NCBI GenBank assembly: GCA_963716425.1
Contig: OY970310.1
Coordinates: 1,670,807 to 1,734,806, forward strand
DNA length: 64,000 nucleotides
Origin: Candidatus Babeliales bacterium
GTDB taxonomy: Bacteria; Babelota; Babeliae; Babelales; JBFXEV01
Direction of reading: 5' to 3'
The translations under genes were made by a program, and so were the position numbers. This document shows, piece after piece, positions 1-64,000 of this stretch. The notes under the pieces are model-generated. The model was not told where the DNA came from. It made no database searches and was given only the letters and a program-made list of their open reading frames with translations. The number at the start of each line of letters is the position of its first letter. Position 1 is the stretch's first letter.

Positions 1-625
1 ATTCAATAAACCAATCAGCAGCAGCTCGTGCTGCTTCTTCGAGTGTTCCTGGCTCTTCAAATAAGTGAGTGGCTCCCGGCACAATGTATAACTTCTTCTC
101 ACAGGTCAGTAGTTCAAATGCCATTTCATTGAGTTCAATCACTTGCGTATCATTGCCACCCACAATAAGGAGCGTTGGAGAGACAACATCACGTAAAATT
201 GGTTGTGCAAGATCTGGCCTGCCACCACGAGAAACTACTGCAAAGATTTCTGTGCGATAACGTGCTGCTGCGTACAATGCAGATGCAGAACCTGTGCTAG
301 CGCCAAAATAACCAATTTTCAAGTTTTGATATGTCTGTTGTTTACGCAACCAATCAGTTGCAAGTTCCAAGCGATCTGCAAGTAAGGCGATATCAAAGCG
401 TTGAGCATACACTCTATCTTCTTCTTGTGTTAATAAATCAAAGAGCAAGGTGCCAATTCCTCTTTGCTGTAGAACGGTAGCCACATACGTGTTGCGTGTT
501 GAGAATCTGCTGCTACCACTGCCATGTGCAAAGAGCACTATTGCTTTGGCATTGTCTGGTATCGTTAGAATGCCATCAAGATGAATAGCTGGATTAATTT
601 TAATACGAACGTCTTGAGTTGTCAT
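1..625 (-). CDS. alpha/beta hydrolase, dienelactone-hydrolase-like; C-terminus runs off the left window edge
   Basis: Absent from the ORF track because no stop lies in the window. My minus-strand translation from ATG (625-623) reads MTTQDVRIKINPAIHLDGILTIPDNAKAIVLFAHGSGSSRFSTRN...KIGYFGASTGSASALYAAA...LLIVGGNDTQV...VPGATHLFEEPG without stops. It has a GxSxG nucleophile elbow (GASTG), then Asp and His in catalytic-triad order. The + ORFs 69..260 and 203..385 are antisense shadows. Confidence 0.8.
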   Translation of the reverse strand, partial: MTTQDVRIKINPAIHLDGILTIPDNAKAIVLFAHGSGSSRFSTRNTYVATVLQQRGIGTLLFDLLTQEEDRVYAQRFDIALLADRLELATDWLRKQQTYQNLKIGYFGASTGSASALYAAARYRTEIFAVVSRGGRPDLAQPILRDVVSPTLLIVGGNDTQVIELNEMAFELLTCEKKLYIVPGATHLFEEPGTLEEAARAAADWFIE

Positions 626-717
626 ATAACTCTCCTTCTCTGTGATACTATGTTATTGTTTGCATGTTATACTATTTCTTATTGAGAAAGCAATAACTGA
701 AGAAAAGGGAAATTGAA

Positions 718-1929
718 ATGAAACTATGCTTACTATTTTTGCTTATCGCGTGTAATATCTCAATGCTTGCGTATGAATATCTGTATCCCGTTGGACATAT
801 TGAGCAAGATGGTTTTAAGTTATTATTGTTATATCAAAAATCAGTGCACCACGTGGAGCTCTGGCAGTGGGACCCTGTCAGTCAGGAGGCTGGTAAAGCA
901 TTGCTTTCAAGCTATACGCCAGCGGGAATTGCTTTGTTGCCTCATGGCAATGGATTTAGTTTTATTGATAACGATACCATTCGAGTTGCCTACACTGATA
1001 AACGGTCTCCTATGCTTATTCCTCTCTATGAACCACTCTATGATTTTACCACAGTGCACTGGTTTGATGCGCAGCATTGTATATTGAGCGCTAAAGAAAA
1101 AGAACGATTTGGTATATATATTGTTGATGTAGAAGGGCAGTGTACTCAAATACTTCATGATAAGGAATGCAATTATCGTTACCCCTATTTGATTCAAAAT
1201 AATATATTTTATATTCAAGTGCATGGTGATCATCACAGTATAATGCAAGGGACCATTGATCTTGCAGCAATCACCATTCCCAAAAAGCTTACTGCGCAAG
1301 ATATATTCAATGGAATGAGTGAACGTGCGTATTACCCAGTACAAAACGTACAATCCATTATTGATTGCAAAGAAGGCCACGTGGCGTTTTTAACTATGCA
1401 AGATCCACATATTGGTTTTTATCTTGAGCATCCCGCACGTATTGACCGGCATGATACCACCATATCATTTGTATATCATCAGATAGCAAAGCAGGGCGAT
1501 GCGTGGCACGATAAAGTTCTGTTTACCTTCTCAATACCTATGGCCTATTTAATGTCACCGCAAGAACGGCTGTATGAGTCGATATTACCATTTTTGCCAA
1601 AACCAATTGGTAATGTAGTGTATTACTTCCATTGTCCCGATGGCACAACTTCTACACAATTGTGGAAATATGATCTCAAAGAATATACTGCAACACAACT
1701 CACGTACGCTTACCAATCAGTTATAGGATTGCATGCTGCTCATCCTAACCTGCAAGCAGCAATTCTATGCCCAGACCAAGAACTGGCCGAGGGGCATAAT
1801 GCTATCATGCTTTGGCATGGTGGTGTGCTACAAGACAATCTAAATAATCAAATCAACTTACCAACAGCCTGGGTAAGCGCCCAGGGGCAATTTTTGGTAA
1901 ATATACCATCAATGCGCGTTTCTCAGTAG
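718..1929 (+). CDS. hypothetical exported protein (403 aa)
   Basis: Long ORF with SD-like AAAGGGA upstream and a hydrophobic N-terminus MKLCLLFLLIACNISMLA. No family recognised by eye. ORFs 767..1087(+) and 907..1380(-) are treated as shadows. Confidence 0.55.
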   Translation: MKLCLLFLLIACNISMLAYEYLYPVGHIEQDGFKLLLLYQKSVHHVELWQWDPVSQEAGKALLSSYTPAGIALLPHGNGFSFIDNDTIRVAYTDKRSPMLIPLYEPLYDFTTVHWFDAQHCILSAKEKERFGIYIVDVEGQCTQILHDKECNYRYPYLIQNNIFYIQVHGDHHSIMQGTIDLAAITIPKKLTAQDIFNGMSERAYYPVQNVQSIIDCKEGHVAFLTMQDPHIGFYLEHPARIDRHDTTISFVYHQIAKQGDAWHDKVLFTFSIPMAYLMSPQERLYESILPFLPKPIGNVVYYFHCPDGTTSTQLWKYDLKEYTATQLTYAYQSVIGLHAAHPNLQAAILCPDQELAEGHNAIMLWHGGVLQDNLNNQINLPTAWVSAQGQFLVNIPSMRVSQ

Positions 1930-1943
1930 TACATTGATGCAGG

Positions 1944-2609
1944 ATGTTTAAAATGATTAAAAAAATAGTAGTACTTTTTACCCTGTTTACTAGTTCACCT
2001 CTAGTATCCATGGAACCAGTAGAGGATATTACTCTTGAATCAGCACAACTTGCATCCTTATCAAGTAAAACACGCAATCAAAAAGTCGCGCGGGCTATTG
2101 TATCTGTTTTGGGACGCCTATCGTTAAGTTCTCTAACAGATCATAATAATGTTGATGAACTATTGTCTGCTTGCGTAGAACCACAGAGCACTAAAATTAT
2201 TTTAGGCTCATCTACCAAGACAGTATTCGTTTGTGGAACTGCAGGTATCACTAGAGAAATGGTGGATTTAATGCCAAAGAATGTTCATGATCACATAGCT
2301 GCTCACCATTTTACCCGTATTTGTAGCGGGTCGTTACCTGAAAATCTTATTGCAGATGCTCGTGCTGCCAAACTCTCTATGTGGGATGTAGATGTTCTTA
2401 AGAAACTTGAGAATCTATCTACAACCCAAGCTCAAAATATATGGAAATTATTGCAAAATACTGCCAATAACGAACAAACTGATAAAGTAAAAGTACAATT
2501 ACAGCTTTATCGGTTACTTAACCCTCGATTCACGTGGGGAAAAGTCGCTCTGGTAAGTACTCTTGCGGCCCTTGGTTATCTAACCTACATATTGATGTCA
2601 CTGGAGTAG
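1944..2609 (+). CDS. hypothetical membrane-anchored protein (221 aa)
   Basis: N-terminal leader MIKKIVVLFTLFTSSPLVSM-EP, a variant of the window-wide x-M-D/E leader. C-terminal hydrophobic helix VALVSTLAALGYLTYILM. Confidence 0.5.
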   Translation: MFKMIKKIVVLFTLFTSSPLVSMEPVEDITLESAQLASLSSKTRNQKVARAIVSVLGRLSLSSLTDHNNVDELLSACVEPQSTKIILGSSTKTVFVCGTAGITREMVDLMPKNVHDHIAAHHFTRICSGSLPENLIADARAAKLSMWDVDVLKKLENLSTTQAQNIWKLLQNTANNEQTDKVKVQLQLYRLLNPRFTWGKVALVSTLAALGYLTYILMSLE

Positions 2610-2634
2610 TTTATCAAGAAGAATAATTTAAAGT

Positions 2635-3933
2635 ATGGAGAAATGCATGAAGCCTAACTTTCCAATCGATCAAGTCTATACCTATCTTCCTAAGACAAAA
2701 AATATTCCATTAAAAGGCGATGCCCATTGTGATGTGGTGATTATTGGTGGTGGCATGGCGGGCATTTCTGCAGCACAAAAGTTTAAAGAAAAAGGGTGCT
2801 CTGTCATTCTAATTGAAAAAAGTTTTTGTGGGGCAGGAGCGAGTGGCAAAAGTTCTGGATTTATTACCCCAGATTCAGAAATACCACTTCATGCACTTAT
2901 TGATCGCCTTGGCATAGAAAAAGCAAAAGGCATGTGGGATTTTGTGCAAATGGGTGTGGATGCAATAAAAAACAACATAGAAACACACGGCATTGCCTGT
3001 GATTATCGCACAGAAGATACCTTGGTACTTGCAGGCTCTCTTAAAGATTTTAATACCATGACAATAGCGGAACATCAAGCGCGCATTGCATGCGGCTACC
3101 AAAGTACATTGTATCAAAAAGATGAATTAAGCAAGGTTGTTGGCGCGCAAGGCTTTTATGGCGCAATACGCTATGGCAACACATTTGGCATTAATGGATA
3201 TCAGTATCTGCAAGGTGCCAAAGCTATACTCCAAGATTCTGGCGTTTCTGTGTTTGAAGAAACACCTGCGATAGCACTAGAACCACATAAAGCGATAACC
3301 CCTTATGGGACTATTACAGCAAAATATGTAGTGCTTTGCACCGACAGATTTATCCCGGAGCTACACAAGTTAACATATGAAATTTTTCCCATTCAAACGT
3401 TCTTAATGATATCAGCCTCTCTTTCTGACGTTGATGTTAAAGCAATATTCACCCAGTCTCCTATGATGGCATGGGACACTGCACTCATTTATACCTATTT
3501 TAGAATCACAGCTGATAATAGATTAATGGTTGGTGGGTCTACGCTTTTGGGAACATATGCAGGTTATGCGCAGCATGATAATGTACATGGTTTTTCACGA
3601 TTGCAGAATTATGTTAACGCACGGTTTCCATCCGTGAAGCCTCAATTTGAATATATGTGGCCAGGATTAATTGGCGTGAGCAAAGATATTTTACCTCTTG
3701 CAGGAAGAGACGCTCAAGACCCATCGTTGTATTATATTGGAGCCGCTGCAGGGTTGCCTTGGGCAGCAGCATTAGGCTGCTATGCTGCCGACTCACTTAT
3801 TGATGGGCGCACTGATTATGATGTTAGCTTTAACCCCTATCGCTCATTTAAGTTTGGGCGAGGTGTACAAACAATTTTGGGAAATAGATTAACGTTTGCT
3901 TTGTCTCATGTTACCACGTTGAGCAGTTTTTAA
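2635..3933 (+). CDS. FAD-dependent oxidoreductase (DAO family-like)
   Basis: N-terminal Rossmann dinucleotide motif DVVIIGGGMAGISAAQKFKEKGCSVILIEK (GxGxxG plus acidic end of beta-2). The 432-aa length and layout are typical of DAO-type flavoenzymes. Confidence 0.8.
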   Translation: MEKCMKPNFPIDQVYTYLPKTKNIPLKGDAHCDVVIIGGGMAGISAAQKFKEKGCSVILIEKSFCGAGASGKSSGFITPDSEIPLHALIDRLGIEKAKGMWDFVQMGVDAIKNNIETHGIACDYRTEDTLVLAGSLKDFNTMTIAEHQARIACGYQSTLYQKDELSKVVGAQGFYGAIRYGNTFGINGYQYLQGAKAILQDSGVSVFEETPAIALEPHKAITPYGTITAKYVVLCTDRFIPELHKLTYEIFPIQTFLMISASLSDVDVKAIFTQSPMMAWDTALIYTYFRITADNRLMVGGSTLLGTYAGYAQHDNVHGFSRLQNYVNARFPSVKPQFEYMWPGLIGVSKDILPLAGRDAQDPSLYYIGAAAGLPWAAALGCYAADSLIDGRTDYDVSFNPYRSFKFGRGVQTILGNRLTFALSHVTTLSSF

Positions 3934-3960
3934 GTAGAGATAATTTTGTTACAGTTCTAA

Positions 3961-4299
3961 AGAGATAGTATTGGGAAACTTAGTTTATGCTATGGATATA
4001 GAATAAAAACAAACGGAACAAGCGCTGCTGAACATAATGCAATGTATCGGCAATTTGCCATAATGCAAGCCATGATTGAAGCCGGAGCAAACTTGGAAAA
4101 AGAAGATGAACACGGTGAAAGATCTTTGCATTGGGCAGTATACCGGGGAATGCCTGATCTTATTAGAGCGCTCATTGAAGCAGGTGCCAAAAAGTACCCG
4201 CTCGCGATCATTTGTATCTACGAGCAGGTTTTTTTACTTTCGCTAAATTACCTAGCAGATTCTGTATCTACTTTCCTAAGAGCCACATGCTACCGCTAA
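3961..4299 (+). pseudogene. ankyrin-repeat gene remnant (about two ANK repeats, no credible N-terminus)
   Basis: The frame is open from the stop at 3958-3960 and reads ...NGTSAAEHNAMYRQFAIMQAMIEAGANLEKEDEHGERSLHWAVYRGMPDLIRALIEAGAKK, which is ANK consensus. It has no leader, and the only ATG is internal (4042). Its 3' end overlaps the convergent gene 4268..4828. Confidence 0.4.
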
Positions 4300-4828
4300 T
4301 GCCTTCAGAAGATGTGCTACCCAATGGTAAATAAATCATAAAATCACCATTTGCTTTAATAGAATAACCTATAGCATAAAGTGTACTTGGATTAACTATT
4401 CCACCCGTAAATACAGGGACAGTATATCCATATGTTTGCCAAAAATTACCTGACTGACTGCTACCAAGTAAGGCAACAATTACTTTATTACCAGCTGCTT
4501 TTGCTGTATCAGCCCAAGTTTGAATCGCGGTACCTTGAGCTTCTGCTGGGAGATTATTCACATCGTAAGTAGCAATCACTAATCTTTGCTTTATTCCAGC
4601 ATATTTACCTGCTGAAGGAATATACGTTAACATGAGCTGTTGGTTAATTGCAGGTACTGGAAGACCTCCTGGTTGTCCAGATAATCCAGCTGTGACCCCA
4701 GTGGCACCAATTGTGCCAAGGTCTTTTGTGGTAACACTATTAAATGAGGGCTGTTTCATTGCCTGACTTTGAAAGACAACTGCCAGAACTATAGTAGTCA
4801 ATGCTACTTGTACTGTTTTATTAAACAT
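4268..4828 (-). CDS. hypothetical exported protein (186 aa)
   Basis: Strong SD (AAAAGGAG) upstream. Leader MFNKTVQVALTTIVLAVVFQSQAM-KQP carries the A-M motif. No family recognised. Confidence 0.6.
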   Translation of the reverse strand: MFNKTVQVALTTIVLAVVFQSQAMKQPSFNSVTTKDLGTIGATGVTAGLSGQPGGLPVPAINQQLMLTYIPSAGKYAGIKQRLVIATYDVNNLPAEAQGTAIQTWADTAKAAGNKVIVALLGSSQSGNFWQTYGYTVPVFTGGIVNPSTLYAIGYSIKANGDFMIYLPLGSTSSEGISGSMWLLGK

Positions 4829-5129
4829 GAGAACTCCTTTTCTATTAACTCATCCTATTCCCCAGAATAGAATTACTATACTTAAAGATAAAAGTCTACG
4901 CCTTTTCTTCTATTCTAATTGTAACAAGAAGGGGGGGCAGAAGTCAATATTTTTGACTATTGCGCATAAAAATTTATTCCCACCGGATTACAACTGCATC
5001 CAATGGGTCTTGCGGGAGTGTTGAGCTTTTTTCCCATAATCATTGCTTTTAATATTATATTTGTATTATTATTATAACAAGGGGTATGAATATCTCAAAT
5101 TAATATTATTTATAAAAAAAGGAGTTCTC

Positions 5130-5459
5130 ATGAATAAAGGTATATTGCTGATTTCGCTGTTTGCTTTAGGTATAAACATGGCTGTAAATGGAGCTGATGC
5201 TGGTGAGCAAACGAATTTTAATGCAGTTCAAGAAATAGCTAAATCTGCATTAATTCAGGTAAAAAGCTTAGAATCAGTACCGCGTGGTGCAGGAAAAGCA
5301 ATAGGAATTTCTGTAACCGCAAACGTATTGAATGCAGCTTCCGAACAACTACTTAAAGCTGGTTTAGAAATTAAAGATCAACAGCTCCGAAAGCAAATAA
5401 TTGCTTTAATTAATGAGGTTGATGCAGCTAAGTTGAGTCTTATTGGTATGAATGATTAA
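5130..5459 (+). CDS. small exported helical protein (109 aa)
   Basis: I prefer the ATG at 5130, preceded by AAAGGAG, over the track start at 5043. Signal-like MNKGILLISLFALGINMAVNGADA. Confidence 0.5.
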   Translation: MNKGILLISLFALGINMAVNGADAGEQTNFNAVQEIAKSALIQVKSLESVPRGAGKAIGISVTANVLNAASEQLLKAGLEIKDQQLRKQIIALINEVDAAKLSLIGMND

Positions 5460-5574
5460 TTGATATTAGCTTTTTTTAATTATCATCCATTAAACAATAG
5501 TATTCAATCTCTACTAAATAGTTATTGCAGAGTCAACAGTTACTTTGTTCAGATGTTTAAAAATCATCAAATAC

Positions 5575-5604
5575 AAAAAGCCGGCCACAAAGAGCCGGCT
5601 TTCA
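5575..5604. terminator. bidirectional rho-independent terminator hairpin
   Basis: Perfect 9-bp stem AAAGCCGGC/GCCGGCTTT (5577-5585 / 5594-5602) with an 8-nt loop, flanked by an A-run and a T-run. It lies 12 nt past the stop of the minus gene 5614..5973 and downstream of the plus gene 5130..5459. Confidence 0.7.
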
Positions 5605-5613
5605 TTATCAGTA

Positions 5614-5973
5614 TTACTCAGTTTGTTTCCACTTGGCCGTATCATAGTAAAGATGAATAGCTTGAATTTTACCGCTCTTCACTTCCATCCATTCAACCGT
5701 TGGCACAGAGCCAGCAGGTGTGGAAGTGACACACTCAAGCATTGTACACACACCTGTTTCATCAGCAAATTGCTTTTTAAAATCAAAGCGTTTCATAATC
5801 ATCATAAATTGATTGAGCATTGCAATGACATTCTGTTTGCCAACAACAGCTTCATTTGGGCCAGTAATGGTAACATCATCTGCAAGTGGCAGTTTATCGA
5901 TTGCTAGTGATTTGGTTGCAAATGCCTCATTCATAATCTTGTAGTACTGTGCTACAACGTCTTTTGGATTCAT
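5614..5973 (-). CDS. NTF2-like / SnoaL-like small protein (119 aa)
   Basis: I chose the start at ATG 5973 (MNPKDVVAQYYKIMNE...) to avoid overlap with csaA. The size and the pattern ...EWMEVKSGKIQAIHLYYDT resemble SnoaL/NTF2-fold proteins. Weak call. Confidence 0.45.
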   Translation of the reverse strand: MNPKDVVAQYYKIMNEAFATKSLAIDKLPLADDVTITGPNEAVVGKQNVIAMLNQFMMIMKRFDFKKQFADETGVCTMLECVTSTPAGSVPTVEWMEVKSGKIQAIHLYYDTAKWKQTE

Positions 5974-6043
5974 AGTAGATCCTATGCGGGTTTGATAGTT
6001 CTTTTTGTCCTTGATATCGATTTTAAAACATTTTTTGACCAAG

Positions 6044-6376
6044 TTAAAATAATCTACCGCCAATTGGCACGTGCCGCTCCGGCTGCACGAGCACTACATT
6101 TTTGTCTGCATCCGGCACACCCAGCGTGAGCACTTCAGAAATAAAAGGCCCAATTTGGCGTGGTGGGAAATTAACCACGCACATAACCAATTTACCCATT
6201 AAATCTTGTTTGGTGTAATGCTTTGTTATTTGTGCTGAAGATCGCTTGGTGCCAATAGGTTCGCCAAAATCAATGGTCAATTTATAGGATGGCTTGCGAG
6301 CTTCAGGAAAATCATCAACTGCAATAATTTTGCCTACACGAATATCTAAATTATCAAAATCTTGTATGGTTGCCAT
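6044..6376 (-). CDS. csaA: tRNA-binding domain protein CsaA
   Basis: MATIQDFDNLDIRVGKIIAVDDFPEARKPSYKLTIDFGE...GKLVMCVVNFPPRQIGPFISEVLTLG matches the CsaA/Trbp111 OB-fold pattern. ATG at 6376 is preceded by AGAGGA. Confidence 0.8.
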   Translation of the reverse strand: MATIQDFDNLDIRVGKIIAVDDFPEARKPSYKLTIDFGEPIGTKRSSAQITKHYTKQDLMGKLVMCVVNFPPRQIGPFISEVLTLGVPDADKNVVLVQPERHVPIGGRLF

Positions 6377-6786
6377 GCAACATCCTCTGATGCTTGATTT
6401 TATCAAACATTAATTAATATAATAAAACTAATTGGATACTAAAAAAATTGTAGCTAATAGATTAGCTGGGGAATATGGGAGAGGGGATGGGGGATTGGGG
6501 CATTTTGAAAGAACCTAAACAGGCACTTATATGATAGAAATAAGAAAGAGAAGCCATAATAACTCCTAAAGGGTTAGTGTAAAACCATAAAACTAATATT
6601 ATTATACCCAAAATGAGGTTTTTAACAATGGGAAAGCCTCTTATTCCAATGCCATAAATTAATGACCCTAATTGAAATAAAACAAGAAAAATGATATTCT
6701 TATTTGTATAAACATGTCAAAAATGAAATATAGCGCTGTTTTTTGCCTTTATTTGAGCCAAGCAGCCCAAACCGCTAAGGAATATC

Positions 6787-7923
6787 ATGAAGCGCCAAGC
6801 AGGGTATTACGAACAATTAGGGAACGTAAAACATTATATTCCTTCTCCATTGCCTCCAGAGAACCCTGCATTCCAAATAACACATGAAATTGCAGAAAAA
6901 TATGGAGCAGCGCTTAACTGGCTTGGGAAGCTTGATGAAGTTACTGATCGACTACCAAATAGTAATCGATTTCTCAAAGCTTATATTATTAAAGAGGCAG
7001 TGTTATCTTCTGAAATAGAAGGTATTCATACCACACTTTTGGATGTGTATACTCAGCCACTTACCGGCGCACGAGCAAGTAAATCAACGCAATTGGTATT
7101 GAATTATTCTAAAGCATTGGAGACGGCACTTGCAATGATGCATGATCAAGGTTTGCCACTGGCCAATCGTGTTATTTTGCGAGCGCACGAAGTGCTTATG
7201 ACTATGGGTGATAGTGCCCATGGCGATCCAGGGCATTTCCGCAAGCAATCGGTTCGAGTTGGGAATTTGATACCACCGCCAGCAAGTCTAGTTCCTGACC
7301 TTATGGCGAGCTTAGAGCAATTTATTAATGACAAACCAAATAATTCGATTGCACCTTTAATTAAAGCCGGGCTTGTGCATGTACAATTTGAGACTATTCA
7401 TCCATTTTTAGATGGCAATGGGAGAATTGGACGACTCTTGATAGTTCTGATGCTCATGGAAGATGGGTTATTACATACACCAATATTGTATCCATCATAT
7501 TTCTTTAAAAAGCATCAAATGGCCTATTATCAACATCTTGATAGAGTGCGCACTGAAGGTGACTTTGAGGGCTGGATAGTATTTTATCTTACTGCTATAG
7601 AAGAAAGTAGCCGAGATGCCTATCTACGAGCAAAAGAAATAGAAAAGTTGTATCAAAAAATGCATACAACCATTCAAGAAGATGCACTGTTTACACGAAA
7701 GCGAGAAACAGCTGCTCTTGTGCTTGCGCAATTATTTGAATATCCTGTACTATCAATTGGCCATTTGGCTGAATTGATTGGTAAAAACTATAATACTGCT
7801 CATAGCATTATTGAGGTGTTTATAGAGTTCGGCTGGCTCACTGAACAAACTGAACAGCGGCGTAATAAATTATATAGCTTCACACCATATTTAGAGTTGT
7901 TGGAAAAGGAACTAGAGGATTAA
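6787..7923 (+). CDS. Fic family protein (AMPylase-type) with N-terminal inhibitory motif and C-terminal wHTH-like region
   Basis: Canonical Fic motif HPFLDGNGRIGRLL (HxFx[DE]GNGRxxR). An upstream [ST]xxxE[GN] motif is present in LSSEIEGIHTT. SD AAGGAA upstream. Confidence 0.9.
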   Translation: MKRQAGYYEQLGNVKHYIPSPLPPENPAFQITHEIAEKYGAALNWLGKLDEVTDRLPNSNRFLKAYIIKEAVLSSEIEGIHTTLLDVYTQPLTGARASKSTQLVLNYSKALETALAMMHDQGLPLANRVILRAHEVLMTMGDSAHGDPGHFRKQSVRVGNLIPPPASLVPDLMASLEQFINDKPNNSIAPLIKAGLVHVQFETIHPFLDGNGRIGRLLIVLMLMEDGLLHTPILYPSYFFKKHQMAYYQHLDRVRTEGDFEGWIVFYLTAIEESSRDAYLRAKEIEKLYQKMHTTIQEDALFTRKRETAALVLAQLFEYPVLSIGHLAELIGKNYNTAHSIIEVFIEFGWLTEQTEQRRNKLYSFTPYLELLEKELED

Positions 7924-8289
7924 ATGCTTAAAAAATTATTACTCATGATTCTGTGCATAATAAATTTTAATATGATTGCAATGGATGTTTTACAACTTAA
8001 AAAGCGGCACGTAGTTTGGACAACCGATTGGCAACGATCGCAAGATATTGCTTTGAATACACAAGATGGTATTCAAAAGCTAGTTATCATAGTCGATCAG
8101 CAGCAAATGGATTTTTTGAAACAACATCTTGTGCAGGATACTAAGCCTGTGCGCATGTCGGACTCTGAGCACATTTCTCAAAAAACAAAAAAACCAAGCA
8201 TGAGTGACAATGAAAAATGTAAGAGGGCTATTGCATGTTCGTGTGCGTTGATCGTCTTTACGTGCGTATTAGACAAATTGGGTTACTAA
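7924..8289 (+). CDS. hypothetical exported protein with Cys-rich hydrophobic C-terminus (121 aa)
   Basis: The ATG directly abuts the Fic stop (GAGGATTAAATG). Leader MLKKLLLMILCIINFNMIAM-DV. C-terminus KCKRAIACSCALIVFTCVL. Confidence 0.5.
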   Translation: MLKKLLLMILCIINFNMIAMDVLQLKKRHVVWTTDWQRSQDIALNTQDGIQKLVIIVDQQQMDFLKQHLVQDTKPVRMSDSEHISQKTKKPSMSDNEKCKRAIACSCALIVFTCVLDKLGY

Positions 8290-8303
8290 TTTAGGGTTTT
8301 ACT

Positions 8304-8741
8304 ATGATAAAACAATTTTTTTGCATAGGCATGATCATAAGCTTTGTATATTTTCAATGCTTAGCAATGGATAAGAAAGATCTACCACGTTATAAACAAT
8401 TTACGCTGTTGCAGCCTGCACCGCCGCCACCATCTACTCCAGAAGATATACAGGTAGATATGCGGGATACAACTCCGCCTCGAGTTATCCTGGATGCACA
8501 GGAACATATTCAAATACTTCGGCAAAGAAATACAAGTAGCTTTCAGCCTTGGGATATTCGCTTACGCATGTTAGATGACAATAGTCAGGAAGAAGAAACA
8601 TGCAGGGAAATAATGAGCCGGTGCAAATGCATTCATGCACGCACTTGCTCTTGTATTAAAGTCTGTGCTTTGGTACATTGTATGCAACCGCACTTAATGA
8701 TGCTTTATCTTATTTCATTAAAAACATATTTTAATCAGTAG
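8304..8741 (+). CDS. hypothetical exported protein with Cys-rich C-terminus (145 aa)
   Basis: Leader MIKQFFCIGMIISFVYFQCLAM-DKKD. C-terminal SRCKCIHARTCSCIKVCALVHC. Its architecture is analogous to 7924..8289. Confidence 0.5.
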   Translation: MIKQFFCIGMIISFVYFQCLAMDKKDLPRYKQFTLLQPAPPPPSTPEDIQVDMRDTTPPRVILDAQEHIQILRQRNTSSFQPWDIRLRMLDDNSQEEETCREIMSRCKCIHARTCSCIKVCALVHCMQPHLMMLYLISLKTYFNQ

Positions 8742-9035
8742 TGTATTACATTCAAAATTACTATTCTAGGCAATCCAATCCAAATGGAGGGTTATTTTAG
8801 GAATTATTAAAAAAGAATGATTTCATCATGGCAAAAATAGCGTTTTAAATTAAGGTCTTAAGGTGAATACCTTTGTCATTATAATATCTTGCAACCTAGG
8901 GCTAAATTTGATTCTTCTACGCCAAGGCTCCGGCGGACAGGCGTTCTCTGTTACAAAATCGGGTAAAAATAGATGAACGTTCTCTGATACAGTTCTTGTG
9001 CTTTTTAAAACTTGCTTTTTTTTAGATTGAGAGAA

Positions 9036-9245
9036 CTAAGACATTTTTTGAGGCGAACTAGACTGTAGGTTCCAAGCACCGTAGAGTAGGATAAAAATAA
9101 TCAGGAAGGTTAATATAAACAGTAAGACGCTTCCATGAAATCCTTCGTTGTAATACTTTTCAATGCGATTTAATTGCACAGTGGTAATTGCGCCGGCCAT
9201 AAAAATGCAAAAATTAGAAAGTAGACTTTGTTGAATTGTTTTCAT
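9036..9245 (-). CDS. small two-helix membrane protein (69 aa)
   Basis: SD GAGGAAAG upstream and two hydrophobic segments (FCIFMAGAITTV; VLLFILTFLIIFILLYGAW). Confidence 0.5.
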   Translation of the reverse strand: MKTIQQSLLSNFCIFMAGAITTVQLNRIEKYYNEGFHGSVLLFILTFLIIFILLYGAWNLQSSSPQKMS

Positions 9246-9309
9246 TTGCTTTCCTCTTCACCCTTATTGCGTGTTTACATAATATCTATTATCAGATGTT
9301 ACATAATCC

Positions 9310-9831
9310 TTACCCTTCATAGGTCAACTTAACTATTGGCATGCGCTGAGCTACGCTGCTTGCCTTAAGTTGCTTGATAAATGATTGGTACCATTGCAAT
9401 CCGCTTAAGGAAGCTGTAAGTTCAATCCATACAAAATCATAATCAAACTGATCAAAAAAATAGTCGGCAAGAACATCGGGTCTATCAAGAGATCCACTAT
9501 GCGATAAATCATGGAAAATATCTTCAACAAGCATATTGTCTGGAGTATTAAATAAGGTTAGGCAGCCAATAGAATGATAATAATGAAGAGAAGATAAGCA
9601 TGCCTCTAACACTTGCCTGCCATGCTCTACGTCTTGGACTTTTAAATAATGTATTCCATTGCATAATAAAGTATCGTTCAAATCCAGAATATCTAAATCT
9701 GAGAGCAGTTTGGGAACGCGTTTATACATTGAGGCGGACATACCAGTATGCTCACGGTCTATGGTGTTTGCATACGCACAATTCATATTTTTCATCTTGC
9801 GACCCTTCTTTTTTGGGTTTACGCTTTCCAT
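9310..9831 (-). CDS. hypothetical protein (173 aa; start uncertain)
   Basis: Long ORF with no leader. The first ATG has no SD. The internal ATG (MKNMNC...) is preceded by AAGAAGGG and may be the true start. Confidence 0.45.
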   Translation of the reverse strand: MESVNPKKKGRKMKNMNCAYANTIDREHTGMSASMYKRVPKLLSDLDILDLNDTLLCNGIHYLKVQDVEHGRQVLEACLSSLHYYHSIGCLTLFNTPDNMLVEDIFHDLSHSGSLDRPDVLADYFFDQFDYDFVWIELTASLSGLQWYQSFIKQLKASSVAQRMPIVKLTYEG

Positions 9832-10088
9832 TTGATATAAAGATAATTTAAAACAAAAACAAATTGCAAGAGTTTGTGCTTATTTTGGTTAACACCCGTT
9901 TGGTTTACCTGGTTGATTGGCTTTTGCGAAAAAGATACTTTTATTATTCAGCATGCACCCGTGATTACCATGGAGTGCATTTTTTTTACGCATGCGAATT
10001 TTTATCAATTATTGAAAATTAGAAGATGAAAATGATAGACTTATAATGAGCAAGAATGATATTCTAACATTTAACAAGGGAGAAAGAG

Positions 10089-10310
10089 ATGACAAAGAAA
10101 CATGAAGAATTAATACATCGCAGGTTCAAGATTGGTGAAATTTGCCCCGAGTCGGGTGTCTATCGCATAAGCTCCGCCGCATGTGGAGTAGACCAAAAAG
10201 GTTGCATGTCTGAAGATCAAAAAGAAATTCCTCTTGCAAAAGGTCACCGGTTTCCACCGTGCCGCGATTGCAAAGGTGAAGTAACCTGGCATATGGTCAG
10301 AAAAGCGTAA
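10089..10310 (+). CDS. small Cys-containing protein (73 aa), possible zinc-ribbon
   Basis: Good SD (GGGAGAAAGAG). Cys pairs at CPESG...CGVDQKGC and PPCRDCKGE. Confidence 0.5.
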   Translation: MTKKHEELIHRRFKIGEICPESGVYRISSAACGVDQKGCMSEDQKEIPLAKGHRFPPCRDCKGEVTWHMVRKA

Positions 10311-10312
10311 AA

Positions 10313-10807
10313 CTACTGTGATTTTCTTACGATAATTTGTTTAGCTCGCCATAAGCCTGTAAGAGTTACCGCAAGTGCATCAGTAACGTCCTCTCTTTTT
10401 GGAGCCTCCATTTTGGGGAATAACTGCAGGATAACGCGAGCCACCTGATCTTTGGGTGCAGCACCCCACCCAGTAATTGCCTGTTTAATTTCTCGTGGTG
10501 CAAATTCATGGAGCACCAAATTGTGCTTTTGAGCGAGCAGATATAAGATACCCCTTACATAGCCAAGCTTCATAAAATTTTGGGGGTTTTTGCCCAAGAA
10601 TGGTGTTTCAAGAGCAAGATCGGTCACGTGATATTCTATAATTTTTGCAAGAAAAAAATCATGCAAGATATCAAGACGTTCTGGTATTGGTTGTTTTTGA
10701 GGCAGATTTAAACAGCCGTGATCAAGCAAGAAAGTTTTTGTGAGTTCTTTTTTTGCAATCCCATATCCTGCAAAGCGCAGCCCAGGATCAATTCCTAATA
10801 TCACCAT
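10313..10807 (-). CDS. ruvC: crossover junction endodeoxyribonuclease RuvC
   Basis: MVILGIDPGLRFAGYGI... carries the catalytic Asp in the IDPG context, and the protein has RuvC length. I prefer the ATG at 10807 to the GTG at 10813. Confidence 0.85.
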   Translation of the reverse strand: MVILGIDPGLRFAGYGIAKKELTKTFLLDHGCLNLPQKQPIPERLDILHDFFLAKIIEYHVTDLALETPFLGKNPQNFMKLGYVRGILYLLAQKHNLVLHEFAPREIKQAITGWGAAPKDQVARVILQLFPKMEAPKREDVTDALAVTLTGLWRAKQIIVRKSQ

Positions 10808-10900
10808 GTACACCCTTTTTTGTTATTAACAGTGTGAGTGTACCATAAAACTAGAGCCGCTCAAAGCGCCGAGGGTTCACTTGGCAAGCTGACTACTCAT

Positions 10901-11527
10901 TTATTTCGAGACAACTTCGGACTTAAATTTTGCAATCAATGCAAGAATAGTAACTTTATCCGTATTTCTACGAGCAAATTGCTCCACGGTTCTATGCACC
11001 TTGTTAGTGCAAGAAAGTAATTTTTCCAGTTGTTTACATTGGGTCAATATATGGGCAATACTTTTATATTCACTATATGCTACCGCAAGATGCAAGGCAG
11101 TATTACCTTCACTATTTTGTATCAGCGTATCGGCACCGTTACATAGTAATAAGAATACCATTTCTTCGCATCCTCGGTTAAAGCTAGAAACGGCACAATG
11201 GAGAGGCGTATTGCCACTCAAATCTTTGCTATTAATACCAACCCCGTGTTGTTCAAGCACTTTTTTAAACTGTAGTAAGAATTTACAAGCTTCTAAATTT
11301 CCACTTATTACAGCCGCATGCAACAACCCTTGGCCATCTTCATCAACTGCATTAAGAAGCAATGTGCCACTATTGCCATGCAATATATCTTTCATGCTTA
11401 GAACGTCACCCTTACTTGCAGCTTTCAATAATGAACGGTGTGCATCACCAATTTTTTCCATGCCCTGGGCAGAAAACATTCCACAGGTGATAAATAATAA
11501 ACCTATTAAAACATAACGTAACTTCAT
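10901..11527 (-). CDS. ankyrin-repeat protein with leader (208 aa)
   Basis: ANK units DEDGQGLLHAAVISGNLEACKFLL, DLSGNTPLHCAVS and NSEGNTALHLAVAY. Leader ...GMFSAQGM-EK. ATGA overlap with the upstream gene. Confidence 0.85.
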   Translation of the reverse strand: MKLRYVLIGLLFITCGMFSAQGMEKIGDAHRSLLKAASKGDVLSMKDILHGNSGTLLLNAVDEDGQGLLHAAVISGNLEACKFLLQFKKVLEQHGVGINSKDLSGNTPLHCAVSSFNRGCEEMVFLLLCNGADTLIQNSEGNTALHLAVAYSEYKSIAHILTQCKQLEKLLSCTNKVHRTVEQFARRNTDKVTILALIAKFKSEVVSK

Positions 11528-12063
11528 GTATTTTCTCCCGGTCGATTGAAATCGTCAATTTTTGCATACAACCCTTCGGTCATATTGCGAGTGCAAATCC
11601 GACTAGCACCAACTCTGCATAATAACTGACACATCCTTTTGTCGTTCTTCTCTAAGGCATAATAGAGCGGCGTATTGCCCGCAACATCTTCCATATTAAT
11701 AAGCGATCCAAGAGGTGATGAAGGCGCAGTTAACAAAGGAACAATGGCATGATGCCCACGGCGTACTGCATAATGCAATAATGTGCTGCCATCTTTTGCT
11801 CTGCGATCGTGCTGAGCACCATCATAGAGCGCATGCGCTACTTTTTGGGCATCCCCCTCACAGACACCTTGGAAGAGATCTCTATTAGGAGCGTCTTGCC
11901 AGTATTCTATGCAATAAATAGAGCCCGAAACTACTGCAGCCAGAGCTACAGCGCCCCAGAGCCTGCCAGACTTTAAGCACTTAGGAATAGAGTCCATTCC
12001 TAAACTTGTTGAACTATGACTGACTATAAGGCAGAGTAAGCCTAAAATTGATACTTTTAACAT
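11524..12063 (-). CDS. ankyrin-repeat protein with leader (179 aa)
   Basis: ANK units KDGSTLLHYAVRRGHHAIVPLL and DVAGNTPLYYALEKNDKRMCQLL. Leader ...SHSSTSLGM-DS. SD GGAGA. Confidence 0.85.
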   Translation of the reverse strand: MLKVSILGLLCLIVSHSSTSLGMDSIPKCLKSGRLWGAVALAAVVSGSIYCIEYWQDAPNRDLFQGVCEGDAQKVAHALYDGAQHDRRAKDGSTLLHYAVRRGHHAIVPLLTAPSSPLGSLINMEDVAGNTPLYYALEKNDKRMCQLLCRVGASRICTRNMTEGLYAKIDDFNRPGENT

Positions 12064-12266
12064 AACGTCTCCATTAGTAATATTAATATTAATAGTATAT
12101 ACAAATTGAAATTATTTGCAATACCTTGCGGGCAAAATAGCCTCCTGCTAACTCATTACAGGTTAAAGACTCGCCTTAGTAGACCCCCCTACTCTTGCAA
12201 TAAGATCCCTTCCTTTGATAGGGTAAAAAAGGTTAAAGAATATGGTATACTATGGAGAGAGTTATA

Positions 12267-14462
12267 ATGAATAGAAAAATACTGATATCATTAATTATAC
12301 TACTTGCTACCCAACCTGTTTGCTCAAAGGATTCAATTGTGAATAAGTTATCACCCGCTCCAGATACCATTGAACGGTACCATGAAATTGCAACGCGTTA
12401 TAATGAAACATTGCCTGATCTTTATAATAGTCTGACCGCTGAAGAACGTGTATTCATGTATTATATTCTGCGCGCAAGCTTGCCGGGCAATCGTATTGCG
12501 GCAGACCAACTTCATAGGCATGCAAATAGTATTACTGAGCTTTGTGAACATCTCTATCTTCATAAAGATGATGCAAGAGTACAGCATATTGAAGAGGCCC
12601 CTCTTTTCTTTGAGCACTTAAAAACATATCTTGTTTATCTCTGGGCAAACCATGGCCACTATTTTATAAAAGAACATGCCAATGAAAAGCGCACGCCTGA
12701 GCGGTTAGGATTAACTGCGTTAACACAAGAAAATTTCCAGAAAATACTCACTGCTCTTGATTGCACCGAAAATATCTCATTACTCAATGAACTTAATGCC
12801 TCAGTATTTGATCACACGCATGAGCATACGCTCTGCGTGCCCAACAACATAGAGCACAGTGCCGTCAATATGTATTCACCAGACTTTACTGAATCTGATT
12901 ATAATGCATTAAGCACCAAGGATCGCGCATACTTGAATGCTTATTATTGTGTTACTGAGCAAAATGGCGAGCGTAAACCAACTATTGAGCGCTATAAAAT
13001 TGGTGGCAAATATTCGCAAGAACTTACCGTTGCATGCCATTGGCTCACCAAAGCACGCGATCATGCAGCAATGCATCCTGGCATTTTCGATGCTTACATT
13101 CCAGAAAGCTTAACTCATTTAATTGAACATGTGAGCACTGGCTGTGAAGAGGCCTTCAAGCGGCATTCTATTGCATGGACAAAAACCAAAAGTCGTCTTG
13201 ATTATTGCTTTGGTTTTATTGAAAACTATTGCGATCCTAAAGAATTCCGTGGTATGTTTCAAGCGGAGGTTACTATTAAAAGTATCAATATGGATGTACT
13301 CAATAGCATTCTGCCAAGCATAGAAGCTGAACTACCGTTTCCCAAAGAGTGGATGCGCACCAATTTATCTGATCTTGTAGCAATTCCTAATGCTTCCATT
13401 AATAGCCTTGCAATCGGTACTGGTGAATTAGGGCCGCTCTCCATTGTTGCCGCTTATTGCTTGCCCAATTACCCTGATATTCGTGCAGAGCATGGTTCCA
13501 AACAAATCATTTATCAAGTTGGCAAAGGGCTTGGTGCTGCATTAAATCCAGAACTGAGCAAACAGCTGACCTATCTTTCTGAAGAAGCTCTCTGGCGATC
13601 AACGTATGACCCAGAACAAAAACTATCGGCCGATATTTGGAACGTACATTGCATCTTGCATGAAACACTTGGCCATGGCAGCGGACGTCATGCGCTGCAT
13701 ACCTTCAGGCAAGGTGATTCTCTTACTATTGCAGGCAAAACATATAACATTGGCGATGTTATTCCCGTAACTAATGAAAATTTAAATGAATTTTTCCAAG
13801 GCGCAGGATCTGCACTTGAAGAATTAAGAGCAGAAATACTGGCACTCTATACCAGCATTTTCTCGTTTGATACGCTTGCACCTGCTGACCTCTATAAAGA
13901 TTGGCCGCAAAGAATTGGCAAAGATAAACTGATTGATATCTTAATTCTTGATATGGCAAACACGGCTTTGCGCAGATTACAAAACTTGCCTGATGGGGCA
14001 ACCCAGGTTCTTGGAGCTCATGCACAAGCTAATGTGACCATTGCCAACTGGCTAGAAGATCACGGTGGCATTGAATTGCAAGCAGAGAAAAAAACAATTG
14101 ATGGTACAGAATATACGGTACTCAGTTATGTAATTAAAGATCGCGCAAAAACTCTTGCATTAATTACCGAACTTGCAATTGAAGTGCAACGGATACGCTC
14201 AACGGCTGATGGTGTAAGCTTACAAAAGATGCTTGATACCTATGCTCGCACCGTACGCACGCCCGAGCATGTTGCTATTTTAAAGCGCAATCAACAAGCA
14301 ATGATTGGTAACCTGAAAGTAACTGCCTATATTTTCCCACACTTTGAGCCGATATCCGATGCACAAGGCGCTGTAGTAGATATTGCAGCCTCTTGGCCTG
14401 CAAATATTGTAGAGCAATGTTTAACGTATCGCGATTTGGCAATGAAGACTGACCATTATTAA
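12267..14462 (+). CDS. M49 family metallopeptidase (dipeptidyl-peptidase III-like), exported or lipoprotein-like
   Basis: Both DPP-III signature motifs are present: HETLGH (HExxGH) and EELRAE (EExR[AK]E). ATG 12267 is preceded by GGAGAGA. N-terminus MNRKILISLIILLATQPVCSKD. Confidence 0.8.
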   Translation: MNRKILISLIILLATQPVCSKDSIVNKLSPAPDTIERYHEIATRYNETLPDLYNSLTAEERVFMYYILRASLPGNRIAADQLHRHANSITELCEHLYLHKDDARVQHIEEAPLFFEHLKTYLVYLWANHGHYFIKEHANEKRTPERLGLTALTQENFQKILTALDCTENISLLNELNASVFDHTHEHTLCVPNNIEHSAVNMYSPDFTESDYNALSTKDRAYLNAYYCVTEQNGERKPTIERYKIGGKYSQELTVACHWLTKARDHAAMHPGIFDAYIPESLTHLIEHVSTGCEEAFKRHSIAWTKTKSRLDYCFGFIENYCDPKEFRGMFQAEVTIKSINMDVLNSILPSIEAELPFPKEWMRTNLSDLVAIPNASINSLAIGTGELGPLSIVAAYCLPNYPDIRAEHGSKQIIYQVGKGLGAALNPELSKQLTYLSEEALWRSTYDPEQKLSADIWNVHCILHETLGHGSGRHALHTFRQGDSLTIAGKTYNIGDVIPVTNENLNEFFQGAGSALEELRAEILALYTSIFSFDTLAPADLYKDWPQRIGKDKLIDILILDMANTALRRLQNLPDGATQVLGAHAQANVTIANWLEDHGGIELQAEKKTIDGTEYTVLSYVIKDRAKTLALITELAIEVQRIRSTADGVSLQKMLDTYARTVRTPEHVAILKRNQQAMIGNLKVTAYIFPHFEPISDAQGAVVDIAASWPANIVEQCLTYRDLAMKTDHY

Positions 14463-14466
14463 ATGA

Positions 14467-14499
14467 AAAAGCGTGCTACATAACATGTTGCACGCTTTT
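14467..14499 (+). terminator. rho-independent terminator after the DPP-III-like gene
   Basis: 10-bp stem AAAAGCGTGC/GCACGCTTTT (14467-14476 / 14490-14499) with an inner ACAT/ATGT extension and a T-run. Confidence 0.8.
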
Positions 14500-14572
14500 C
14501 AATGTCACGTAAAACCGCTACAATAGAGCATATTCAAAACAATGGCTCTAGTATAAACATCAAGGAACCTAC

Positions 14573-15580
14573 GTGATCTCGTTTAATAAAATTTTTATCT
14601 TTGCCATCTTCTCTTTGTCATTACAATTTAATTACTTACATGCAATGGAGCCAGTGCTTGAGCATGAGCCATTGATTACAGAGAACGGCGCACATGATGG
14701 TTCAATAGAACTGAGAGAAGTAGCTATTGCACCCCATATTCCAGAACCAGAGATCAACATTCAAATTCCACCAAATACAATGGATGAATTTAATCCAAAG
14801 GTAATCACAGGCGCAGGTGCCGCGATGATTGTCATAGGGGCAGCATTCTTGTATTATGATCATACTCGTGTAGTGGAAACTGTCATAGGATCTTGCATAG
14901 AGGTTACCGGTGTTAGTTGTCTCATAGGTGGGCTAATAGCCCTTAAGCGAATACGCAATCGAAATAATACACTGCATACTGAATTGGTTGCTCATGCCAC
15001 GCAAACAATCAGGCAACAACTTGCAACCACCAATCGGCGTGTTCCATCAAACGCTTTGGCTGCAAAAGTATGTCATCTTATTGCTTTGGACTATACTGAA
15101 GGACTTAAGTCTCTCATTTCTAATGTTAATGACCAATCACTGTTTACTCCTCTACAAACTGCTCAGCAAAAAAAGGATACTCTCTTTGCATTGATGCGGG
15201 TATTTAAGAGAAAACATATTAGGATGCCAAAAGATATGATCTTTGCCACCATAGCACAATGCCCTGAGCTCATTCATAACCGTACATTGTTTTGCCACAC
15301 GCTACCGCTTGTTAAAGCAGCAGGTTTGCTCAAAGATGCCATCCAGCATTGTCCGCTTTCTTGGTTTAATACCTACTATCACAATCATTGCAGTAACGAG
15401 CACAAGGTAGATTTTGCCAACGATGCTGCAAGAACAGCTACTCATTTACGCATGGATACTATTTTATCGTTGGTGCCACCTTCCGCACCTTTATTTTCAC
15501 CGGAAGAAAAAAAGGATGTATTTGTAAAAACGTTTAATGCATATCATCAAGAGATTACCTGTGTTTCGGCCATCGAGTAA
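14573..15580 (+). CDS. hypothetical membrane protein carrying the ANK-family C-terminal module but no ANK repeats (335 aa)
   Basis: GTG start preceded by AAGGAA. Leader MISFNKIFIFAIFSLSLQFNYLHAM-EP. Two predicted TM helices. The C-terminal half shares motifs with ANK families in this window (FKRKHIRMPKDMIFATIAQ; CPLSWFNTYY; NDAARTATHLRMD). Confidence 0.55.
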   Translation: MISFNKIFIFAIFSLSLQFNYLHAMEPVLEHEPLITENGAHDGSIELREVAIAPHIPEPEINIQIPPNTMDEFNPKVITGAGAAMIVIGAAFLYYDHTRVVETVIGSCIEVTGVSCLIGGLIALKRIRNRNNTLHTELVAHATQTIRQQLATTNRRVPSNALAAKVCHLIALDYTEGLKSLISNVNDQSLFTPLQTAQQKKDTLFALMRVFKRKHIRMPKDMIFATIAQCPELIHNRTLFCHTLPLVKAAGLLKDAIQHCPLSWFNTYYHNHCSNEHKVDFANDAARTATHLRMDTILSLVPPSAPLFSPEEKKDVFVKTFNAYHQEITCVSAIE

Positions 15581-16385
15581 AGTGTTCAACAATCTTTAGG
15601 TAGGTTGCATTATGCTCATCTGCAGCTGTAAGCAATTTCTGAATACGATCAGGATAATCTGAGAATATGCCATCAACCCCTCTACACAATAGTTGTTTGA
15701 TAATGCGGGAATCATTGGCAGTATATATAAATACCTTAAGCCCATGTGCATGCGCGTCATCAACAAACCGTTGTGTTACATATTCATATTTTGTAGAAAT
15801 TGCTTGAAAACCATGCTTTTTTGCATAGGCTGCAAACTCAAGAGGCATACCATTAACTGTCGCACAGCGCTTTATCTGTGGAAGCAATGAATGGAATTCT
15901 TGAAGTTGTACATGATCAAAAGACAAAACATAAAACTCATCAGGCTGCCACCCTTGATCTAGATATGCTTGCATTAAACGCGCGGTGGGCTCAGCAGTTC
16001 CCTGGCCTTTTAATTCTATAGCAATCTTGGCCCGATGGTGCACAATATCAATTACTTCTTTGAGCGTTGGAATATGCTCAGAAGAACTAATGGTAAGGGC
16101 ATCTAGTTGATTTTTAGTTTTGTCTTGCACATATCCTGTGCCATTTGTTGTTCGGTGGACCGTATCATCATGTATCACTACAAGCTCACCAGATGCACAA
16201 AGATGCACATCAAGCTCTATCATATCAACACCCAATTCAAGAGCTTTTACAAAAGATGAAAGCGTATTTTCTGGGGCGTATCCGCAAGCACCACGATGAC
16301 CAATCACCAAACATCTTTCTTGCGTTTGAATCGTGCCAATACTACATAAGCTTATGATGAGTGATAAATTCTTTCTTGCTAACAT
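15555..16385 (-). CDS. glycerophosphodiester phosphodiesterase (GDPD family), exported
   Basis: VIGHRGACGYAPENTLSSF...MIELDVH is the GDPD catalytic signature (HRG...PENT...E.D). It has a signal-like N-terminus. Its 3' end overlaps the convergent gene by 26 nt. Confidence 0.85.
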   Translation of the reverse strand: MLARKNLSLIISLCSIGTIQTQERCLVIGHRGACGYAPENTLSSFVKALELGVDMIELDVHLCASGELVVIHDDTVHRTTNGTGYVQDKTKNQLDALTISSSEHIPTLKEVIDIVHHRAKIAIELKGQGTAEPTARLMQAYLDQGWQPDEFYVLSFDHVQLQEFHSLLPQIKRCATVNGMPLEFAAYAKKHGFQAISTKYEYVTQRFVDDAHAHGLKVFIYTANDSRIIKQLLCRGVDGIFSDYPDRIQKLLTAADEHNATYLKIVEHFTRWPKHR

Positions 16386-16606
16386 ACTATACCCTCTCTC
16401 TTTTATTAGCGGTATTCACTAAATGCAGTATACTCAAAAAGAAAAAGAAAAAAAATGGTTCAATTTCTTTAATCATGAGTTCGTATCTTTTAACTCACTT
16501 CGTTCGATCAGGACGAACGGTGTAAAAACATACTACCCATTTACAGTTGCGCTTAAACTCATTTATACTTTATGTAGGTTGACACTCATCAGGGGGAATA
16601 CAATTC

Positions 16607-17326
16607 ATGATTAACAGTAAAATACTCATTTACATCTTCTTGAATCTTTTGTTTTTTGGTGCAAGTACGCAAGCTATGAAACAACCCAAAAAACAGGTTG
16701 GAACTTCTAAGGCAGTTAAGGCAGTTAGTGCAAGCGCTTCCTCTGTTCGTAATCAACACGATGCGCAAGGAAAAACTCCCCTTCATCGCGCGGTCATAGA
16801 GAATGATATACCAGAAATAAAAGACCTTTTGGAGCATGGAGCAAAGCTTTCTATAGAAACAAGAGCCTCCACAATAGAAGCTCCTGACTTTATGCGTAAT
16901 AAAGCTGGCTACACCGTATTTCATCTTGCCGCATGCAAACATGGTGAACATGGTATACGCATTAAAAAACTACTCTTATATTACGCACTACTGCAAAATG
17001 CTCCAGCTCTCCTTGATGCACTCAGCTCTCCCCTTTACAGTTTACAAGCATTTGCTGTAGGAATACTCCAAGAACGAGCTCTTGGCTTAAAAAAAATTTT
17101 AGAAATGCACAATGCAGAAGGAGATACTGCAGCCGAAATTGAAATAAAACGTGATGCATTTGGCAAACCATTACCCTATCATGGCGATACAGCTCTCTTT
17201 GCTGCTTTTAAAGTGAATACGGATCTAAGAGCATTTGTAACCGCAGTTCAGTATGGTACCGTTTCCCTTTTGCCAAGCACTAATATATTTAAAGCAGCGC
17301 ATGATGCTCTGCCAAAGCCACAATAA
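16607..17326 (+). CDS. ankyrin-family paralog 1 of a five-gene tandem array (239 aa)
   Basis: SD AGGGGGA. Leader ...FFGASTQAM-KQP. ANK unit DAQGKTPLHRAVIENDIPEIKDLLEHGAKL. Family motifs VFHLAA, LLLYYALL, EGDTAAEIE and NIFKAAHDALPKPQ. Confidence 0.85.
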   Translation: MINSKILIYIFLNLLFFGASTQAMKQPKKQVGTSKAVKAVSASASSVRNQHDAQGKTPLHRAVIENDIPEIKDLLEHGAKLSIETRASTIEAPDFMRNKAGYTVFHLAACKHGEHGIRIKKLLLYYALLQNAPALLDALSSPLYSLQAFAVGILQERALGLKKILEMHNAEGDTAAEIEIKRDAFGKPLPYHGDTALFAAFKVNTDLRAFVTAVQYGTVSLLPSTNIFKAAHDALPKPQ

Positions 17327-17462
17327 CTTACTCATATTCTCAATGCAGACAAAATGAGTGTTTAAATAATCTACACCTTCCCTATTTGATTGATGCATCA
17401 TATTATAAGATACTATATGTACAAGATAAGAGTACGTACATACTTTGCATCGTAAGAAAAAA

Positions 17463-18539
17463 ATGATCTCTAAGGTACTTTCACGAACATTGCTTAGTAT
17501 ACTCTGTTTATTCCTCCACACAGCACAGGCCATGGATGCAAGTACAGAGGCAGATGAGCTTGATGATAAGCTTTTTTTTGAACAGCTTAACGAGCAGCTC
17601 TATAGTGACGGCTTTGTAGAAGCTGCCCAAAATAATCATTATGCACGCGTGCAAGAATTGCTCGCACAAGGCGCTGACGTGAATGTGCAAAAGGTAGAGA
17701 GCAGACTCACGCCCTTGATTGCAGCCTGTATGCATAAAGATGATACTCTTCCATTGGTCACACTACTTTTAAACACAAAGGCGAATCCTAAACTTGCCGA
17801 CAATCGCCTAAACACCTCGCTCCATTATGCTGCAGCTCGCAACAGAGTTGCAGTACTTGAACTGCTTAAAAAAGCTGGAGCACTTCTGGATGCTCAAAAT
17901 AGCGCTGGCTCTACCGCTTGCCATCTTGCAACAGAAAGTGATGCCCTAGAAACTATTGGTTGGCTTCGTAGAGCAGGCGCACGCATGAATATGCTTGATA
18001 CAAGGGGGCAAGCACCCATTCATCAAGCCATTCTAAAGGGGAGCGTGGCCACAATCCATCAGTTACTCAATCATGGGGCAAGCTTGTATGTGGCTAGCAA
18101 CACAGCGCAAGAACCCACTGATGTTCCCGCAGGATCAACATCGTTCCACCTTGTAGCACGAAACACGAGTGAGCAAGGGCAAATTCTAAAAAATATTTTG
18201 CTCTATTACGCATTATTCTATGGATCTAAGTTTGAACAAACAGGCATCCTTGACGGGCATTCGCTCCGGGCACGAGTTGAAAGTCTAAAAGCTTTATTTA
18301 AACAAAAAGATAGTAATAATAATACGCCATATGATATTGAACAAGAGAATCACGCTTCTACTAAATCCTTTATGCCACTCTTTAAGGATACGCTGGATCT
18401 TGACATGTTTAATTTCAATGAAGCATTGCGAAAAAAATCGCTTGAAAAACTACCAAGTTCTAACTTATTCAAAGCTGCGTATGAAGCGATGCCAAAGAAG
18501 CAAGGCTGGGGATCATACTTCCTTGGGTGGTTATGGTAG
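17463..18539 (+). CDS. ankyrin-family paralog 2 (358 aa)
   Basis: I prefer the ATG at 17463 to the TTG at 17445. Leader MISKVLSRTLLSILCLFLHTAQAM-DA. ANK units LNTSLHYAAARNRVAVLELLKKAGALLDAQNSAGSTACHLA. Family motifs ILLYYALFYG and NLFKAAYEAMPKKQ. Confidence 0.85.
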   Translation: MISKVLSRTLLSILCLFLHTAQAMDASTEADELDDKLFFEQLNEQLYSDGFVEAAQNNHYARVQELLAQGADVNVQKVESRLTPLIAACMHKDDTLPLVTLLLNTKANPKLADNRLNTSLHYAAARNRVAVLELLKKAGALLDAQNSAGSTACHLATESDALETIGWLRRAGARMNMLDTRGQAPIHQAILKGSVATIHQLLNHGASLYVASNTAQEPTDVPAGSTSFHLVARNTSEQGQILKNILLYYALFYGSKFEQTGILDGHSLRARVESLKALFKQKDSNNNTPYDIEQENHASTKSFMPLFKDTLDLDMFNFNEALRKKSLEKLPSSNLFKAAYEAMPKKQGWGSYFLGWLW

Positions 18540-18621
18540 CTAGCTTACGCAAAATAGAAATCTGTATTACGCTCATTATGCCTAAACATAACACACTCTC
18601 TCAAACTCAGTTAGGATTGGT

Positions 18622-19953
18622 ATGGTACTCAACAAAATTCCTATTTTTGCTCTTTTCTTGCTTCCTACACATTATTATGCCATGCATAACATTTTAGCAG
18701 AAACTAGTTCAACTTTAGATCAAGAAAAAATCAATAAGGGTCTTCGTTTTTTTGCTTCTGTAAACGACTTGGCAATGGCTCAAATCTATTTAGATAATGG
18801 TGCACAAGTTAATGCTCAAGATTCACATGGACAAACTGCATTGCATGCTGCGCTGGATGATAATTCCCTGAGAGAGACACCTGACTTACAATTTTTTATA
18901 AATTCTCGCCATATTCCCTCTCACAAAGAAGACTTGGTTGCCTTGTTGCTTGCTTGGAAAGCAGACGCTAATCTAAGAGATAACACACATCACACACCCA
19001 TGCACTATGCTGCAATGTACAATCGTATCCATGCCCTTGAATTACTTAAAAAAGCAAACGGTAACCTCAATGCACTCGATGACCTAGACAGCACTCCTTG
19101 TCATAGAGCTGTGATGCACAATAGATTGGAGGCTATTGCTTGGCTTGGAGATGCTGGTGCACATATGAATATAATCGATCAGACTGGCATGTCACCACTT
19201 CATGCTGCAGTACACTGTGAACAGCTACAAATTGTTGATCAACTTTTAAGACATGGTGCTCAGCTTGATGTTATAACTGAAAGCAATACAGTAGAAGATG
19301 CTCCAGAATCAACGATCGTCCCCGCACGCTCAACGGTTTTTCATTTAGCAGCAAATAATTCTGAAAAAAATGCATTTTCTATGCAACGCCTCCTTTTATA
19401 TCATGGGTTATTGCACCCAAAAGATACACCTTTATTGCCTAAAGCTCTCATAACGTTCTGGTGTTGCATGCAGCAAGCACATCCTGCATTGTATAATAAG
19501 GAACGGGCAAATCTTAAGCCCGTATTGATGCCTTACTTTATGCAAAGCCTTTCGCCCACAACAGTAGTACAGTTTCTAAGTTCACCAAACGATACTGCGC
19601 GTACTGCGACACACACCATGCTGCAAAAACGTCTTGATTTTGTAAGTATGATAGTAGCTGCGGCTGATGAGCATGGAGATACTGCATACAAACTTGAATG
19701 TCATGATAAAGCGCGAACTCATAGTTATTCCCCTTGCACGTTACTTCTACCCACACTCTATAATGAGCAACTCAAACAATTTGCTGAAGCGGCCAGAGCC
19801 AATACCATCGCACAACTACCACCAGACAATGTATTAAAAGTTGCGTACGAGCTAGTCTTAGAACGGAATGCACCACCCTCATGGCTCCAGAATATTGCTT
19901 CAACTACTGAGTCTTGGGTTTCACGGTCAGTTCAAAAATGCGTTATTTGTTAA
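18622..19953 (+). CDS. ankyrin-family paralog 3, ends in CaaX box CVIC (443 aa)
   Basis: Leader MVLNKIPIFALFLLPTHYYAM-HN. ANK units THHTPMHYAAMYNRIHALELLKKANGNLNA and DQTGMSPLHAAVHCEQLQIVDQLLRHGAQL. The C-terminal codons TGC GTT ATT TGT TAA sit at 19939-19953. Confidence 0.9.
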   Translation: MVLNKIPIFALFLLPTHYYAMHNILAETSSTLDQEKINKGLRFFASVNDLAMAQIYLDNGAQVNAQDSHGQTALHAALDDNSLRETPDLQFFINSRHIPSHKEDLVALLLAWKADANLRDNTHHTPMHYAAMYNRIHALELLKKANGNLNALDDLDSTPCHRAVMHNRLEAIAWLGDAGAHMNIIDQTGMSPLHAAVHCEQLQIVDQLLRHGAQLDVITESNTVEDAPESTIVPARSTVFHLAANNSEKNAFSMQRLLLYHGLLHPKDTPLLPKALITFWCCMQQAHPALYNKERANLKPVLMPYFMQSLSPTTVVQFLSSPNDTARTATHTMLQKRLDFVSMIVAAADEHGDTAYKLECHDKARTHSYSPCTLLLPTLYNEQLKQFAEAARANTIAQLPPDNVLKVAYELVLERNAPPSWLQNIASTTESWVSRSVQKCVIC

Positions 19954-20025
19954 TTGTGTGCTGATAATGATAAACTAAACTACACTATTTTTTATAATAT
20001 CGTGAAATTCTTAGAAGAGGATCAT

Positions 20026-21177
20026 ATGTATATTAATACCAGAACCGTTTTTATAGTAGCCAGTTTGGTCAGCTATAACAACATTACTCTTGCAATGGAA
20101 CCTGTTGACAAACCCGATGAACGAACAGCATTGTTACGGGGATCTGCTCCAACAATGCAAGCCACTCCAAGCACAGCATGGACTGAAGTATTGTTCGAAG
20201 CTGCCGGCAACAATGACCTAAAAAGCGTACAGTTGTGCCTAAAAGAAGGAGCAGATGTTAATGGTTGTAATGCAGGTAATGATACTGCATTGATTATGGC
20301 TTGCATGGCTCAAGGTAATACTCTGCCACTGATTACTTTTCTTCTTGAGCGAAAGGCTGATGTTACTCATGCCAATGAGCACGGCTTTACCCCTTTGCAT
20401 CTTGCCGTATCACGTTCAGGTTTTAATCTTGCAGTTTTAGAACTACTTAAAAATGCTGGTGCAAACCTTAATGCGCAAACCCTCAAAGGATATACTCCCT
20501 GCTACTCTGCTGTGACATGGAATGCACTCTATGGGAATACACTTAATGGGATTAAATGGTTACATAACAATGGTGCCGATATGAACAGTATTGATAAGTA
20601 TGGTGGCGCCCCTATCCATTGGGCAATCTTTGGTGAAGATACCGCAACCGTTCATCAACTCCTTGCACATGGGGGGCAACTTGATATCAAAACCCAGCCG
20701 CCAACTATCGCCCCAGAGAGAATACAACTTCCCGTGGCAACAGGTGGCACACCATTTCATTTGGCTGCATATTATGATCTAGTTGCCATCAAAAAACTGT
20801 TACTCTTTCATGCGCTCTTCTTTGATGCTTGGAATAAGCAACCTGTAACAGTGAGCTTTCTAGATATGCTTGATTCTCCCATTTTAGAAACACGCAACAG
20901 CGCTAGAGCTCTTTTACAAAGACGTGCTGCAAAATTATGCGCAATATTGAACATGCAAGACAGTGCGCATAATACTGCGGGTACTATCGAATCAAACAAA
21001 CACGTAGGCGATGCTTCCAAAGTATATTTTAAGCCCCATAACATGCAAGCTGATCTGATTAATTATCTGTTTGCATTAGAGGCTGCTTCCACTGATAAAC
21101 TCCCTGATACTAATATGTTTAAAGCTGCCCAAGATGCCAAAGATGAACAAACACCTACATCTTGCACTATTTGTTGA
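20026..21177 (+). CDS. ankyrin-family paralog 4, ends in CaaX box CTIC (383 aa)
   Basis: ATG 20026 is preceded by AGAAGAGGA; the track start at 19954 is TTG. Leader MYINTRTVFIVASLVSYNNITLAM-EP. ANK units NEHGFTPLHLAVSR and DKYGGAPIHWAIFGEDTATVHQLLAHGGQL. The terminal codons TGC ACT ATT TGT TGA sit at 21163-21177. Confidence 0.9.
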   Translation: MYINTRTVFIVASLVSYNNITLAMEPVDKPDERTALLRGSAPTMQATPSTAWTEVLFEAAGNNDLKSVQLCLKEGADVNGCNAGNDTALIMACMAQGNTLPLITFLLERKADVTHANEHGFTPLHLAVSRSGFNLAVLELLKNAGANLNAQTLKGYTPCYSAVTWNALYGNTLNGIKWLHNNGADMNSIDKYGGAPIHWAIFGEDTATVHQLLAHGGQLDIKTQPPTIAPERIQLPVATGGTPFHLAAYYDLVAIKKLLLFHALFFDAWNKQPVTVSFLDMLDSPILETRNSARALLQRRAAKLCAILNMQDSAHNTAGTIESNKHVGDASKVYFKPHNMQADLINYLFALEAASTDKLPDTNMFKAAQDAKDEQTPTSCTIC

Positions 21178-21209
21178 ACAACATTATAGACTGGAACGGA
21201 CAAAGAAAA

Positions 21210-22640
21210 ATGCGTTATGTATTAACTAATTTATTTTACATTATCATGCATGTGCAACTTGTGCATGCAATGGACACAGCAATGGTTGCAATAGATCAAC
21301 CGATAGAGTCTGGAGAAGAACATCTTAATCGCATTAATAATGAATTTATCGAGATCCTTGACACTCTTTTCTATTGCCCTATAAGAAAAATGCAAAGATC
21401 AAAGATTGTAGGTAATGCGGCTACTATTACTAATCTAAAAAGCTTATTAAAGCAGGGTGCTCACGTTGGTACTCTTAACTTTGATAATCGAACTTCTCTT
21501 ATTGAAGTGTGTGACAAACTACCATCTTCTTTTGAAAATAACTTGCAATACCAATTAATTGAACTCCTGCTTACGTTTAGGGCAAATCCTGGGTACCGGG
21601 ATGCATTTGGTAAATCAGCAATAGAATATGCTGCAGCCCGTAATAATCCTGCTGCAATCCAACAATTGGTCAATGCTGGCGCAAGCGTGTGTGGCACATC
21701 TCATATTACACCCTGCCACTTTGCATGTTATCATGATGCTACGAAAGCTCTTGGCTTATTACTTTCACAGGGTGCATCCTGTAATGATATTGATTATTCT
21801 GGCAGAGCACCAATACATTATGCATTAGAAAAAGGTTGGAGAACAGAAGAGCTTTCTCTACTTTTAGAACATGGTGCAAATCTTGATACTCAATTTGAGG
21901 GAAAGCGAACAAGTGACCCAACAATTAAAATTGATATTCATCCTAACCCACCTTTTAGTAGCTTGGTACGTGGCTCCTCCCCCTTTCACCAGTCGGCACA
22001 ATTATATAGACACTTTAGAAAAAATTGTGATATTTTTGTTCGAGTACCCACTGCTCATATAAAAAAGTTATTACTATATCATGCTCTTTTCTATGGCACT
22101 ACCGATGTCCAAAGCATGTTTACCTTTTTGTGCTGCATTAGAAGGTTGTCGGCCCCACTGTATGGTCTGTGTAACTCATTGCTCATTCCACGCTTCAAAT
22201 TACAACCACACCTAGTACGCTCTATGCACTCTTCAAACAACTATGATATCAGAAAAATTGCTGCTCAAGCCCTTATCTATCGCACACAGAAATTACAGCT
22301 AATACTTAATTTATGCGACGTCAATGGTAACACTGCTCATGATATTGAACTTTTATATTGCCCTGATTTTGAAGAAGATGTTGAGCAGGTTAAAGAGCAT
22401 CCAGATCTGAAAATTGAAGCCACAAAGGTTCTGAATCCAAAATCACTTGTGCTTGATTGTGAGGCTTTTTGCCAAGCAATACCTACCGGCACCCTAGAAA
22501 GCTTGTCTGAAACGAATCCTTATAAAGCTGCTTGGTCACTTATGCCAACCGAGTCAGAGTCACAGCCTTTACCAGAACCTACGGGACAGGCTGCGCAAAC
22601 GCCAGTAAAAGATTCAAATGAAAAATGCGTTGTTTGTTAA
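21210..22640 (+). CDS. ankyrin-family paralog 5, ends in CaaX box CVVC (476 aa)
   Basis: I prefer the ATG at 21210 to the TTG at 21162. Leader MRYVLTNLFYIIMHVQLVHAM-DT. ANK unit DYSGRAPIHYALEKGW...LLLEHGANL. Family motifs LLLYHALFYG and NPYKAAWSLMP. C-terminus ...SNEKCVVC. Confidence 0.9.
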   Translation: MRYVLTNLFYIIMHVQLVHAMDTAMVAIDQPIESGEEHLNRINNEFIEILDTLFYCPIRKMQRSKIVGNAATITNLKSLLKQGAHVGTLNFDNRTSLIEVCDKLPSSFENNLQYQLIELLLTFRANPGYRDAFGKSAIEYAAARNNPAAIQQLVNAGASVCGTSHITPCHFACYHDATKALGLLLSQGASCNDIDYSGRAPIHYALEKGWRTEELSLLLEHGANLDTQFEGKRTSDPTIKIDIHPNPPFSSLVRGSSPFHQSAQLYRHFRKNCDIFVRVPTAHIKKLLLYHALFYGTTDVQSMFTFLCCIRRLSAPLYGLCNSLLIPRFKLQPHLVRSMHSSNNYDIRKIAAQALIYRTQKLQLILNLCDVNGNTAHDIELLYCPDFEEDVEQVKEHPDLKIEATKVLNPKSLVLDCEAFCQAIPTGTLESLSETNPYKAAWSLMPTESESQPLPEPTGQAAQTPVKDSNEKCVVC

Positions 22641-24026
22641 CTATTCAGGGCCCGAGCCTTCATAATCAGCTTCATCAAATCGAGTAAGCTCGCGCATAAA
22701 GTTCAAGTACACCGTACCGGTAGGTCCATTACGTTGTTTACCAATAATAAGTTCGGCCAGTGCTGGATTTTCAGTATCAGGATTATACACAATATCGCGG
22801 TACAAAAACATGATCACATCTGCATCTTGTTCAATTGCACCAGATTCACGTAAATCAGACAGTATCGGCCGCTTATCCATACGGCTATCAACCGCACGGG
22901 ACAACTGAGATAACGCAATGATAGGAATCTCAAGCTCTTTTGCAAGTGCTTTTAGAGAGCGGGAAATGGTAGAAACTTCTTGGTGCCTGTTTTCATGCTT
23001 TTGCGTACAATGCAAAAGCTGCAAATAATCAATCACCAACATAGAAAGCCCTTGATCAATTTTAAGCTTGCGTGCTTTCGCTCGTAAATCCATAATACTG
23101 ACCATGGCAGTATCATCTATAAACAACTTCATGGTGCCCATTTGTGCAGCTACATTAGTTAAACTTGTCCATTCATTGGTATCAATGGTTGCATTACGAA
23201 TACCATGGTGTGCAACACCCGACTGTGATGAAAGCAATCGCATGGTCAACTGCTCTGCCGACATTTCAAGAGAAAAAAATCCCACCGAGCCGCCTGAATG
23301 GCAGGCATTCATTGCCAAAGATAAAGCAAGCGCTGTTTTACCCATAGAGGGCCGTGCAGCAAGTACCACAAAGTCACCTTTTTGCCAACCAGACGTCATT
23401 GCATCAAGTTTATGATAACCAGTGGGAACACCAGTAATACCTTTTCTACTTTTTCTGATGTCGGTCAAATGCAAAAATGTTTTTTTGAGCCAAATATTCA
23501 GCTGCACAAAACTTTGCTGTGCGCGCTTATTGGCTATTTGCAAGATAGTCTGCTCTGCTTGATCCAGTACAGCGTCTATCTCTTTTTCATCTTGCGCATA
23601 ACAAGACCCAATAATTTGAGTGGCCGAATGAATAAGCTCACGCAGAACTGCTTTTTCTTTAATAATTTTGGCATGCTGGCTGATCAGCCCCACAGAAGGA
23701 ATATCTTCTTGGAGTGCCATCAAATATACAATGCCGCCAATAGGCTCTAATTGGTCAGTTTTAGATAATGTATCTTGTAGCGTAATAATATCAATACGCT
23801 TTTCTTCGCGTACAAGCTCGAGCATTGCCTGAAAAATCGAGCGGTGTGACGTGTGATAAAAATCGGTAGGGAGTAAAAACTCTTGTACTTGATGCATATA
23901 CTCATCATTAAGAAGTAATGCACCAAGTACAGCTTTTTCTGCTTCATCAGAATACGGCAATCGCTTGCCAAGTATTTGAGAAGCTTCGTGCGATTTCGGT
24001 TTTGCGCGGTGTGTTGTTGATGCCAT
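22641..24026 (-). CDS. dnaB: replicative DNA helicase DnaB
   Basis: N-terminal PYSDEAEKAVLGALLL, Walker A in AARPSMGKTALAL, and the IDYLQLL and RQRNGPTG motifs. 461 aa. Confidence 0.95.
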   Translation of the reverse strand: MASTTHRAKPKSHEASQILGKRLPYSDEAEKAVLGALLLNDEYMHQVQEFLLPTDFYHTSHRSIFQAMLELVREEKRIDIITLQDTLSKTDQLEPIGGIVYLMALQEDIPSVGLISQHAKIIKEKAVLRELIHSATQIIGSCYAQDEKEIDAVLDQAEQTILQIANKRAQQSFVQLNIWLKKTFLHLTDIRKSRKGITGVPTGYHKLDAMTSGWQKGDFVVLAARPSMGKTALALSLAMNACHSGGSVGFFSLEMSAEQLTMRLLSSQSGVAHHGIRNATIDTNEWTSLTNVAAQMGTMKLFIDDTAMVSIMDLRAKARKLKIDQGLSMLVIDYLQLLHCTQKHENRHQEVSTISRSLKALAKELEIPIIALSQLSRAVDSRMDKRPILSDLRESGAIEQDADVIMFLYRDIVYNPDTENPALAELIIGKQRNGPTGTVYLNFMRELTRFDEADYEGSGPE

Positions 24027-24057
24027 TGAGTTGATTTTCCTACCGCATTATGCTTAA

Positions 24058-24501
24058 TTACTCTCCAACTACTTTAACAGTAAGTTGTGGTTGTAAACGT
24101 GATGAAAGTTTTATAGTTACTGTGTGAGTGCCCGTTTTTTTGATTGATTTATCAAACACAACTTGGCTTTTTGAAACAGTAATGCCTTTTGCTTGGAGCG
24201 CATCAACAATCTCATGTTGAGAAACTGCGCCATACAGCTTGCCATCATCATGGATTTTGTGCTTCAGCTTAATTTCCGTTGCCTTAATTTTTTCAGCAGT
24301 CATGGAAGTTTCAGTTTCAATCGCTTCCTTGCGATGCTCAACTTTTACCACTTTATTTTTATAAAAAGCTTCATTTGCCGGTGTCAATTGAACGCCAAGC
24401 TTACGAGGCAATAAATAGTTGGCGCCATAGCCATCGGAAACATTAATAATTTCCCCTGCCATGCCCACTTTTGGTACATTTTGAGTTAAATAGACTTTCA
24501 T
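24058..24501 (-). CDS. rplI: 50S ribosomal protein L9
   Basis: MKVYLTQNVPKVGMAGEIINVSDGYGANYLLPRKLG is the L9 N-domain signature. 147 aa, immediately upstream of dnaB as in many bacteria. Confidence 0.9.
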   Translation of the reverse strand: MKVYLTQNVPKVGMAGEIINVSDGYGANYLLPRKLGVQLTPANEAFYKNKVVKVEHRKEAIETETSMTAEKIKATEIKLKHKIHDDGKLYGAVSQHEIVDALQAKGITVSKSQVVFDKSIKKTGTHTVTIKLSSRLQPQLTVKVVGE

Positions 24502-24571
24502 AGAGTCCCTTTCAATAGATGTTCAAATTATAGTTCATTATACCCTAAAACTACCACCTTGGGAACGCACT

Positions 24572-25294
24572 TTAGATATTAAGCTCTTTGCGTAAGGCAT
24601 TTATTTCTTTGCGAAGCAATAAACACTTTTGTTCTAGCTGTAAATAAAAAAACTCAAGCTTTTGCATATATAGTGCATGCTCTAATTTTTGTTGCTCATG
24701 CTTTTGTGCTTCAAGTGCGCTTTTGCGTGAGGCTGCAATTAATGCCTCTCTTTCTTGTTGTGTGACTTTTCTTGCAGCATAGATTGGCGTACGGCCATCA
24801 ACATATGCTTGCACAAGTTTAGCTATTTCTCCTGCATGCGGGTTTTCTGACTTTTGCACTTTATAGTGTGCATATGCCAGTGGAGTTCTATTAAGTACAT
24901 CAGTACATGAAAGACTTGCGCCATATCCTAACAACAAAGCAACTCCAAAAAGATCAACTTTTTTAATGAGAAACAACAAAAGTGGGACTTTTTCTGCATC
25001 TAAAGCTTCCATATCAGCACCCGCTTCAATCAACGTACTTGCGATTACAATTCTTGTAGCAGTGGGCAATTTTGTCTGAAAGGTAAGTTGCAGCGGTGTG
25101 AGCTCTGAGTCATCACGTAGATTAACCGGTGCCTTGTGATCAACCAGAGATTTGACAGTGGAAGTATCCCCTTTTAATATTGCCTGATGCAAAGGAAATG
25201 GTGAAACTTGTCCAACTTCCGCCTCCATTGCCTTTATACGCACTGCTTGAAATGTAACAAAAATCATAACAATACATAAGAGTCTATTTTGCAT
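24572..25294 (-). CDS. ankyrin-repeat protein with C-terminal coiled coil (240 aa)
   Basis: Leader ...TFQAVRIKAM-EA. ANK units PLHQAILKGDTSTVKSLVDHKAPVNLRDDSELTPLQL. Paralogous to the C-terminal part of 25284..26903 (LIEAGADMEALDAE.. versus LIKAGADMEVVDAD..). 11-nt overlap with the upstream gene. Confidence 0.85.
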   Translation of the reverse strand: MQNRLLCIVMIFVTFQAVRIKAMEAEVGQVSPFPLHQAILKGDTSTVKSLVDHKAPVNLRDDSELTPLQLTFQTKLPTATRIVIASTLIEAGADMEALDAEKVPLLLFLIKKVDLFGVALLLGYGASLSCTDVLNRTPLAYAHYKVQKSENPHAGEIAKLVQAYVDGRTPIYAARKVTQQEREALIAASRKSALEAQKHEQQKLEHALYMQKLEFFYLQLEQKCLLLRKEINALRKELNI

Positions 25295-26903
25295 GGCTTT
25301 CCTTCTTAAAAGAATTAACTAACGCTTTATGGAGTAATGAAGTACCATCAGATCCTTGCGTTGTCAGCATTATTCTTATCTGCTCTCTAAAGGCATCAAC
25401 GTCAACCTTGCCTTGCAGCGTTTCAGGAATTGCAATACTGATATGTTGCGGAATTGGTGCTGCGCCACGTGGCCGTCTTCTACCTTCTGCATACTCTTTT
25501 ACCACCTCACAAATTTGGGCAGCAACTTCCGCTTTTTCAGTTTTTTTCATTTTTTCTTGTGCAAATTCTGTGACAGAATGGTTTTGTAAGTTGGTATTTC
25601 TGCAGTTTGCACCGTGGCCGAGGAGCAACTCCACACCAGCTAAATCAACTTTATTAATAACATCAAAAATAAGTGGGTTGCCATCAGCATCAACAACTTC
25701 CATATCAGCACCAGCTTTAATTAATGCATCAACAATGACCGCTTTAACTTTGGAAGGCAAATGTTCATCAAAAGCCACTTGGAGAGGCGTGCGGTGTTTA
25801 TTATCTCGTGCTTCTAAATCGGATTTACGCCCAAGCAAAAAAGTAACCGGCTGCACAAGTCCTTGTGCTACTGCCACATGAAGTGGTGTTTGACCCCCAA
25901 AATCTATAAGATCACAAAGTACATACTTCTCATACAAAAACTCGGATATTAGATGCGCTTCAGGCAATTCACTCAATAATGCCTCATGTACTACCGTTCT
26001 GCCAAAATTGCTGGGCATATTGATATCTGCTCCTGCCTTTAAAAGCATATCAAGCATTGCAATGCGCGCCTGCACGGTAATATTTAATTCAGGTATTAAC
26101 ACCCAATTAAGCGGTGCAAATCCATGTTGATCTAATTCAAGGCCATCACCAAGCGTTCTAAGATTTCCCCCAACCTCTTGTAATTCTTGAAGAAAACTTG
26201 CAAGTTTTTGTGGTTCACCCGATGCAATCACTTGGTATAATGGCATACTTTCTTGCATCGTAAGTAATGGGCGGCGAGGATGGCATTGGCAAAATATCTG
26301 ATAATCAGTTTGAATTTGAGGTGGTTCAAAAGCAAGTACATGCTCTTGTGATTGTGCAAGTCTTTCCCTTGAAGGAAGATTTTCGTAGTCGATAAACTGA
26401 AGTCCAAATCCCCTTTCTAAATACGCTGATACTTGTGCTAGGGTTTTGATCAGCACAGGTACACCTTCATCATGTTCACCACTTACTTTGCAGGCTTGTG
26501 CTCGCAATTCACGCATAACTTGCTTAATTTGCTGCTCTGCTTGCTGCTCTTCTTGTTGGTCTGTTGAAAGTTGTGCTAATTTATGTACAAAATAGCTTTT
26601 GGCATCTATTGACTGCAATGACCTTAATCGAGCAAGCTTTCTCTGTGCTGCAGATTCAGAGGCAATTGGTGCATCGGCCATTTGTTCTGCAGATGATAAA
26701 GGTTCAGCAAATCTTACCGTTCGAGTTGGAGATTGATCTCCCGACCCTTTTTCTAAGTGCAGAACCTTTGCACCTTGCCTCTCCGGCTTTCTAAGAAATT
26801 CTTTTGGCGGGTTATTAGGTTGTTTATCCATGGCAAGTGCACAGGATATTGGTAATAGTAAACCAATAATTATCATCTGTTGAATTCTTATGTGATGCTT
26901 CAT
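25284..26903 (-). CDS. ankyrin-repeat protein (539 aa)
   Basis: Leader MKHHIRIQQMIIIGLLLPISCALAM-DK. ANK units DFGGQTPLHVAVAQGLVQPVTFLLGRKSDLEARDNKHRTPLQVA. Confidence 0.85.
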   Translation of the reverse strand: MKHHIRIQQMIIIGLLLPISCALAMDKQPNNPPKEFLRKPERQGAKVLHLEKGSGDQSPTRTVRFAEPLSSAEQMADAPIASESAAQRKLARLRSLQSIDAKSYFVHKLAQLSTDQQEEQQAEQQIKQVMRELRAQACKVSGEHDEGVPVLIKTLAQVSAYLERGFGLQFIDYENLPSRERLAQSQEHVLAFEPPQIQTDYQIFCQCHPRRPLLTMQESMPLYQVIASGEPQKLASFLQELQEVGGNLRTLGDGLELDQHGFAPLNWVLIPELNITVQARIAMLDMLLKAGADINMPSNFGRTVVHEALLSELPEAHLISEFLYEKYVLCDLIDFGGQTPLHVAVAQGLVQPVTFLLGRKSDLEARDNKHRTPLQVAFDEHLPSKVKAVIVDALIKAGADMEVVDADGNPLIFDVINKVDLAGVELLLGHGANCRNTNLQNHSVTEFAQEKMKKTEKAEVAAQICEVVKEYAEGRRRPRGAAPIPQHISIAIPETLQGKVDVDAFREQIRIMLTTQGSDGTSLLHKALVNSFKKESHAK

Positions 26904-26917
26904 AGTATCTCCTTTGT

Positions 26918-27604
26918 TTACTCATTATCTTGTACTGTTTCTTTTAGACCAGTTTCATAATTTGCAATAACTTCTGCCGATAGTCGAGCATAGAGTCCAG
27001 TAGGTTCAATTAAATCTCTGCATGTAACATAAGGTAATTCACAAGCAGCTTCATAAGGCGTCATGTCAACGGCAACGATTGTAGTCTTTGAATCAAGCAG
27101 GCTCCGAATAAACTGAAAATGTCTATGAGTTAATATGCGCACAACTTCGCTTTCCTCTGCAGATTCTTTTATTCTGCCAAGATCATTATCTGCAAGACAA
27201 TGTGGAAAGGTAACAAGAAGGCGAAGAACTGCTGCTCTGCCATGACAAGCTGCAGTGTGAAGTGGAGAAGATCCATCTTCAGGGTTAACTCTCAGCTCAA
27301 AACCTCTTTGCAAAAGTAACGTAGCCATTGCTGTATTACCATGATAAGCTGCCCAACACAGCGGATCTACACCCCACCGCGTTACTGTGCATTGAGCACG
27401 AATATCTTGATTGCCAAGAAGCTCTTGTACTCGTTTTGTTTTGTTTTTATGCGCAGATTTCATGAGTTGAGCAAACAAACTAGAATCATCATATTGCATA
27501 GGTTGTGCTTGCTCAGAATCCATAGCGCACAGAGAAAAAGATATACTTAATAACAACAAGCTTAAAAAAATCATAGTCTTGTATTCTTTATGGTTCTTAT
27601 ACAT
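26918..27604 (-). CDS. ankyrin-repeat protein (228 aa)
   Basis: Leader ...MIFLSLLLLSISFSLCAM-DS. ANK units DPLCWAAYHGNTAMATLLLQRGFEL and EDGSSPLHTAACHGRAAVLRLLV. Confidence 0.85.
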   Translation of the reverse strand: MYKNHKEYKTMIFLSLLLLSISFSLCAMDSEQAQPMQYDDSSLFAQLMKSAHKNKTKRVQELLGNQDIRAQCTVTRWGVDPLCWAAYHGNTAMATLLLQRGFELRVNPEDGSSPLHTAACHGRAAVLRLLVTFPHCLADNDLGRIKESAEESEVVRILTHRHFQFIRSLLDSKTTIVAVDMTPYEAACELPYVTCRDLIEPTGLYARLSAEVIANYETGLKETVQDNE

Positions 27605-27704
27605 AATAATTCCTTTTTATATTTTGCTTTGCTTTCACTACAGCCTTAGTATAGTGCCGATTGCTTGCGCAGGTAAAGTGGTTATGGCTTGTCATAATGA
27701 TCCG

Positions 27705-28124
27705 TTATGCGACAACATTGGTTGTAGAGATTTCTGATGATTCTTCAAAAATTATTTTTTTACCCTCCAGCAGCTGTGCAGTAACTTGCACGGTACTAGA
27801 ATTAATCCCCTTAAATATAAGTAAAGATGTATAATTTGCAAAATGAGGTATCCCAAACGTATATGATGTAATAGGCATAGTTATGGTTCCCTGTTCTTTA
27901 ATATGTGAGAGCAATGAAGAAAAATCAGTTTTGCATGCATGTATCCCGCAATTAAGCAACCCGCGCACAGCCCATTTTTTTTGCATGTACAGTTGTTTTT
28001 GCACAGAAATATCAACTACATAGGCAGTCGATCGCCACATGCGCGTGCATAGAGCCAATACTATGCTCATGAGCATTACGACAAGAAGCATCATTGATCC
28101 TGTTTGTAAAGCAGTACGTTTCAT
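27705..28124 (-). CDS. minor pseudopilin, GspK/PilX-like (139 aa)
   Basis: N-terminus MKRTALQTG-SMMLLVVMLMSIVLAL has a Gly followed by a hydrophobic helix without Glu5, as in GspK-type minor pilins. ATGA-type overlap with the upstream pseudopilin gene. Confidence 0.6.
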   Translation of the reverse strand: MKRTALQTGSMMLLVVMLMSIVLALCTRMWRSTAYVVDISVQKQLYMQKKWAVRGLLNCGIHACKTDFSSLLSHIKEQGTITMPITSYTFGIPHFANYTSLLIFKGINSSTVQVTAQLLEGKKIIFEESSEISTTNVVA

Positions 28125-28630
28125 AGCGTTATATTCGATTTCAAAGAAACCGCTCGTTTACATTGATATATCTTACCGCTTCTTAACCGGCCGTTGAGTG
28201 CAATGGTAAATGCCGCTACATTCTTATTTTCATAATGCGGTGCATAATGTACCGTCTCAACGTCCTCTAATGCAATATGTGTGACTGGTCGCTTCCATTG
28301 TTGGTGACGGGGAGCATATTTTTGCATAGTCCGTTTTAACGCTCCTCCATCAAGCTTCCAACCTATGCGCACATCACCCTGCTGCCAAGCAAGCTGATCT
28401 TGAAGAATAGTACGCCAATCGGTAACGATGGTCGGCGCATGTTCAAGATCGTAGGCGATCGCATCAAGTGCTGCGTGTAGTGAGGCAATACGATCAGTTT
28501 CATGCGTTGTCGCCCGTAATCGTAACGTGGTGCCATAAATATAGCGCATAACAAATAAACCCATGCATGCACTAAGTGCCAAGTAGAGTAAAAACTCAGA
28601 CACAAAAAAACCAGGTTGCTTGTTCTTCAT
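28121..28630 (-). CDS. type IV pilin-like / T2SS minor pseudopilin (169 aa)
   Basis: Prepilin peptidase motif KQPG-FFVSEFLLYLALSACMGLFV: cleavage Gly, Phe+1, Glu+5, then a hydrophobic helix. 4-nt overlaps with both neighbours. Confidence 0.75.
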   Translation of the reverse strand: MKNKQPGFFVSEFLLYLALSACMGLFVMRYIYGTTLRLRATTHETDRIASLHAALDAIAYDLEHAPTIVTDWRTILQDQLAWQQGDVRIGWKLDGGALKRTMQKYAPRHQQWKRPVTHIALEDVETVHYAPHYENKNVAAFTIALNGRLRSGKIYQCKRAVSLKSNITL

Positions 28631-29043
28631 GACACCATCCTTAGAGTATGTTGCCTTTTACGCTCATCTTGCCAAAGAGCAGTAACTACTTTTTGTTCAA
28701 CAACAACTGGTTTGCCCACAAGAGATGAAAGCTCAAGAATCTCTTTCTTATGAATCATCACCTGAATTGTTGGCGCACTCATGCCAGCAGTATCTTTGCT
28801 ACCTTCCCCAAGTACAAATTCTGTTGCAATAAGGTCAAGAGCTTCAAAACGCTTGATTGCCTGGTGTTGCCAGTGTACACTAAGCACGTGAAATGCGGTG
28901 ACAAGGAGCAATAATACTCCCAGCACAAGAAGGCCTTGGAGTAATTCAATACAAAGGAACCCTTCCTGGGGTTTTGTGGCTCTTTGCCAAAAAAGCTGAT
29001 TTCTGGTAAAATTAATATTAGACATACTTAATGCCGTCCCCAA
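28627..29043 (-). CDS. type IV pilin-like / T2SS minor pseudopilin (138 aa; start may be ATG 29025)
   Basis: Prepilin motif PQEG-FLCIELLQGLLVLGVLLLLV (Gly, Phe+1, Glu+5). First gene of a three-gene translationally coupled operon. Confidence 0.7.
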   Translation of the reverse strand: MGTALSMSNINFTRNQLFWQRATKPQEGFLCIELLQGLLVLGVLLLLVTAFHVLSVHWQHQAIKRFEALDLIATEFVLGEGSKDTAGMSAPTIQVMIHKKEILELSSLVGKPVVVEQKVVTALWQDERKRQHTLRMVS

Positions 29044-29091
29044 ATGCTGGATGGTATAACTCCACCCTCTTACCTTAACATGAGGAATTTA

Positions 29092-31455
29092 ATGAAAAAA
29101 ATATTTGCTCTTTTTACCCAGTCATTACTGGCTCTACTACTGACTATCACCCCTCTCTTTTCTCCTTCATTGTTTGCTGCTCCCAACGAGGCTGAAAATT
29201 TGGAAGCTTGGGCAAAGATGTATGAAGACATGAACCAGGCGTCTGGTGGTGAAATTGAAAAATTAATGAAAGATATGGAACAAAGTGGTGAGCTTGATGC
29301 GCTTATGAAAGAGCTTGAGCAAAGTGGTGAACTTGATAAAATACGTGATTCTATGGTCAAAACCACACCACAAGAATATCTTGAAACGCTCGAGCGCGAA
29401 CTTGCAACAGACAAAGAAACTGCTGCTCAAACACCCGTTACACAACCTACGGCAGCAACTACTAAGCCTTCTGTTCCTTCAGCGCCAATTTTACAAGTAG
29501 ATAAGAGCAAGCTTAAACAAGTACAAGCGCTCTTGAATTCGATTGTTTCCAAGATTGCAGCAATTAGACAAAAAGCAGCAGTGCGTACTTCAGTACAAAA
29601 AGAATTAAATCCTTGGGATTTTAACTTAACAGACCTTACCTATTATCTCACCATTATTCAAGATGATGCACTTGCAAAATATCTACAACAACCAGAGTTT
29701 GCAAATCTCTATAACAATTTGGTAGCGCTTAACAACAGCTTATCTATTGAAGAACCACGCCTTCAGGTTGAAGAAGCGCTTGAAGTGGGCTTTGAAGATC
29801 CTTATATCACTCTAGGATTTGCAACTTCAAGTGTTTCCAAAGCTCAAGCTGATAAACGGTATGAAGAGCTGGCACGGCAAAAGAATCCATTTGCCATTAA
29901 AGATTCATTAAAAAGAGCTGGGCTATCGCCCGAAGAAGTTGACGTTCAATTCAAGAACGCTCAACGAGAATATGACCAACTCTTTGATGCCTATAAACGG
30001 ATTGAACAAAAAGAGACTTCAGCACAAGCATTCCTCGCCATTTTACAAGCTCTCCATAAGGCAATATATAAAGATATGGTTATTGAAGATACCAAAAAAT
30101 TATTGCGCCAATATGACCCAGAAGCATTAAAGATTAAGGAAGCTCAAGAAGTAAAAGAAAAAGAAGCTCGCGATTACCGAGCGCGCGTTGCAAGTCAAAA
30201 GCCAGAATATATTCCCCCGATCTTTGACTGGTCTTCATTTGGTGAAAAGAAAGCCCCAGAGATTAAGGCGCCAACCAAGCCAAGCAGTGGCGAATATCAG
30301 CGTAAGGAATATCCAGAATTTGACCATGAAAAAGGAAGAATTCAAGTGCCAAAACCGGAAAAGCCTGGTGAAAAAGGCAAAGACGGTAAAAAGAAAGAAG
30401 ATAAAAAAGAAGAGAAAAAAGACGGTAAGAAAGAAGAAGGGAAAAAGAAAGAAGGCGAAAAAGGTGAAAAAGGCAAAGAAGAGAAGAAAAAAGAAGTAAA
30501 GCCTTCTGAAAAGAAAACGAACGATATTATTAAACAGATTGAAGCACTTACGCCAATTCTAAGTGCAATTCCTGATGCCTTTGGCGTTTTCTTTGGCAAT
30601 GCACCAATTGTTCGCCAAGCTACCGAAGAGGGCAGGCATATAAATGCTGTTAATGCAACCATAGAGCCTATGAAAAAGCTATCAACCGCCATTAGTGATC
30701 TTTCAAAGGAATTAAAAAATAATATTAAAAAGGCAAAAGATAAAGATGAGAAAGAGGCGGCAGAGAAGGAATTGGCAGAATGTCATAAAAAGATTCTAAA
30801 AGCCTTTAATGATAATATTGCAGAAAATAGTGCTCTCAAACCAATCATTGATAAGGTATTCAATAAAATTGATGATGCCGGAGATCCTACTAACATTAAG
30901 CTTACTGCCGTGCAAAAGACGAACTACTTTACTGCTGCGCCAAATACGCCTAATTTAATGCAGAAATTCCAAGACACTTTTGGTGAGCTTTTCTTTGAAG
31001 CAAACAACACGTCTCCTCTTGAAATTAAATCTGAATTGAGTGCTGTGGGTGACATTATTAAGAAGAATAAAACGCAGCTTAACGACGTTTTTACTCCCGG
31101 AAACGGGATAGATCCTGTTACAGGACCAATCATTAAAGAGGTAGCAGAAAAACTAACTGCTATAGAGAAAGACATTGAAGAGAAAAAGAAGAAAAACGCT
31201 TCAACGCCGCTCGGACAGTTCTATAAATCAAGTCTAGAAACTGCTATAGCAGTAGGCCTAGAAGATATTTCACCGGTGCTTAAACAATATAAAAAGCTAA
31301 CAGTACCAGCTGACCCAACCAAGCCTGTTACTCGTGCAGGAGGTGCAAGTCTCCGCGTGGATGCTGCATACCGTAAACCATTAGAAGATATGGTAACTGC
31401 ATATACAAAAATTAAGAAGGATGCTTGGAAGGTGCCTAAGACTCCCTTTATATAA
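29092..31455 (+). CDS. large exported Lys/Glu-rich coiled-coil protein (787 aa)
   Basis: ATG 29092 is preceded by GAGGA. Signal peptide MKKIFALFTQSLLALLLTITPLFSPSLFAAPNE. Charged helical sequence throughout and a K/E/G low-complexity tract. No family recognised. It is divergent from the pseudopilin operon. Confidence 0.7.
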   Translation: MKKIFALFTQSLLALLLTITPLFSPSLFAAPNEAENLEAWAKMYEDMNQASGGEIEKLMKDMEQSGELDALMKELEQSGELDKIRDSMVKTTPQEYLETLERELATDKETAAQTPVTQPTAATTKPSVPSAPILQVDKSKLKQVQALLNSIVSKIAAIRQKAAVRTSVQKELNPWDFNLTDLTYYLTIIQDDALAKYLQQPEFANLYNNLVALNNSLSIEEPRLQVEEALEVGFEDPYITLGFATSSVSKAQADKRYEELARQKNPFAIKDSLKRAGLSPEEVDVQFKNAQREYDQLFDAYKRIEQKETSAQAFLAILQALHKAIYKDMVIEDTKKLLRQYDPEALKIKEAQEVKEKEARDYRARVASQKPEYIPPIFDWSSFGEKKAPEIKAPTKPSSGEYQRKEYPEFDHEKGRIQVPKPEKPGEKGKDGKKKEDKKEEKKDGKKEEGKKKEGEKGEKGKEEKKKEVKPSEKKTNDIIKQIEALTPILSAIPDAFGVFFGNAPIVRQATEEGRHINAVNATIEPMKKLSTAISDLSKELKNNIKKAKDKDEKEAAEKELAECHKKILKAFNDNIAENSALKPIIDKVFNKIDDAGDPTNIKLTAVQKTNYFTAAPNTPNLMQKFQDTFGELFFEANNTSPLEIKSELSAVGDIIKKNKTQLNDVFTPGNGIDPVTGPIIKEVAEKLTAIEKDIEEKKKKNASTPLGQFYKSSLETAIAVGLEDISPVLKQYKKLTVPADPTKPVTRAGGASLRVDAAYRKPLEDMVTAYTKIKKDAWKVPKTPFI
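30352..30516 (+). repeat. K/E/G low-complexity coding tract inside 29092..31455
   Basis: Encodes KPEKPGEKGKDGKKKEDKKEEKKDGKKEEGKKKEGEKGEKGKEEKKKEVKPSEKK. This purine-rich DNA generates the shadow ORFs 30188..30499(+) and 30342..30692(-). Confidence 0.9.
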
Positions 31456-31480
31456 TAATTAGACATATGCTCTAAATAAA

Positions 31481-31524
31481 GAAGGCACTTAGATTTTAAT
31501 CGATCTAAGTGCCTTCTCATTTTA
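31481..31524 (+). terminator. rho-independent terminator after 29092..31455
   Basis: Perfect 14-bp stem GAAGGCACTTAGAT/ATCTAAGTGCCTTC (31481-31494 / 31503-31516) with an 8-nt loop, followed by TCATTTT. Confidence 0.75.
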
Positions 31525-31610
31525 AAACTCTATGTAACCCTTGTGATTTTTATCATATCCACTGTACATTAAAAAGTACCTATATCATGTCAGTGGAGTA
31601 ATAATGTAAA

Positions 31611-32336
31611 ATGAAAAACGTTTCTCAATTTTTGTTTCTCTCCATTCTTTTAACACTGAGCGCCACAGCGTCCGCTATGCAACACACGTTCCCCCTTCAT
31701 CGAGCCGCGCAAAAAGACAATCGTTTTGGTATGCATGAATATCTATTATATCGTGATCCAGAAGAAGTAAACGCACTCAATGCAAAAGGCCTCACCCCAC
31801 TTATGGTAGCAGTTATCTACGGGCATCACCATGCAGTAGAAGACCTTGTTGATCTTCATAATGCAGATATAACGCGTGCAGGCCCGCAAGGAAAGACTGC
31901 GCTACATTATGCGGCATCTAAAGGACGTGGCAAACCAAAACATAGAAAAAAAATTGCATTCTTTCTCATGCAGCATGGCGCTTCTATTGACGCTCAAACG
32001 AACATTGGTATTACACCGCTCCATCAGGCGGTTATTGAAGGGCAAAATTGGATAGCAATAACGTTATTGAGCTTTGGTGCAAATAGATTGCTTCAAGATC
32101 TTGCAAGGAATACACCGGCTGATTATGCACAAGCAAAAAAGAATACCAAATTAATGGCTCATTTAACAGCTCTATTAATCGAAAAAAAAGTAGAAATTGG
32201 GGAGACACAAGATTTATCTGAAACTGCTGCTTGCAATAAATGTAAAATGCTCAGCACCATGCTCACCCAAGAAAACAAAAACCGTTCAACTTCAACTAGT
32301 GGCAAAAACGATCACATATCTTATGCTGCTGATTAA
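31611..32336 (+). CDS. ankyrin-repeat protein (241 aa)
   Basis: Leader MKNVSQFLFLSILLTLSATASAM-QH. ANK units NAKGLTPLMVAVIYGHHHAVEDLV, GPQGKTALHYAASKG and TNIGITPLHQAVIEGQNWIAITLLSFGAN. Confidence 0.9.
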   Translation: MKNVSQFLFLSILLTLSATASAMQHTFPLHRAAQKDNRFGMHEYLLYRDPEEVNALNAKGLTPLMVAVIYGHHHAVEDLVDLHNADITRAGPQGKTALHYAASKGRGKPKHRKKIAFFLMQHGASIDAQTNIGITPLHQAVIEGQNWIAITLLSFGANRLLQDLARNTPADYAQAKKNTKLMAHLTALLIEKKVEIGETQDLSETAACNKCKMLSTMLTQENKNRSTSTSGKNDHISYAAD

Positions 32337-32359
32337 CTTAATTAAGATCAATCAGCAGC
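32325..32359. terminator. hairpin between convergent genes (possible bidirectional terminator)
   Basis: 10-bp stem GCTGCTGATT/AATCAGCAGC (32325-32334 / 32350-32359) with a 15-nt loop containing TTAATTAA. The left arm overlaps the last codons of 31611..32336. There is no clear U-tract. Confidence 0.4.
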
Positions 32360-32378
32360 ATAGAGATGATATCAGTTT

Positions 32379-35300
32379 TCACGCATGACCTTCAAGCTTT
32401 GCCATTACGCCTTGGCAACGTGCACATAATTTGAGTGCATGATCAGTAACTTCATACTGCCAGCAGCGAGGGCACTTATCGCCGCTCGCTCTGTCAACAC
32501 GCACTTCTAAACCAGAAAGATCAAAGAAAAGATCTTCATCCTCTTCTTCATCTTCATCAAATTCATCTTCTTCATCAAAATCATCTTCTTCGTCGTCATA
32601 ATCGTCATCTTCGTAAAGATCATCTACTTCTGAAACAACGAAAAATTCTTTATAAAAGTCTTGTGATGTTTGACCAGTTTTTTCTAGATCATTCAAAAAT
32701 TCTTGTAGCATAGCCATTTCTTCTTGAGGTAAATTAAATTTAATCGTTAATGCAACTTCCAAAGGATGCTTAATTACTCCTAACTCCCTTTGCTTTTCAA
32801 TTGCTTTCATTACTAGAGACCGTATCTTAAACAACAGCGCCCACTGTTTTTGATGCCGTGCCCAAAATGCAATCTTATCAATCTTCTCTGCAGTTGGTGC
32901 AGAAACAATCCCCTTTTGCATCTTACTCATAAATGTAGTATAGCCATGACCCACCAATAAAGCTATCAGTGGCTCTATATGAGCAAAACCTTGCACATGG
33001 ATTGACTCGGTTTTATTCTTCTGGTACTCATCAGATACTTCTTCTGCAACAAATGACAATATAGGTGCCATCAGTTTAGTTAACATATCTAAAATATACC
33101 AACATGCAGTTTGCGCTGATCGTCGCTCATGAGATTGCGGATAGTCAGCATATAATCGGTCTTTGATTACATCCAAGTAAAACGCGCTCAACTCCACAGA
33201 ACAATATTCGGCTAACTCATGAAATATAGCAGTATAATTATAGCTATCATATGAGTTCTTTATCCTCTCATTAAACTGAGAGAGCACTAGCAACGCATGC
33301 TGGTCAATAAGCTGCAGATCTTGAACATTCACTGCGTCTTTAGCTATGTCAAAGTCATATAAGTTGCCGAGCAAGAATCTGCATGAGTTCCTTACTTTAC
33401 GATATACTTGAGCTACGTTTTTCATTAACTTTTCAGACACTACCGCGTCATCACCGTAATCCAAACTTGCAACCCACAATCTGAGTCCATCGGTTCCCAA
33501 CTGCTTGATAATATCTTGGGGTTCAACACCATTGCCACGAGACTTGGACATTTTATGCCCTTTCTCGTCCACCGTAAACCCATGGGCCATAAACGCCTTG
33601 GTGCACGGTGACCCTTCTACTACCAAGCTGGTAAGAAGTGAACTCTGGAACCACGCCCTGTATTGGTCAATTCCCTCCAAATAGAGATCAGCAGGATACC
33701 TTAATTTTGGATCTTTCTCAAGTACTGCATAATGGCTCACACCCGATTCAAACCAAACATCAATGATATCCGTCTCTTTTTGAAGATTGGTACCTTTACA
33801 TTCTGGGCATTGGAGCGATTTTGTCAATTGTTCTACAGAAACTTTTTGCCAATAGGTAATGCCTTCTTGGTGCACCTTATCTGCAACAGCTTCAATCATC
33901 CCTTTATCAATAAAGGCATAATCACAGCTTTTGCAAAGCAAGGCAGGAATTGGCACACCCCATGTCCGTTGCCTTGATAAACACCACTCCAAGCGATTTT
34001 CAATAGTCGCCCGCAATGACTGCTTGCCGGTGGCAGGCATAAAGGCTATCTGATTTTCAACTGCTTCAAGTGCTCGTTGTTTTAAATTTTTATGCTCTAA
34101 GCTGCAGAACCATTGCTTGGTCGCTCTGAACATGAGTCCATTATGGCAACGCCAACAATGGGGGTAAGAGTGACGTATTGATTCCTTTACAAAGAGTGTG
34201 CCTATTTCAGACATTCTTTTGAGCACCCACCACTGACCATCATCAATGGACATGCCCTGCAGCTCTGGGGGACGAATACCTTGGGTATACTTGCCATCAG
34301 GGCTTAAGGGTGAATATATTTCTAATTTATTTTTTATTGCTACATCATAATCTTGCGGTCCACACCCTGGCGCACAGTGAACAATGGCAGTTCCCTCATC
34401 TGTGCCCACCATAGTATCCAAAATCACGGGAACTTGCTGACCCTCAATAAAAGGATGATCAACCAAAAGGCCTGCAAGCTCTTCTGCCAGAAACTGGGCA
34501 ACCACGTTCTTTTTGATCTCTGCTTTTGCACATACGGCATCGGCAAGAGCTGAACCGACTATATAATAATGGCCTTCATGCTCAAGCACTGCGTAGGGGG
34601 TTTTTGGCTTCATAAGCACAGCACGGTTCAATGGAAGCGTCCAAGGGGTAGTAGTCCATACCAAGAGACTTACGGGCTTACCTTCAAGCGTTGGCAATGC
34701 TTTTTTGATTGTCGCATCAGGCAACGGGAACCGTACATAGACTGATGGGTCCTTACGCTCCTGATATTCAATTTCAGCCGCAGCAAGAACCGTCTGACAA
34801 GAATAACACCAAGGCACCGTGCGCAGTTTGCGCTCAATGTATCCTTGGGCTACAAATGAGGCAAATGCCCGCAATATATCAGCCTCATATGGATAGTCCA
34901 TGGTCATGCGGGGATGATCCCAATCAAAAATGACCCCAAGCTGTTTAAATTCGTCACTTTGAATCTTCACCCATTTATGGGCATAAACTCTGCATGCCTC
35001 TATAAAAGAGGTGCCGGTAAGGCCTGGATGCTCTTGCGTTACTTTTAATTCAATAGGCAAGCCATGGCAGTCCCATACGGGGATGGTGGGCACGTGATAC
35101 CCTGCCATACGGCGTGATTTACAGGTAATATCTTTTAAAATTTTATTGTAGGCATGACCTAAATGAATATGCCCATTAGAATAGGGAGGACCATCATTCA
35201 AAATATACTTTTCTTTCCCAGCATTGCATTCCATGGCTTGTTGGTATAAACCTTCATCTTGCCATCTTTGTAGCATTTTCTGGTCATCTTGTGCATGGGA

Positions 35301-35387
35301 CGGATAAATAGGAAAGTTAGTCTTTGGTAAATTAAGACTATCTTTAAAACTATTTTCTTGGCTTTTTGAACTCTGTATCTCTGACAT
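32379..35387 (-). CDS. ileS: isoleucyl-tRNA synthetase
   Basis: Class I motifs PPYSNGHIHLGHAYNK (HIGH) and HKMSKSRGN (KMSKS). WCYSCQT editing/CP1 context and a C-terminal zinc knuckle CPRCW...CARC. 1002 aa. Confidence 0.95.
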   Translation of the reverse strand: MSEIQSSKSQENSFKDSLNLPKTNFPIYPSHAQDDQKMLQRWQDEGLYQQAMECNAGKEKYILNDGPPYSNGHIHLGHAYNKILKDITCKSRRMAGYHVPTIPVWDCHGLPIELKVTQEHPGLTGTSFIEACRVYAHKWVKIQSDEFKQLGVIFDWDHPRMTMDYPYEADILRAFASFVAQGYIERKLRTVPWCYSCQTVLAAAEIEYQERKDPSVYVRFPLPDATIKKALPTLEGKPVSLLVWTTTPWTLPLNRAVLMKPKTPYAVLEHEGHYYIVGSALADAVCAKAEIKKNVVAQFLAEELAGLLVDHPFIEGQQVPVILDTMVGTDEGTAIVHCAPGCGPQDYDVAIKNKLEIYSPLSPDGKYTQGIRPPELQGMSIDDGQWWVLKRMSEIGTLFVKESIRHSYPHCWRCHNGLMFRATKQWFCSLEHKNLKQRALEAVENQIAFMPATGKQSLRATIENRLEWCLSRQRTWGVPIPALLCKSCDYAFIDKGMIEAVADKVHQEGITYWQKVSVEQLTKSLQCPECKGTNLQKETDIIDVWFESGVSHYAVLEKDPKLRYPADLYLEGIDQYRAWFQSSLLTSLVVEGSPCTKAFMAHGFTVDEKGHKMSKSRGNGVEPQDIIKQLGTDGLRLWVASLDYGDDAVVSEKLMKNVAQVYRKVRNSCRFLLGNLYDFDIAKDAVNVQDLQLIDQHALLVLSQFNERIKNSYDSYNYTAIFHELAEYCSVELSAFYLDVIKDRLYADYPQSHERRSAQTACWYILDMLTKLMAPILSFVAEEVSDEYQKNKTESIHVQGFAHIEPLIALLVGHGYTTFMSKMQKGIVSAPTAEKIDKIAFWARHQKQWALLFKIRSLVMKAIEKQRELGVIKHPLEVALTIKFNLPQEEMAMLQEFLNDLEKTGQTSQDFYKEFFVVSEVDDLYEDDDYDDEEDDFDEEDEFDEDEEEDEDLFFDLSGLEVRVDRASGDKCPRCWQYEVTDHALKLCARCQGVMAKLEGHA

Positions 35388-35512
35388 CTGTATCCTTGCG
35401 TGGCTTCATGTAAATATACTATAAGTCTGCCAGAAACAACACAATATCTCAAGAAAATTTGAGCTCCAGGAGCCCATAATGAAATAATTTCAGAATGAAT
35501 TAATTGATTGGG

Positions 35513-35953
35513 TTACAGGTCTTTACTATGCTGTGCGCCAGCACGCGCAAGAATATTGTACATATGAGTACCTTTTCCTGCGTAATCAAGGGGTGTCAGC
35601 CCAAGCGCATCCGTTTCATTAAGGCGAGAACGAGAAGAGATGAGAATCTGAAGAAAATCTTCATTTAATTGGTCCGGATCATCATTGGGTGAACCATTTA
35701 CTGGCCGTCTCTGCACATTCAACTCACCACCATAAATTACAAATCTATGTATACGGTTTTGAGCTGGGACAATAAGACCCCTATTCCTTATGCATTCGCC
35801 TGGCCAGCGGGTTTTGAGGCATTCCTGTACCCGAAAATCTAGTGTCATCATGTAGTAATCATTAATTTGACTAGCTTTAAGCGACCTTATAATCCCACAA
35901 GATATAAGCATTAAAGCACATGCAACAATGGCATAAAATTGTTTAATATTCAC
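35513..35953 (-). CDS. small lipoprotein-like protein with one C-terminal ANK repeat (146 aa)
   Basis: GTG start preceded by AAGGG. The N-terminus ...ALMLISCG is lipobox-like (LISC). C-terminal DALGLTPLDYAGKGTHMYNILARAGAQ. Confidence 0.6.
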   Translation of the reverse strand: MNIKQFYAIVACALMLISCGIIRSLKASQINDYYMMTLDFRVQECLKTRWPGECIRNRGLIVPAQNRIHRFVIYGGELNVQRRPVNGSPNDDPDQLNEDFLQILISSRSRLNETDALGLTPLDYAGKGTHMYNILARAGAQHSKDL

Positions 35954-36155
35954 TGTAGACCCTTTTTTGGCTTAAATAAAGCCTTTTTTCTACTTTTAGC
36001 ATACTAAAATTGGGAGCCAAAAAGCAATAATAGGGTAGATAAACACTAAGCGCGTAGAATATCAAGCCACCCAGCATTAGAGATCTTCATCATTTGGGGT
36101 GTAAAATCACAGTGATATACATATCAATACAACATACATTCACTATGGTTTTACT

Positions 36156-36458
36156 TTACTTTCTTCCGGGTCTAACATTTTTTGGGATCATATATCTGAG
36201 AAACATCTTTTCATTAGTTTCATTTTTAAACACCGTTAACTGTTTTGAATCAAATTTATATCGATCAAATAGACCCATAAGATCTATCAAATCGTGCTTA
36301 GGAATATTATTTGAGTCAACATATACATGCAACTTTCGACCAAAGCCTTTATAATCTTTAACGGATTTAATTTTGTCAAGCCAACCAAACATTAAGTCTT
36401 CATCATTTTGAGAGTAAAAGCGTAGCGGCGTACATATTAAAACAACTTCTTTTTTCAT
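36156..36458 (-). CDS. small leaderless protein, paralog 2 (candidate spare immunity protein, 100 aa)
   Basis: SD AAGGAA. About 30% identical to 36696..37007, sharing V.LIC...RFY...DED..F.W...I.S...G.G...H..V...LF.RY..D..QL.VF.NE.N. Its last 8 codons resemble the Hint-protein tail. Confidence 0.6.
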   Translation of the reverse strand: MKKEVVLICTPLRFYSQNDEDLMFGWLDKIKSVKDYKGFGRKLHVYVDSNNIPKHDLIDLMGLFDRYKFDSKQLTVFKNETNEKMFLRYMIPKNVRPGRK

Positions 36459-36467
36459 AATATTTCC

Positions 36468-36524
36468 TTATCTTTTTCCGGTTCTAATATGCCCATTAGG
36501 ATATACATTATCATACGCGGATGG
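36468..36524 (-). pseudogene. orphan remnant of the Hint-protein 3' tail
   Basis: My translation gives (stop)PSAYDNVYPNGHIRTGKR(stop), compared with the tail of 37013..37702, ...SEDDYVNVYPNGHIRQGKRK(stop). About 50 nt of clear nucleotide similarity (ATATG[T/C]CCATTAGGATA[A/T]ACATT). It sits just upstream of paralog 2. Confidence 0.7.
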
Positions 36525-36695
36525 CTATTTTCAAGTCTCGAAGGAATAAAATATTATAATCAACTTTTACATTTGATGCTGTAAAATTTGTGGGATAATC
36601 GACGCAAAATGAATTAGTAAATGAAGCAAAGCCGCCCGGCGATTGAACTTACAGTTTTTTCCCATAGTTTTGCTTTACAAAAATTTAAAGTCAAG

Positions 36696-37007
36696 TTATT
36701 GAATCCTTTTTGCCAACCACTCTTTATTCTCTTCATTCAAAAACACTCTCAACTGATGTGTGTCAATAAGATATCGACGAAACAAGGCTAATATATTTTC
36801 AACATCATCGGGCCCCATTTCATCCTCCGTTACAAAAAGATGCATCTCATCACCAACTCCGCTAAATTGCGTAATTGAAGGAATACGTTTTATCCATTCA
36901 AAAAAAACATCTTCATCCAATAGTGCATAAAACCTAACTCTTTTACATATTAATTTAACATTTTTCTTGATCTTAGGATCATGCATATCATCAATGTGCT
37001 TTTTCAT
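36696..37007 (-). CDS. small leaderless protein, paralog 1 (candidate cognate immunity protein, 103 aa)
   Basis: The ATG lies 5 nt after the stop of the Hint-domain gene, with an SD inside that gene's 3' end. No signal peptide. Paralogous to 36156..36458. Confidence 0.6.
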   Translation of the reverse strand: MKKHIDDMHDPKIKKNVKLICKRVRFYALLDEDVFFEWIKRIPSITQFSGVGDEMHLFVTEDEMGPDDVENILALFRRYLIDTHQLRVFLNEENKEWLAKRIQ

Positions 37008-37012
37008 TTTTT

Positions 37013-37702
37013 CTATTTTCGCTTTCCTTGCCTTATATGTCCATTAGGATAAACATTGACATAATCATCTTCTGATATTTGCACATCCCAATGCGGGCCA
37101 CCGTGACCATTGGGTCCTGTTGGTATCCATATGTTCCCATCCTTATCTGGCCCTACTCCAACACCAACTACTTTTAAAACCTCTGCTACTCCAAGAGTAA
37201 TTGGCATTACTATCACAAGATTATGCACAACAATACCATCGCCAGTTACACAAAACGTATGATACTCATCAATCACCAAATCATATACTGTTGCTTCTTG
37301 AACAATTTCTCGAACATGAGAGACCACAATCTCATGCTCATAACAACTTTGCAGCAGCATACCAGGCTTAAGATCTTGTGCAGTACACCAGTTCTTTTGA
37401 AGTGGCGCATAGAATGGTTGTTTGGAGTCAGTGATAATATCAGCGTTGCTGGCATAGCCCTGCGCGTTAATATGAATAAGTTGAGTTACCTTATGAGAAA
37501 CAATATCAGTTATTGTACGTAACAAAAAATCGTCTACTTGCTCATCAAAAGTAAACACTTCATCACCAACCGCAAGCTCTTCTATAGGAATAAAGCCGTC
37601 AATTGTCTTAACTAGTGTGCCAGCAACAAACCCTGCTTGAGCATGTAGAACGATAAGAGAAAATAAATGTAAGCAGAGAATTGAAGTTTTATAAAACGAC
37701 AT
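37013..37702 (-). CDS. exported Hint (Hedgehog/intein) domain protein with a 68-aa C-terminal tail (candidate polymorphic toxin, 229 aa)
   Basis: ATG 37702 is preceded by AAGGGG; the track start at 37726 is TTG. Signal MSFYKTSILCLHLFSLIVLHAQA. Hint block A GFVAGTLVKTIDGFIPIEELAVGDEVFTF and terminal block YHTFCVTGDGIVVHN. Tail ...GPDKDGNIWIPTGPNGHGGPHWDVQISEDDYVNVYPNGHIRQGKRK. Confidence 0.75.
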   Translation of the reverse strand: MSFYKTSILCLHLFSLIVLHAQAGFVAGTLVKTIDGFIPIEELAVGDEVFTFDEQVDDFLLRTITDIVSHKVTQLIHINAQGYASNADIITDSKQPFYAPLQKNWCTAQDLKPGMLLQSCYEHEIVVSHVREIVQEATVYDLVIDEYHTFCVTGDGIVVHNLVIVMPITLGVAEVLKVVGVGVGPDKDGNIWIPTGPNGHGGPHWDVQISEDDYVNVYPNGHIRQGKRK

Positions 37703-37937
37703 AGAGTAACCCCTTTTAAGTTCCAATCACACTACTGCACAAAACACACTCAATTAAATCAGGGGTTAATTGTACTCATTTTTATAAAACTAAACAAGAG
37801 AACACACTTCTTGATACGTGGATGAATGCACAAAATGCCTATGCATGTACCAACAAAAAAGGTAAACTGAGATCGCTCACAAACAATTAATAGTATGTTC
37901 AATCATAACATAACGAACATTCTGACAGGCTACGTGC

Positions 37938-39329
37938 ATGAAGAATAAAAAACTAGGAATTTGGGGATTTGGTACTGTTGGCGTATCAGCAGTACAATTT
38001 TTATCACACCGCTGTAAATACTTATCTGTACTTGATACGCGTTCACTCACTGCAGAACAATTTGGTATTCTTGCAGAAAGTAATGCAAAATTTATTCATC
38101 AAAAAAGTGAAAATGATCTGCTTATTTTTTTGGATTCACATGACTATATTGTGCCAAGTCCCGGTATAGACCTGCGACCTTATGCACAGTACGCTCACAA
38201 ATGGCTGCCTGAAGTTGACATATTCAAGAATTATGCGACAATCGGCACCACGGTAGCAATTACCGGCACTGTCGGCAAAACAACGGTGACCATACAACTT
38301 GAAGCTTTATTAAACGCACATGGCATCTATAGTGCTGCAGTAGGCAATATTGGCACCCCCCTTCTTGCACTTATGCATTGGATAGATCCTATTATTGAAG
38401 AGCATGTAGAACCAGAAGTTGGTGTTATTGAACTATCAAGTTTTCAACTTGAGCATAATCACTCTTTTGCGCCAGATCTGGCAATTCTAACTAACATATA
38501 CCCAAATCATTTAGACCGACATGATACCATGGAAACGTATCTGACTGCAAAAATGAATTTATTCTTATTCCAAAATGAAAAGCAAAAAGCGTTGCTGCCT
38601 GCAGAGCTAATTCCATACCTTAAAGAGCAAGGCTATTTGGATAGATTAAAGGCACAGCTTAATTTTTTTACTGTCGAGCAACCACCAACACAAGAACTTC
38701 TTAAAACAATGCCTACTCGCTGTAATTTATTTTATTACGATGGCACTGCCATTAATCGATACAATCAATCGGGGACCGTAACTATAGTGGAACTACCAGA
38801 ACCACTCAAGGGAACGCGCGCCATTAACTGGTTGATTTGTTTTACAGCATATCATTTGCTGGAATTAGGTGATATCTATCATACAACAGTTATGCTACAA
38901 AACCTCGAGCATCGTGTTGAACATGTGGCGACAATAAATGGTGTTACGTTCATAAATGATTCAAAAGCCACTATTGCACAATCAACGCTTGCTGCCGTGC
39001 GTCAAATTGATGGACCCATTATTTTGTTACTTGGTGGATTAAGCAAAGGTGTTGACCGCATGCCCTATCTTGCCGAACTTCCTTCTACCATAATGCATAT
39101 TATTTGTTTTGGTAAGGAAGCGGAAGTTCTTAAACTCATGTGTGATAGTCTTCACAGAACATGCACAACCGCAGAAACACTTGAAGATGCATATGAACAA
39201 GCATGCGCCATTGCAACGCCAGGCAGTACTGTATTGCTTTCACCGGGCGGTTCAAGTTATGATTTATTTAAGAATTATGAAGAACGTGGAAATTGTTTTA
39301 AAAAATTGGTAAATTCGCGTTTGGATTGA
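37938..39329 (+). CDS. murD: UDP-N-acetylmuramoylalanine--D-glutamate ligase
   Basis: Mur ligase motifs ITGTVGKTTV (P-loop), ELSSFQLE, NIYPNHLDRH and INDSKATI. 463 aa. Confidence 0.9.
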   Translation: MKNKKLGIWGFGTVGVSAVQFLSHRCKYLSVLDTRSLTAEQFGILAESNAKFIHQKSENDLLIFLDSHDYIVPSPGIDLRPYAQYAHKWLPEVDIFKNYATIGTTVAITGTVGKTTVTIQLEALLNAHGIYSAAVGNIGTPLLALMHWIDPIIEEHVEPEVGVIELSSFQLEHNHSFAPDLAILTNIYPNHLDRHDTMETYLTAKMNLFLFQNEKQKALLPAELIPYLKEQGYLDRLKAQLNFFTVEQPPTQELLKTMPTRCNLFYYDGTAINRYNQSGTVTIVELPEPLKGTRAINWLICFTAYHLLELGDIYHTTVMLQNLEHRVEHVATINGVTFINDSKATIAQSTLAAVRQIDGPIILLLGGLSKGVDRMPYLAELPSTIMHIICFGKEAEVLKLMCDSLHRTCTTAETLEDAYEQACAIATPGSTVLLSPGGSSYDLFKNYEERGNCFKKLVNSRLD

Positions 39330-39409
39330 CCCTTTGATACAATTCGCTTTGCAAATCACTCAAGTGAACAGTAAACTAGAGTAGACAATAATTTAATTTG
39401 TGGCATAAC

Positions 39410-39443
39410 TTATAGAGAGTAACACTAAAGTTACTCTCTATAA
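39410..39443 (+). terminator. strong hairpin downstream of murD
   Basis: Perfect 14-bp stem TTATAGAGAGTAAC/GTTACTCTCTATAA (39410-39423 / 39430-39443) with a 6-nt loop. It has no U-tract, so its function as a terminator is uncertain. Confidence 0.45.
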
Positions 39444-39488
39444 CTCACCTTAACGCATGAGTACAGACCTACATATCCCGTACTAACC

Positions 39489-39516
39489 AAATAGGCTCCA
39501 GTGTTGGGGCCTATTT
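39489..39516 (-). terminator. hairpin downstream of the ANK gene 39536..41164
   Basis: Stem AAATAGGC/GCCTATTT (39489-39496 / 39509-39516) extended by CTCC/GGGG pairs. T-rich flank on the minus strand. Confidence 0.5.
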
Positions 39517-39535
39517 GCGATTTTATGCGCTTTTC

Positions 39536-41164
39536 TTATATATTAAATTGATGTGTGATACCGGCGTAGAAGCCTTTAAACATGTGCTCCTGCCCTTGCA
39601 ATTCTTTTGGCAAGAATGCGGCTAATGGGCTGCCTGTCTCACGTATAGGATCAAACCCCACATGGTAAATCTTACCCGCAGTATTCATGGTACAATGATA
39701 AAAACCAGGCTGATGCTGTTTGCCAGGAAACCACGGATTATTCATAGCATCTTCAAACACCATCTGGCCACGTAAATACCAGCGCGTGCCAATATCATCA
39801 GGCTGAGAATCACTTGCTCGAGGTTCTGGCTTGCCATGCTTAATAATGCAATTCATAACTTGTAATGGAATTTGATGATAATAGACAGACCTTTTAAATT
39901 CTTGCAGCGTGCGATACCTTTTATATTCTGTACGTAAAAAATCATTGTTAAACCAATCTTGTACACGTGCATCCACCGTATCAGCGGTCACCGTAATTAC
40001 ATGAACACTAGGTGCATCTTCAAAGGACATCTTACGACGCGTAGAAGTTGTTTCATCAAACTTAAAAGCATTCAAGCTATCGCGCAGTTCTTTGGTAGGA
40101 GAAAGCGGATCAACAGCGGCCTCAGGTTTTGATTTTTTTGTTGGTGATGTTGTTTGAATCGTATCGCTTGAAGATTGACGCTTTGGCACTGCAGCATGAC
40201 CCTCACCAGCTTCATGCCCCTGTTGCAATCGATGCTTTTTTTTCTTTAATAGTTTCTTTTTCTCAGCTTTTTCTTTTAGAACCGCTGCTTGCCGTGCAAA
40301 TTTTGCCTGCTGTGAAGATGAGGCAATAGTATCGGCAAGAAAACTATCTTTCTTGCTTGACTGCTTACCTTCAAATAATGCTACAATATCATCATAATTC
40401 TGGAGATGAGCAAGATGCAAAGCAGATCTGCCAAAACGATCTTTTGTATAAGGACTTGCACCACGAGCCATTAATTTTTTTATAATTTCACGAGATGGAT
40501 TTGGTCGTAAAAGAATAAAATGAAGTGGTGTTTGACCTAAATTTTCTTGGCGGGTACAATCAAGATTCTCAAATTGATATAATGCATCAAATGACTTTTC
40601 ATCGCCCCTATACAAAACTGTAAAAAGCGGCGTTTGCCCCCATGCATCTGCAGCGTTAATCTGAGCACCACGTTTAATAAGGTCAGCAATAACATCTGTA
40701 TTGCCAATGGTAACTGCTGCATCAAGTGGCGTACCGACTGAGCACGCTAAATTAACATCAGCCCCTAAATCAAGTATAGTCTTGATCAGAGATGGTTTTC
40801 TTGCACCAATTGCATAGACTAGCGGAGTCAGCTCCACTGTTTCCGCATTAAAAAACTTCTTTTTTTCAAGCGAATTAAGTTCTTCACTATGCAGAGCATC
40901 AATATTAACACCACGCTCACGGACTAAATTTTCTATACACTTGATAGCAACCGATACTGCACGCTCTGATGCATCTTTATTACAGGCATTAAACACTACA
41001 GCAAACAACTGCTTTTCAGCAGCTTTTTTTTCTGCTGTTTCAAATTCACGAGATTGAGGCAGTGCCTGGGCATGCCCAAAATCTAAATTTTGTTGCATAC
41101 CATATATTGGGCTAACAAGAGCCAAAACGAGCCACAATGCAGAAACATTAAAAATATACTTCAT
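39536..41164 (-). CDS. ankyrin-repeat protein with Lys-rich linker and unrecognised C-terminal domain (542 aa)
   Basis: Leader MKYIFNVSALWLVLALVSPIYGM-QQ. ANK units DAWGQTPLFTVLYRGDEKSFDAL, NLGQTPLHFILL and DRFGRSALHLAHLQNYDDIVALF. Linker KEKAEKKKLLKKKKHRLQ. The roughly 170-aa C-terminal domain is of unknown family. Confidence 0.85.
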   Translation of the reverse strand: MKYIFNVSALWLVLALVSPIYGMQQNLDFGHAQALPQSREFETAEKKAAEKQLFAVVFNACNKDASERAVSVAIKCIENLVRERGVNIDALHSEELNSLEKKKFFNAETVELTPLVYAIGARKPSLIKTILDLGADVNLACSVGTPLDAAVTIGNTDVIADLIKRGAQINAADAWGQTPLFTVLYRGDEKSFDALYQFENLDCTRQENLGQTPLHFILLRPNPSREIIKKLMARGASPYTKDRFGRSALHLAHLQNYDDIVALFEGKQSSKKDSFLADTIASSSQQAKFARQAAVLKEKAEKKKLLKKKKHRLQQGHEAGEGHAAVPKRQSSSDTIQTTSPTKKSKPEAAVDPLSPTKELRDSLNAFKFDETTSTRRKMSFEDAPSVHVITVTADTVDARVQDWFNNDFLRTEYKRYRTLQEFKRSVYYHQIPLQVMNCIIKHGKPEPRASDSQPDDIGTRWYLRGQMVFEDAMNNPWFPGKQHQPGFYHCTMNTAGKIYHVGFDPIRETGSPLAAFLPKELQGQEHMFKGFYAGITHQFNI

Positions 41165-41346
41165 TTAGTAGCCTTTCTAAGTAAGACTTATATTACAGAT
41201 ATAAATATACCATAAATTTACAGATTGTCAATTGGGACTACTCATATTGCCCAGGGAAGACCAGGTTCAATTTGCAAAAAAACAGATATTGTACTACGCT
41301 AACAATCGGTGATAGAATATAGTTTATAAACCCAAGAGAGAAAACG

Positions 41347-41754
41347 ATGAACTACTCTAAGACTTCCTTACACATTCTGACAGCTAGCTTATTCATAGCC
41401 TCAGGCTGCGGCACTTCAACCAAAAAAGAAGAAGAAAAGCCAGTTTCTGCCCTGGAAGGTTCAATACCCCTCAAAGTAGGGCAGTCATTCCAGATCAAGC
41501 TCCCAGCAAACCCCACAGGTGGCTATGGCTGGCAATATCGAACCGAGCTTGAAGCTACCCATCTAAAAGAAGTAAAACGCGCATTCCAAGAAATACCCAC
41601 TGATCAAATAACACCTGAAATGACGGGTTACGAGACATGGACATTCACTGCCCTTGAAAAAGGGGAAACCAGTATAGAATTAGTGTATAAACAACATTGG
41701 CGTGAAGACGGTCCCCCTGCAAAAACATATTTTGCAAATATTATAATTTCATAA
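41347..41754 (+). CDS. chagasin-family (I42) inhibitor of cysteine peptidases, lipoprotein-like
   Basis: Signature loop LPANPTGGYGWQY (compare NPTTG[YF]xW) and a C-terminal YKQHWRE (compare RPW). About 110 aa mature, Ig-like size. N-terminus ...LFIASGCGT is lipobox-like. Confidence 0.7.
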   Translation: MNYSKTSLHILTASLFIASGCGTSTKKEEEKPVSALEGSIPLKVGQSFQIKLPANPTGGYGWQYRTELEATHLKEVKRAFQEIPTDQITPEMTGYETWTFTALEKGETSIELVYKQHWREDGPPAKTYFANIIIS

Positions 41755-41759
41755 CTGAT

Positions 41760-42869
41760 ATGTTTGTAGAGCGGAAGCGGCTTGTTGCCGATTTGCATAT
41801 ATTTCTAGGCACGGTAACAGCACTTGTTATCATCGGCCTATTATTTATTTATTCGGCAAGCTCCGTTGCCGCTCTTGAACTTCATGGAAGTCCCCATTAT
41901 TTCTTAAAAAGACAATTACTTGGTCTTCTTGTAGGACTCGTAGCATTTTGGCTTGCTCGCACGATTCCGCTTTCTTTTATCAAATCCATTTCTCCCTTCC
42001 TCTTTTTTAGTTCACTTATGCTGACGGCGCTCACGCTTGTGCCAAGCCTTGGCTCTCGCATCCACGGTTCATCACGGTGGCTTCAGCTGGGTAGTTTTAG
42101 CTTCCAACCAAGCGAATTACTTAAAGTGGCATTTGTGCTGTATCTTGCGCGATTCCTAGATACTCATCAATACAAGACACCAACCTTGCGAAGATACATT
42201 TCATTTTTAATAATTGTTGGCATGGGTAGCCTTGTATTACTCAAACAACCCGATTTTGGCATGACAGTTACTATGTGTGCTACGGCATTCATGATGCTCT
42301 TTATTGTACATGCAAACCTTACTCATCTGTTTGTAACCATGCTTGCAGCAATTCCCATTGGTGCATCACTGATTTACTTTAAGCCATATCGCTGGCAACG
42401 CATACTCACGTTTTTAAATCCATGGGATGACCCACAGGGTGCAGGATTTCAGATCATTCAGTCACTCATTGCGATCGGCTCTGGCAGTTGGCTGGGTATT
42501 GGTGTTTCTCATTCAAAACAAAAATTCTTTTATTTGCCTATGCAACACACGGATTTTATTTTTTCTATTATTGCAGAAGAAACGGGTTTTGTGGGAGCAG
42601 CGCTCCTGATTTTGCTCTATGGGTTACTCCTTTATTTTGGCATGCGGATTGCATGGCAATTGAATGATTTATTCTCCACGCTGGTCACACTTGGCTTTGT
42701 AATGCTTATAAGCTTGCAAGCAGTTATCAATATTGCAGTGGCATGCGGGCTGGTGCCGACCAAAGGAATTGGTTTGCCTTTTGTAAGTTATGGTAACTCA
42801 GCACTTGTTGCAAGTTTGATTATGGTGGGATTGATTTGTAACTGTGTAAGAAATCGCAAGTACGTGTAA
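41760..42869 (+). CDS. ftsW: SEDS-family peptidoglycan polymerase FtsW/RodA
   Basis: Polytopic membrane protein with SEDS motifs: RWLQLGSFSFQPSE, KQPDFG, LPMQHTDFIFSIIAEETGF and PTKGIGLPFVSYGNSA. Lies in dcw context with murD. Confidence 0.85.
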   Translation: MFVERKRLVADLHIFLGTVTALVIIGLLFIYSASSVAALELHGSPHYFLKRQLLGLLVGLVAFWLARTIPLSFIKSISPFLFFSSLMLTALTLVPSLGSRIHGSSRWLQLGSFSFQPSELLKVAFVLYLARFLDTHQYKTPTLRRYISFLIIVGMGSLVLLKQPDFGMTVTMCATAFMMLFIVHANLTHLFVTMLAAIPIGASLIYFKPYRWQRILTFLNPWDDPQGAGFQIIQSLIAIGSGSWLGIGVSHSKQKFFYLPMQHTDFIFSIIAEETGFVGAALLILLYGLLLYFGMRIAWQLNDLFSTLVTLGFVMLISLQAVINIAVACGLVPTKGIGLPFVSYGNSALVASLIMVGLICNCVRNRKYV

Positions 42870-42885
42870 ACTCGCACCATGTCGC

Positions 42886-43608
42886 CTACATCTTAATTGA
42901 CAACCCATCATACGCAAGTTCTGCCGCTACGCCATATTCATCACCAAGCTGCTTAATTTTCTCTTGTGCTGCATCATAGTCTTGCGAAGTGATCTCTGTG
43001 CCACAATGAGTAAATATGGCACGTGGCACCTTATATTTTTTGCACCATGCAAGCTGTTCACTAATGGGTGCATGACCATGTATTACGCCATTTGTTTCTC
43101 GTAATAATAATGTTCTTGTGATTATTGCACCATCACCAATATATAGATCTATGCCAGAAAGTGCTTTTTTGGGATGCACAATTTTTGCAACATCAGGTAC
43201 ATAAAAGATGGTATTCTTACCCACACTAATGCGATAACCTACAGCTGGTGCATTGAATGAATGTTCCACTGCAAATGGTTCCATGGTTATAGAACCAACA
43301 GTAATATGCTCTTGTGGTTTAATCACCGCGCATTCGGCGATTGCATAAGGTGCCATAATCTGCCAACTTTCCTCTGTTGCATAGACTGGGCACGGCACCC
43401 CATTCTTGAGCCCGCCCGCATGATCCGGATGCGCATGAGATACAAATAATGCATTAGCCTTGATGGTACGTGCCTGCCGCAGCCAATCAAGTCCACAATC
43501 AATAATTATTTTTGTGCGACCAAATGAAAATGCAGTCATAGTATGGCGATAATGTGCTTTTGAACGCACTTTAATGTTGCCTCGTGTACCCAAGAATGTA
43601 ATGTGCAT
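42886..43608 (-). CDS. MBL-fold metallo-hydrolase
   Basis: HxHxDH motif in VSHAHPDHAGG, with later His/Asp ligands. The start ATG shares one base with the upstream stop (TAATG). Confidence 0.8.
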   Translation of the reverse strand: MHITFLGTRGNIKVRSKAHYRHTMTAFSFGRTKIIIDCGLDWLRQARTIKANALFVSHAHPDHAGGLKNGVPCPVYATEESWQIMAPYAIAECAVIKPQEHITVGSITMEPFAVEHSFNAPAVGYRISVGKNTIFYVPDVAKIVHPKKALSGIDLYIGDGAIITRTLLLRETNGVIHGHAPISEQLAWCKKYKVPRAIFTHCGTEITSQDYDAAQEKIKQLGDEYGVAAELAYDGLSIKM

Positions 43609-44207
43609 TACCCTGCCTTTTTTATTTGTGCCATCGTTCTTCCGGTCAATACAGATTTGTTTTGAGTGTTCACCGGATTCTTTTTGGCACTTGCATATTC
43701 ATCTTTTATTTTCACCATAAGCCATTGATTGTTTTTTCTATCATCACCAAAATGTGTTTTGATCAGTGCAAAAGCACCTTGCAATTTAGTGCCTTCCAAA
43801 AACACTTCCACTTGCCCATTTTTTAAACATGTGCTCATCGGCACTAACTTTCCATCCTTTTCTTTAATATTGCGATACGTACCCGTATCCCACACCATCA
43901 CTGGACCTCCACCGTATTCCCCTTCTGGAATCACGCCTTCAAAATTTGCATATTCCATAGGATGATCTTCTGTCATTACCGCCAAATGTTTAACCGTTGG
44001 ATTGAGTGACGGACCTTTGGGAACAGCCCAAGAGACCAATACGCCGTCAATTTCTAAACGCACATCATAATGTAGACTTGTTGCAGCATGTTTTTGAATA
44101 ACAAAAATAGGTGCTTTCTTTTCTTTAGTCACTTTGCCTTTAGGCTCTGGTGTCACTTTGAAGTTGCGTTTTTCTTGATACGTTTCAAGTGTTCTTTTTT
44201 TGGTCAT
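43608..44207 (-). CDS. stand-alone LigD 3'-phosphoesterase (PE) domain protein
   Basis: LETYQEKRNFKVTPEP...FVIQKHAATSLHYDVRLE...SWAVPKGPS...EDHPMEYANFEGVIPEGEYGGG is the LigD-PE signature. I prefer the ATG at 44207, preceded by GGAGA. Confidence 0.85.
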   Translation of the reverse strand: MTKKRTLETYQEKRNFKVTPEPKGKVTKEKKAPIFVIQKHAATSLHYDVRLEIDGVLVSWAVPKGPSLNPTVKHLAVMTEDHPMEYANFEGVIPEGEYGGGPVMVWDTGTYRNIKEKDGKLVPMSTCLKNGQVEVFLEGTKLQGAFALIKTHFGDDRKNNQWLMVKIKDEYASAKKNPVNTQNKSVLTGRTMAQIKKAG

Positions 44208-44318
44208 TGCTTGCATCTCCCCTACAAAACTTATTAATACCAGCACGAGGTACCACATATGTTTCCTTTGTTTTTTACCTTCTCTATCACCCTACCCTAA
44301 GAAGTGCTCTTTTTGCAA

Positions 44319-44353
44319 TAAAAAAGCGCGGGTATCATAAAGACACCCACGCT
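44319..44353 (-). terminator. rho-independent terminator after 44385..45605
   Basis: On the minus strand, stem GCGTGGGT/ACCCGCGC (one G-U pair) is followed by TTTTTT. Plus-strand coordinates are 44326-44333 / 44345-44352, with the A-run at 44319-44325. Confidence 0.65.
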
Positions 44354-44384
44354 TATAAATATATAACTTAACTAATTTAAATAA

Positions 44385-45605
44385 TTATGGCTGCACGGGA
44401 AAACACAGCTTATCCTTGAGCACATCAAGAGTTATCCCTTGCTGATGAGCAACCAATGCTGCAATGCCCATTATGCATGCAGTTGTTACCGCAGATTTAA
44501 TTGGATTTTTTACCACGTAGCCATAAATACGTTGTGGCACATGGTTCTTATACAGCACATAGGTAACTCCAAGAACAGTGATCACCGCAATTGCCCCTAG
44601 GCCATACTTTTTACCTTCTGGAGTCTGTAGCCATTGAATCCATGATGCATCATTTTTAAGATCAGTTGGCATCTCGCTATTATCGTCAACTTTGGAATCA
44701 GTTTCTGGATTATCAGTAATTACTGATCCATCACGCAAAACTGGTTCGGTAACAGTAAGCTGGGTTTCAGCTGGCAATGCAGGTTCAGCATCAGCGTTAA
44801 CTTTGTTATCAGGAACTAATGCAACATCCGCTGGCTTTACGTCACCTGGCAATGCAGGTTCAACAGCAGCGTCAACTTTGTTATCAGGAACTAATACAAC
44901 ATCCGCTAGTTTTACATCGACTAGCACTGTCGCTACAGTTTCAGTAGCAGACACATTGTCAGCCAACTGTTGTACTGGTACTACCGCCGGTGCAGGTTCA
45001 GGAACCGGTGCAACAACTAACTGCTTTATCGTAATCACTGTAGATACTTTTTCAGTTGATACAAGATCAACCTTCTGCTCTACATCTATTACTGCAGGCG
45101 TCTCAGCGACCGCTGCTATGACGAGTGATTGCTGCACTATAACTGACTCCGCAAGTACAGGTTCATCAGCAGTGTTAACCTTGTTATCAGGAACTGATAC
45201 AACATCCGTTGGCTTTACGTCACCTGGCAATGCAGGTTCAGCTTCAACGTTTACTTTGTTATCAGGAACTGATACAACATCTGCTGGTTTTACATCAACT
45301 GGCATTGATGGTAAAACATCAATTGTCTGTACTTCACCAGACATTTCTAACTCAGCGTCAAAAGCTGAGAGAGTATTAACTGGTCGTTCACCAACTGGCA
45401 TTGCCGGTAAAGCATCAATAGCTGGCGGAACTTCAAAGATTCGCGCTGCATCGACGTGTTGCTCGATAACTGGCACTTCACCACACACCGTTTCTTTAAC
45501 GGTAGTATTGGTTTCAATATCAACGTCTGCCATTGCAATTGATGCAATACATAAAGCCGCTACAAACAAAGTTGAACGAGAAATTATTGAACGACTCACA
45601 ATCAT
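44385..45605 (-). CDS. repeat-containing membrane protein, paralog A (406 aa)
   Basis: Its N-terminus (MIVSRSIISRSTLFVAALCIASIAMADVD) and its roughly 110-aa C-terminus with two TM helices (SWIQWLQTPEGKKYG..VITVLGVTYVLYKN.VPQR.YGYV) are shared with 45641..46465. The middle carries four 25-aa repeats. Confidence 0.75.
   Translation of the reverse strand: MIVSRSIISRSTLFVAALCIASIAMADVDIETNTTVKETVCGEVPVIEQHVDAARIFEVPPAIDALPAMPVGERPVNTLSAFDAELEMSGEVQTIDVLPSMPVDVKPADVVSVPDNKVNVEAEPALPGDVKPTDVVSVPDNKVNTADEPVLAESVIVQQSLVIAAVAETPAVIDVEQKVDLVSTEKVSTVITIKQLVVAPVPEPAPAVVPVQQLADNVSATETVATVLVDVKLADVVLVPDNKVDAAVEPALPGDVKPADVALVPDNKVNADAEPALPAETQLTVTEPVLRDGSVITDNPETDSKVDDNSEMPTDLKNDASWIQWLQTPEGKKYGLGAIAVITVLGVTYVLYKNHVPQRIYGYVVKNPIKSAVTTACIMGIAALVAHQQGITLDVLKDKLCFPVQP
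44769..44918 (-). repeat. two tandem 75-nt coding repeats (25-aa unit DVK[PL]ADV.LVPDNKV....EPALP.)
   Basis: Units at 44769-44843 and 44844-44918, read directly from the sequence. Confidence 0.9.
45147..45296 (-). repeat. second pair of the same 75-nt coding repeat
   Basis: Units at 45147-45221 and 45222-45296, encoding DVKPADVVSVPDNKVNVEAEPALPG and DVKPTDVVSVPDNKVNTADEPVLAE. Confidence 0.9.
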
Positions 45606-45640
45606 TGATTCCTGATATTAAAATAATAAATCTAAAAAAA

Positions 45641-54336: not shown

Positions 54337-54648
54337 CTAAAATGTAAAATTATAATTCCCCTGATGCCGCCCAAAATACCCATCACCATAATAAGGGCGG
54401 AATGCATAGCCATAATAACTTGGTGTTTTATACGATTGATAACAACAAGATTCACAATCCAGTCCATATTCTGGCTTAGGGCACTGCCGCCGCGTACGGG
54501 GCTTTACGGCACACTTTTTTGGTGCACATATTTTTTGCGCTTCACATACTTTTTTTGATTGTGCTTGTTTAGCTTCAGATCTTGTCACATAGGTTACAAG
54601 CACTACAAGCACCAGCACCATTAATTTACTTTTATTCATGGAAAGCAC
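54337..54648 (-). CDS. small exported Lys/Cys-rich + Tyr/Gly-rich protein (103 aa)
   Basis: Signal MLSMNKSKLMVLVLVVLVTYVTRSEA. Then KKVCEAQKICAPKKCAVKPRTRRQCPKPEYGLDCESCCYQSYKTPSYYGYAFRPYYGDGYFGRHQGNY. Confidence 0.65.
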   Translation of the reverse strand: MLSMNKSKLMVLVLVVLVTYVTRSEAKQAQSKKVCEAQKICAPKKCAVKPRTRRQCPKPEYGLDCESCCYQSYKTPSYYGYAFRPYYGDGYFGRHQGNYNFTF

Positions 54649-54706
54649 CTTTTTAGCTAGTATTAATCTGTTACTCGTAATCTTTACTATTTTTCAAATT
54701 GAGGCT

Positions 54707-56071
54707 TTATCTGCGACCACCGCCATGCCCACCACCGCCTCGCATACCCCCACCTCGCATGCCGCCGCCACGCATGCCACCCATTCGCGCACCACCCATA
54801 TGAGCACCACCCATACGTGCACCACTCATACGTGCACCGGCCGGTCTTGCCATTGGTCTACTCACTGGCCTTGCTGCTGCCCGTGCGGCTGGACGCATAC
54901 CACCTGCTGGACGTGCGATTGGTCTTGCACCTGCTCCTGGATGAACACCACCTGGACGAGTTGCTCCTGGATGAACACCGCCTGGACGAGTTGCTCCTGG
55001 ATGAACGCCACCTGGACGAGTTGCTCCTGGACGAGTCGCTGCGCCTGGTCGTGTTGCTGTGCCTGGTCGTGTTGCTGTGCCTGGTCGTGTTGCTGCAGCT
55101 GCTAAACCTGCTGCTCCAAGTCCTGCGGCAGCTCCCAGCGCTGCACCTCCAAGCCGACCACCACCTGGTCTTATTCCTGCTCCACCTGCTCCTGGCCTTG
55201 TGCCTGCCCCTGGTCTTGTTCCGGCTCCACCAGCTCCTGGCCTTGTGCCAGCTCCCGGTTTTGCACCCGCGCCTGCTCCTGGTCTTGCACCCGGACGAAC
55301 GCCGGGTCTTCCACTAGGTCTTCCGCCGGGTCTACCACCACGATTCCAGTTGCGATTAAAATTTCCTCGATTCCATGGGCGTCCCCAATTATTCCACCAC
55401 CATGAACCCCAACCAAAGCCCCAACCCCAAAAGAGTGGCCACCACCACCAACTAGGGCCCCACGAAGCATAATTATAATCATAATTATCAGCATAAGAAT
55501 TATCAGCATACGAATTATCAGCGTAAGAATTATCGGTGTAAGAATTATCAACATTTGAAGTGTCATATGCAGGTGTGTCTACATATTCCGTTGTTGCAGT
55601 AGGTTCTGCATATACATCAGAAGTCGCATAGGAAGGTGTTTGGCTTGCAGATTCAGTCTGTGCATCAGTGTACTGATCATCCGAGGCCGCAGGTTGATCT
55701 TGATCGCCGCCTTGATCGCCAGTCACTAATCGTCCCTCGGCAAAAAAAGCCATTGTAGCAGGATCATCACCCATATCCATATCTTGTGCCACATCAGACG
55801 GCAAAATATCATAAGGTGCTATTGCAAAGGACGCACCTGTTTTTTGATATTCGGGAGTCATCGTTGCAACTGAAAAATCTTGTTTAAGTTTTCTAAATTG
55901 CTCAGCGGGACCCATTTTATTTCTGTCTATTACTAAAACCGCTGCTTTAGGATGACTGGTCACAAACTGATTAAAATCATTCTCAGTCTCTAAATAAGGA
56001 GTAGCAGCATGGACTGCTGCACACAGAGATGCGATAACCACGAGTTGCACAAAAATTAATGAATACTTCAT
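54707..56071 (-). CDS. exported protein: thioredoxin-like head + Asp/Tyr repeats + Trp/Gly block + long RPG/AG repeats + MRGG tail (454 aa)
   Basis: SD AAGGAA. Signal ...IASLCAAVHA. Head ETENDFNQFVTSHPKAAVLVID...ASFAIAPYD...ATMAFFAEGRLV. Then (DNSY[AT])4, SWGPSWWWWPLFWGWGFGWGSWWWNNWGRPWNRGNFNRNWNRGGRPGGRP, (ATRPGGVHPG)3 and GGMRGGGMRGGGMRGGGGHGGGRR. The competing ORFs on both strands are shadows. Confidence 0.75.
   Translation of the reverse strand: MKYSLIFVQLVVIASLCAAVHAATPYLETENDFNQFVTSHPKAAVLVIDRNKMGPAEQFRKLKQDFSVATMTPEYQKTGASFAIAPYDILPSDVAQDMDMGDDPATMAFFAEGRLVTGDQGGDQDQPAASDDQYTDAQTESASQTPSYATSDVYAEPTATTEYVDTPAYDTSNVDNSYTDNSYADNSYADNSYADNYDYNYASWGPSWWWWPLFWGWGFGWGSWWWNNWGRPWNRGNFNRNWNRGGRPGGRPSGRPGVRPGARPGAGAGAKPGAGTRPGAGGAGTRPGAGTRPGAGGAGIRPGGGRLGGAALGAAAGLGAAGLAAAATRPGTATRPGTATRPGAATRPGATRPGGVHPGATRPGGVHPGATRPGGVHPGAGARPIARPAGGMRPAARAAARPVSRPMARPAGARMSGARMGGAHMGGARMGGMRGGGMRGGGMRGGGGHGGGRR
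54934..55089 (-). repeat. tandem coding repeats: 3 x 30 nt (54934-55023, plus a partial unit) followed by 3 x 18 nt (55036-55089)
   Basis: The units CTCCTGGATGAACACCACCTGGACGAGTTG and TTGCTGTGCCTGGTCGTG, read directly, encode GVHPGATRPG and TATRPG repeats. Confidence 0.9.
55484..55550 (-). repeat. 4.5 x 15-nt tandem coding repeat (DNSY[AT])
   Basis: ATTATCAGCATAAGA-type units at 55484, 55499, 55514 and 55529. Confidence 0.9.
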
Positions 56072-56092
56072 GATATTTCCTTATAACGTTTT

Positions 56093-56848
56093 CTAAATTC
56101 CAAATCCAAATCCTACTCCACCGCGTCGACCTCCAAAGCCAAACCCTATGCCAACACCGGGTCCATAACCATACCCATAGGGATAACCGTAACCACCATA
56201 AACATATGGTTCTACATACACAGGAGAATAACTTCTTCTATATACTGGCTGTTCTACATATCGCGATACTGGCTGCTCTACATATCGTGATACTGGCTGC
56301 TCTACATATCGTGTAGCGGTTCTTGGTTCTTGGACAGCATATTGTTGTGCCCGAGCTTGCGATTGCTGTAGTTGATAGGCAATATAATCACCCAAATACT
56401 TCTCTATAAAAGTTCCTAGATCAGCTTGATCAAATGCATTCTTGAGCATAGCCAACCCTCCTGAGTCATCTTGGACTGGTTTTCCATTCTTCAATAAAAA
56501 TACGATTGAAAAATCTGTACTTGTATCAGTCCTAGGCACATTATGCTGCTTTTCAATATCTACTATCAAATCTGGTACAGTGCGTGAATTAGTACCAATA
56601 AAAGAAATTCTTGAAAGCACATAGGCAGACTCGTTTGAAGACTGATTAAATGCAGTTTTCATTGATTCAAGTGCTTGTTGCTTTAATTTATCGTCACCAA
56701 CTTGTTCATAATTAATATAATGAACAACAGCATAAGGATGGCGCGAGAGTCCTTCAAAAAATTCGCTTTTACCTTCTGGTACATATATTTTTGCGCCAAG
56801 GCCACCAGTGAGCATCAATAGGTTCATAAGTATATATAACCGCTTCAT
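56093..56848 (-). CDS. exported protein: thioredoxin-like head + VSRYVEQP repeats + Tyr/Gly tail (251 aa)
   Basis: SD AAAGGAGAG. Signal MKRLYILMNLLMLTGGLGA. Head PEGKSEFFEGLSRHPYAVVHYIN...RISFIGTNS...FSIVFLLKNGKPV...LGTFIEKYL. Tail YVEPYVYGGYGYPYGYGYGPGVGIGFGFGGRRGGVGFGFGI. Confidence 0.75.
   Translation of the reverse strand: MKRLYILMNLLMLTGGLGAKIYVPEGKSEFFEGLSRHPYAVVHYINYEQVGDDKLKQQALESMKTAFNQSSNESAYVLSRISFIGTNSRTVPDLIVDIEKQHNVPRTDTSTDFSIVFLLKNGKPVQDDSGGLAMLKNAFDQADLGTFIEKYLGDYIAYQLQQSQARAQQYAVQEPRTATRYVEQPVSRYVEQPVSRYVEQPVYRRSYSPVYVEPYVYGGYGYPYGYGYGPGVGIGFGFGGRRGGVGFGFGI
56242..56313 (-). repeat. 3 x 24-nt tandem coding repeat (VSRYVEQP)
   Basis: Units at 56242-56265, 56266-56289 and 56290-56313 (ATACTGGCTG[TC]TCTACATATCG[CT]G). 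Confidence 0.9.
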
Positions 56849-56882
56849 TCCATCTCTCCTTTTTCTACATCATATTAGTCAC

Positions 56883-58034
56883 TTAACATTTCTTTATTTT
56901 TTCAAGTAAACCAGTTACTTTCATTGATTGTTTATCTACTGTTTTTCCATCTAACACTTTGGCAATAAATCTATTAACTTTATAGCAATAAGCCTCTGGA
57001 TTATAAAAAAATGAGTCAAAATGATGACGACCATCCGTCACCCATAAACGCTTAAATCCTTTGGCATTGTCATATACGTTACACACAGCTTGGACTGGCA
57101 CTTTTTCATCATTTCTGCAATGAATAAAAAAGCATGGCACCGATACGTTCTTAATAGCATCTGAAGGGTTTACAGGGAATATTCTTGTATTAGTTGCAGT
57201 AGGATCCAATTTTGCGACCGTTTTTAATAACGACTTTAAAAACGATTGCACATACGGATTAAAAGCGTAATTACCTAATATGTTTTTACCTGGTAATGCA
57301 AAATCGTACCCAAATAAATGAATACGCACATCTTCTAATGCTTTACGTAACACATTCTCACTGCGATCAAATGGGCAATCGAGAATCATTGCATCAAACA
57401 AGGTCATATCTTGTGACTGAGCAATAATTGCAGCTACGGCACCCATTGAAAATCCATACACAACGCGTGGCAAATCTTTAAGCTCTTTATCATTCTTAAT
57501 AAAATCAACAGCCGCCATCACATCATATGATTCATCACGACCAAACGTACAATATTGATGATTATCCGAACTGTCACCATGTGCACGAAAATCGAAAGTC
57601 ATCACATTACAATTGGGGAACACCGTTCTAAATATACCCACGTCATGCTTATCACACATATAACCATGACACACAAGAACATTTGCGATAGCATCTTTTC
57701 TACGAATCAATTTTCCCTTACGTTCAGATCGTTTATTTGAGCAGGCACTCTCGGGTGCATAGAAAGAAATTTCTTCTAGTTGACTGCCATGCAAATATTT
57801 GTGCTCTTTAGAAATTTCCGCATACGTTTGTTTATCAAGAGTATCCATAGCACTCTGTGTAAGTTTAAGATCAACGCCAGCAGTCATGCCTTTGTCAACG
57901 TCCTTTCGATCACTCTTCTGTACATTCTTATCATTATCGTGCTTTACTTCCTTATGGTCACTATAAAATATAGCGATAGATGCACAACCTATTAAAAGAA
58001 GTACTAAATACTTAATATTAAACAATATCTTCAT
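56883..58034 (-). CDS. lipoprotein alpha/beta hydrolase (383 aa)
   Basis: ATG 58034 is preceded by GGGGGAG. Lipobox LLLIGC. Oxyanion-region VCHGY, GxSxG elbow GFSMGA, and later Asp/His (NDEKV; GRHH). Confidence 0.75.
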   Translation of the reverse strand: MKILFNIKYLVLLLIGCASIAIFYSDHKEVKHDNDKNVQKSDRKDVDKGMTAGVDLKLTQSAMDTLDKQTYAEISKEHKYLHGSQLEEISFYAPESACSNKRSERKGKLIRRKDAIANVLVCHGYMCDKHDVGIFRTVFPNCNVMTFDFRAHGDSSDNHQYCTFGRDESYDVMAAVDFIKNDKELKDLPRVVYGFSMGAVAAIIAQSQDMTLFDAMILDCPFDRSENVLRKALEDVRIHLFGYDFALPGKNILGNYAFNPYVQSFLKSLLKTVAKLDPTATNTRIFPVNPSDAIKNVSVPCFFIHCRNDEKVPVQAVCNVYDNAKGFKRLWVTDGRHHFDSFFYNPEAYCYKVNRFIAKVLDGKTVDKQSMKVTGLLEKIKKC

Positions 58035-58219
58035 ATGCTCCCCCATGAACCTATTTGGGCTTATAAAACCCATTAAACCTATCTTTCTCTACTAATAGAG
58101 TACCATTTTATTATTTCTAATTGCAATAATTTCATGGTGGATTGATGTGAACTTATTACTGTAGTATGATTAGCTCTGGTATAATTATAGGAAATTACCC
58201 TGTAAAAAAGGATATATCT

Positions 58220-58597
58220 ATGAGAAAAAGAACCTCTTTGATAACTTGCACACTCCACACTACCATGCTACTTCTGACCTTAGGCCTAGAAGCTTCAAGC
58301 CTCAAAATCTATAATATGCATGATTTACCAATCAGGGGATTTACCAGCCCAATAGCGGATTGCGGCCACGGGAGAGAAGACTGCGTGGTCTTTCCTTATC
58401 AATCGATTATTAATTCACATTCGGTAACATTTACTTTAATCGATGAAGGCATACAAGTATTTATGTGGGAAGGAATAATAGGTCCACGATATAGCGCTAT
58501 CGTGAACCTAGAAAAAAATGAATATGCTACCCTTGAAATCCTTGGCGAGGGTTATTATAAGTTCAAGGGCAAAAAATTATATGCAGAACAAATCTAA
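58220..58597 (+). CDS. hypothetical exported protein (125 aa)
   Basis: ATG 58220 is preceded by AAAGGAT. Signal-like MRKRTSLITCTLHTTMLLLTLGLEASS. Its 3' end overlaps the convergent trxB-like gene by 4 nt. Confidence 0.5.
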   Translation: MRKRTSLITCTLHTTMLLLTLGLEASSLKIYNMHDLPIRGFTSPIADCGHGREDCVVFPYQSIINSHSVTFTLIDEGIQVFMWEGIIGPRYSAIVNLEKNEYATLEILGEGYYKFKGKKLYAEQI

Positions 58598-60036
58598 ATA
58601 AATTGCTCGGTGAATTCAACCAATTCCTTGCGATTCATGGCCTGATTATACCGAACGGCAAGCTGACCACCTTTAAATACCAGCATTACCGGAATAGTGC
58701 CAATATGATATTCCTCGGCAATCTCTTTTGCATGCTCTACATCTACCTTTACAAAAGTAGCTTTACCTTCAAATTGAGCTCCTACGGAAGCAAGTGCAGG
58801 TAACATGCGCATACAACTTGGGCAATATTCTGCAAAGAAGTCTACAAACACTGGCCCTTTGCTAAAAGAAAGAACGTTTTTAAGCTGAGCTAGCGTCCCG
58901 ATGACAGGTATCTCAATTTTTGCATCCAAAAAAGGCTCAAAAAAATGAGGTTCCATACGCTTGAATACCGCTTCATTAAAGCCATGCTCTTGCAAGAAGG
59001 CCACTGCATCAAGAGCTGCAGCAGTGCCAGCACCAGCTGAATAACCTGCCTGCTTATATATAGGATCAGCAACATCACCAGCCGCAAAAATACCTTCTAA
59101 GGAAGTCTTTTGGGTGCGACCAACAAGTTGTATGTAGCCATTTTTATCAACCAAACATTGATTGGTAAATAATTGCGAGTTCGGGTCGTGACCAATAGCC
59201 AAAAAGACACCAGTCACTTTCTTGGTGGTAATTTCTCCTGATTTTACATTCTTGATCACCACTTCAGTAACACCTGCGTCATTTCCCTTAATTTCTTGAA
59301 GCTCAACATTATATTCAACATGAATATTGGCTACCGCTTTCATGCGATCTTGCATAGATGCAGCAGCTCGCATAGTATCTTTACGCACTAAAATAGTTAC
59401 TGTTTTAGCATGTGGTGCCAATTGAAGTGACTCTTCAACTGCTGAATCGCCTCCACCTATGACCACCACATCGTTGCCTTTATGGAACCACGCATCACAA
59501 ATGGCACACGTGGTTACACCCTTGCCGAAGTATTCTTGTTCGCCTGGAACCCCCACTTTCTTTGGCGTTGAACCTGTTGCCACAATAATAGTCAATGCGC
59601 GTATTGTTTTACCGCCCTCGGTGGTGACGGTGAATGGCCAACTTGAAAGATCAACTTTTTGTGCGGTATCTGAAAAAAATTCAGCACCAAATGATTGAGC
59701 CTGCGCCTTAAGCTGCGAAATAATTTGAGAACCGAGCACTTGTTTGCTACCTGGCCAGTTTGCAATTTCGCTGGTTTCCATAAGAGCACCACCTGGTTTG
59801 TTGCCCTCAAGTACAAGTGTTTTGATTTTAGCTCGTGCACCATAGAGCGCAGCAGAGAGACCTGCAGGTCCTGATCCCAAGATTAATATAGGCACCACAT
59901 CTGAAGCATCTAAGGCCAGGTCTACCGTCACTGTAACTTGAGATTTACACCCGGTTGTCCATACGTAAACCAAGCTGAATCCTATTATTACAAAAGCCAA
60001 ACAGGAAAGTAAAAAAATATTTTGTTTTTTAACCAT
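58594..60036 (-). CDS. trxB: thioredoxin reductase fused to a C-terminal thioredoxin domain, with an N-terminal hydrophobic anchor (480 aa)
   Basis: ATG 60036 is preceded by AAGGAA. FAD motif ILGSGPAGLSAALYGARA, redox-active CAIC (TTCAICDAWF) and NADPH motif VIGGGDSAVEE. The C-terminal Trx fold has FFAEYCPSCMRMLP (CxxC). N-terminus MVKKQNIFLLSCLAFVIIGFSLVYVW. Confidence 0.85.
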   Translation of the reverse strand: MVKKQNIFLLSCLAFVIIGFSLVYVWTTGCKSQVTVTVDLALDASDVVPILILGSGPAGLSAALYGARAKIKTLVLEGNKPGGALMETSEIANWPGSKQVLGSQIISQLKAQAQSFGAEFFSDTAQKVDLSSWPFTVTTEGGKTIRALTIIVATGSTPKKVGVPGEQEYFGKGVTTCAICDAWFHKGNDVVVIGGGDSAVEESLQLAPHAKTVTILVRKDTMRAAASMQDRMKAVANIHVEYNVELQEIKGNDAGVTEVVIKNVKSGEITTKKVTGVFLAIGHDPNSQLFTNQCLVDKNGYIQLVGRTQKTSLEGIFAAGDVADPIYKQAGYSAGAGTAAALDAVAFLQEHGFNEAVFKRMEPHFFEPFLDAKIEIPVIGTLAQLKNVLSFSKGPVFVDFFAEYCPSCMRMLPALASVGAQFEGKATFVKVDVEHAKEIAEEYHIGTIPVMLVFKGGQLAVRYNQAMNRKELVEFTEQFI

Positions 60037-60195
60037 GACACATTTTCCTTTAGTTATCGACGTTATCAGCACAAGATCTTTTTCCTTATTTAACGTACCA
60101 CGACCAATCGCTATTGACAAACCCGAGCACCCCGGGGTATGATTGGGGCATGTTGTGTAGAATGATAAAAACCTAAGACCAAAAAGGAGTCAATT

Positions 60196-60579
60196 ATGAC
60201 TTTTAAACGTTCTCTTGCTTTAGCCGCATTATTGGCAATAAGTTTACCTGCAACCACTGGGTTTGCTCACAATTCTGAAGAAGCATTAACTGATGGTGCG
60301 ATGCTGTCAAAAACTGTTTGGTTAGGCGCGAAAGTAGTCCTCCTTCAACAGTATTTAACTCGCGTTGCCCCATCAATTAGAGCTCAATTGAGTTCTCGTG
60401 ATGCGACTGAAAGCCAAGAACTAACTAAAATCGTTATGGATGCAATTGCTGCAGGCTGGTTTATAACCGAAATGAAAGACTACTTTGGAGATCTTCGCAA
60501 ATATGTCTGGAGCAACGTTGGTTCACCAATCGCTGAACAACTGCCAGAACCCCTTCGCACTATCGTTTGTAATAACTAA
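60196..60579 (+). CDS. hypothetical exported protein (127 aa)
   Basis: Strong SD AAAAGGAG. Signal MTFKRSLALAALLAISLPATTGFA. Confidence 0.55.
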   Translation: MTFKRSLALAALLAISLPATTGFAHNSEEALTDGAMLSKTVWLGAKVVLLQQYLTRVAPSIRAQLSSRDATESQELTKIVMDAIAAGWFITEMKDYFGDLRKYVWSNVGSPIAEQLPEPLRTIVCNN

Positions 60580-60603
60580 CTAACTCGACTACACAACATA
60601 CCT

Positions 60604-60632
60604 AAACCCGGGACTAAAAAACCCGGGTTTTC
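60604..60632 (+). terminator. rho-independent terminator
   Basis: Stem AAACCCGGG/CCCGGGTTT (60604-60612 / 60622-60630) followed by a T-run. Confidence 0.8.
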
Positions 60633-60716
60633 TACCTTTAAAATTGACAAAATGGCGTATCTTCGGTACTCTCAGAATACATTGAGCTCATAATATATTA
60701 ATACCGTGGAGGTACC

Positions 60717-64000: not shown

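Follow-up and report, generated by a model that had tools for sequence, protein, structure and literature searches.

Salmonella SifA is lipidated by a host prenyltransferase at a C-terminal Cys motif, although it is a T3SS effector that is geranylgeranylated and S-acylated and its fold is unrelated to that of the proteins considered here. Closer still is AnkB of Legionella pneumophila (strain AA100/130b), an ankyrin effector of an amoeba parasite with a CaaC-type box (169-CVLC), which is farnesylated by host protein farnesyltransferase (FTase) and which needs its lipid both to attach to membranes and to function (PMC2916131). AnkB is ~170 aa long, carries two ankyrin repeats behind an N-terminal F-box and enters the host by Dot/Icm T4SS injection, whereas the family described here has 290-480 aa, a predicted Sec-type signal, 4-6 repeats, an orphan helical domain and no F-box. 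The Legionella Pel proteins (PelA-K) likewise comprise several CaaX-ended effectors in one genome, but they are mutually unrelated T4SS substrates of Gammaproteobacteria, while the boxes here belong to a single paralogous Dependentiae family with signal peptides. Eukaryotic Ras/Rho C-termini share the order of folded domain, non-conserved flexible linker and box with Ile or Val at a2; unlike them, the present proteins are of bacterial origin, have no GTPase domain and mostly lack a polybasic or palmitoylatable second signal.

Dependentiae (TM6/Babelota), a widespread phylum of obligate protist parasites, devote ~10% of their genes to signal-peptide ankyrins that are assumed to act inside the host. 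The DNA analysed here comes from Babeliales (Dependentiae), which live as obligate intracellular parasites in protists; their ankyrin proteins mostly have signal peptides and are presumed to be released into the host (PMC4378268; PMC6561590). Babela massiliensis has 126 ankyrin proteins, 79 of them with signal peptides, and Chromulinavorax destructans has 98, 78% with them (PMC4378268, PMC6561590); the two repertoires resemble the present genes in phylum, N-terminal signal peptides and presumed secretion into the host. CaaX boxes and prenylation are unmentioned in both ankyrin papers ('prenyl' has 0 occurrences in PMC6561590), and 'CaaX' is absent from the listed papers that name Dependentiae, TM6 or Babela.

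A tandem array of ankyrin paralogues

The window, a stretch of 64,000 nucleotides, contains five tandem + strand genes between 16607 and 22640, all with ankyrin repeats, which are mutual paralogues at 29-34% identity. Each of the five begins with a signal-peptide-like N-terminus and continues through ankyrin repeats and an orphan helical domain, which has LPxxNxFKAA at its end, to a variable tail. A convergent dnaB comes after the fifth gene, and a syntenic relative carries the annotation 'Candidatus Babeliales bacterium'. The features are:

16607..17326, + strand: paralogue 1, 239 aa, tail-less class; signal-like N-terminus, one clear ankyrin repeat, family C-domain
17463..18539, + strand: paralogue 2, 358 aa; basic plus Trp-rich hydrophobic tail KKQGWGSYFLGWLW, without a CaaX box
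18504-18536, + strand: core of the paralogue 2 tail, protein end ..GWGSYFLGWLW
18622..19953, + strand: paralogue 3 (P0001), 443 aa; ankyrin repeats, 35-residue tail, end QKCVIC before the stop
18622-18681, + strand: signal-like segment of P0001, residues 1-20
P0001 residues ~234-408, + strand: predicted helical C-domain
19846..19938, + strand: variable linker of P0001 from the conserved NVLKVA motif to the box; low AF2 confidence, not conserved in orthologues
19939..19950, + strand: CaaX box C-V-I-C of P0001, codons TGC GTT ATT TGT, with the stop codon immediately after
20026..21177, + strand: paralogue 4 (P0121), 383 aa; family layout, short 15-residue tail, end TSCTIC before the stop
21163-21174, + strand: codons of the P0121 box CTIC
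21210..22640, + strand: paralogue 5 (P0123), 476 aa; family layout, 35-residue P/T/E/Q-rich tail, end EKCVVC before the stop
22626-22637, + strand: codons of the P0123 box CVVC

The sequence-only reading had reported CVIC, CTIC and CVVC at the ends of three adjacent ankyrin ORFs and no box in the two upstream paralogues (16607 and 17463). Rereading at 19939-19950, 21163-21174 and 22626-22637 gave the same three boxes, and the upstream genes do end differently, in ..ALPKPQ and ..GWGSYFLGWLW. These box-less genes are members of separate conserved tail classes, the first tail-less and the second with a hydrophobic tail rich in Trp, and not decayed copies. Paralogue 1 stops 3 residues past the LPxxNxFKAAxxxxP motif, and its orthologous class (P0126 at 74% identity, P0131, P0135, P0138 and P0144) terminates at the identical point; the tail type of paralogue 2 recurs in the L003 orthologue (..GWGSYLIRWISWK) and in P0142 (..KALSWFW).

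The three box genes match Pfam Ank_2 at 1.7e-20, 5.3e-23 and 2.7e-19, in gene order, and the top Foldseek matches are DARPins and ankyrins. The AF2 model of P0001 is all-helical with a pLDDT of 85; confidence declines along the tails of the family, as here, to below 50 in the final 5 residues. Searches of Pfam with full proteins and 20 C-domains found no F-box, PRANC or SOCS domain, even at E <= 5, and in NCBIfam no family cut-off was reached, the only matches being sub-threshold ones in the ankyrin region to other Legionella Ank models. Judged by sequence, the likeness to AnkB is a convergence of design and not homology, with similarity limited to generic ankyrin repeats.

Distribution and conservation of the terminal box

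In a census of 56 non-overlapping ORFs of at least 120 aa in the window, Cys at -4 was found only in the three box genes (3/56), against a composition-based expectation per protein of ~0.003 for a loose CaaX end and 0.0007 for C-[VILMFT]-[VI]-X. A Cxxx end was found in 0/118 unrelated ankyrin matches, and ankyrin genes outside the family, in the window as at related loci, lack the box. The sequence-only reading had asked whether CaaX-like ends occur at background frequency; among ~110 non-family ORFs of this and related genomes there was no canonical box, and Cys at -4 was limited to one ORF that is probably spurious and to two OMP-like ends of the type 'WGKFC[MV]SV', whose paralogues show Val or Gly at the Cys position. 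Its argument against chance is upheld: chance does not account for the three boxes, and 15 of ~24 family members carry one.

Membership was established with a HMMER C-domain profile, built without tails, against 1.84 billion representative proteins. It recovered ~23 members, all from a narrow group of Babeliales-type bacteria, and one further CVIC member in L008 brings the family to ~24. The 15 box-bearing members end C-[VTFIM]-[IV]-[C/L/Y]; among the 14 found by profile search the boxes are CVIC (seven), CVVC (two) and CTIC, CFIC, CIIC, CMIL and CVIY (one each). Cys at -4 is invariant among box-bearing members, a1 varies freely (V, T, F, I, M), a2 is Ile in 12 and Val in two, neither position is ever charged, and the final residue is Cys in 13/15, Leu in 1/15 and Tyr in 1/15. 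The box is kept in orthologues despite 44-58% overall identity (flanking DnaB 92%, M49 peptidase 77%): the P0121 orthologue P0127 (51%) ends CVIC, and the P0123 orthologues are P0130 (58%), ending CIIC, which is the box of yeast Ras1, and P0129 (45%), whose end MCCVIC resembles the Cys-Cys-a-a-X arrangement of yeast Ras. The box also extends beyond this array: CaaX members are present at two or more further loci of this genome lineage and, in syntenic positions, in relatives.

Information anchored at the C-terminus amounts to 5.5, 3.0, 3.7 and 4.6 bits from -4 to -1, 2.5 bits at -5 (K/S/N) and ~1-1.9 bits further upstream. The linker before the box varies from 15 to 48 residues across the family and is not alignable. 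Between closest relatives (eight pairs of orthologues or subfamily members), identity is 78% over the last 4 residues and 23% over the 11 before them. Synonymous codon variants occur inside the box (TGC/TGT, GTT/GTG, ATT/ATA). These comparisons point to selection on the box only, not on the adjoining tail.

The substitution pattern fits the rules of FTase and GGTase-I, with Cys at -4, an aliphatic a2 and a compatible X. Arabidopsis PFT has low selectivity at a1 and high selectivity at a2, and GFP-BD-CVIC was farnesylated in vitro (PMC3017772); CIIC is among the measured FT/GGT1 substrates (PMC1175975). In the available portion of a yeast Ras-based screen, Ile at a2 is a positive determinant, and xIC, xVC, xIY and xIL boxes, taken as proxies for those of the family, have yeast HM scores above the cut-off of 3 (CFIC 4.12/11.35, CAIC 3.64/16.5, CAVC 3.49/11.5, CAIY 4.50/11.3; PMC10320760). 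The PrePS extended motif has a flexible, mostly small or hydrophilic linker of ~11 residues before the Cys (PMC1175975), and the family shows a small or hydrophilic -5 residue (K, S, N or C), a mostly hydrophilic linker (mean hydropathy of -15..-5 negative in 12/14 members) and falling AF2 pLDDT. Motif, selective conservation across the family and agreement with enzyme rules are all seen in these sequences. A Rab-type GGTase-II substrate (CC, CXC, CCXX; motifs in PMC1175975) was considered and rejected, as the proteins end C-x-x-C and the fold is ankyrin, not GTPase.

Possible roles of the box

It is likely that the three genes encode secreted ankyrin effectors that are prenylated by the host. 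All the sequence-level tests run here agree with the original suggestion of host-type CaaX signals analogous to that of AnkB, and by this analogy the host cell probably attaches a lipid to these ankyrin proteins, anchoring them in membranes of its own. Export, entry into the host cytosol, lipidation and the membrane targeted are inferred as follows. [quoted passage not shown] There, host FTase would read the exposed C-a-a-X box at the end of the flexible 15-48-residue linker, with geranylgeranyltransferase I reading that of the member ending CMIL instead, after which the -aaX tripeptide would probably be cut off and the Cys methylated. Through the lipid, the ankyrin scaffold with its orphan helical domain would be held at a host membrane on the cytosolic side, and the ankyrin repeats may bind host proteins there. 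It counts against this that in most tails no polybasic stretch, neighbouring Cys or other second membrane signal is obvious.

The T2SS is conserved and is the only secretion system reported for the phylum (PMC4776705), and Legionella T2SS substrates do reach the host cytosol (PMC5478897). Because all members have a Sec-type signal, a feature that the sequence-only reading did not mention, delivery should differ from that of AnkB through Dot/Icm, and host-cytosol access is the weakest link of the proposal. The Sec-type signals, in place of T3SS or T4SS signals, and the growth of Babela within a vacuole (PMC4378268) count against access to cytosolic FTase. Since sister subfamilies have a Trp-rich hydrophobic tail or none, the tail resembles an interchangeable address tag fixed to a shared scaffold. 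More tentatively, and with somewhat less than even confidence, the tail could be a swappable host-membrane address (farnesyl, geranylgeranyl, Trp-rich or none) on effectors leaving by the Sec/type II route, the first such effectors to be prenylated; to our knowledge, no prenylated effector is delivered by a Sec/periplasm route.

A conserved prenylation box makes sense only in a eukaryotic cytosol, so the host action so far assumed for Dependentiae ankyrins becomes a directly testable prediction, and the box singles out a handful of specific effectors predicted on host membranes. If host prenylation is correct, CaaX mimicry would stretch beyond Legionella and Salmonella into a distant phylum and to a secretion route with no known prenylated effector. 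Under the more tentative reading, the box would be built-in proof that Dependentiae signal-peptide ankyrins act in the host cytosol, and a novel passage from periplasm or vacuole to cytosol would be implied in a phylum with only a T2SS.

The terminal Cys of most boxes is stricter than FTase needs and leaves room for a CxxC-type role, namely a thiol motif acting inside the bacterium or periplasm as a vicinal disulfide after Sec export, a redox switch or half of an intermolecular metal site, and Sec-type signals would take the proteins through the oxidising periplasm. Such a role is nevertheless improbable: Leu (CMIL) or Tyr (CVIY, and CVMY before the stop of a relic) can stand in for the second Cys but never for that at -4, and the middle residues are restricted to hydrophobic V/I, a CaaX hallmark unneeded for a redox or metal CxxC. 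The motif is also always exactly C-terminal behind a variable flexible linker, and a single CxxC cannot bind metal by itself. The tetrapeptide might instead be a recognition tag for a bacterial machine, whether for Dependentiae-specific sorting, processing or lipidation (by a CPBP/Rce1-like intramembrane protease) or as an outer-membrane secretion signal. Bacterial CPBP proteases, about whose substrates little is known, are homologues of the eukaryotic CaaX protease, and several bacterial sorting tags are short, conserved, strictly terminal motifs on exported proteins. The LPXTG, PEP-CTERM, GlyGly-CTERM, MYXO-CTERM and T9SS CTD tags, however, include a hydrophobic helix or folded domain, and neither accompanies the box here. 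That no T3SS or T4SS is reported for the phylum (PMC4378268) also speaks for a bacterial tag, but the box is absent from many other signal-peptide proteins and ankyrins of the same genome and is therefore not a general export signal, and its residue preferences coincide in detail with those of eukaryotic FTase and Rce1; a tag of this kind is likewise improbable.

Functionless inheritance, in which the box is kept by ancestry or by doubling as the start of the next gene (A-ATG-C..), is strongly disfavoured and the most improbable of these explanations. The paralogues do share ancestry, and the ATG and first five codons of the downstream gene have 16 nt in common with the box codons in L004 and L003. 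Yet at least eight box genes are free of any overlap with a gene downstream (P0121, P0123, P0129, P0128, P0136, P0137, the 404-aa gene of L008 and the L009 gene), the box and stop position are kept where the linker differs in length and falls to 23% identity, and there are synonymous changes inside the box.

Overlapped starts and relic junctions

In relatives, the ATG of the following gene overlaps two of the boxes, which adds some constraint at the DNA level; live 16-nt overlaps lie at L004 8001-8016, L004 9290-9305 and L003 1498-1513. Two out-of-frame relics lie within the array:

19938..19964, + strand: relic start ATGCGTTATTTGTTAATTGTGTGCTGA (MRYLLIVC, then stop), spanning the CVIC box in a frame shifted by one base
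21205..21225, + strand: relic tail GAAAAATGCGTTATGTATTAA (EKCVMY, then stop), out of frame across the paralogue 5 start (ATG 21210, MRYVL)

The relic at 19938..19964 is the remnant of the overlapped start of the gene that lies downstream of the P0001-type gene in relatives. The relic at 21205..21225 is the second copy of the ancestral tail/start junction, split by insertion of the gene at 20026-21177, and it resembles the tail of the L004 orthologue, which ends ..DKVKESCVIY before its stop.

Terminal boxes of the ankyrin paralogues

Five tandem ankyrin paralogues with a mutual identity of 29-34%, all with Pfam ankyrin repeats, lie in the window:

16607-17326, paralogue without a box
17463-18539, paralogue without a box; basic, Trp/Phe/Leu-rich tail at 18504-18536 (KKQGWGSYFLGWLW)
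18622-19953 (P0001), end QKCVIC*; box codons (CVIC) 19939-19950
20026-21177 (P0121), end TSCTIC*; box codons (CTIC) 21163-21174
21210-22640 (P0123), end EKCVVC*; box codons (CVVC) 22626-22637

The sequence-only reading had assigned a C-terminal CaaX tetrapeptide (the box) to the last three genes, and all three ORF ends are correct. Among the 56 non-overlapping ORFs of the window that reach 120 aa, the three boxed genes alone have Cys at position -4 from the C-terminus. Window composition (Cys 1.55%) leads one to expect, per protein, ~0.003 loose CaaX ends and 0.0007 ends of the type C-[VILMFT]-[VI]-X. The remaining window ankyrin genes (at least a dozen in all) carry no box. OMP-like tandem paralogues in two related loci (L008 17247-19707; L009 13241-18503), with ends of the type ..NTAL(N/S/T)RWLVW(G/A)K(F/V)[C/V/G][M/V/I]S[V/I], served as a negative control for the CaaX count; two have Cys at -4, and these WGKFC[MV]SV ends were rejected as chance since paralogues carry Val or Gly there. 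ORF 14573-15580 (335 aa) was likewise ruled out as a sixth, decayed family member (hhalign probability 0.1%). It is a signal-peptide ORF between the M49 peptidase and GDPD genes, ends in ..ITCVSAIE and is missing from the syntenic locus L004.

For the wider family search, a profile was built from the family-specific C-terminal helical domain (C-domain) with the tails cut off, so that the box was unable to affect retrieval, and run by HMMER against 1.84 billion representative proteins. Matches at E < 1e-10 numbered 21 proteins, a few others scored more weakly, and the N-terminal signal type was identical throughout. CaaX ends are found in 14 of ~23 members (seven CVIC, two CVVC, and one each of CTIC, CFIC, CIIC, CMIL and CVIY), and one more CVIC member adjoins the family protein P0137 in L008. 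Given the C-domain alignment, a word-indexed protein search returned six already known members and no new one, and a whole-protein search was dominated by generic eukaryotic ankyrin matches. Scanning genomes with the single protein gave no relative among the GTDB representatives.

Members without a box fall into two conserved classes, namely short proteins halting just behind an FKAA motif, which are orthologues of window gene 16607, and proteins whose tail is basic, hydrophobic and rich in Trp (GWGSYFLGWLW, GWGSYLIRWISWK, KALSWFW), the orthologues of window gene 17463. The second tail type stands in place of the box at L003 178-576 (GWGSYLIRWISWK) and in P0142 (KALSWFW). Because the box-less relatives form conserved classes, the two upstream window genes are alternative tail types; the earlier observation that both lack the box holds, with the addition that they are not decayed copies. 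The basic, Trp-rich tail may serve as an alternative anchor to membranes that needs no lipid, and its presence in a sister subfamily suggests that tails in this family generally serve to attach the protein to membranes.

Conservation and genomic setting of the box

The box is retained in orthologue pairs between the window and its relatives although overall identity is low.

Orthologue pairs of window and relative proteins, with box and identity
P0001 (CVIC) and P0134 (CVIY): 44%
P0001 (CVIC) and P0002 (CFIC): 54%
P0121 (CTIC) and P0127 (CVIC): 51%
P0123 (CVVC) and P0129 (CVIC): 45%
P0123 (CVVC) and P0130 (CIIC): 58%

When anchored at the C-terminus, information amounts to 5.5, 3.0, 3.7 and 4.6 bits at -4, -3, -2 and -1, to 2.5 bits at -5 (K7, S3, N3, C1) and to 1-1.9 bits further upstream. 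Between FKAA and the Cys, the tails span 15-48 residues and are unalignable across subfamilies. Across the eight closest-relative pairs (orthologue or subfamily), identity is 78% in the last four residues and 23% in the eleven preceding, and the box codons vary synonymously (TGC/TGT, GTT/GTG, ATT/ATA). These comparisons show the box to be selectively conserved.

GCA_050179755.1, with proteins under the annotation 'Candidatus Babeliales bacterium', has a syntenic locus in the order RuvC, Ank, M49 peptidase, GDPD, three family genes, DnaB, L9. Identity to the window is 92% for DnaB and 77% for the M49 peptidase, which places the source of the window in Babeliales, phylum Dependentiae (TM6). In a second region of synteny (T2SS ATPase .. 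BamD .. CdsA .. family gene .. HisRS), one genome carries CVVC and CVIC and the other CVIC, and at a third locus the family protein P0128 ends in CVIC. Directly upstream of the second-locus CaaX genes are runs of small paralogues with the same signal peptide (L008 2775-8268 and 13397-13846; L009 5912-9561) and a C-terminal hydrophobic helix (..DPVTL..hydrophobic..K/H..), which may represent a different anchoring of secreted proteins.

Read one base later, the DNA of the box can also begin the gene that follows it: '..A AAA TGC GTT ATT TGT TAA' becomes 'ATG CGT TAT TTG TTA A' (MRYLL). The out-of-frame 3' end thereby supplies the following signal peptide with its ATG and first five codons (MRYLL, MRDLL, MLYLL). 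Live 16-nt stop/start overlaps of P0001-type and P0123-type genes are found at L004 8001-8016 and 9290-9305 and at L003 1498-1513. The third gene of L003 truly starts at 1498 and was called at 1558, its signal peptide having been missed by the gene caller. In the window, the junction is split by the insertion of gene 20026-21177, which left the following:

19938-19964, relic start MRYLLIVC*
21205-21225, relic tail EKCVMY*

Fit to prenyltransferase rules and competing explanations

Within the boxes Cys -4 is invariant, the second residue (a1) is unrestricted (V, T, F, I, M), the third (a2) is Ile in 12 and Val in two, and the last (X) is Cys save for one Leu and one Tyr. The plant enzyme is little selective at a1 and highly selective at a2, and it farnesylates GFP-BD-CVIC appreciably (PMC3017772). 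Similarly, Ile at a2 was among only two positive determinants in a yeast Ras-based screen (PMC10320760). With scored CFIC and CA-series boxes as proxies for CVIC, CTIC and CVVC, all values exceed the heat-map cut-off of 3 and lie in the high 'canonical' range (PMC10320760).

Yeast scores of the proxy boxes (PMC10320760)
CFIC: Ydj1 4.12, Ras 11.35
CAIC: Ydj1 3.64, Ras 16.5
CAVC: Ydj1 3.49, Ras 11.5
CAIY: Ydj1 4.50, Ras 11.3
CAIL: Ydj1 3.86, Ras 14.2

PrePS demands ~11 linker residues that are flexible and small or hydrophilic (PMC1175975), and the family tails agree with this in composition and predicted disorder. Judged by residue preferences, the comparison shows that the box matches those of farnesyltransferase (FTase), geranylgeranyltransferase I and Rce1.

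Three other explanations of the box were weighed against lipidation by a host prenyltransferase. A CxxC redox or metal motif is quite improbable, as Leu or Tyr can replace the second Cys, the middle positions hold hydrophobic residues without exception and the tetrapeptide is strictly terminal. That the box is a bacterial C-terminal sorting or processing tag is very improbable given that a hydrophobic or folded tag is missing here, that other exported proteins lack the box and that its residue preferences match eukaryotic enzyme rules in detail. Inheritance or overlap constraint alone could hold the tetrapeptide in place, but this is hardly credible because the box is retained in genes without overlap and the linker has diverged.

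The closest precedent for host prenylation is Legionella AnkB, whose box is CVLC compared to CVIC, CTIC and CVVC here. AnkB is host-farnesylated at 169-CVLC, and BAP-4CaaX, a construct with the last four AnkB residues fused in frame, depended on host FTase for its localisation. The box is needed for vacuole anchoring and intracellular growth (PMC2916131), and seven other Legionella CaaX effectors act similarly (PMC13081727). Host prenylation of bacterial effectors is already known; the protein family is new, and the phylum for this mechanism and the signal-peptide delivery route would be new as well. Among the papers listed for Dependentiae/TM6/Babela terms, none has the word 'CaaX', and 'prenyl' is absent from the Chromulinavorax paper (PMC6561590).

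Protein architecture and a possible secretion route

All five paralogues share one layout, in which a basic and hydrophobic N-terminal segment, stopping in [AGS]-M-[EDKQ] near residue 20-23, is followed by four to six ankyrin repeats, the helical C-domain (..FHLAA..KKLLLYHALF..), which closes with LPxxNxFKAAY, and the tail. AlphaFold2 with the family alignment gave a confident all-helical model (pLDDT 85, pTM 0.81), with confidence falling along the tail to <50 in the final five residues. Foldseek matched the repeat part to DARPins and ankyrins. The C-domain, modelled alone at pLDDT 84, is an orphan domain: neither Pfam nor NCBIfam has a family for it, a PDB sequence search gave no relative, and Foldseek matched it to nothing in PDB or BFVD. 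Behind the repeats, the search for an F-box, PRANC or SOCS box was negative. An insertion exclusive to the P0001-type and P0123-type subfamilies holds a conserved helix, F-[TW]-[FL]-[WL]-C-C-[IML]-x-[RQ], with a Cys-Cys pair (FWCC at 19456-19467, FLCC at 22125-22136); its palmitoylation is pure speculation.

About 20 of the 56 window ORFs have an N-terminal hydrophobic segment closing in [A/G/S]-M-[E/D/K/Q] at residue 20-29 (for example 1944, 4268(-), 7924, 8304, 10901(-), 11524(-), 14573 and 16607-21210; further 24572(-), 25284(-), 26918(-), 31611, 39536(-), 48143(-) and 49942(-)). The Met right behind the likely cleavage site is near-invariant, and the motif, which looks like a lineage-specific signal-peptide c-region, recurs in all family members from other samples.

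Under host prenylation, the mechanism proposed here, the N-terminal signal would direct Sec export, and release through a type II secretion system (T2SS) would bring the protein to the host cytosol. There it would be farnesylated, or geranylgeranylated for the CMIL member, then trimmed of -aaX and methylated, so that the ankyrin scaffold would be anchored to a host membrane on its cytosolic side. Which membrane this would be is not predictable because most tails have no polybasic or palmitoylatable second signal; P0129 (MCCVIC) and the Trp-rich P0001-subfamily linkers (SPSWSSWEW) are the two exceptions. Cultured Dependentiae (TM6) live as obligate intracellular parasites in amoebae and flagellates, most of their ankyrin proteins have signal peptides, and type II is the sole secretion system reported (PMC4378268; PMC6561590; PMC4776705). 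Topology is the weak point, as a periplasm-transiting protein has to meet a cytosolic enzyme. Babela grows inside a vacuole (PMC4378268), and Legionella T2SS substrates that exit the vacuole to the cytosol provide one precedent for the route (PMC5478897).

Several further window features were observed:

27705-29043, minus strand, three small ORFs; the N-termini of two are of the prepilin-like G|FxxxE type (KQPGFFVSEF, PQEGFLCIEL), and 27705-28124, the third, has a weak GspK-like match only
37013-37726, minus strand, signal-peptide protein with Pretoxin-HINT and Ntox37
52912-56848, minus strand, GC-richer stretch (0.47 versus ~0.40)

The small ORFs are probably minor pilins of a T2SS or type IV pilus, relevant to the secretion route, with weak, sub-threshold NCBIfam pseudopilin matches (GspK, E 0.021; HpsB, E 0.038). 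Signal-peptide proteins with Pretoxin-HINT also occur at L006 5611-7380 and 8729-9508; one such pair adjoins the CaaX member P0128, and these genes look polymorphic-toxin-like. The signal-peptide proteins of the GC-richer stretch have ends of low complexity, rich in Gly/Tyr/Ser (..MRGGGGHGGGRR, ..GVGFGFGI), and the stretch also contains long, Cys-rich antisense shadow ORFs.

Follow-up and report, generated by a model that had tools for sequence, protein, structure and literature searches.

Positions 36156..37702 of the window (the whole 64,000-nucleotide stretch of Candidatus Babeliales DNA that was analyzed) are judged, with a probability of ~0.8, to hold a polymorphic toxin/immunity locus of Candidatus Babeliales (Dependentiae) in which the toxin most likely is crippled and the immunity genes are retained. 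The cassette is encoded on the minus strand, is flanked by murD on one side and by an ankyrin-like gene with ileS on the other, and consists of a toxin gene (37702..37013) followed by two paralogous small ORFs. This type of cluster, in which a secreted Hint protein with an Ntox37 tail is followed 3′ by immunity genes, is already known and the locus is essentially an ordinary, but well-resolved, example. Newly described here are the toxin relics and the dead fragment of another immunity gene, which indicate that displaced toxin-end/immunity modules are stacked in this locus. The features are as follows.

37013..37702, minus strand: toxin gene (229 aa), comprising signal peptide, PT-HINT domain, short hydrophobic linker and the C-terminal half of Ntox37.
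37634..37702, minus strand: predicted Sec signal peptide (residues 1–23, MSFYKTSILCLHLFSLIVLHAQA followed by GF), abutting the first Hint strand.
37220..37633, minus strand: Pretoxin HINT domain (residues 24–161), from matches to Pfam PF07591, Hint_2, Intein_splicing and TIGR01443.
37151..37219, minus strand: hydrophobic Gly/Val-rich linker (residues 162–184, LVIVMPITLGVAEVLKVVGVGVG), from hydropathy and alignment with the L007 and L014 toxins.
37016..37150, minus strand: C-terminal half of Ntox37 (residues 185–229, PDKDGNIWIPTGPNGHGGPHWDVQ…YPNGHIRQGKRK), Pfam PF15535.
36696..37007, minus strand: putative immunity gene 1 (103 aa), cognate to the current tail and starting 5 nt past the toxin TAG.
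36468..36521, minus strand: relic 1, an Ntox37 3′ end of 16 codons (…SAYDNVYPNGHIRTGKR plus stop) that precedes immunity gene 2.
36156..36458, minus strand: putative immunity gene 2 (100 aa), an apparently older orphan located 237 nt after immunity gene 1.
36060..36178, minus strand: relic 2, a toxin 3′ end, then a dead 5′ fragment of a third immunity gene (~36133..36077).

An initial annotation, made from the sequence alone, had delimited the toxin gene and both small ORFs and described their features, all of which hold. It overlooked the Ntox37 half-domain, the toxin-end relic at 36521..36468, relic 2 with the dead immunity fragment (36178..36060) and the internal deletion that is described below. 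Further toxin or immunity copies elsewhere were not found within the 64-kb window. A promoter/terminator scan returned 10 promoter-like sites compared to 10.5 expected, and a 10/12 match ahead of immunity gene 2 (36534..36507) was at chance level.

The toxin gene opens with an ATG codon directly preceded by AAAAGGGG. An identical protein is encoded in an NCBI contig of 1.87 Mb and in ENA/Logan assemblies, and therefore the truncated gene is not an assembly artefact. The signal peptide was assigned by eye and by hydropathy: the N-terminus consists of MSFYK, a hydrophobic core and HAQA/GF, thereby providing a basic N-region and an A-x-A site (A-Q-A), and Kyte-Doolittle hydropathy exceeds 1.5 across residues 4–31. 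The Hint_2 match begins at residue 24, directly behind the predicted signal peptide, and the same layout is evident in the homologues P0002 and P0004–P0010 and in the toxins of loci L007 and L014. PT-HINT (PF07591) was matched with an E-value of 1.5e-17 and a score of 64.6 bits (threshold 27.7) across residues 30–161 and profile positions 1–136 of 137. The intein C-terminal region (TIGR01443) also was matched, and the Intein_splicing profile scored 23.3 which is below its threshold of 35.8. Thus, the succession of Sec signal, Hint domain and 68-aa tail that had been proposed earlier was recovered.

Inteins are able to break their C-terminal peptide bond by Asn cyclization even if the N-terminal reactions do not take place. 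The Hint domain of the toxin ends in GIVVHN, with VVHN terminating at residue 161 and the His-Asn pair intact. The first Hint residue is Gly (AQA/GFVAG), Gln occupies the block-B His site (DSKQPFY) and the +1 position is Leu (HN/LVIV); these assignments, including that of the His-Asn pair, follow the established intein motifs. As there is neither Cys nor Ser at position 1, a Gln at the block-B site and no nucleophile at +1, splicing would be impossible and the domain is predicted to perform C-terminal cleavage only. The earlier classification of the Hint domain as cleavage-type rather than splicing-type, which was based on its non-Cys start and intact His-Asn, is upheld by these residues.

When the tail was searched against Pfam, Ntox37 (PF15535) was matched above its threshold of 27.8 bits, both with the whole protein (33.3 bits) and with the tail alone (37.7 bits). 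The match covers profile positions 35–78 of 78 in Pfam and 45–94 of 95 in a family HMM built here. The retained core, GHGGPHWDV…N…P, includes HWD, whereas the N-terminal half of the domain (AQAPGxPxExDGFxPxKxWxGxKV…) with its APGxPxE segment is missing. The published signature of Ntox37 is 'E, [KR], Hx[DH]' (PMC3482391), the Glu of which would map to the absent APGxPxE segment. A literature search on Ntox37/PF15535 returned this 2012 survey and no characterizing study, and experiments on toxicity, cleavage or neutralization for any Ntox37 protein were not found in the literature searched. Homologues of Ntox37 also were detected in the nematode-trapping fungi Arthrobotrys and Dactylellina.

Orthologous toxins in related Candidatus Babeliales genomes are full-length proteins of 424–465 aa. 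Locus L007 encodes a 465-aa toxin followed, with a 5-nt gap as in the window, by the small protein P0012. Locus L014, from a metagenome-derived Candidatus Babeliales, is syntenic with the window and comprises murD, a toxin of 424 aa in which Ntox37 is complete, an immunity gene (88 aa) similar to immunity gene 2, an ankyrin-like gene and ileS. Alignment of the window toxin with the L007 and L014 proteins produced one large gap. In view of the full-length orthologues, the window gene has undergone an in-frame internal deletion of ~200–240 aa, through which the linker was lost together with the N-terminal half of the Ntox37 domain. What initially was deemed unusually minimal is instead the outcome of this deletion in a 424–465-aa ancestor. 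The hydrophobic linker that persists at residues 162–184 is the shortened remnant of a ~50-aa glycine-zipper-like segment of the homologues, with the deletion junction at its 3′ end; long Gly-rich hydrophobic segments are present in homologues, one of which (P0278) is annotated with Gly-zipper_Omp and Ntox37. The window toxin alone among 11 related loci lacks Ntox37 HMM positions 5–44. The near-invariant P-G-x-P and the mostly conserved Glu of the N-terminal half occur in all 10 others and also in stand-alone homologues. Overall, the locus nowadays most likely is mainly an immunity set with a crippled toxin.

It is possible, but on the whole unlikely, that the truncated gene is a working mini-toxin in which a Hint-released 45-residue Ntox37 core suffices and for which immunity gene 1 still is needed. 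The frame is open, the same protein sequence recurs in several independent assemblies, the C-terminal half has lost none of its invariant residues (G, D, W, G, G, H-W-D, N and P), and the five β strands predicted by AlphaFold are all in that half. The dN/dS ratios in comparisons with L007 are 0.15 for the tail and 0.19 for immunity gene 1, but such pairwise values chiefly reflect the shared or functional lineage instead of the time since the deletion. Short called proteins that start in the middle of the domain exist elsewhere (P0229, P0219 and P0270), although these most simply are orphan fragments. Moreover, the lost half, which is present wherever else the domain was examined in the related loci, is modeled at pLDDT 81–93; the retained half has no conserved Glu, a residue that the published signature includes (PMC3482391); and most of the glycine-rich segment, a presumed aid to delivery, is gone as well. 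Thus, a crippled remnant that involves no new mechanism is probably the better description of the toxin in this locus.

The two small ORFs are leaderless: neither possesses a hydrophobic segment, the maximum 15-residue hydropathy is 0.65, and their spacings of 5 nt and 237 nt were confirmed. Their paralogy, previously put at ~30% identity, is sound (E 3e-23), with an identity that is somewhat higher at 39% over 84 aa. Immunity gene 1, the AlphaFold model of which has a pLDDT of 80.7, is 77% identical to P0012 downstream of the full-length L007 toxin, and immunity gene 2 shares 74% amino acid identity with its counterpart in the syntenic L014. A family profile of the small ORFs retrieved 918 cluster representatives, and the family has the signature C…DED..F.W…G…RY…QL…N, no invariant His and no Pfam match. 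In each of the related loci (10 of 10), Ntox37 is followed directly by a member of the family, with one to three copies per locus and 4-nt overlaps or 5-nt gaps between the genes. These loci include one of RHS-Ntox37 type in Nitrospira. On account of this placement, the small ORFs are considered to be cognate immunity genes, and the genomic context appears to define a large uncharacterized immunity family for Ntox37. Together with the Pfam matches to PT-HINT and Ntox37, the conserved arrangement bears out the polymorphic toxin/immunity cassette that had been proposed for the region.

Searches with the small ORFs in Pfam, NCBIfam and PADLOC returned nothing meaningful, and the HMM comparison with Imm families that had been suggested matched no known immunity family. 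Matches to MinC, DUF3867 and Epsilon_antitox were far below threshold and inconsistent among members. For Imm32 (PF15566), which is characterized by a conserved His whereas the family has no invariant His, no match was obtained with eight members at E ≤ 10 or with 10 further representatives at E ≤ 0.1. Similarly, hhalign against one DUF8220 (PF26665) protein gave a probability of 0.2%, and precomputed Pfam annotations that include PF26665 show no domain. A PDB sequence search with the family profile produced no credible match. A Foldseek search of the PDB with the AlphaFold model gave ferredoxin-like HMA domains as best hits (E 0.02, TM ~0.45) which were treated as non-significant.

Sequence downstream of immunity gene 1 retains the ends of earlier toxins. 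Relic 1 was recognized by tblastn (87% over 15 aa), by the family HMM (positions 79–94, i-E 0.0019) and in DNA alignments, and it bears an AAGGA that resembles a ribosome-binding site for immunity gene 2. Relic 1 and immunity gene 2 form a contiguous 76% nucleotide match to the toxin end and immunity gene of the syntenic L014. The region of relic 2 (36060..36178) was detected by blastn to L014 positions 3960..4073 (75%, E 3e-12) and by HMM (i-E 4.4e-4). The third immunity fragment within it matches immunity gene 2 in tblastn (72% over 18 aa, E 6e-4) and its translations reveal that it is dead, with ATG altered to ATA, in-frame stops and a frameshift. A four-way junction alignment showed that the last ~7 codons of immunity gene 2 (VRPGRK plus stop) derive from relic 2. 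Additional Ntox37 sequence was not found between immunity gene 1 and relic 1 (36667..36522) by tblastn, blastn or HMM. The length of the relics is approximately that of the stretch which carries the ribosome-binding site of the immunity gene.

Divergence along the locus is mosaic. From 37152, which is exactly where the Ntox37 half begins, through immunity gene 1, 83% of the nucleotides are identical to those of L007, compared to 68–70% for the signal peptide and HINT. In parallel, dS relative to L007 is 0.47–0.64 for the block of tail and immunity gene 1 and 1.79 for the HINT part. These values suggest that the tail and immunity gene 1 were inherited as a single unit. For immunity gene 2 and the L014 immunity gene, dS is 2.27 and dN/dS is 0.085; as this dS is close to that of the flanking IleRS gene (2.06), immunity gene 2 is read as an older, vertically inherited orphan that has been maintained by purifying selection. 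In the proposed sequence of events, a newer module composed of the Ntox37 end and immunity gene 1 would have displaced an older module, the latter being left as a 16-codon toxin relic and an intact immunity gene 2, and the current toxin carries the in-frame deletion of ~200–240 aa, which took with it the linker and the N-terminal Ntox37 half. The order of toxin, cognate immunity and spare immunity that had been assigned to the cassette thus stands for the cognate gene, but the spare gene instead appears to be an older, vertically inherited module with its own toxin-end relic.

The tails borne by the scaffold of signal peptide and HINT vary among loci. Ntox37 is present in the window, L007, L014, L012, L016 and others, Ntox21 in L011, and an unassigned tail in L006. 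The loci with other tails have other 3′ genes, namely CdiI_N after Ntox21 in L011 and different small ORFs in L006. Alternative tails behind the same Hint domain, for which a survey had been proposed, therefore do occur and amount to true polymorphism. A predicted secretion signal (the soft point in the series), variable tails, a co-varying immunity gene located 3′ and displaced cassettes thus are found together, as in polymorphic toxin systems. In the published survey, HINT is presented as a peptidase that releases toxins, and Ntox37 is included among the polymorphic toxin domains but is listed alongside RHS and Tox-PLOTU and not HINT (PMC3482391). Such a system had been thought unexpected in an intracellular bacterium. 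Polymorphic toxins are indeed rare in this setting, but they already have been documented in Odyssella, Simkania and Rickettsia bellii (PMC3482391) and they are recurrent in Babeliales/Dependentiae genomes. The literature searched contained no report of polymorphic toxins in Dependentiae/Babeliales and returned one unrelated secretome paper.

As read from the orthologues, the Sec signal peptide would export the full-length toxin. With the Hint domain directly behind the signal peptide and no N-terminal nucleophile, the domain would be limited to Asn cyclization at the C-terminal His-Asn. Cleavage at this point would free the glycine-rich hydrophobic segment, the linker and Ntox37, and the ~100-aa cytoplasmic protein encoded directly 3′, which probably is translationally coupled, would protect the producing cell and its kin by neutralizing the toxin, presumably through binding. 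The proposed Sec route leaves exit through two membranes and entry to the target cell unaccounted for, which is counted against the main reading. Babeliales are intracellular parasites of protists. A tentative extension, the chances of which are put at somewhat worse than even, is that the locus reflects warfare between Babeliales strains within protists by way of a lineage-typical minimal scaffold, in which the glycine zipper would cross the target membrane and the ~100-aa family would be the principal, previously undescribed, immunity to Ntox37. On a stronger version of this proposal, the remaining 45-residue core may still be an active mini-toxin. The immunity family in this scenario spans Babeliales, Nitrospira and Proteobacteria.

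The intracellular habit of Babeliales also lends itself to an improbable alternative, namely that the toxin family is directed at the eukaryotic host, a protist, with the small ORFs shielding the producer before export or acting as chaperones. Ankyrin-repeat genes flank the locus, and the fungal homologues imply that the domain also is deployed by eukaryotes. Many toxins of intracellular bacteria have been argued to be host-directed, but these typically are without adjacent immunity genes (PMC3482391). In contrast, the immunity genes here are tightly linked to the toxin in every related locus and accumulate as orphans and arrays. Immunity also diversifies faster than the toxin, with 39% identity between the immunity proteins of the window versus 64% between the C-terminal Ntox37 halves of L007 and L014. 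Tight linkage, rapid diversification, and orphans and arrays are the signature of conflict among related bacteria. Furthermore, Ntox37 and the immunity family occur with RHS in free-living Nitrospira.

That the small ORFs are not immunity genes at all, and instead are export chaperones, regulators or unrelated conserved neighbors, is very unlikely. Their proposed role is deduced from genomic context, no known immunity family was matched, and no solved structure was matched beyond the non-significant ferredoxin-like/HMA folds. However, their strict placement right after the toxin is difficult to reconcile with an unrelated function, as are their tandem duplication, the existence of toxin-free tandem arrays (L013 and L017), and the retention of the orphan under purifying selection after loss of its toxin. 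Members of the family also stand beside CdiI_N genes in a multi-immunity array (L011) and in one case are fused to CdiI_N (P0082). A chaperone would not be expected to persist once the toxin is gone, and all of these traits are typical of immunity genes. Least credible is the suggestion in the initial annotation that the tail is a tiny HNH (β-β-α-metal) nuclease finger: although the H…N…H spacing exists in GHGGPHWDV…YVNVYPNGH and its HWD His and Y-x-N Asn are conserved family-wide, the final His (NGH) is unconserved, with PGG in most members, the AlphaFold model of Ntox37 is all-β without the helix that defines the fold, there was no Pfam match to HNH or Endonuclease VII, neither a PDB sequence search with the family profile (no credible match) nor Foldseek with the model (nothing below E 2.7) revealed a relative of known structure, and Ntox37 is listed as 'all-beta' apart from the HNH/EndoVII toxins (PMC3482391).

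Conflict between bacteria inside protists is thought to be rare. The locus provides a clean example of cassette turnover, encompassing displacement, tandem duplication, decay and an orphan immunity gene that is kept under purifying selection. The toxin/immunity pairs of L007 and L014 are a convenient entry point to the activity and structure of Ntox37.

The components of the locus each resemble, and depart from, known systems. The Hint domain shares with inteins and their cleavage-only mutants the Hint fold, penultimate His, terminal Asn and F-block His, but differs from inteins in the absence of Cys or Ser at position 1, in Gln at the block-B His site, in Leu at +1, and in having no N-extein. 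The tail belongs with 'polymorphic toxin type 37' (PF15535) by its above-threshold score and GHGGPHWDV…N…P core, and the domain is complete in close orthologues, whereas the window tail spans only profile positions 35–78 of 78 and has lost the N-terminal APGxPxE…K segment. Imm32, the published immunity family of Ntox37, and DUF8220, which is found after this toxin domain in Xanthomonas and Sphingomonas, similarly are small cytoplasmic proteins encoded right behind the toxin domain, but they have no sequence relationship to the immunity family of the window with its own signature and no invariant His. As in the orphan modules of CDI (CdiA-CT/CdiI) and Rhs systems, displaced C-terminal toxin fragments, each accompanied by an immunity gene, have accumulated in an array 3′ of the main toxin gene, and immunity outlasts the toxin; unlike those modules, there is no TpsA/FHA or RHS shell and the relics are very short (16 and ~7 codons). 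The locus also resembles the Pretoxin-HINT polymorphic toxins of the Sec/'T2SS' class (Zhang, de Souza, Anantharaman, Iyer & Aravind 2012, Biol Direct 7:18; PMC3482391), with which it shares a signal peptide, HINT before a C-terminal toxin, an adjacent immunity gene, variable tails and displaced orphan cassettes. It differs from that class in being devoid of any filamentous or repeat region, the Hint domain starting instead at the predicted signal peptidase site, in the glycine-rich hydrophobic segment past the cleavage site, and in a toxin domain of which half has been deleted in the window.

The cassette comprises three open reading frames, a toxin gene and two small genes that behave as immunity genes, with the following features.

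Features of the cassette and domains of the toxin (Pfam)
37702..37013, minus strand: toxin ORF, 229 aa, ATG start with AAAAGGGG directly 5'
37007..36696, minus strand: ORF1 (immunity gene 1), 103 aa, 5 nt after the toxin ORF
36458..36156, minus strand: ORF2 (immunity gene 2), 100 aa, 237 nt beyond ORF1
Toxin residues 30-161: pretoxin Hint domain, PT-HINT (PF07591; E 1.5e-17, 64.6 bits, threshold 27.7)
Toxin from residue 24: Hint_2, above threshold
Toxin residues 185-221: Ntox37 (PF15535; 33.3 bits, threshold 27.8), covering only profile positions 35-78 of 78

The toxin N-terminus (MSFYKTSILCLHLFSLIVLHAQA/GFVAGTLV) is a predicted signal peptide with a basic N-region, a hydrophobic core (residues 4-31, Kyte-Doolittle > 1.5) and an A-x-A site. 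Position 1 of the Hint domain is Gly, and Gln occupies the site of the block-B His of inteins (…DSKQPFY…); the terminal His-Asn and the F-block His are both retained, and the domain ends in …GIVVHN161 with Leu at +1. In intein chemistry, such a residue set allows Asn cyclization and C-terminal cleavage, but rules out splicing. The Hint domain of the toxin is predicted accordingly to permit C-terminal cleavage and not splicing. The identical 229-aa protein is encoded on an NCBI contig of 1.87 Mb and in independent assemblies from ENA and Logan and, therefore, the short toxin gene is real and not an assembly error. ORF1 and ORF2 are paralogues (39% identity over 84 aa, E 3e-23) and a hydropathy scan detected no hydrophobic segment in either. 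The initial annotation, made from the sequence alone, had described a signal, a Hint domain, a tail and two small paralogous ORFs. The ORFs, Pfam matches, paralogy and hydropathy all agree with this layout, and its main interpretation as a polymorphic toxin/immunity cassette is correct.

Homologues of the toxin are 290-465 aa in length and possess a complete Ntox37 domain with the consensus …AQAPGKPTEKDGFxPKKNWDGKKVKHRRGYGWPDKKGNIWIPTGPNGHGGPHWDVQ…NIxPGGxxRG. Alignment of the window toxin with its two closest orthologues contains one large gap, which opens midway through the hydrophobic linker and closes at 'PDKDGN', and Ntox37 HMM positions 5-44 are missing solely in the window toxin among 11 related loci. 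The absent region includes the conserved N-terminal half of Ntox37, with its near-invariant P-G-x-P and a mostly conserved Glu, and the glycine-rich segment is largely gone. Judged from these alignments, the window toxin is internally deleted, with an estimated ~200-240 codons lost in frame.

In polymorphic toxins exported by the Sec, T5SS or T7SS route, HINT is described as the releasing peptidase immediately N-terminal to the toxin domain, and Ntox37 as a predicted all-beta toxin in which 'E, [KR], Hx[DH]' are conserved (Zhang et al., PMC3482391). In full-length relatives, cleavage is predicted to release Ntox37 preceded by a linker and, before this, a hydrophobic segment rich in glycine; the homologue P0278 is annotated as Gly-zipper_Omp plus Ntox37. 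The glycine-rich segment may aid membrane insertion or translocation. The same hydrophobic-segment and Ntox37 unit recurs in fungal homologues from Arthrobotrys. Proteins P0225, P0243 and P0245 from the nematode-trapping fungi Arthrobotrys and Dactylellina are ~140 aa with a glycine-rich hydrophobic N-terminus and a complete Ntox37, which suggests that the toxin unit was transferred to eukaryotes. An AlphaFold model of the complete Ntox37 of homologue P0171 (34-sequence alignment, pLDDT 79.8) is all-beta, with five strands that are all in the C-terminal half, against which an extended and confidently placed N-terminal half packs. Neither sequence nor fold searches matched Ntox37 in the PDB.

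The loss of the conserved N-terminal Ntox37 half, including P-G-x-P and Glu, and of most of the glycine-rich segment argues that the window toxin is crippled, to which we assign a probability of roughly 0.6-0.7. That the toxin is still active is the less likely reading: the frame is open and the beta-core has kept all of its invariant residues, and the pairwise tail dN/dS of 0.15 against the full-length toxin of metagenomic contig L007 also is in its favor, though that value mostly reflects the lineage before the deletion. The suggestion in the initial annotation that the tail is an HNH-like finger fails, as the last His is not conserved, the AlphaFold model has no helix and there is no HNH-type match in Pfam. 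With a toxin that is likely crippled, we propose that the locus is chiefly a set of immunity genes directed against the Ntox37 variants of competitors.

A family profile built from ORF1, ORF2 and six homologues was searched against 1.84 billion cluster representatives, and yielded 918 representatives at E <= 1e-3 and 545 at <= 1e-10, many of which carry two to four domains fused in tandem. Profile searches matched the family to no model of Pfam, NCBIfam or PADLOC, and precomputed Pfam annotations, newer families included, assigned it no domain. One to three members are located directly 3' of the Ntox37 toxin in all ten related loci with Ntox37 (L004, L005, L007, L012, L014, L015, L016, L018, L023 and L024), including L015, where the toxin is a 721-aa RHS-Ntox37 protein from Nitrospira. 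Members also form toxin-less arrays (L013, L017) and occur together with CdiI_N genes in a mixed array downstream of an Ntox21 toxin (L011), and in P0082 the domain is fused to CdiI_N (E 1.3e-11). Toxin adjacency, arrays, the CdiI_N association and strong purifying selection on the orphan ORF2 together are the behavior of immunity genes. ORF1 and ORF2 thus are immunity genes, and their family has no match in Pfam. The family has invariant residues C20, D30-E31-D32, F35, W37, G49, R77-Y78, Q84-L85 and N93. An AlphaFold model (pLDDT 80.7) consists of a beta-alpha-beta-beta-alpha unit followed by helices, and sequence-profile and fold searches of the PDB revealed no significant neighbor.

Imm32 is the immunity family listed for Ntox37 (Zhang et al., PMC3482391), but the small ORFs do not belong to it: they have no Imm32 match and their family lacks an invariant His. 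They also are unrelated to DUF8220 (PF26665), a protein of which follows the Ntox37 fragments that adjoin RHS genes in Xanthomonas oryzae (L020/L021) and Sphingomonas leidyi (L022) in place of the immunity family of the window. An IS transposase gene lies between the fragment and the RHS gene in X. oryzae. Its genomic position makes DUF8220 a probable third and unrelated immunity family of Ntox37. In P0045 and P0110, an Ntox37-like segment and an immunity domain share one reading frame, and in L013 (4687..5178) a C-terminal Ntox37 relic (…QHWHV…YINVYPEN…) is fused to an immunity copy; these single frames may be read-through orphan modules or genuine fusions.

The metagenome-assembled Candidatus Babeliales genome L014 (JBFXEV010000001.1) is syntenic with the window, in the order murD, toxin, immunity gene, ankyrin-like gene and ileS. 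Its toxin is 424 aa with a signal peptide, HINT and full Ntox37 (C-terminal end …YDNVYPSGHIRPGRK), its immunity protein (88 aa) is 74% identical to ORF2, and IleRS is 81% identical. Metagenomic contigs L007-L010 share the murD side with the window and encode a full-length toxin of 465 aa followed, at the same 5-nt gap, by immunity protein P0012 which is 77% identical to ORF1. Divergence between the window and L007 is a mosaic. The signal peptide and HINT region shows 68-70% nucleotide identity (dS 1.79, dN/dS 0.21), whereas the C-terminal half of Ntox37 from 37152 (dS 0.47, dN/dS 0.15) and immunity gene 1 (dS 0.64, dN/dS 0.19) lie in one 83% block that starts exactly at the deletion junction, 37152, and ends 29 nt past the immunity gene stop. 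ORF2 compared to the L014 immunity gene gave a dS of 2.27 (dN/dS 0.085), which matches the flanking IleRS (2.06) and ankyrin-like gene (2.27) in the same comparison.

Remnants of toxin 3' ends accompany ORF2. Directly upstream (36521..36468) is an Ntox37 3' end, …SAYDNVYPNGHIRTGKR-stop, comparable to that of the toxin itself, …DDYVNVYPNGHIRQGKRK-stop (tblastn 87% over 15 aa; HMM positions 79-94, i-E 0.0019). A second such remnant is formed by the final ~7 codons of ORF2 (VRPGRK-stop), after which a 5' fragment of a third immunity gene (~36133..36077) is dead owing to an ATG to ATA change, in-frame stops and a frameshift. Counting the toxin's own end, the window thus has three copies of a unit in which a short spacer separates a toxin 3' end and its stop from an immunity start. 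An AAGGA-type ribosome-binding sequence within the relics, 8-14 nt 5' of each immunity start, plausibly would explain why just this stretch survived.

The simplest history would be as follows. The ancestor would have possessed one toxin and an ORF2-type immunity gene, the state still found in L014. A newer module of Ntox37 tail and immunity gene 1 then would have recombined in and displaced the old tail, of which the last 16 codons remained together with the immunity gene; this orphan unit would also have duplicated in tandem and partly decayed. The current toxin would have lost about 200-240 codons in frame, either in the same illegitimate recombination or in a later deletion that shares its 3' edge with the start of the newer block. 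Elsewhere, a fragment of a second immunity gene (2098..2214, HMM positions 6-44) downstream of P0012 indicates that the L007 lineage once also had a second copy, now decayed. L018 is another decaying copy of the system: the immunity gene after its full Ntox37 toxin is split by a ~1.3-kb insertion (4025..4150 and 5460..5639) and the final toxin codons are frameshifted.

An element of ~50-85 nt between murD and the toxin gene (37823..37907), upstream of both, is single-copy in the window and occurs three times in L007 (129-164, 2237-2288 and 3436-3499; 77-89% identity), each time intergenic or upstream; a promoter or regulatory element that was duplicated is one possibility. IleRS (32379..35387, minus strand) bears an extended and extremely acidic insertion (…DDLYEDDDYDDEEDDFDEEDEFDEDEEEDEDLFFD…) immediately preceding the C-terminal zinc-binding motif, as does the Babeliales orthologue in L014. 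Flanking minus-strand genes encode a 146-aa protein with a weak single ankyrin-like match (35513..35953) and a 542-aa protein with ankyrin repeats (39536..41164); both have N-terminal hydrophobic signal-like segments, a combination typical of effector-like genes in intracellular bacteria. GC skew is negative over nearly the entire window (1..64000; cumulative -2.3), and the 64 kb yielded no tRNA genes.

The survey of tails after the same Hint domain that the initial annotation had advised revealed alternatives. In L011 the signal-peptide, HINT and glycine-rich scaffold carries Ntox21 followed by CdiI_N, and in L006 it carries a tail that matches no family, with unrelated small ORFs. The latter locus has two tandem signal-peptide and HINT toxin genes (1883..3652 and 5001..6039), the second of which is frameshifted after ~259 codons; the tail of the intact copy and the ensuing 182-aa and 95-aa ORFs, also without family match, may constitute a new toxin/immunity pair.

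The organism belongs to Candidatus Babeliales, the cultivated relatives of which are intracellular parasites of protists. No report of polymorphic toxins with immunity genes in Dependentiae was found in the literature searched; rare cases in amoeba endosymbionts were noted by Zhang et al. (PMC3482391). The locus belongs to a known class of system and is not a new kind. Its novelty is modest and resides in an immunity family without a Pfam match, a very compact signal-peptide/Hint scaffold that is recurrent in Babeliales, and a history of displaced and decaying cassettes that can be read clearly.
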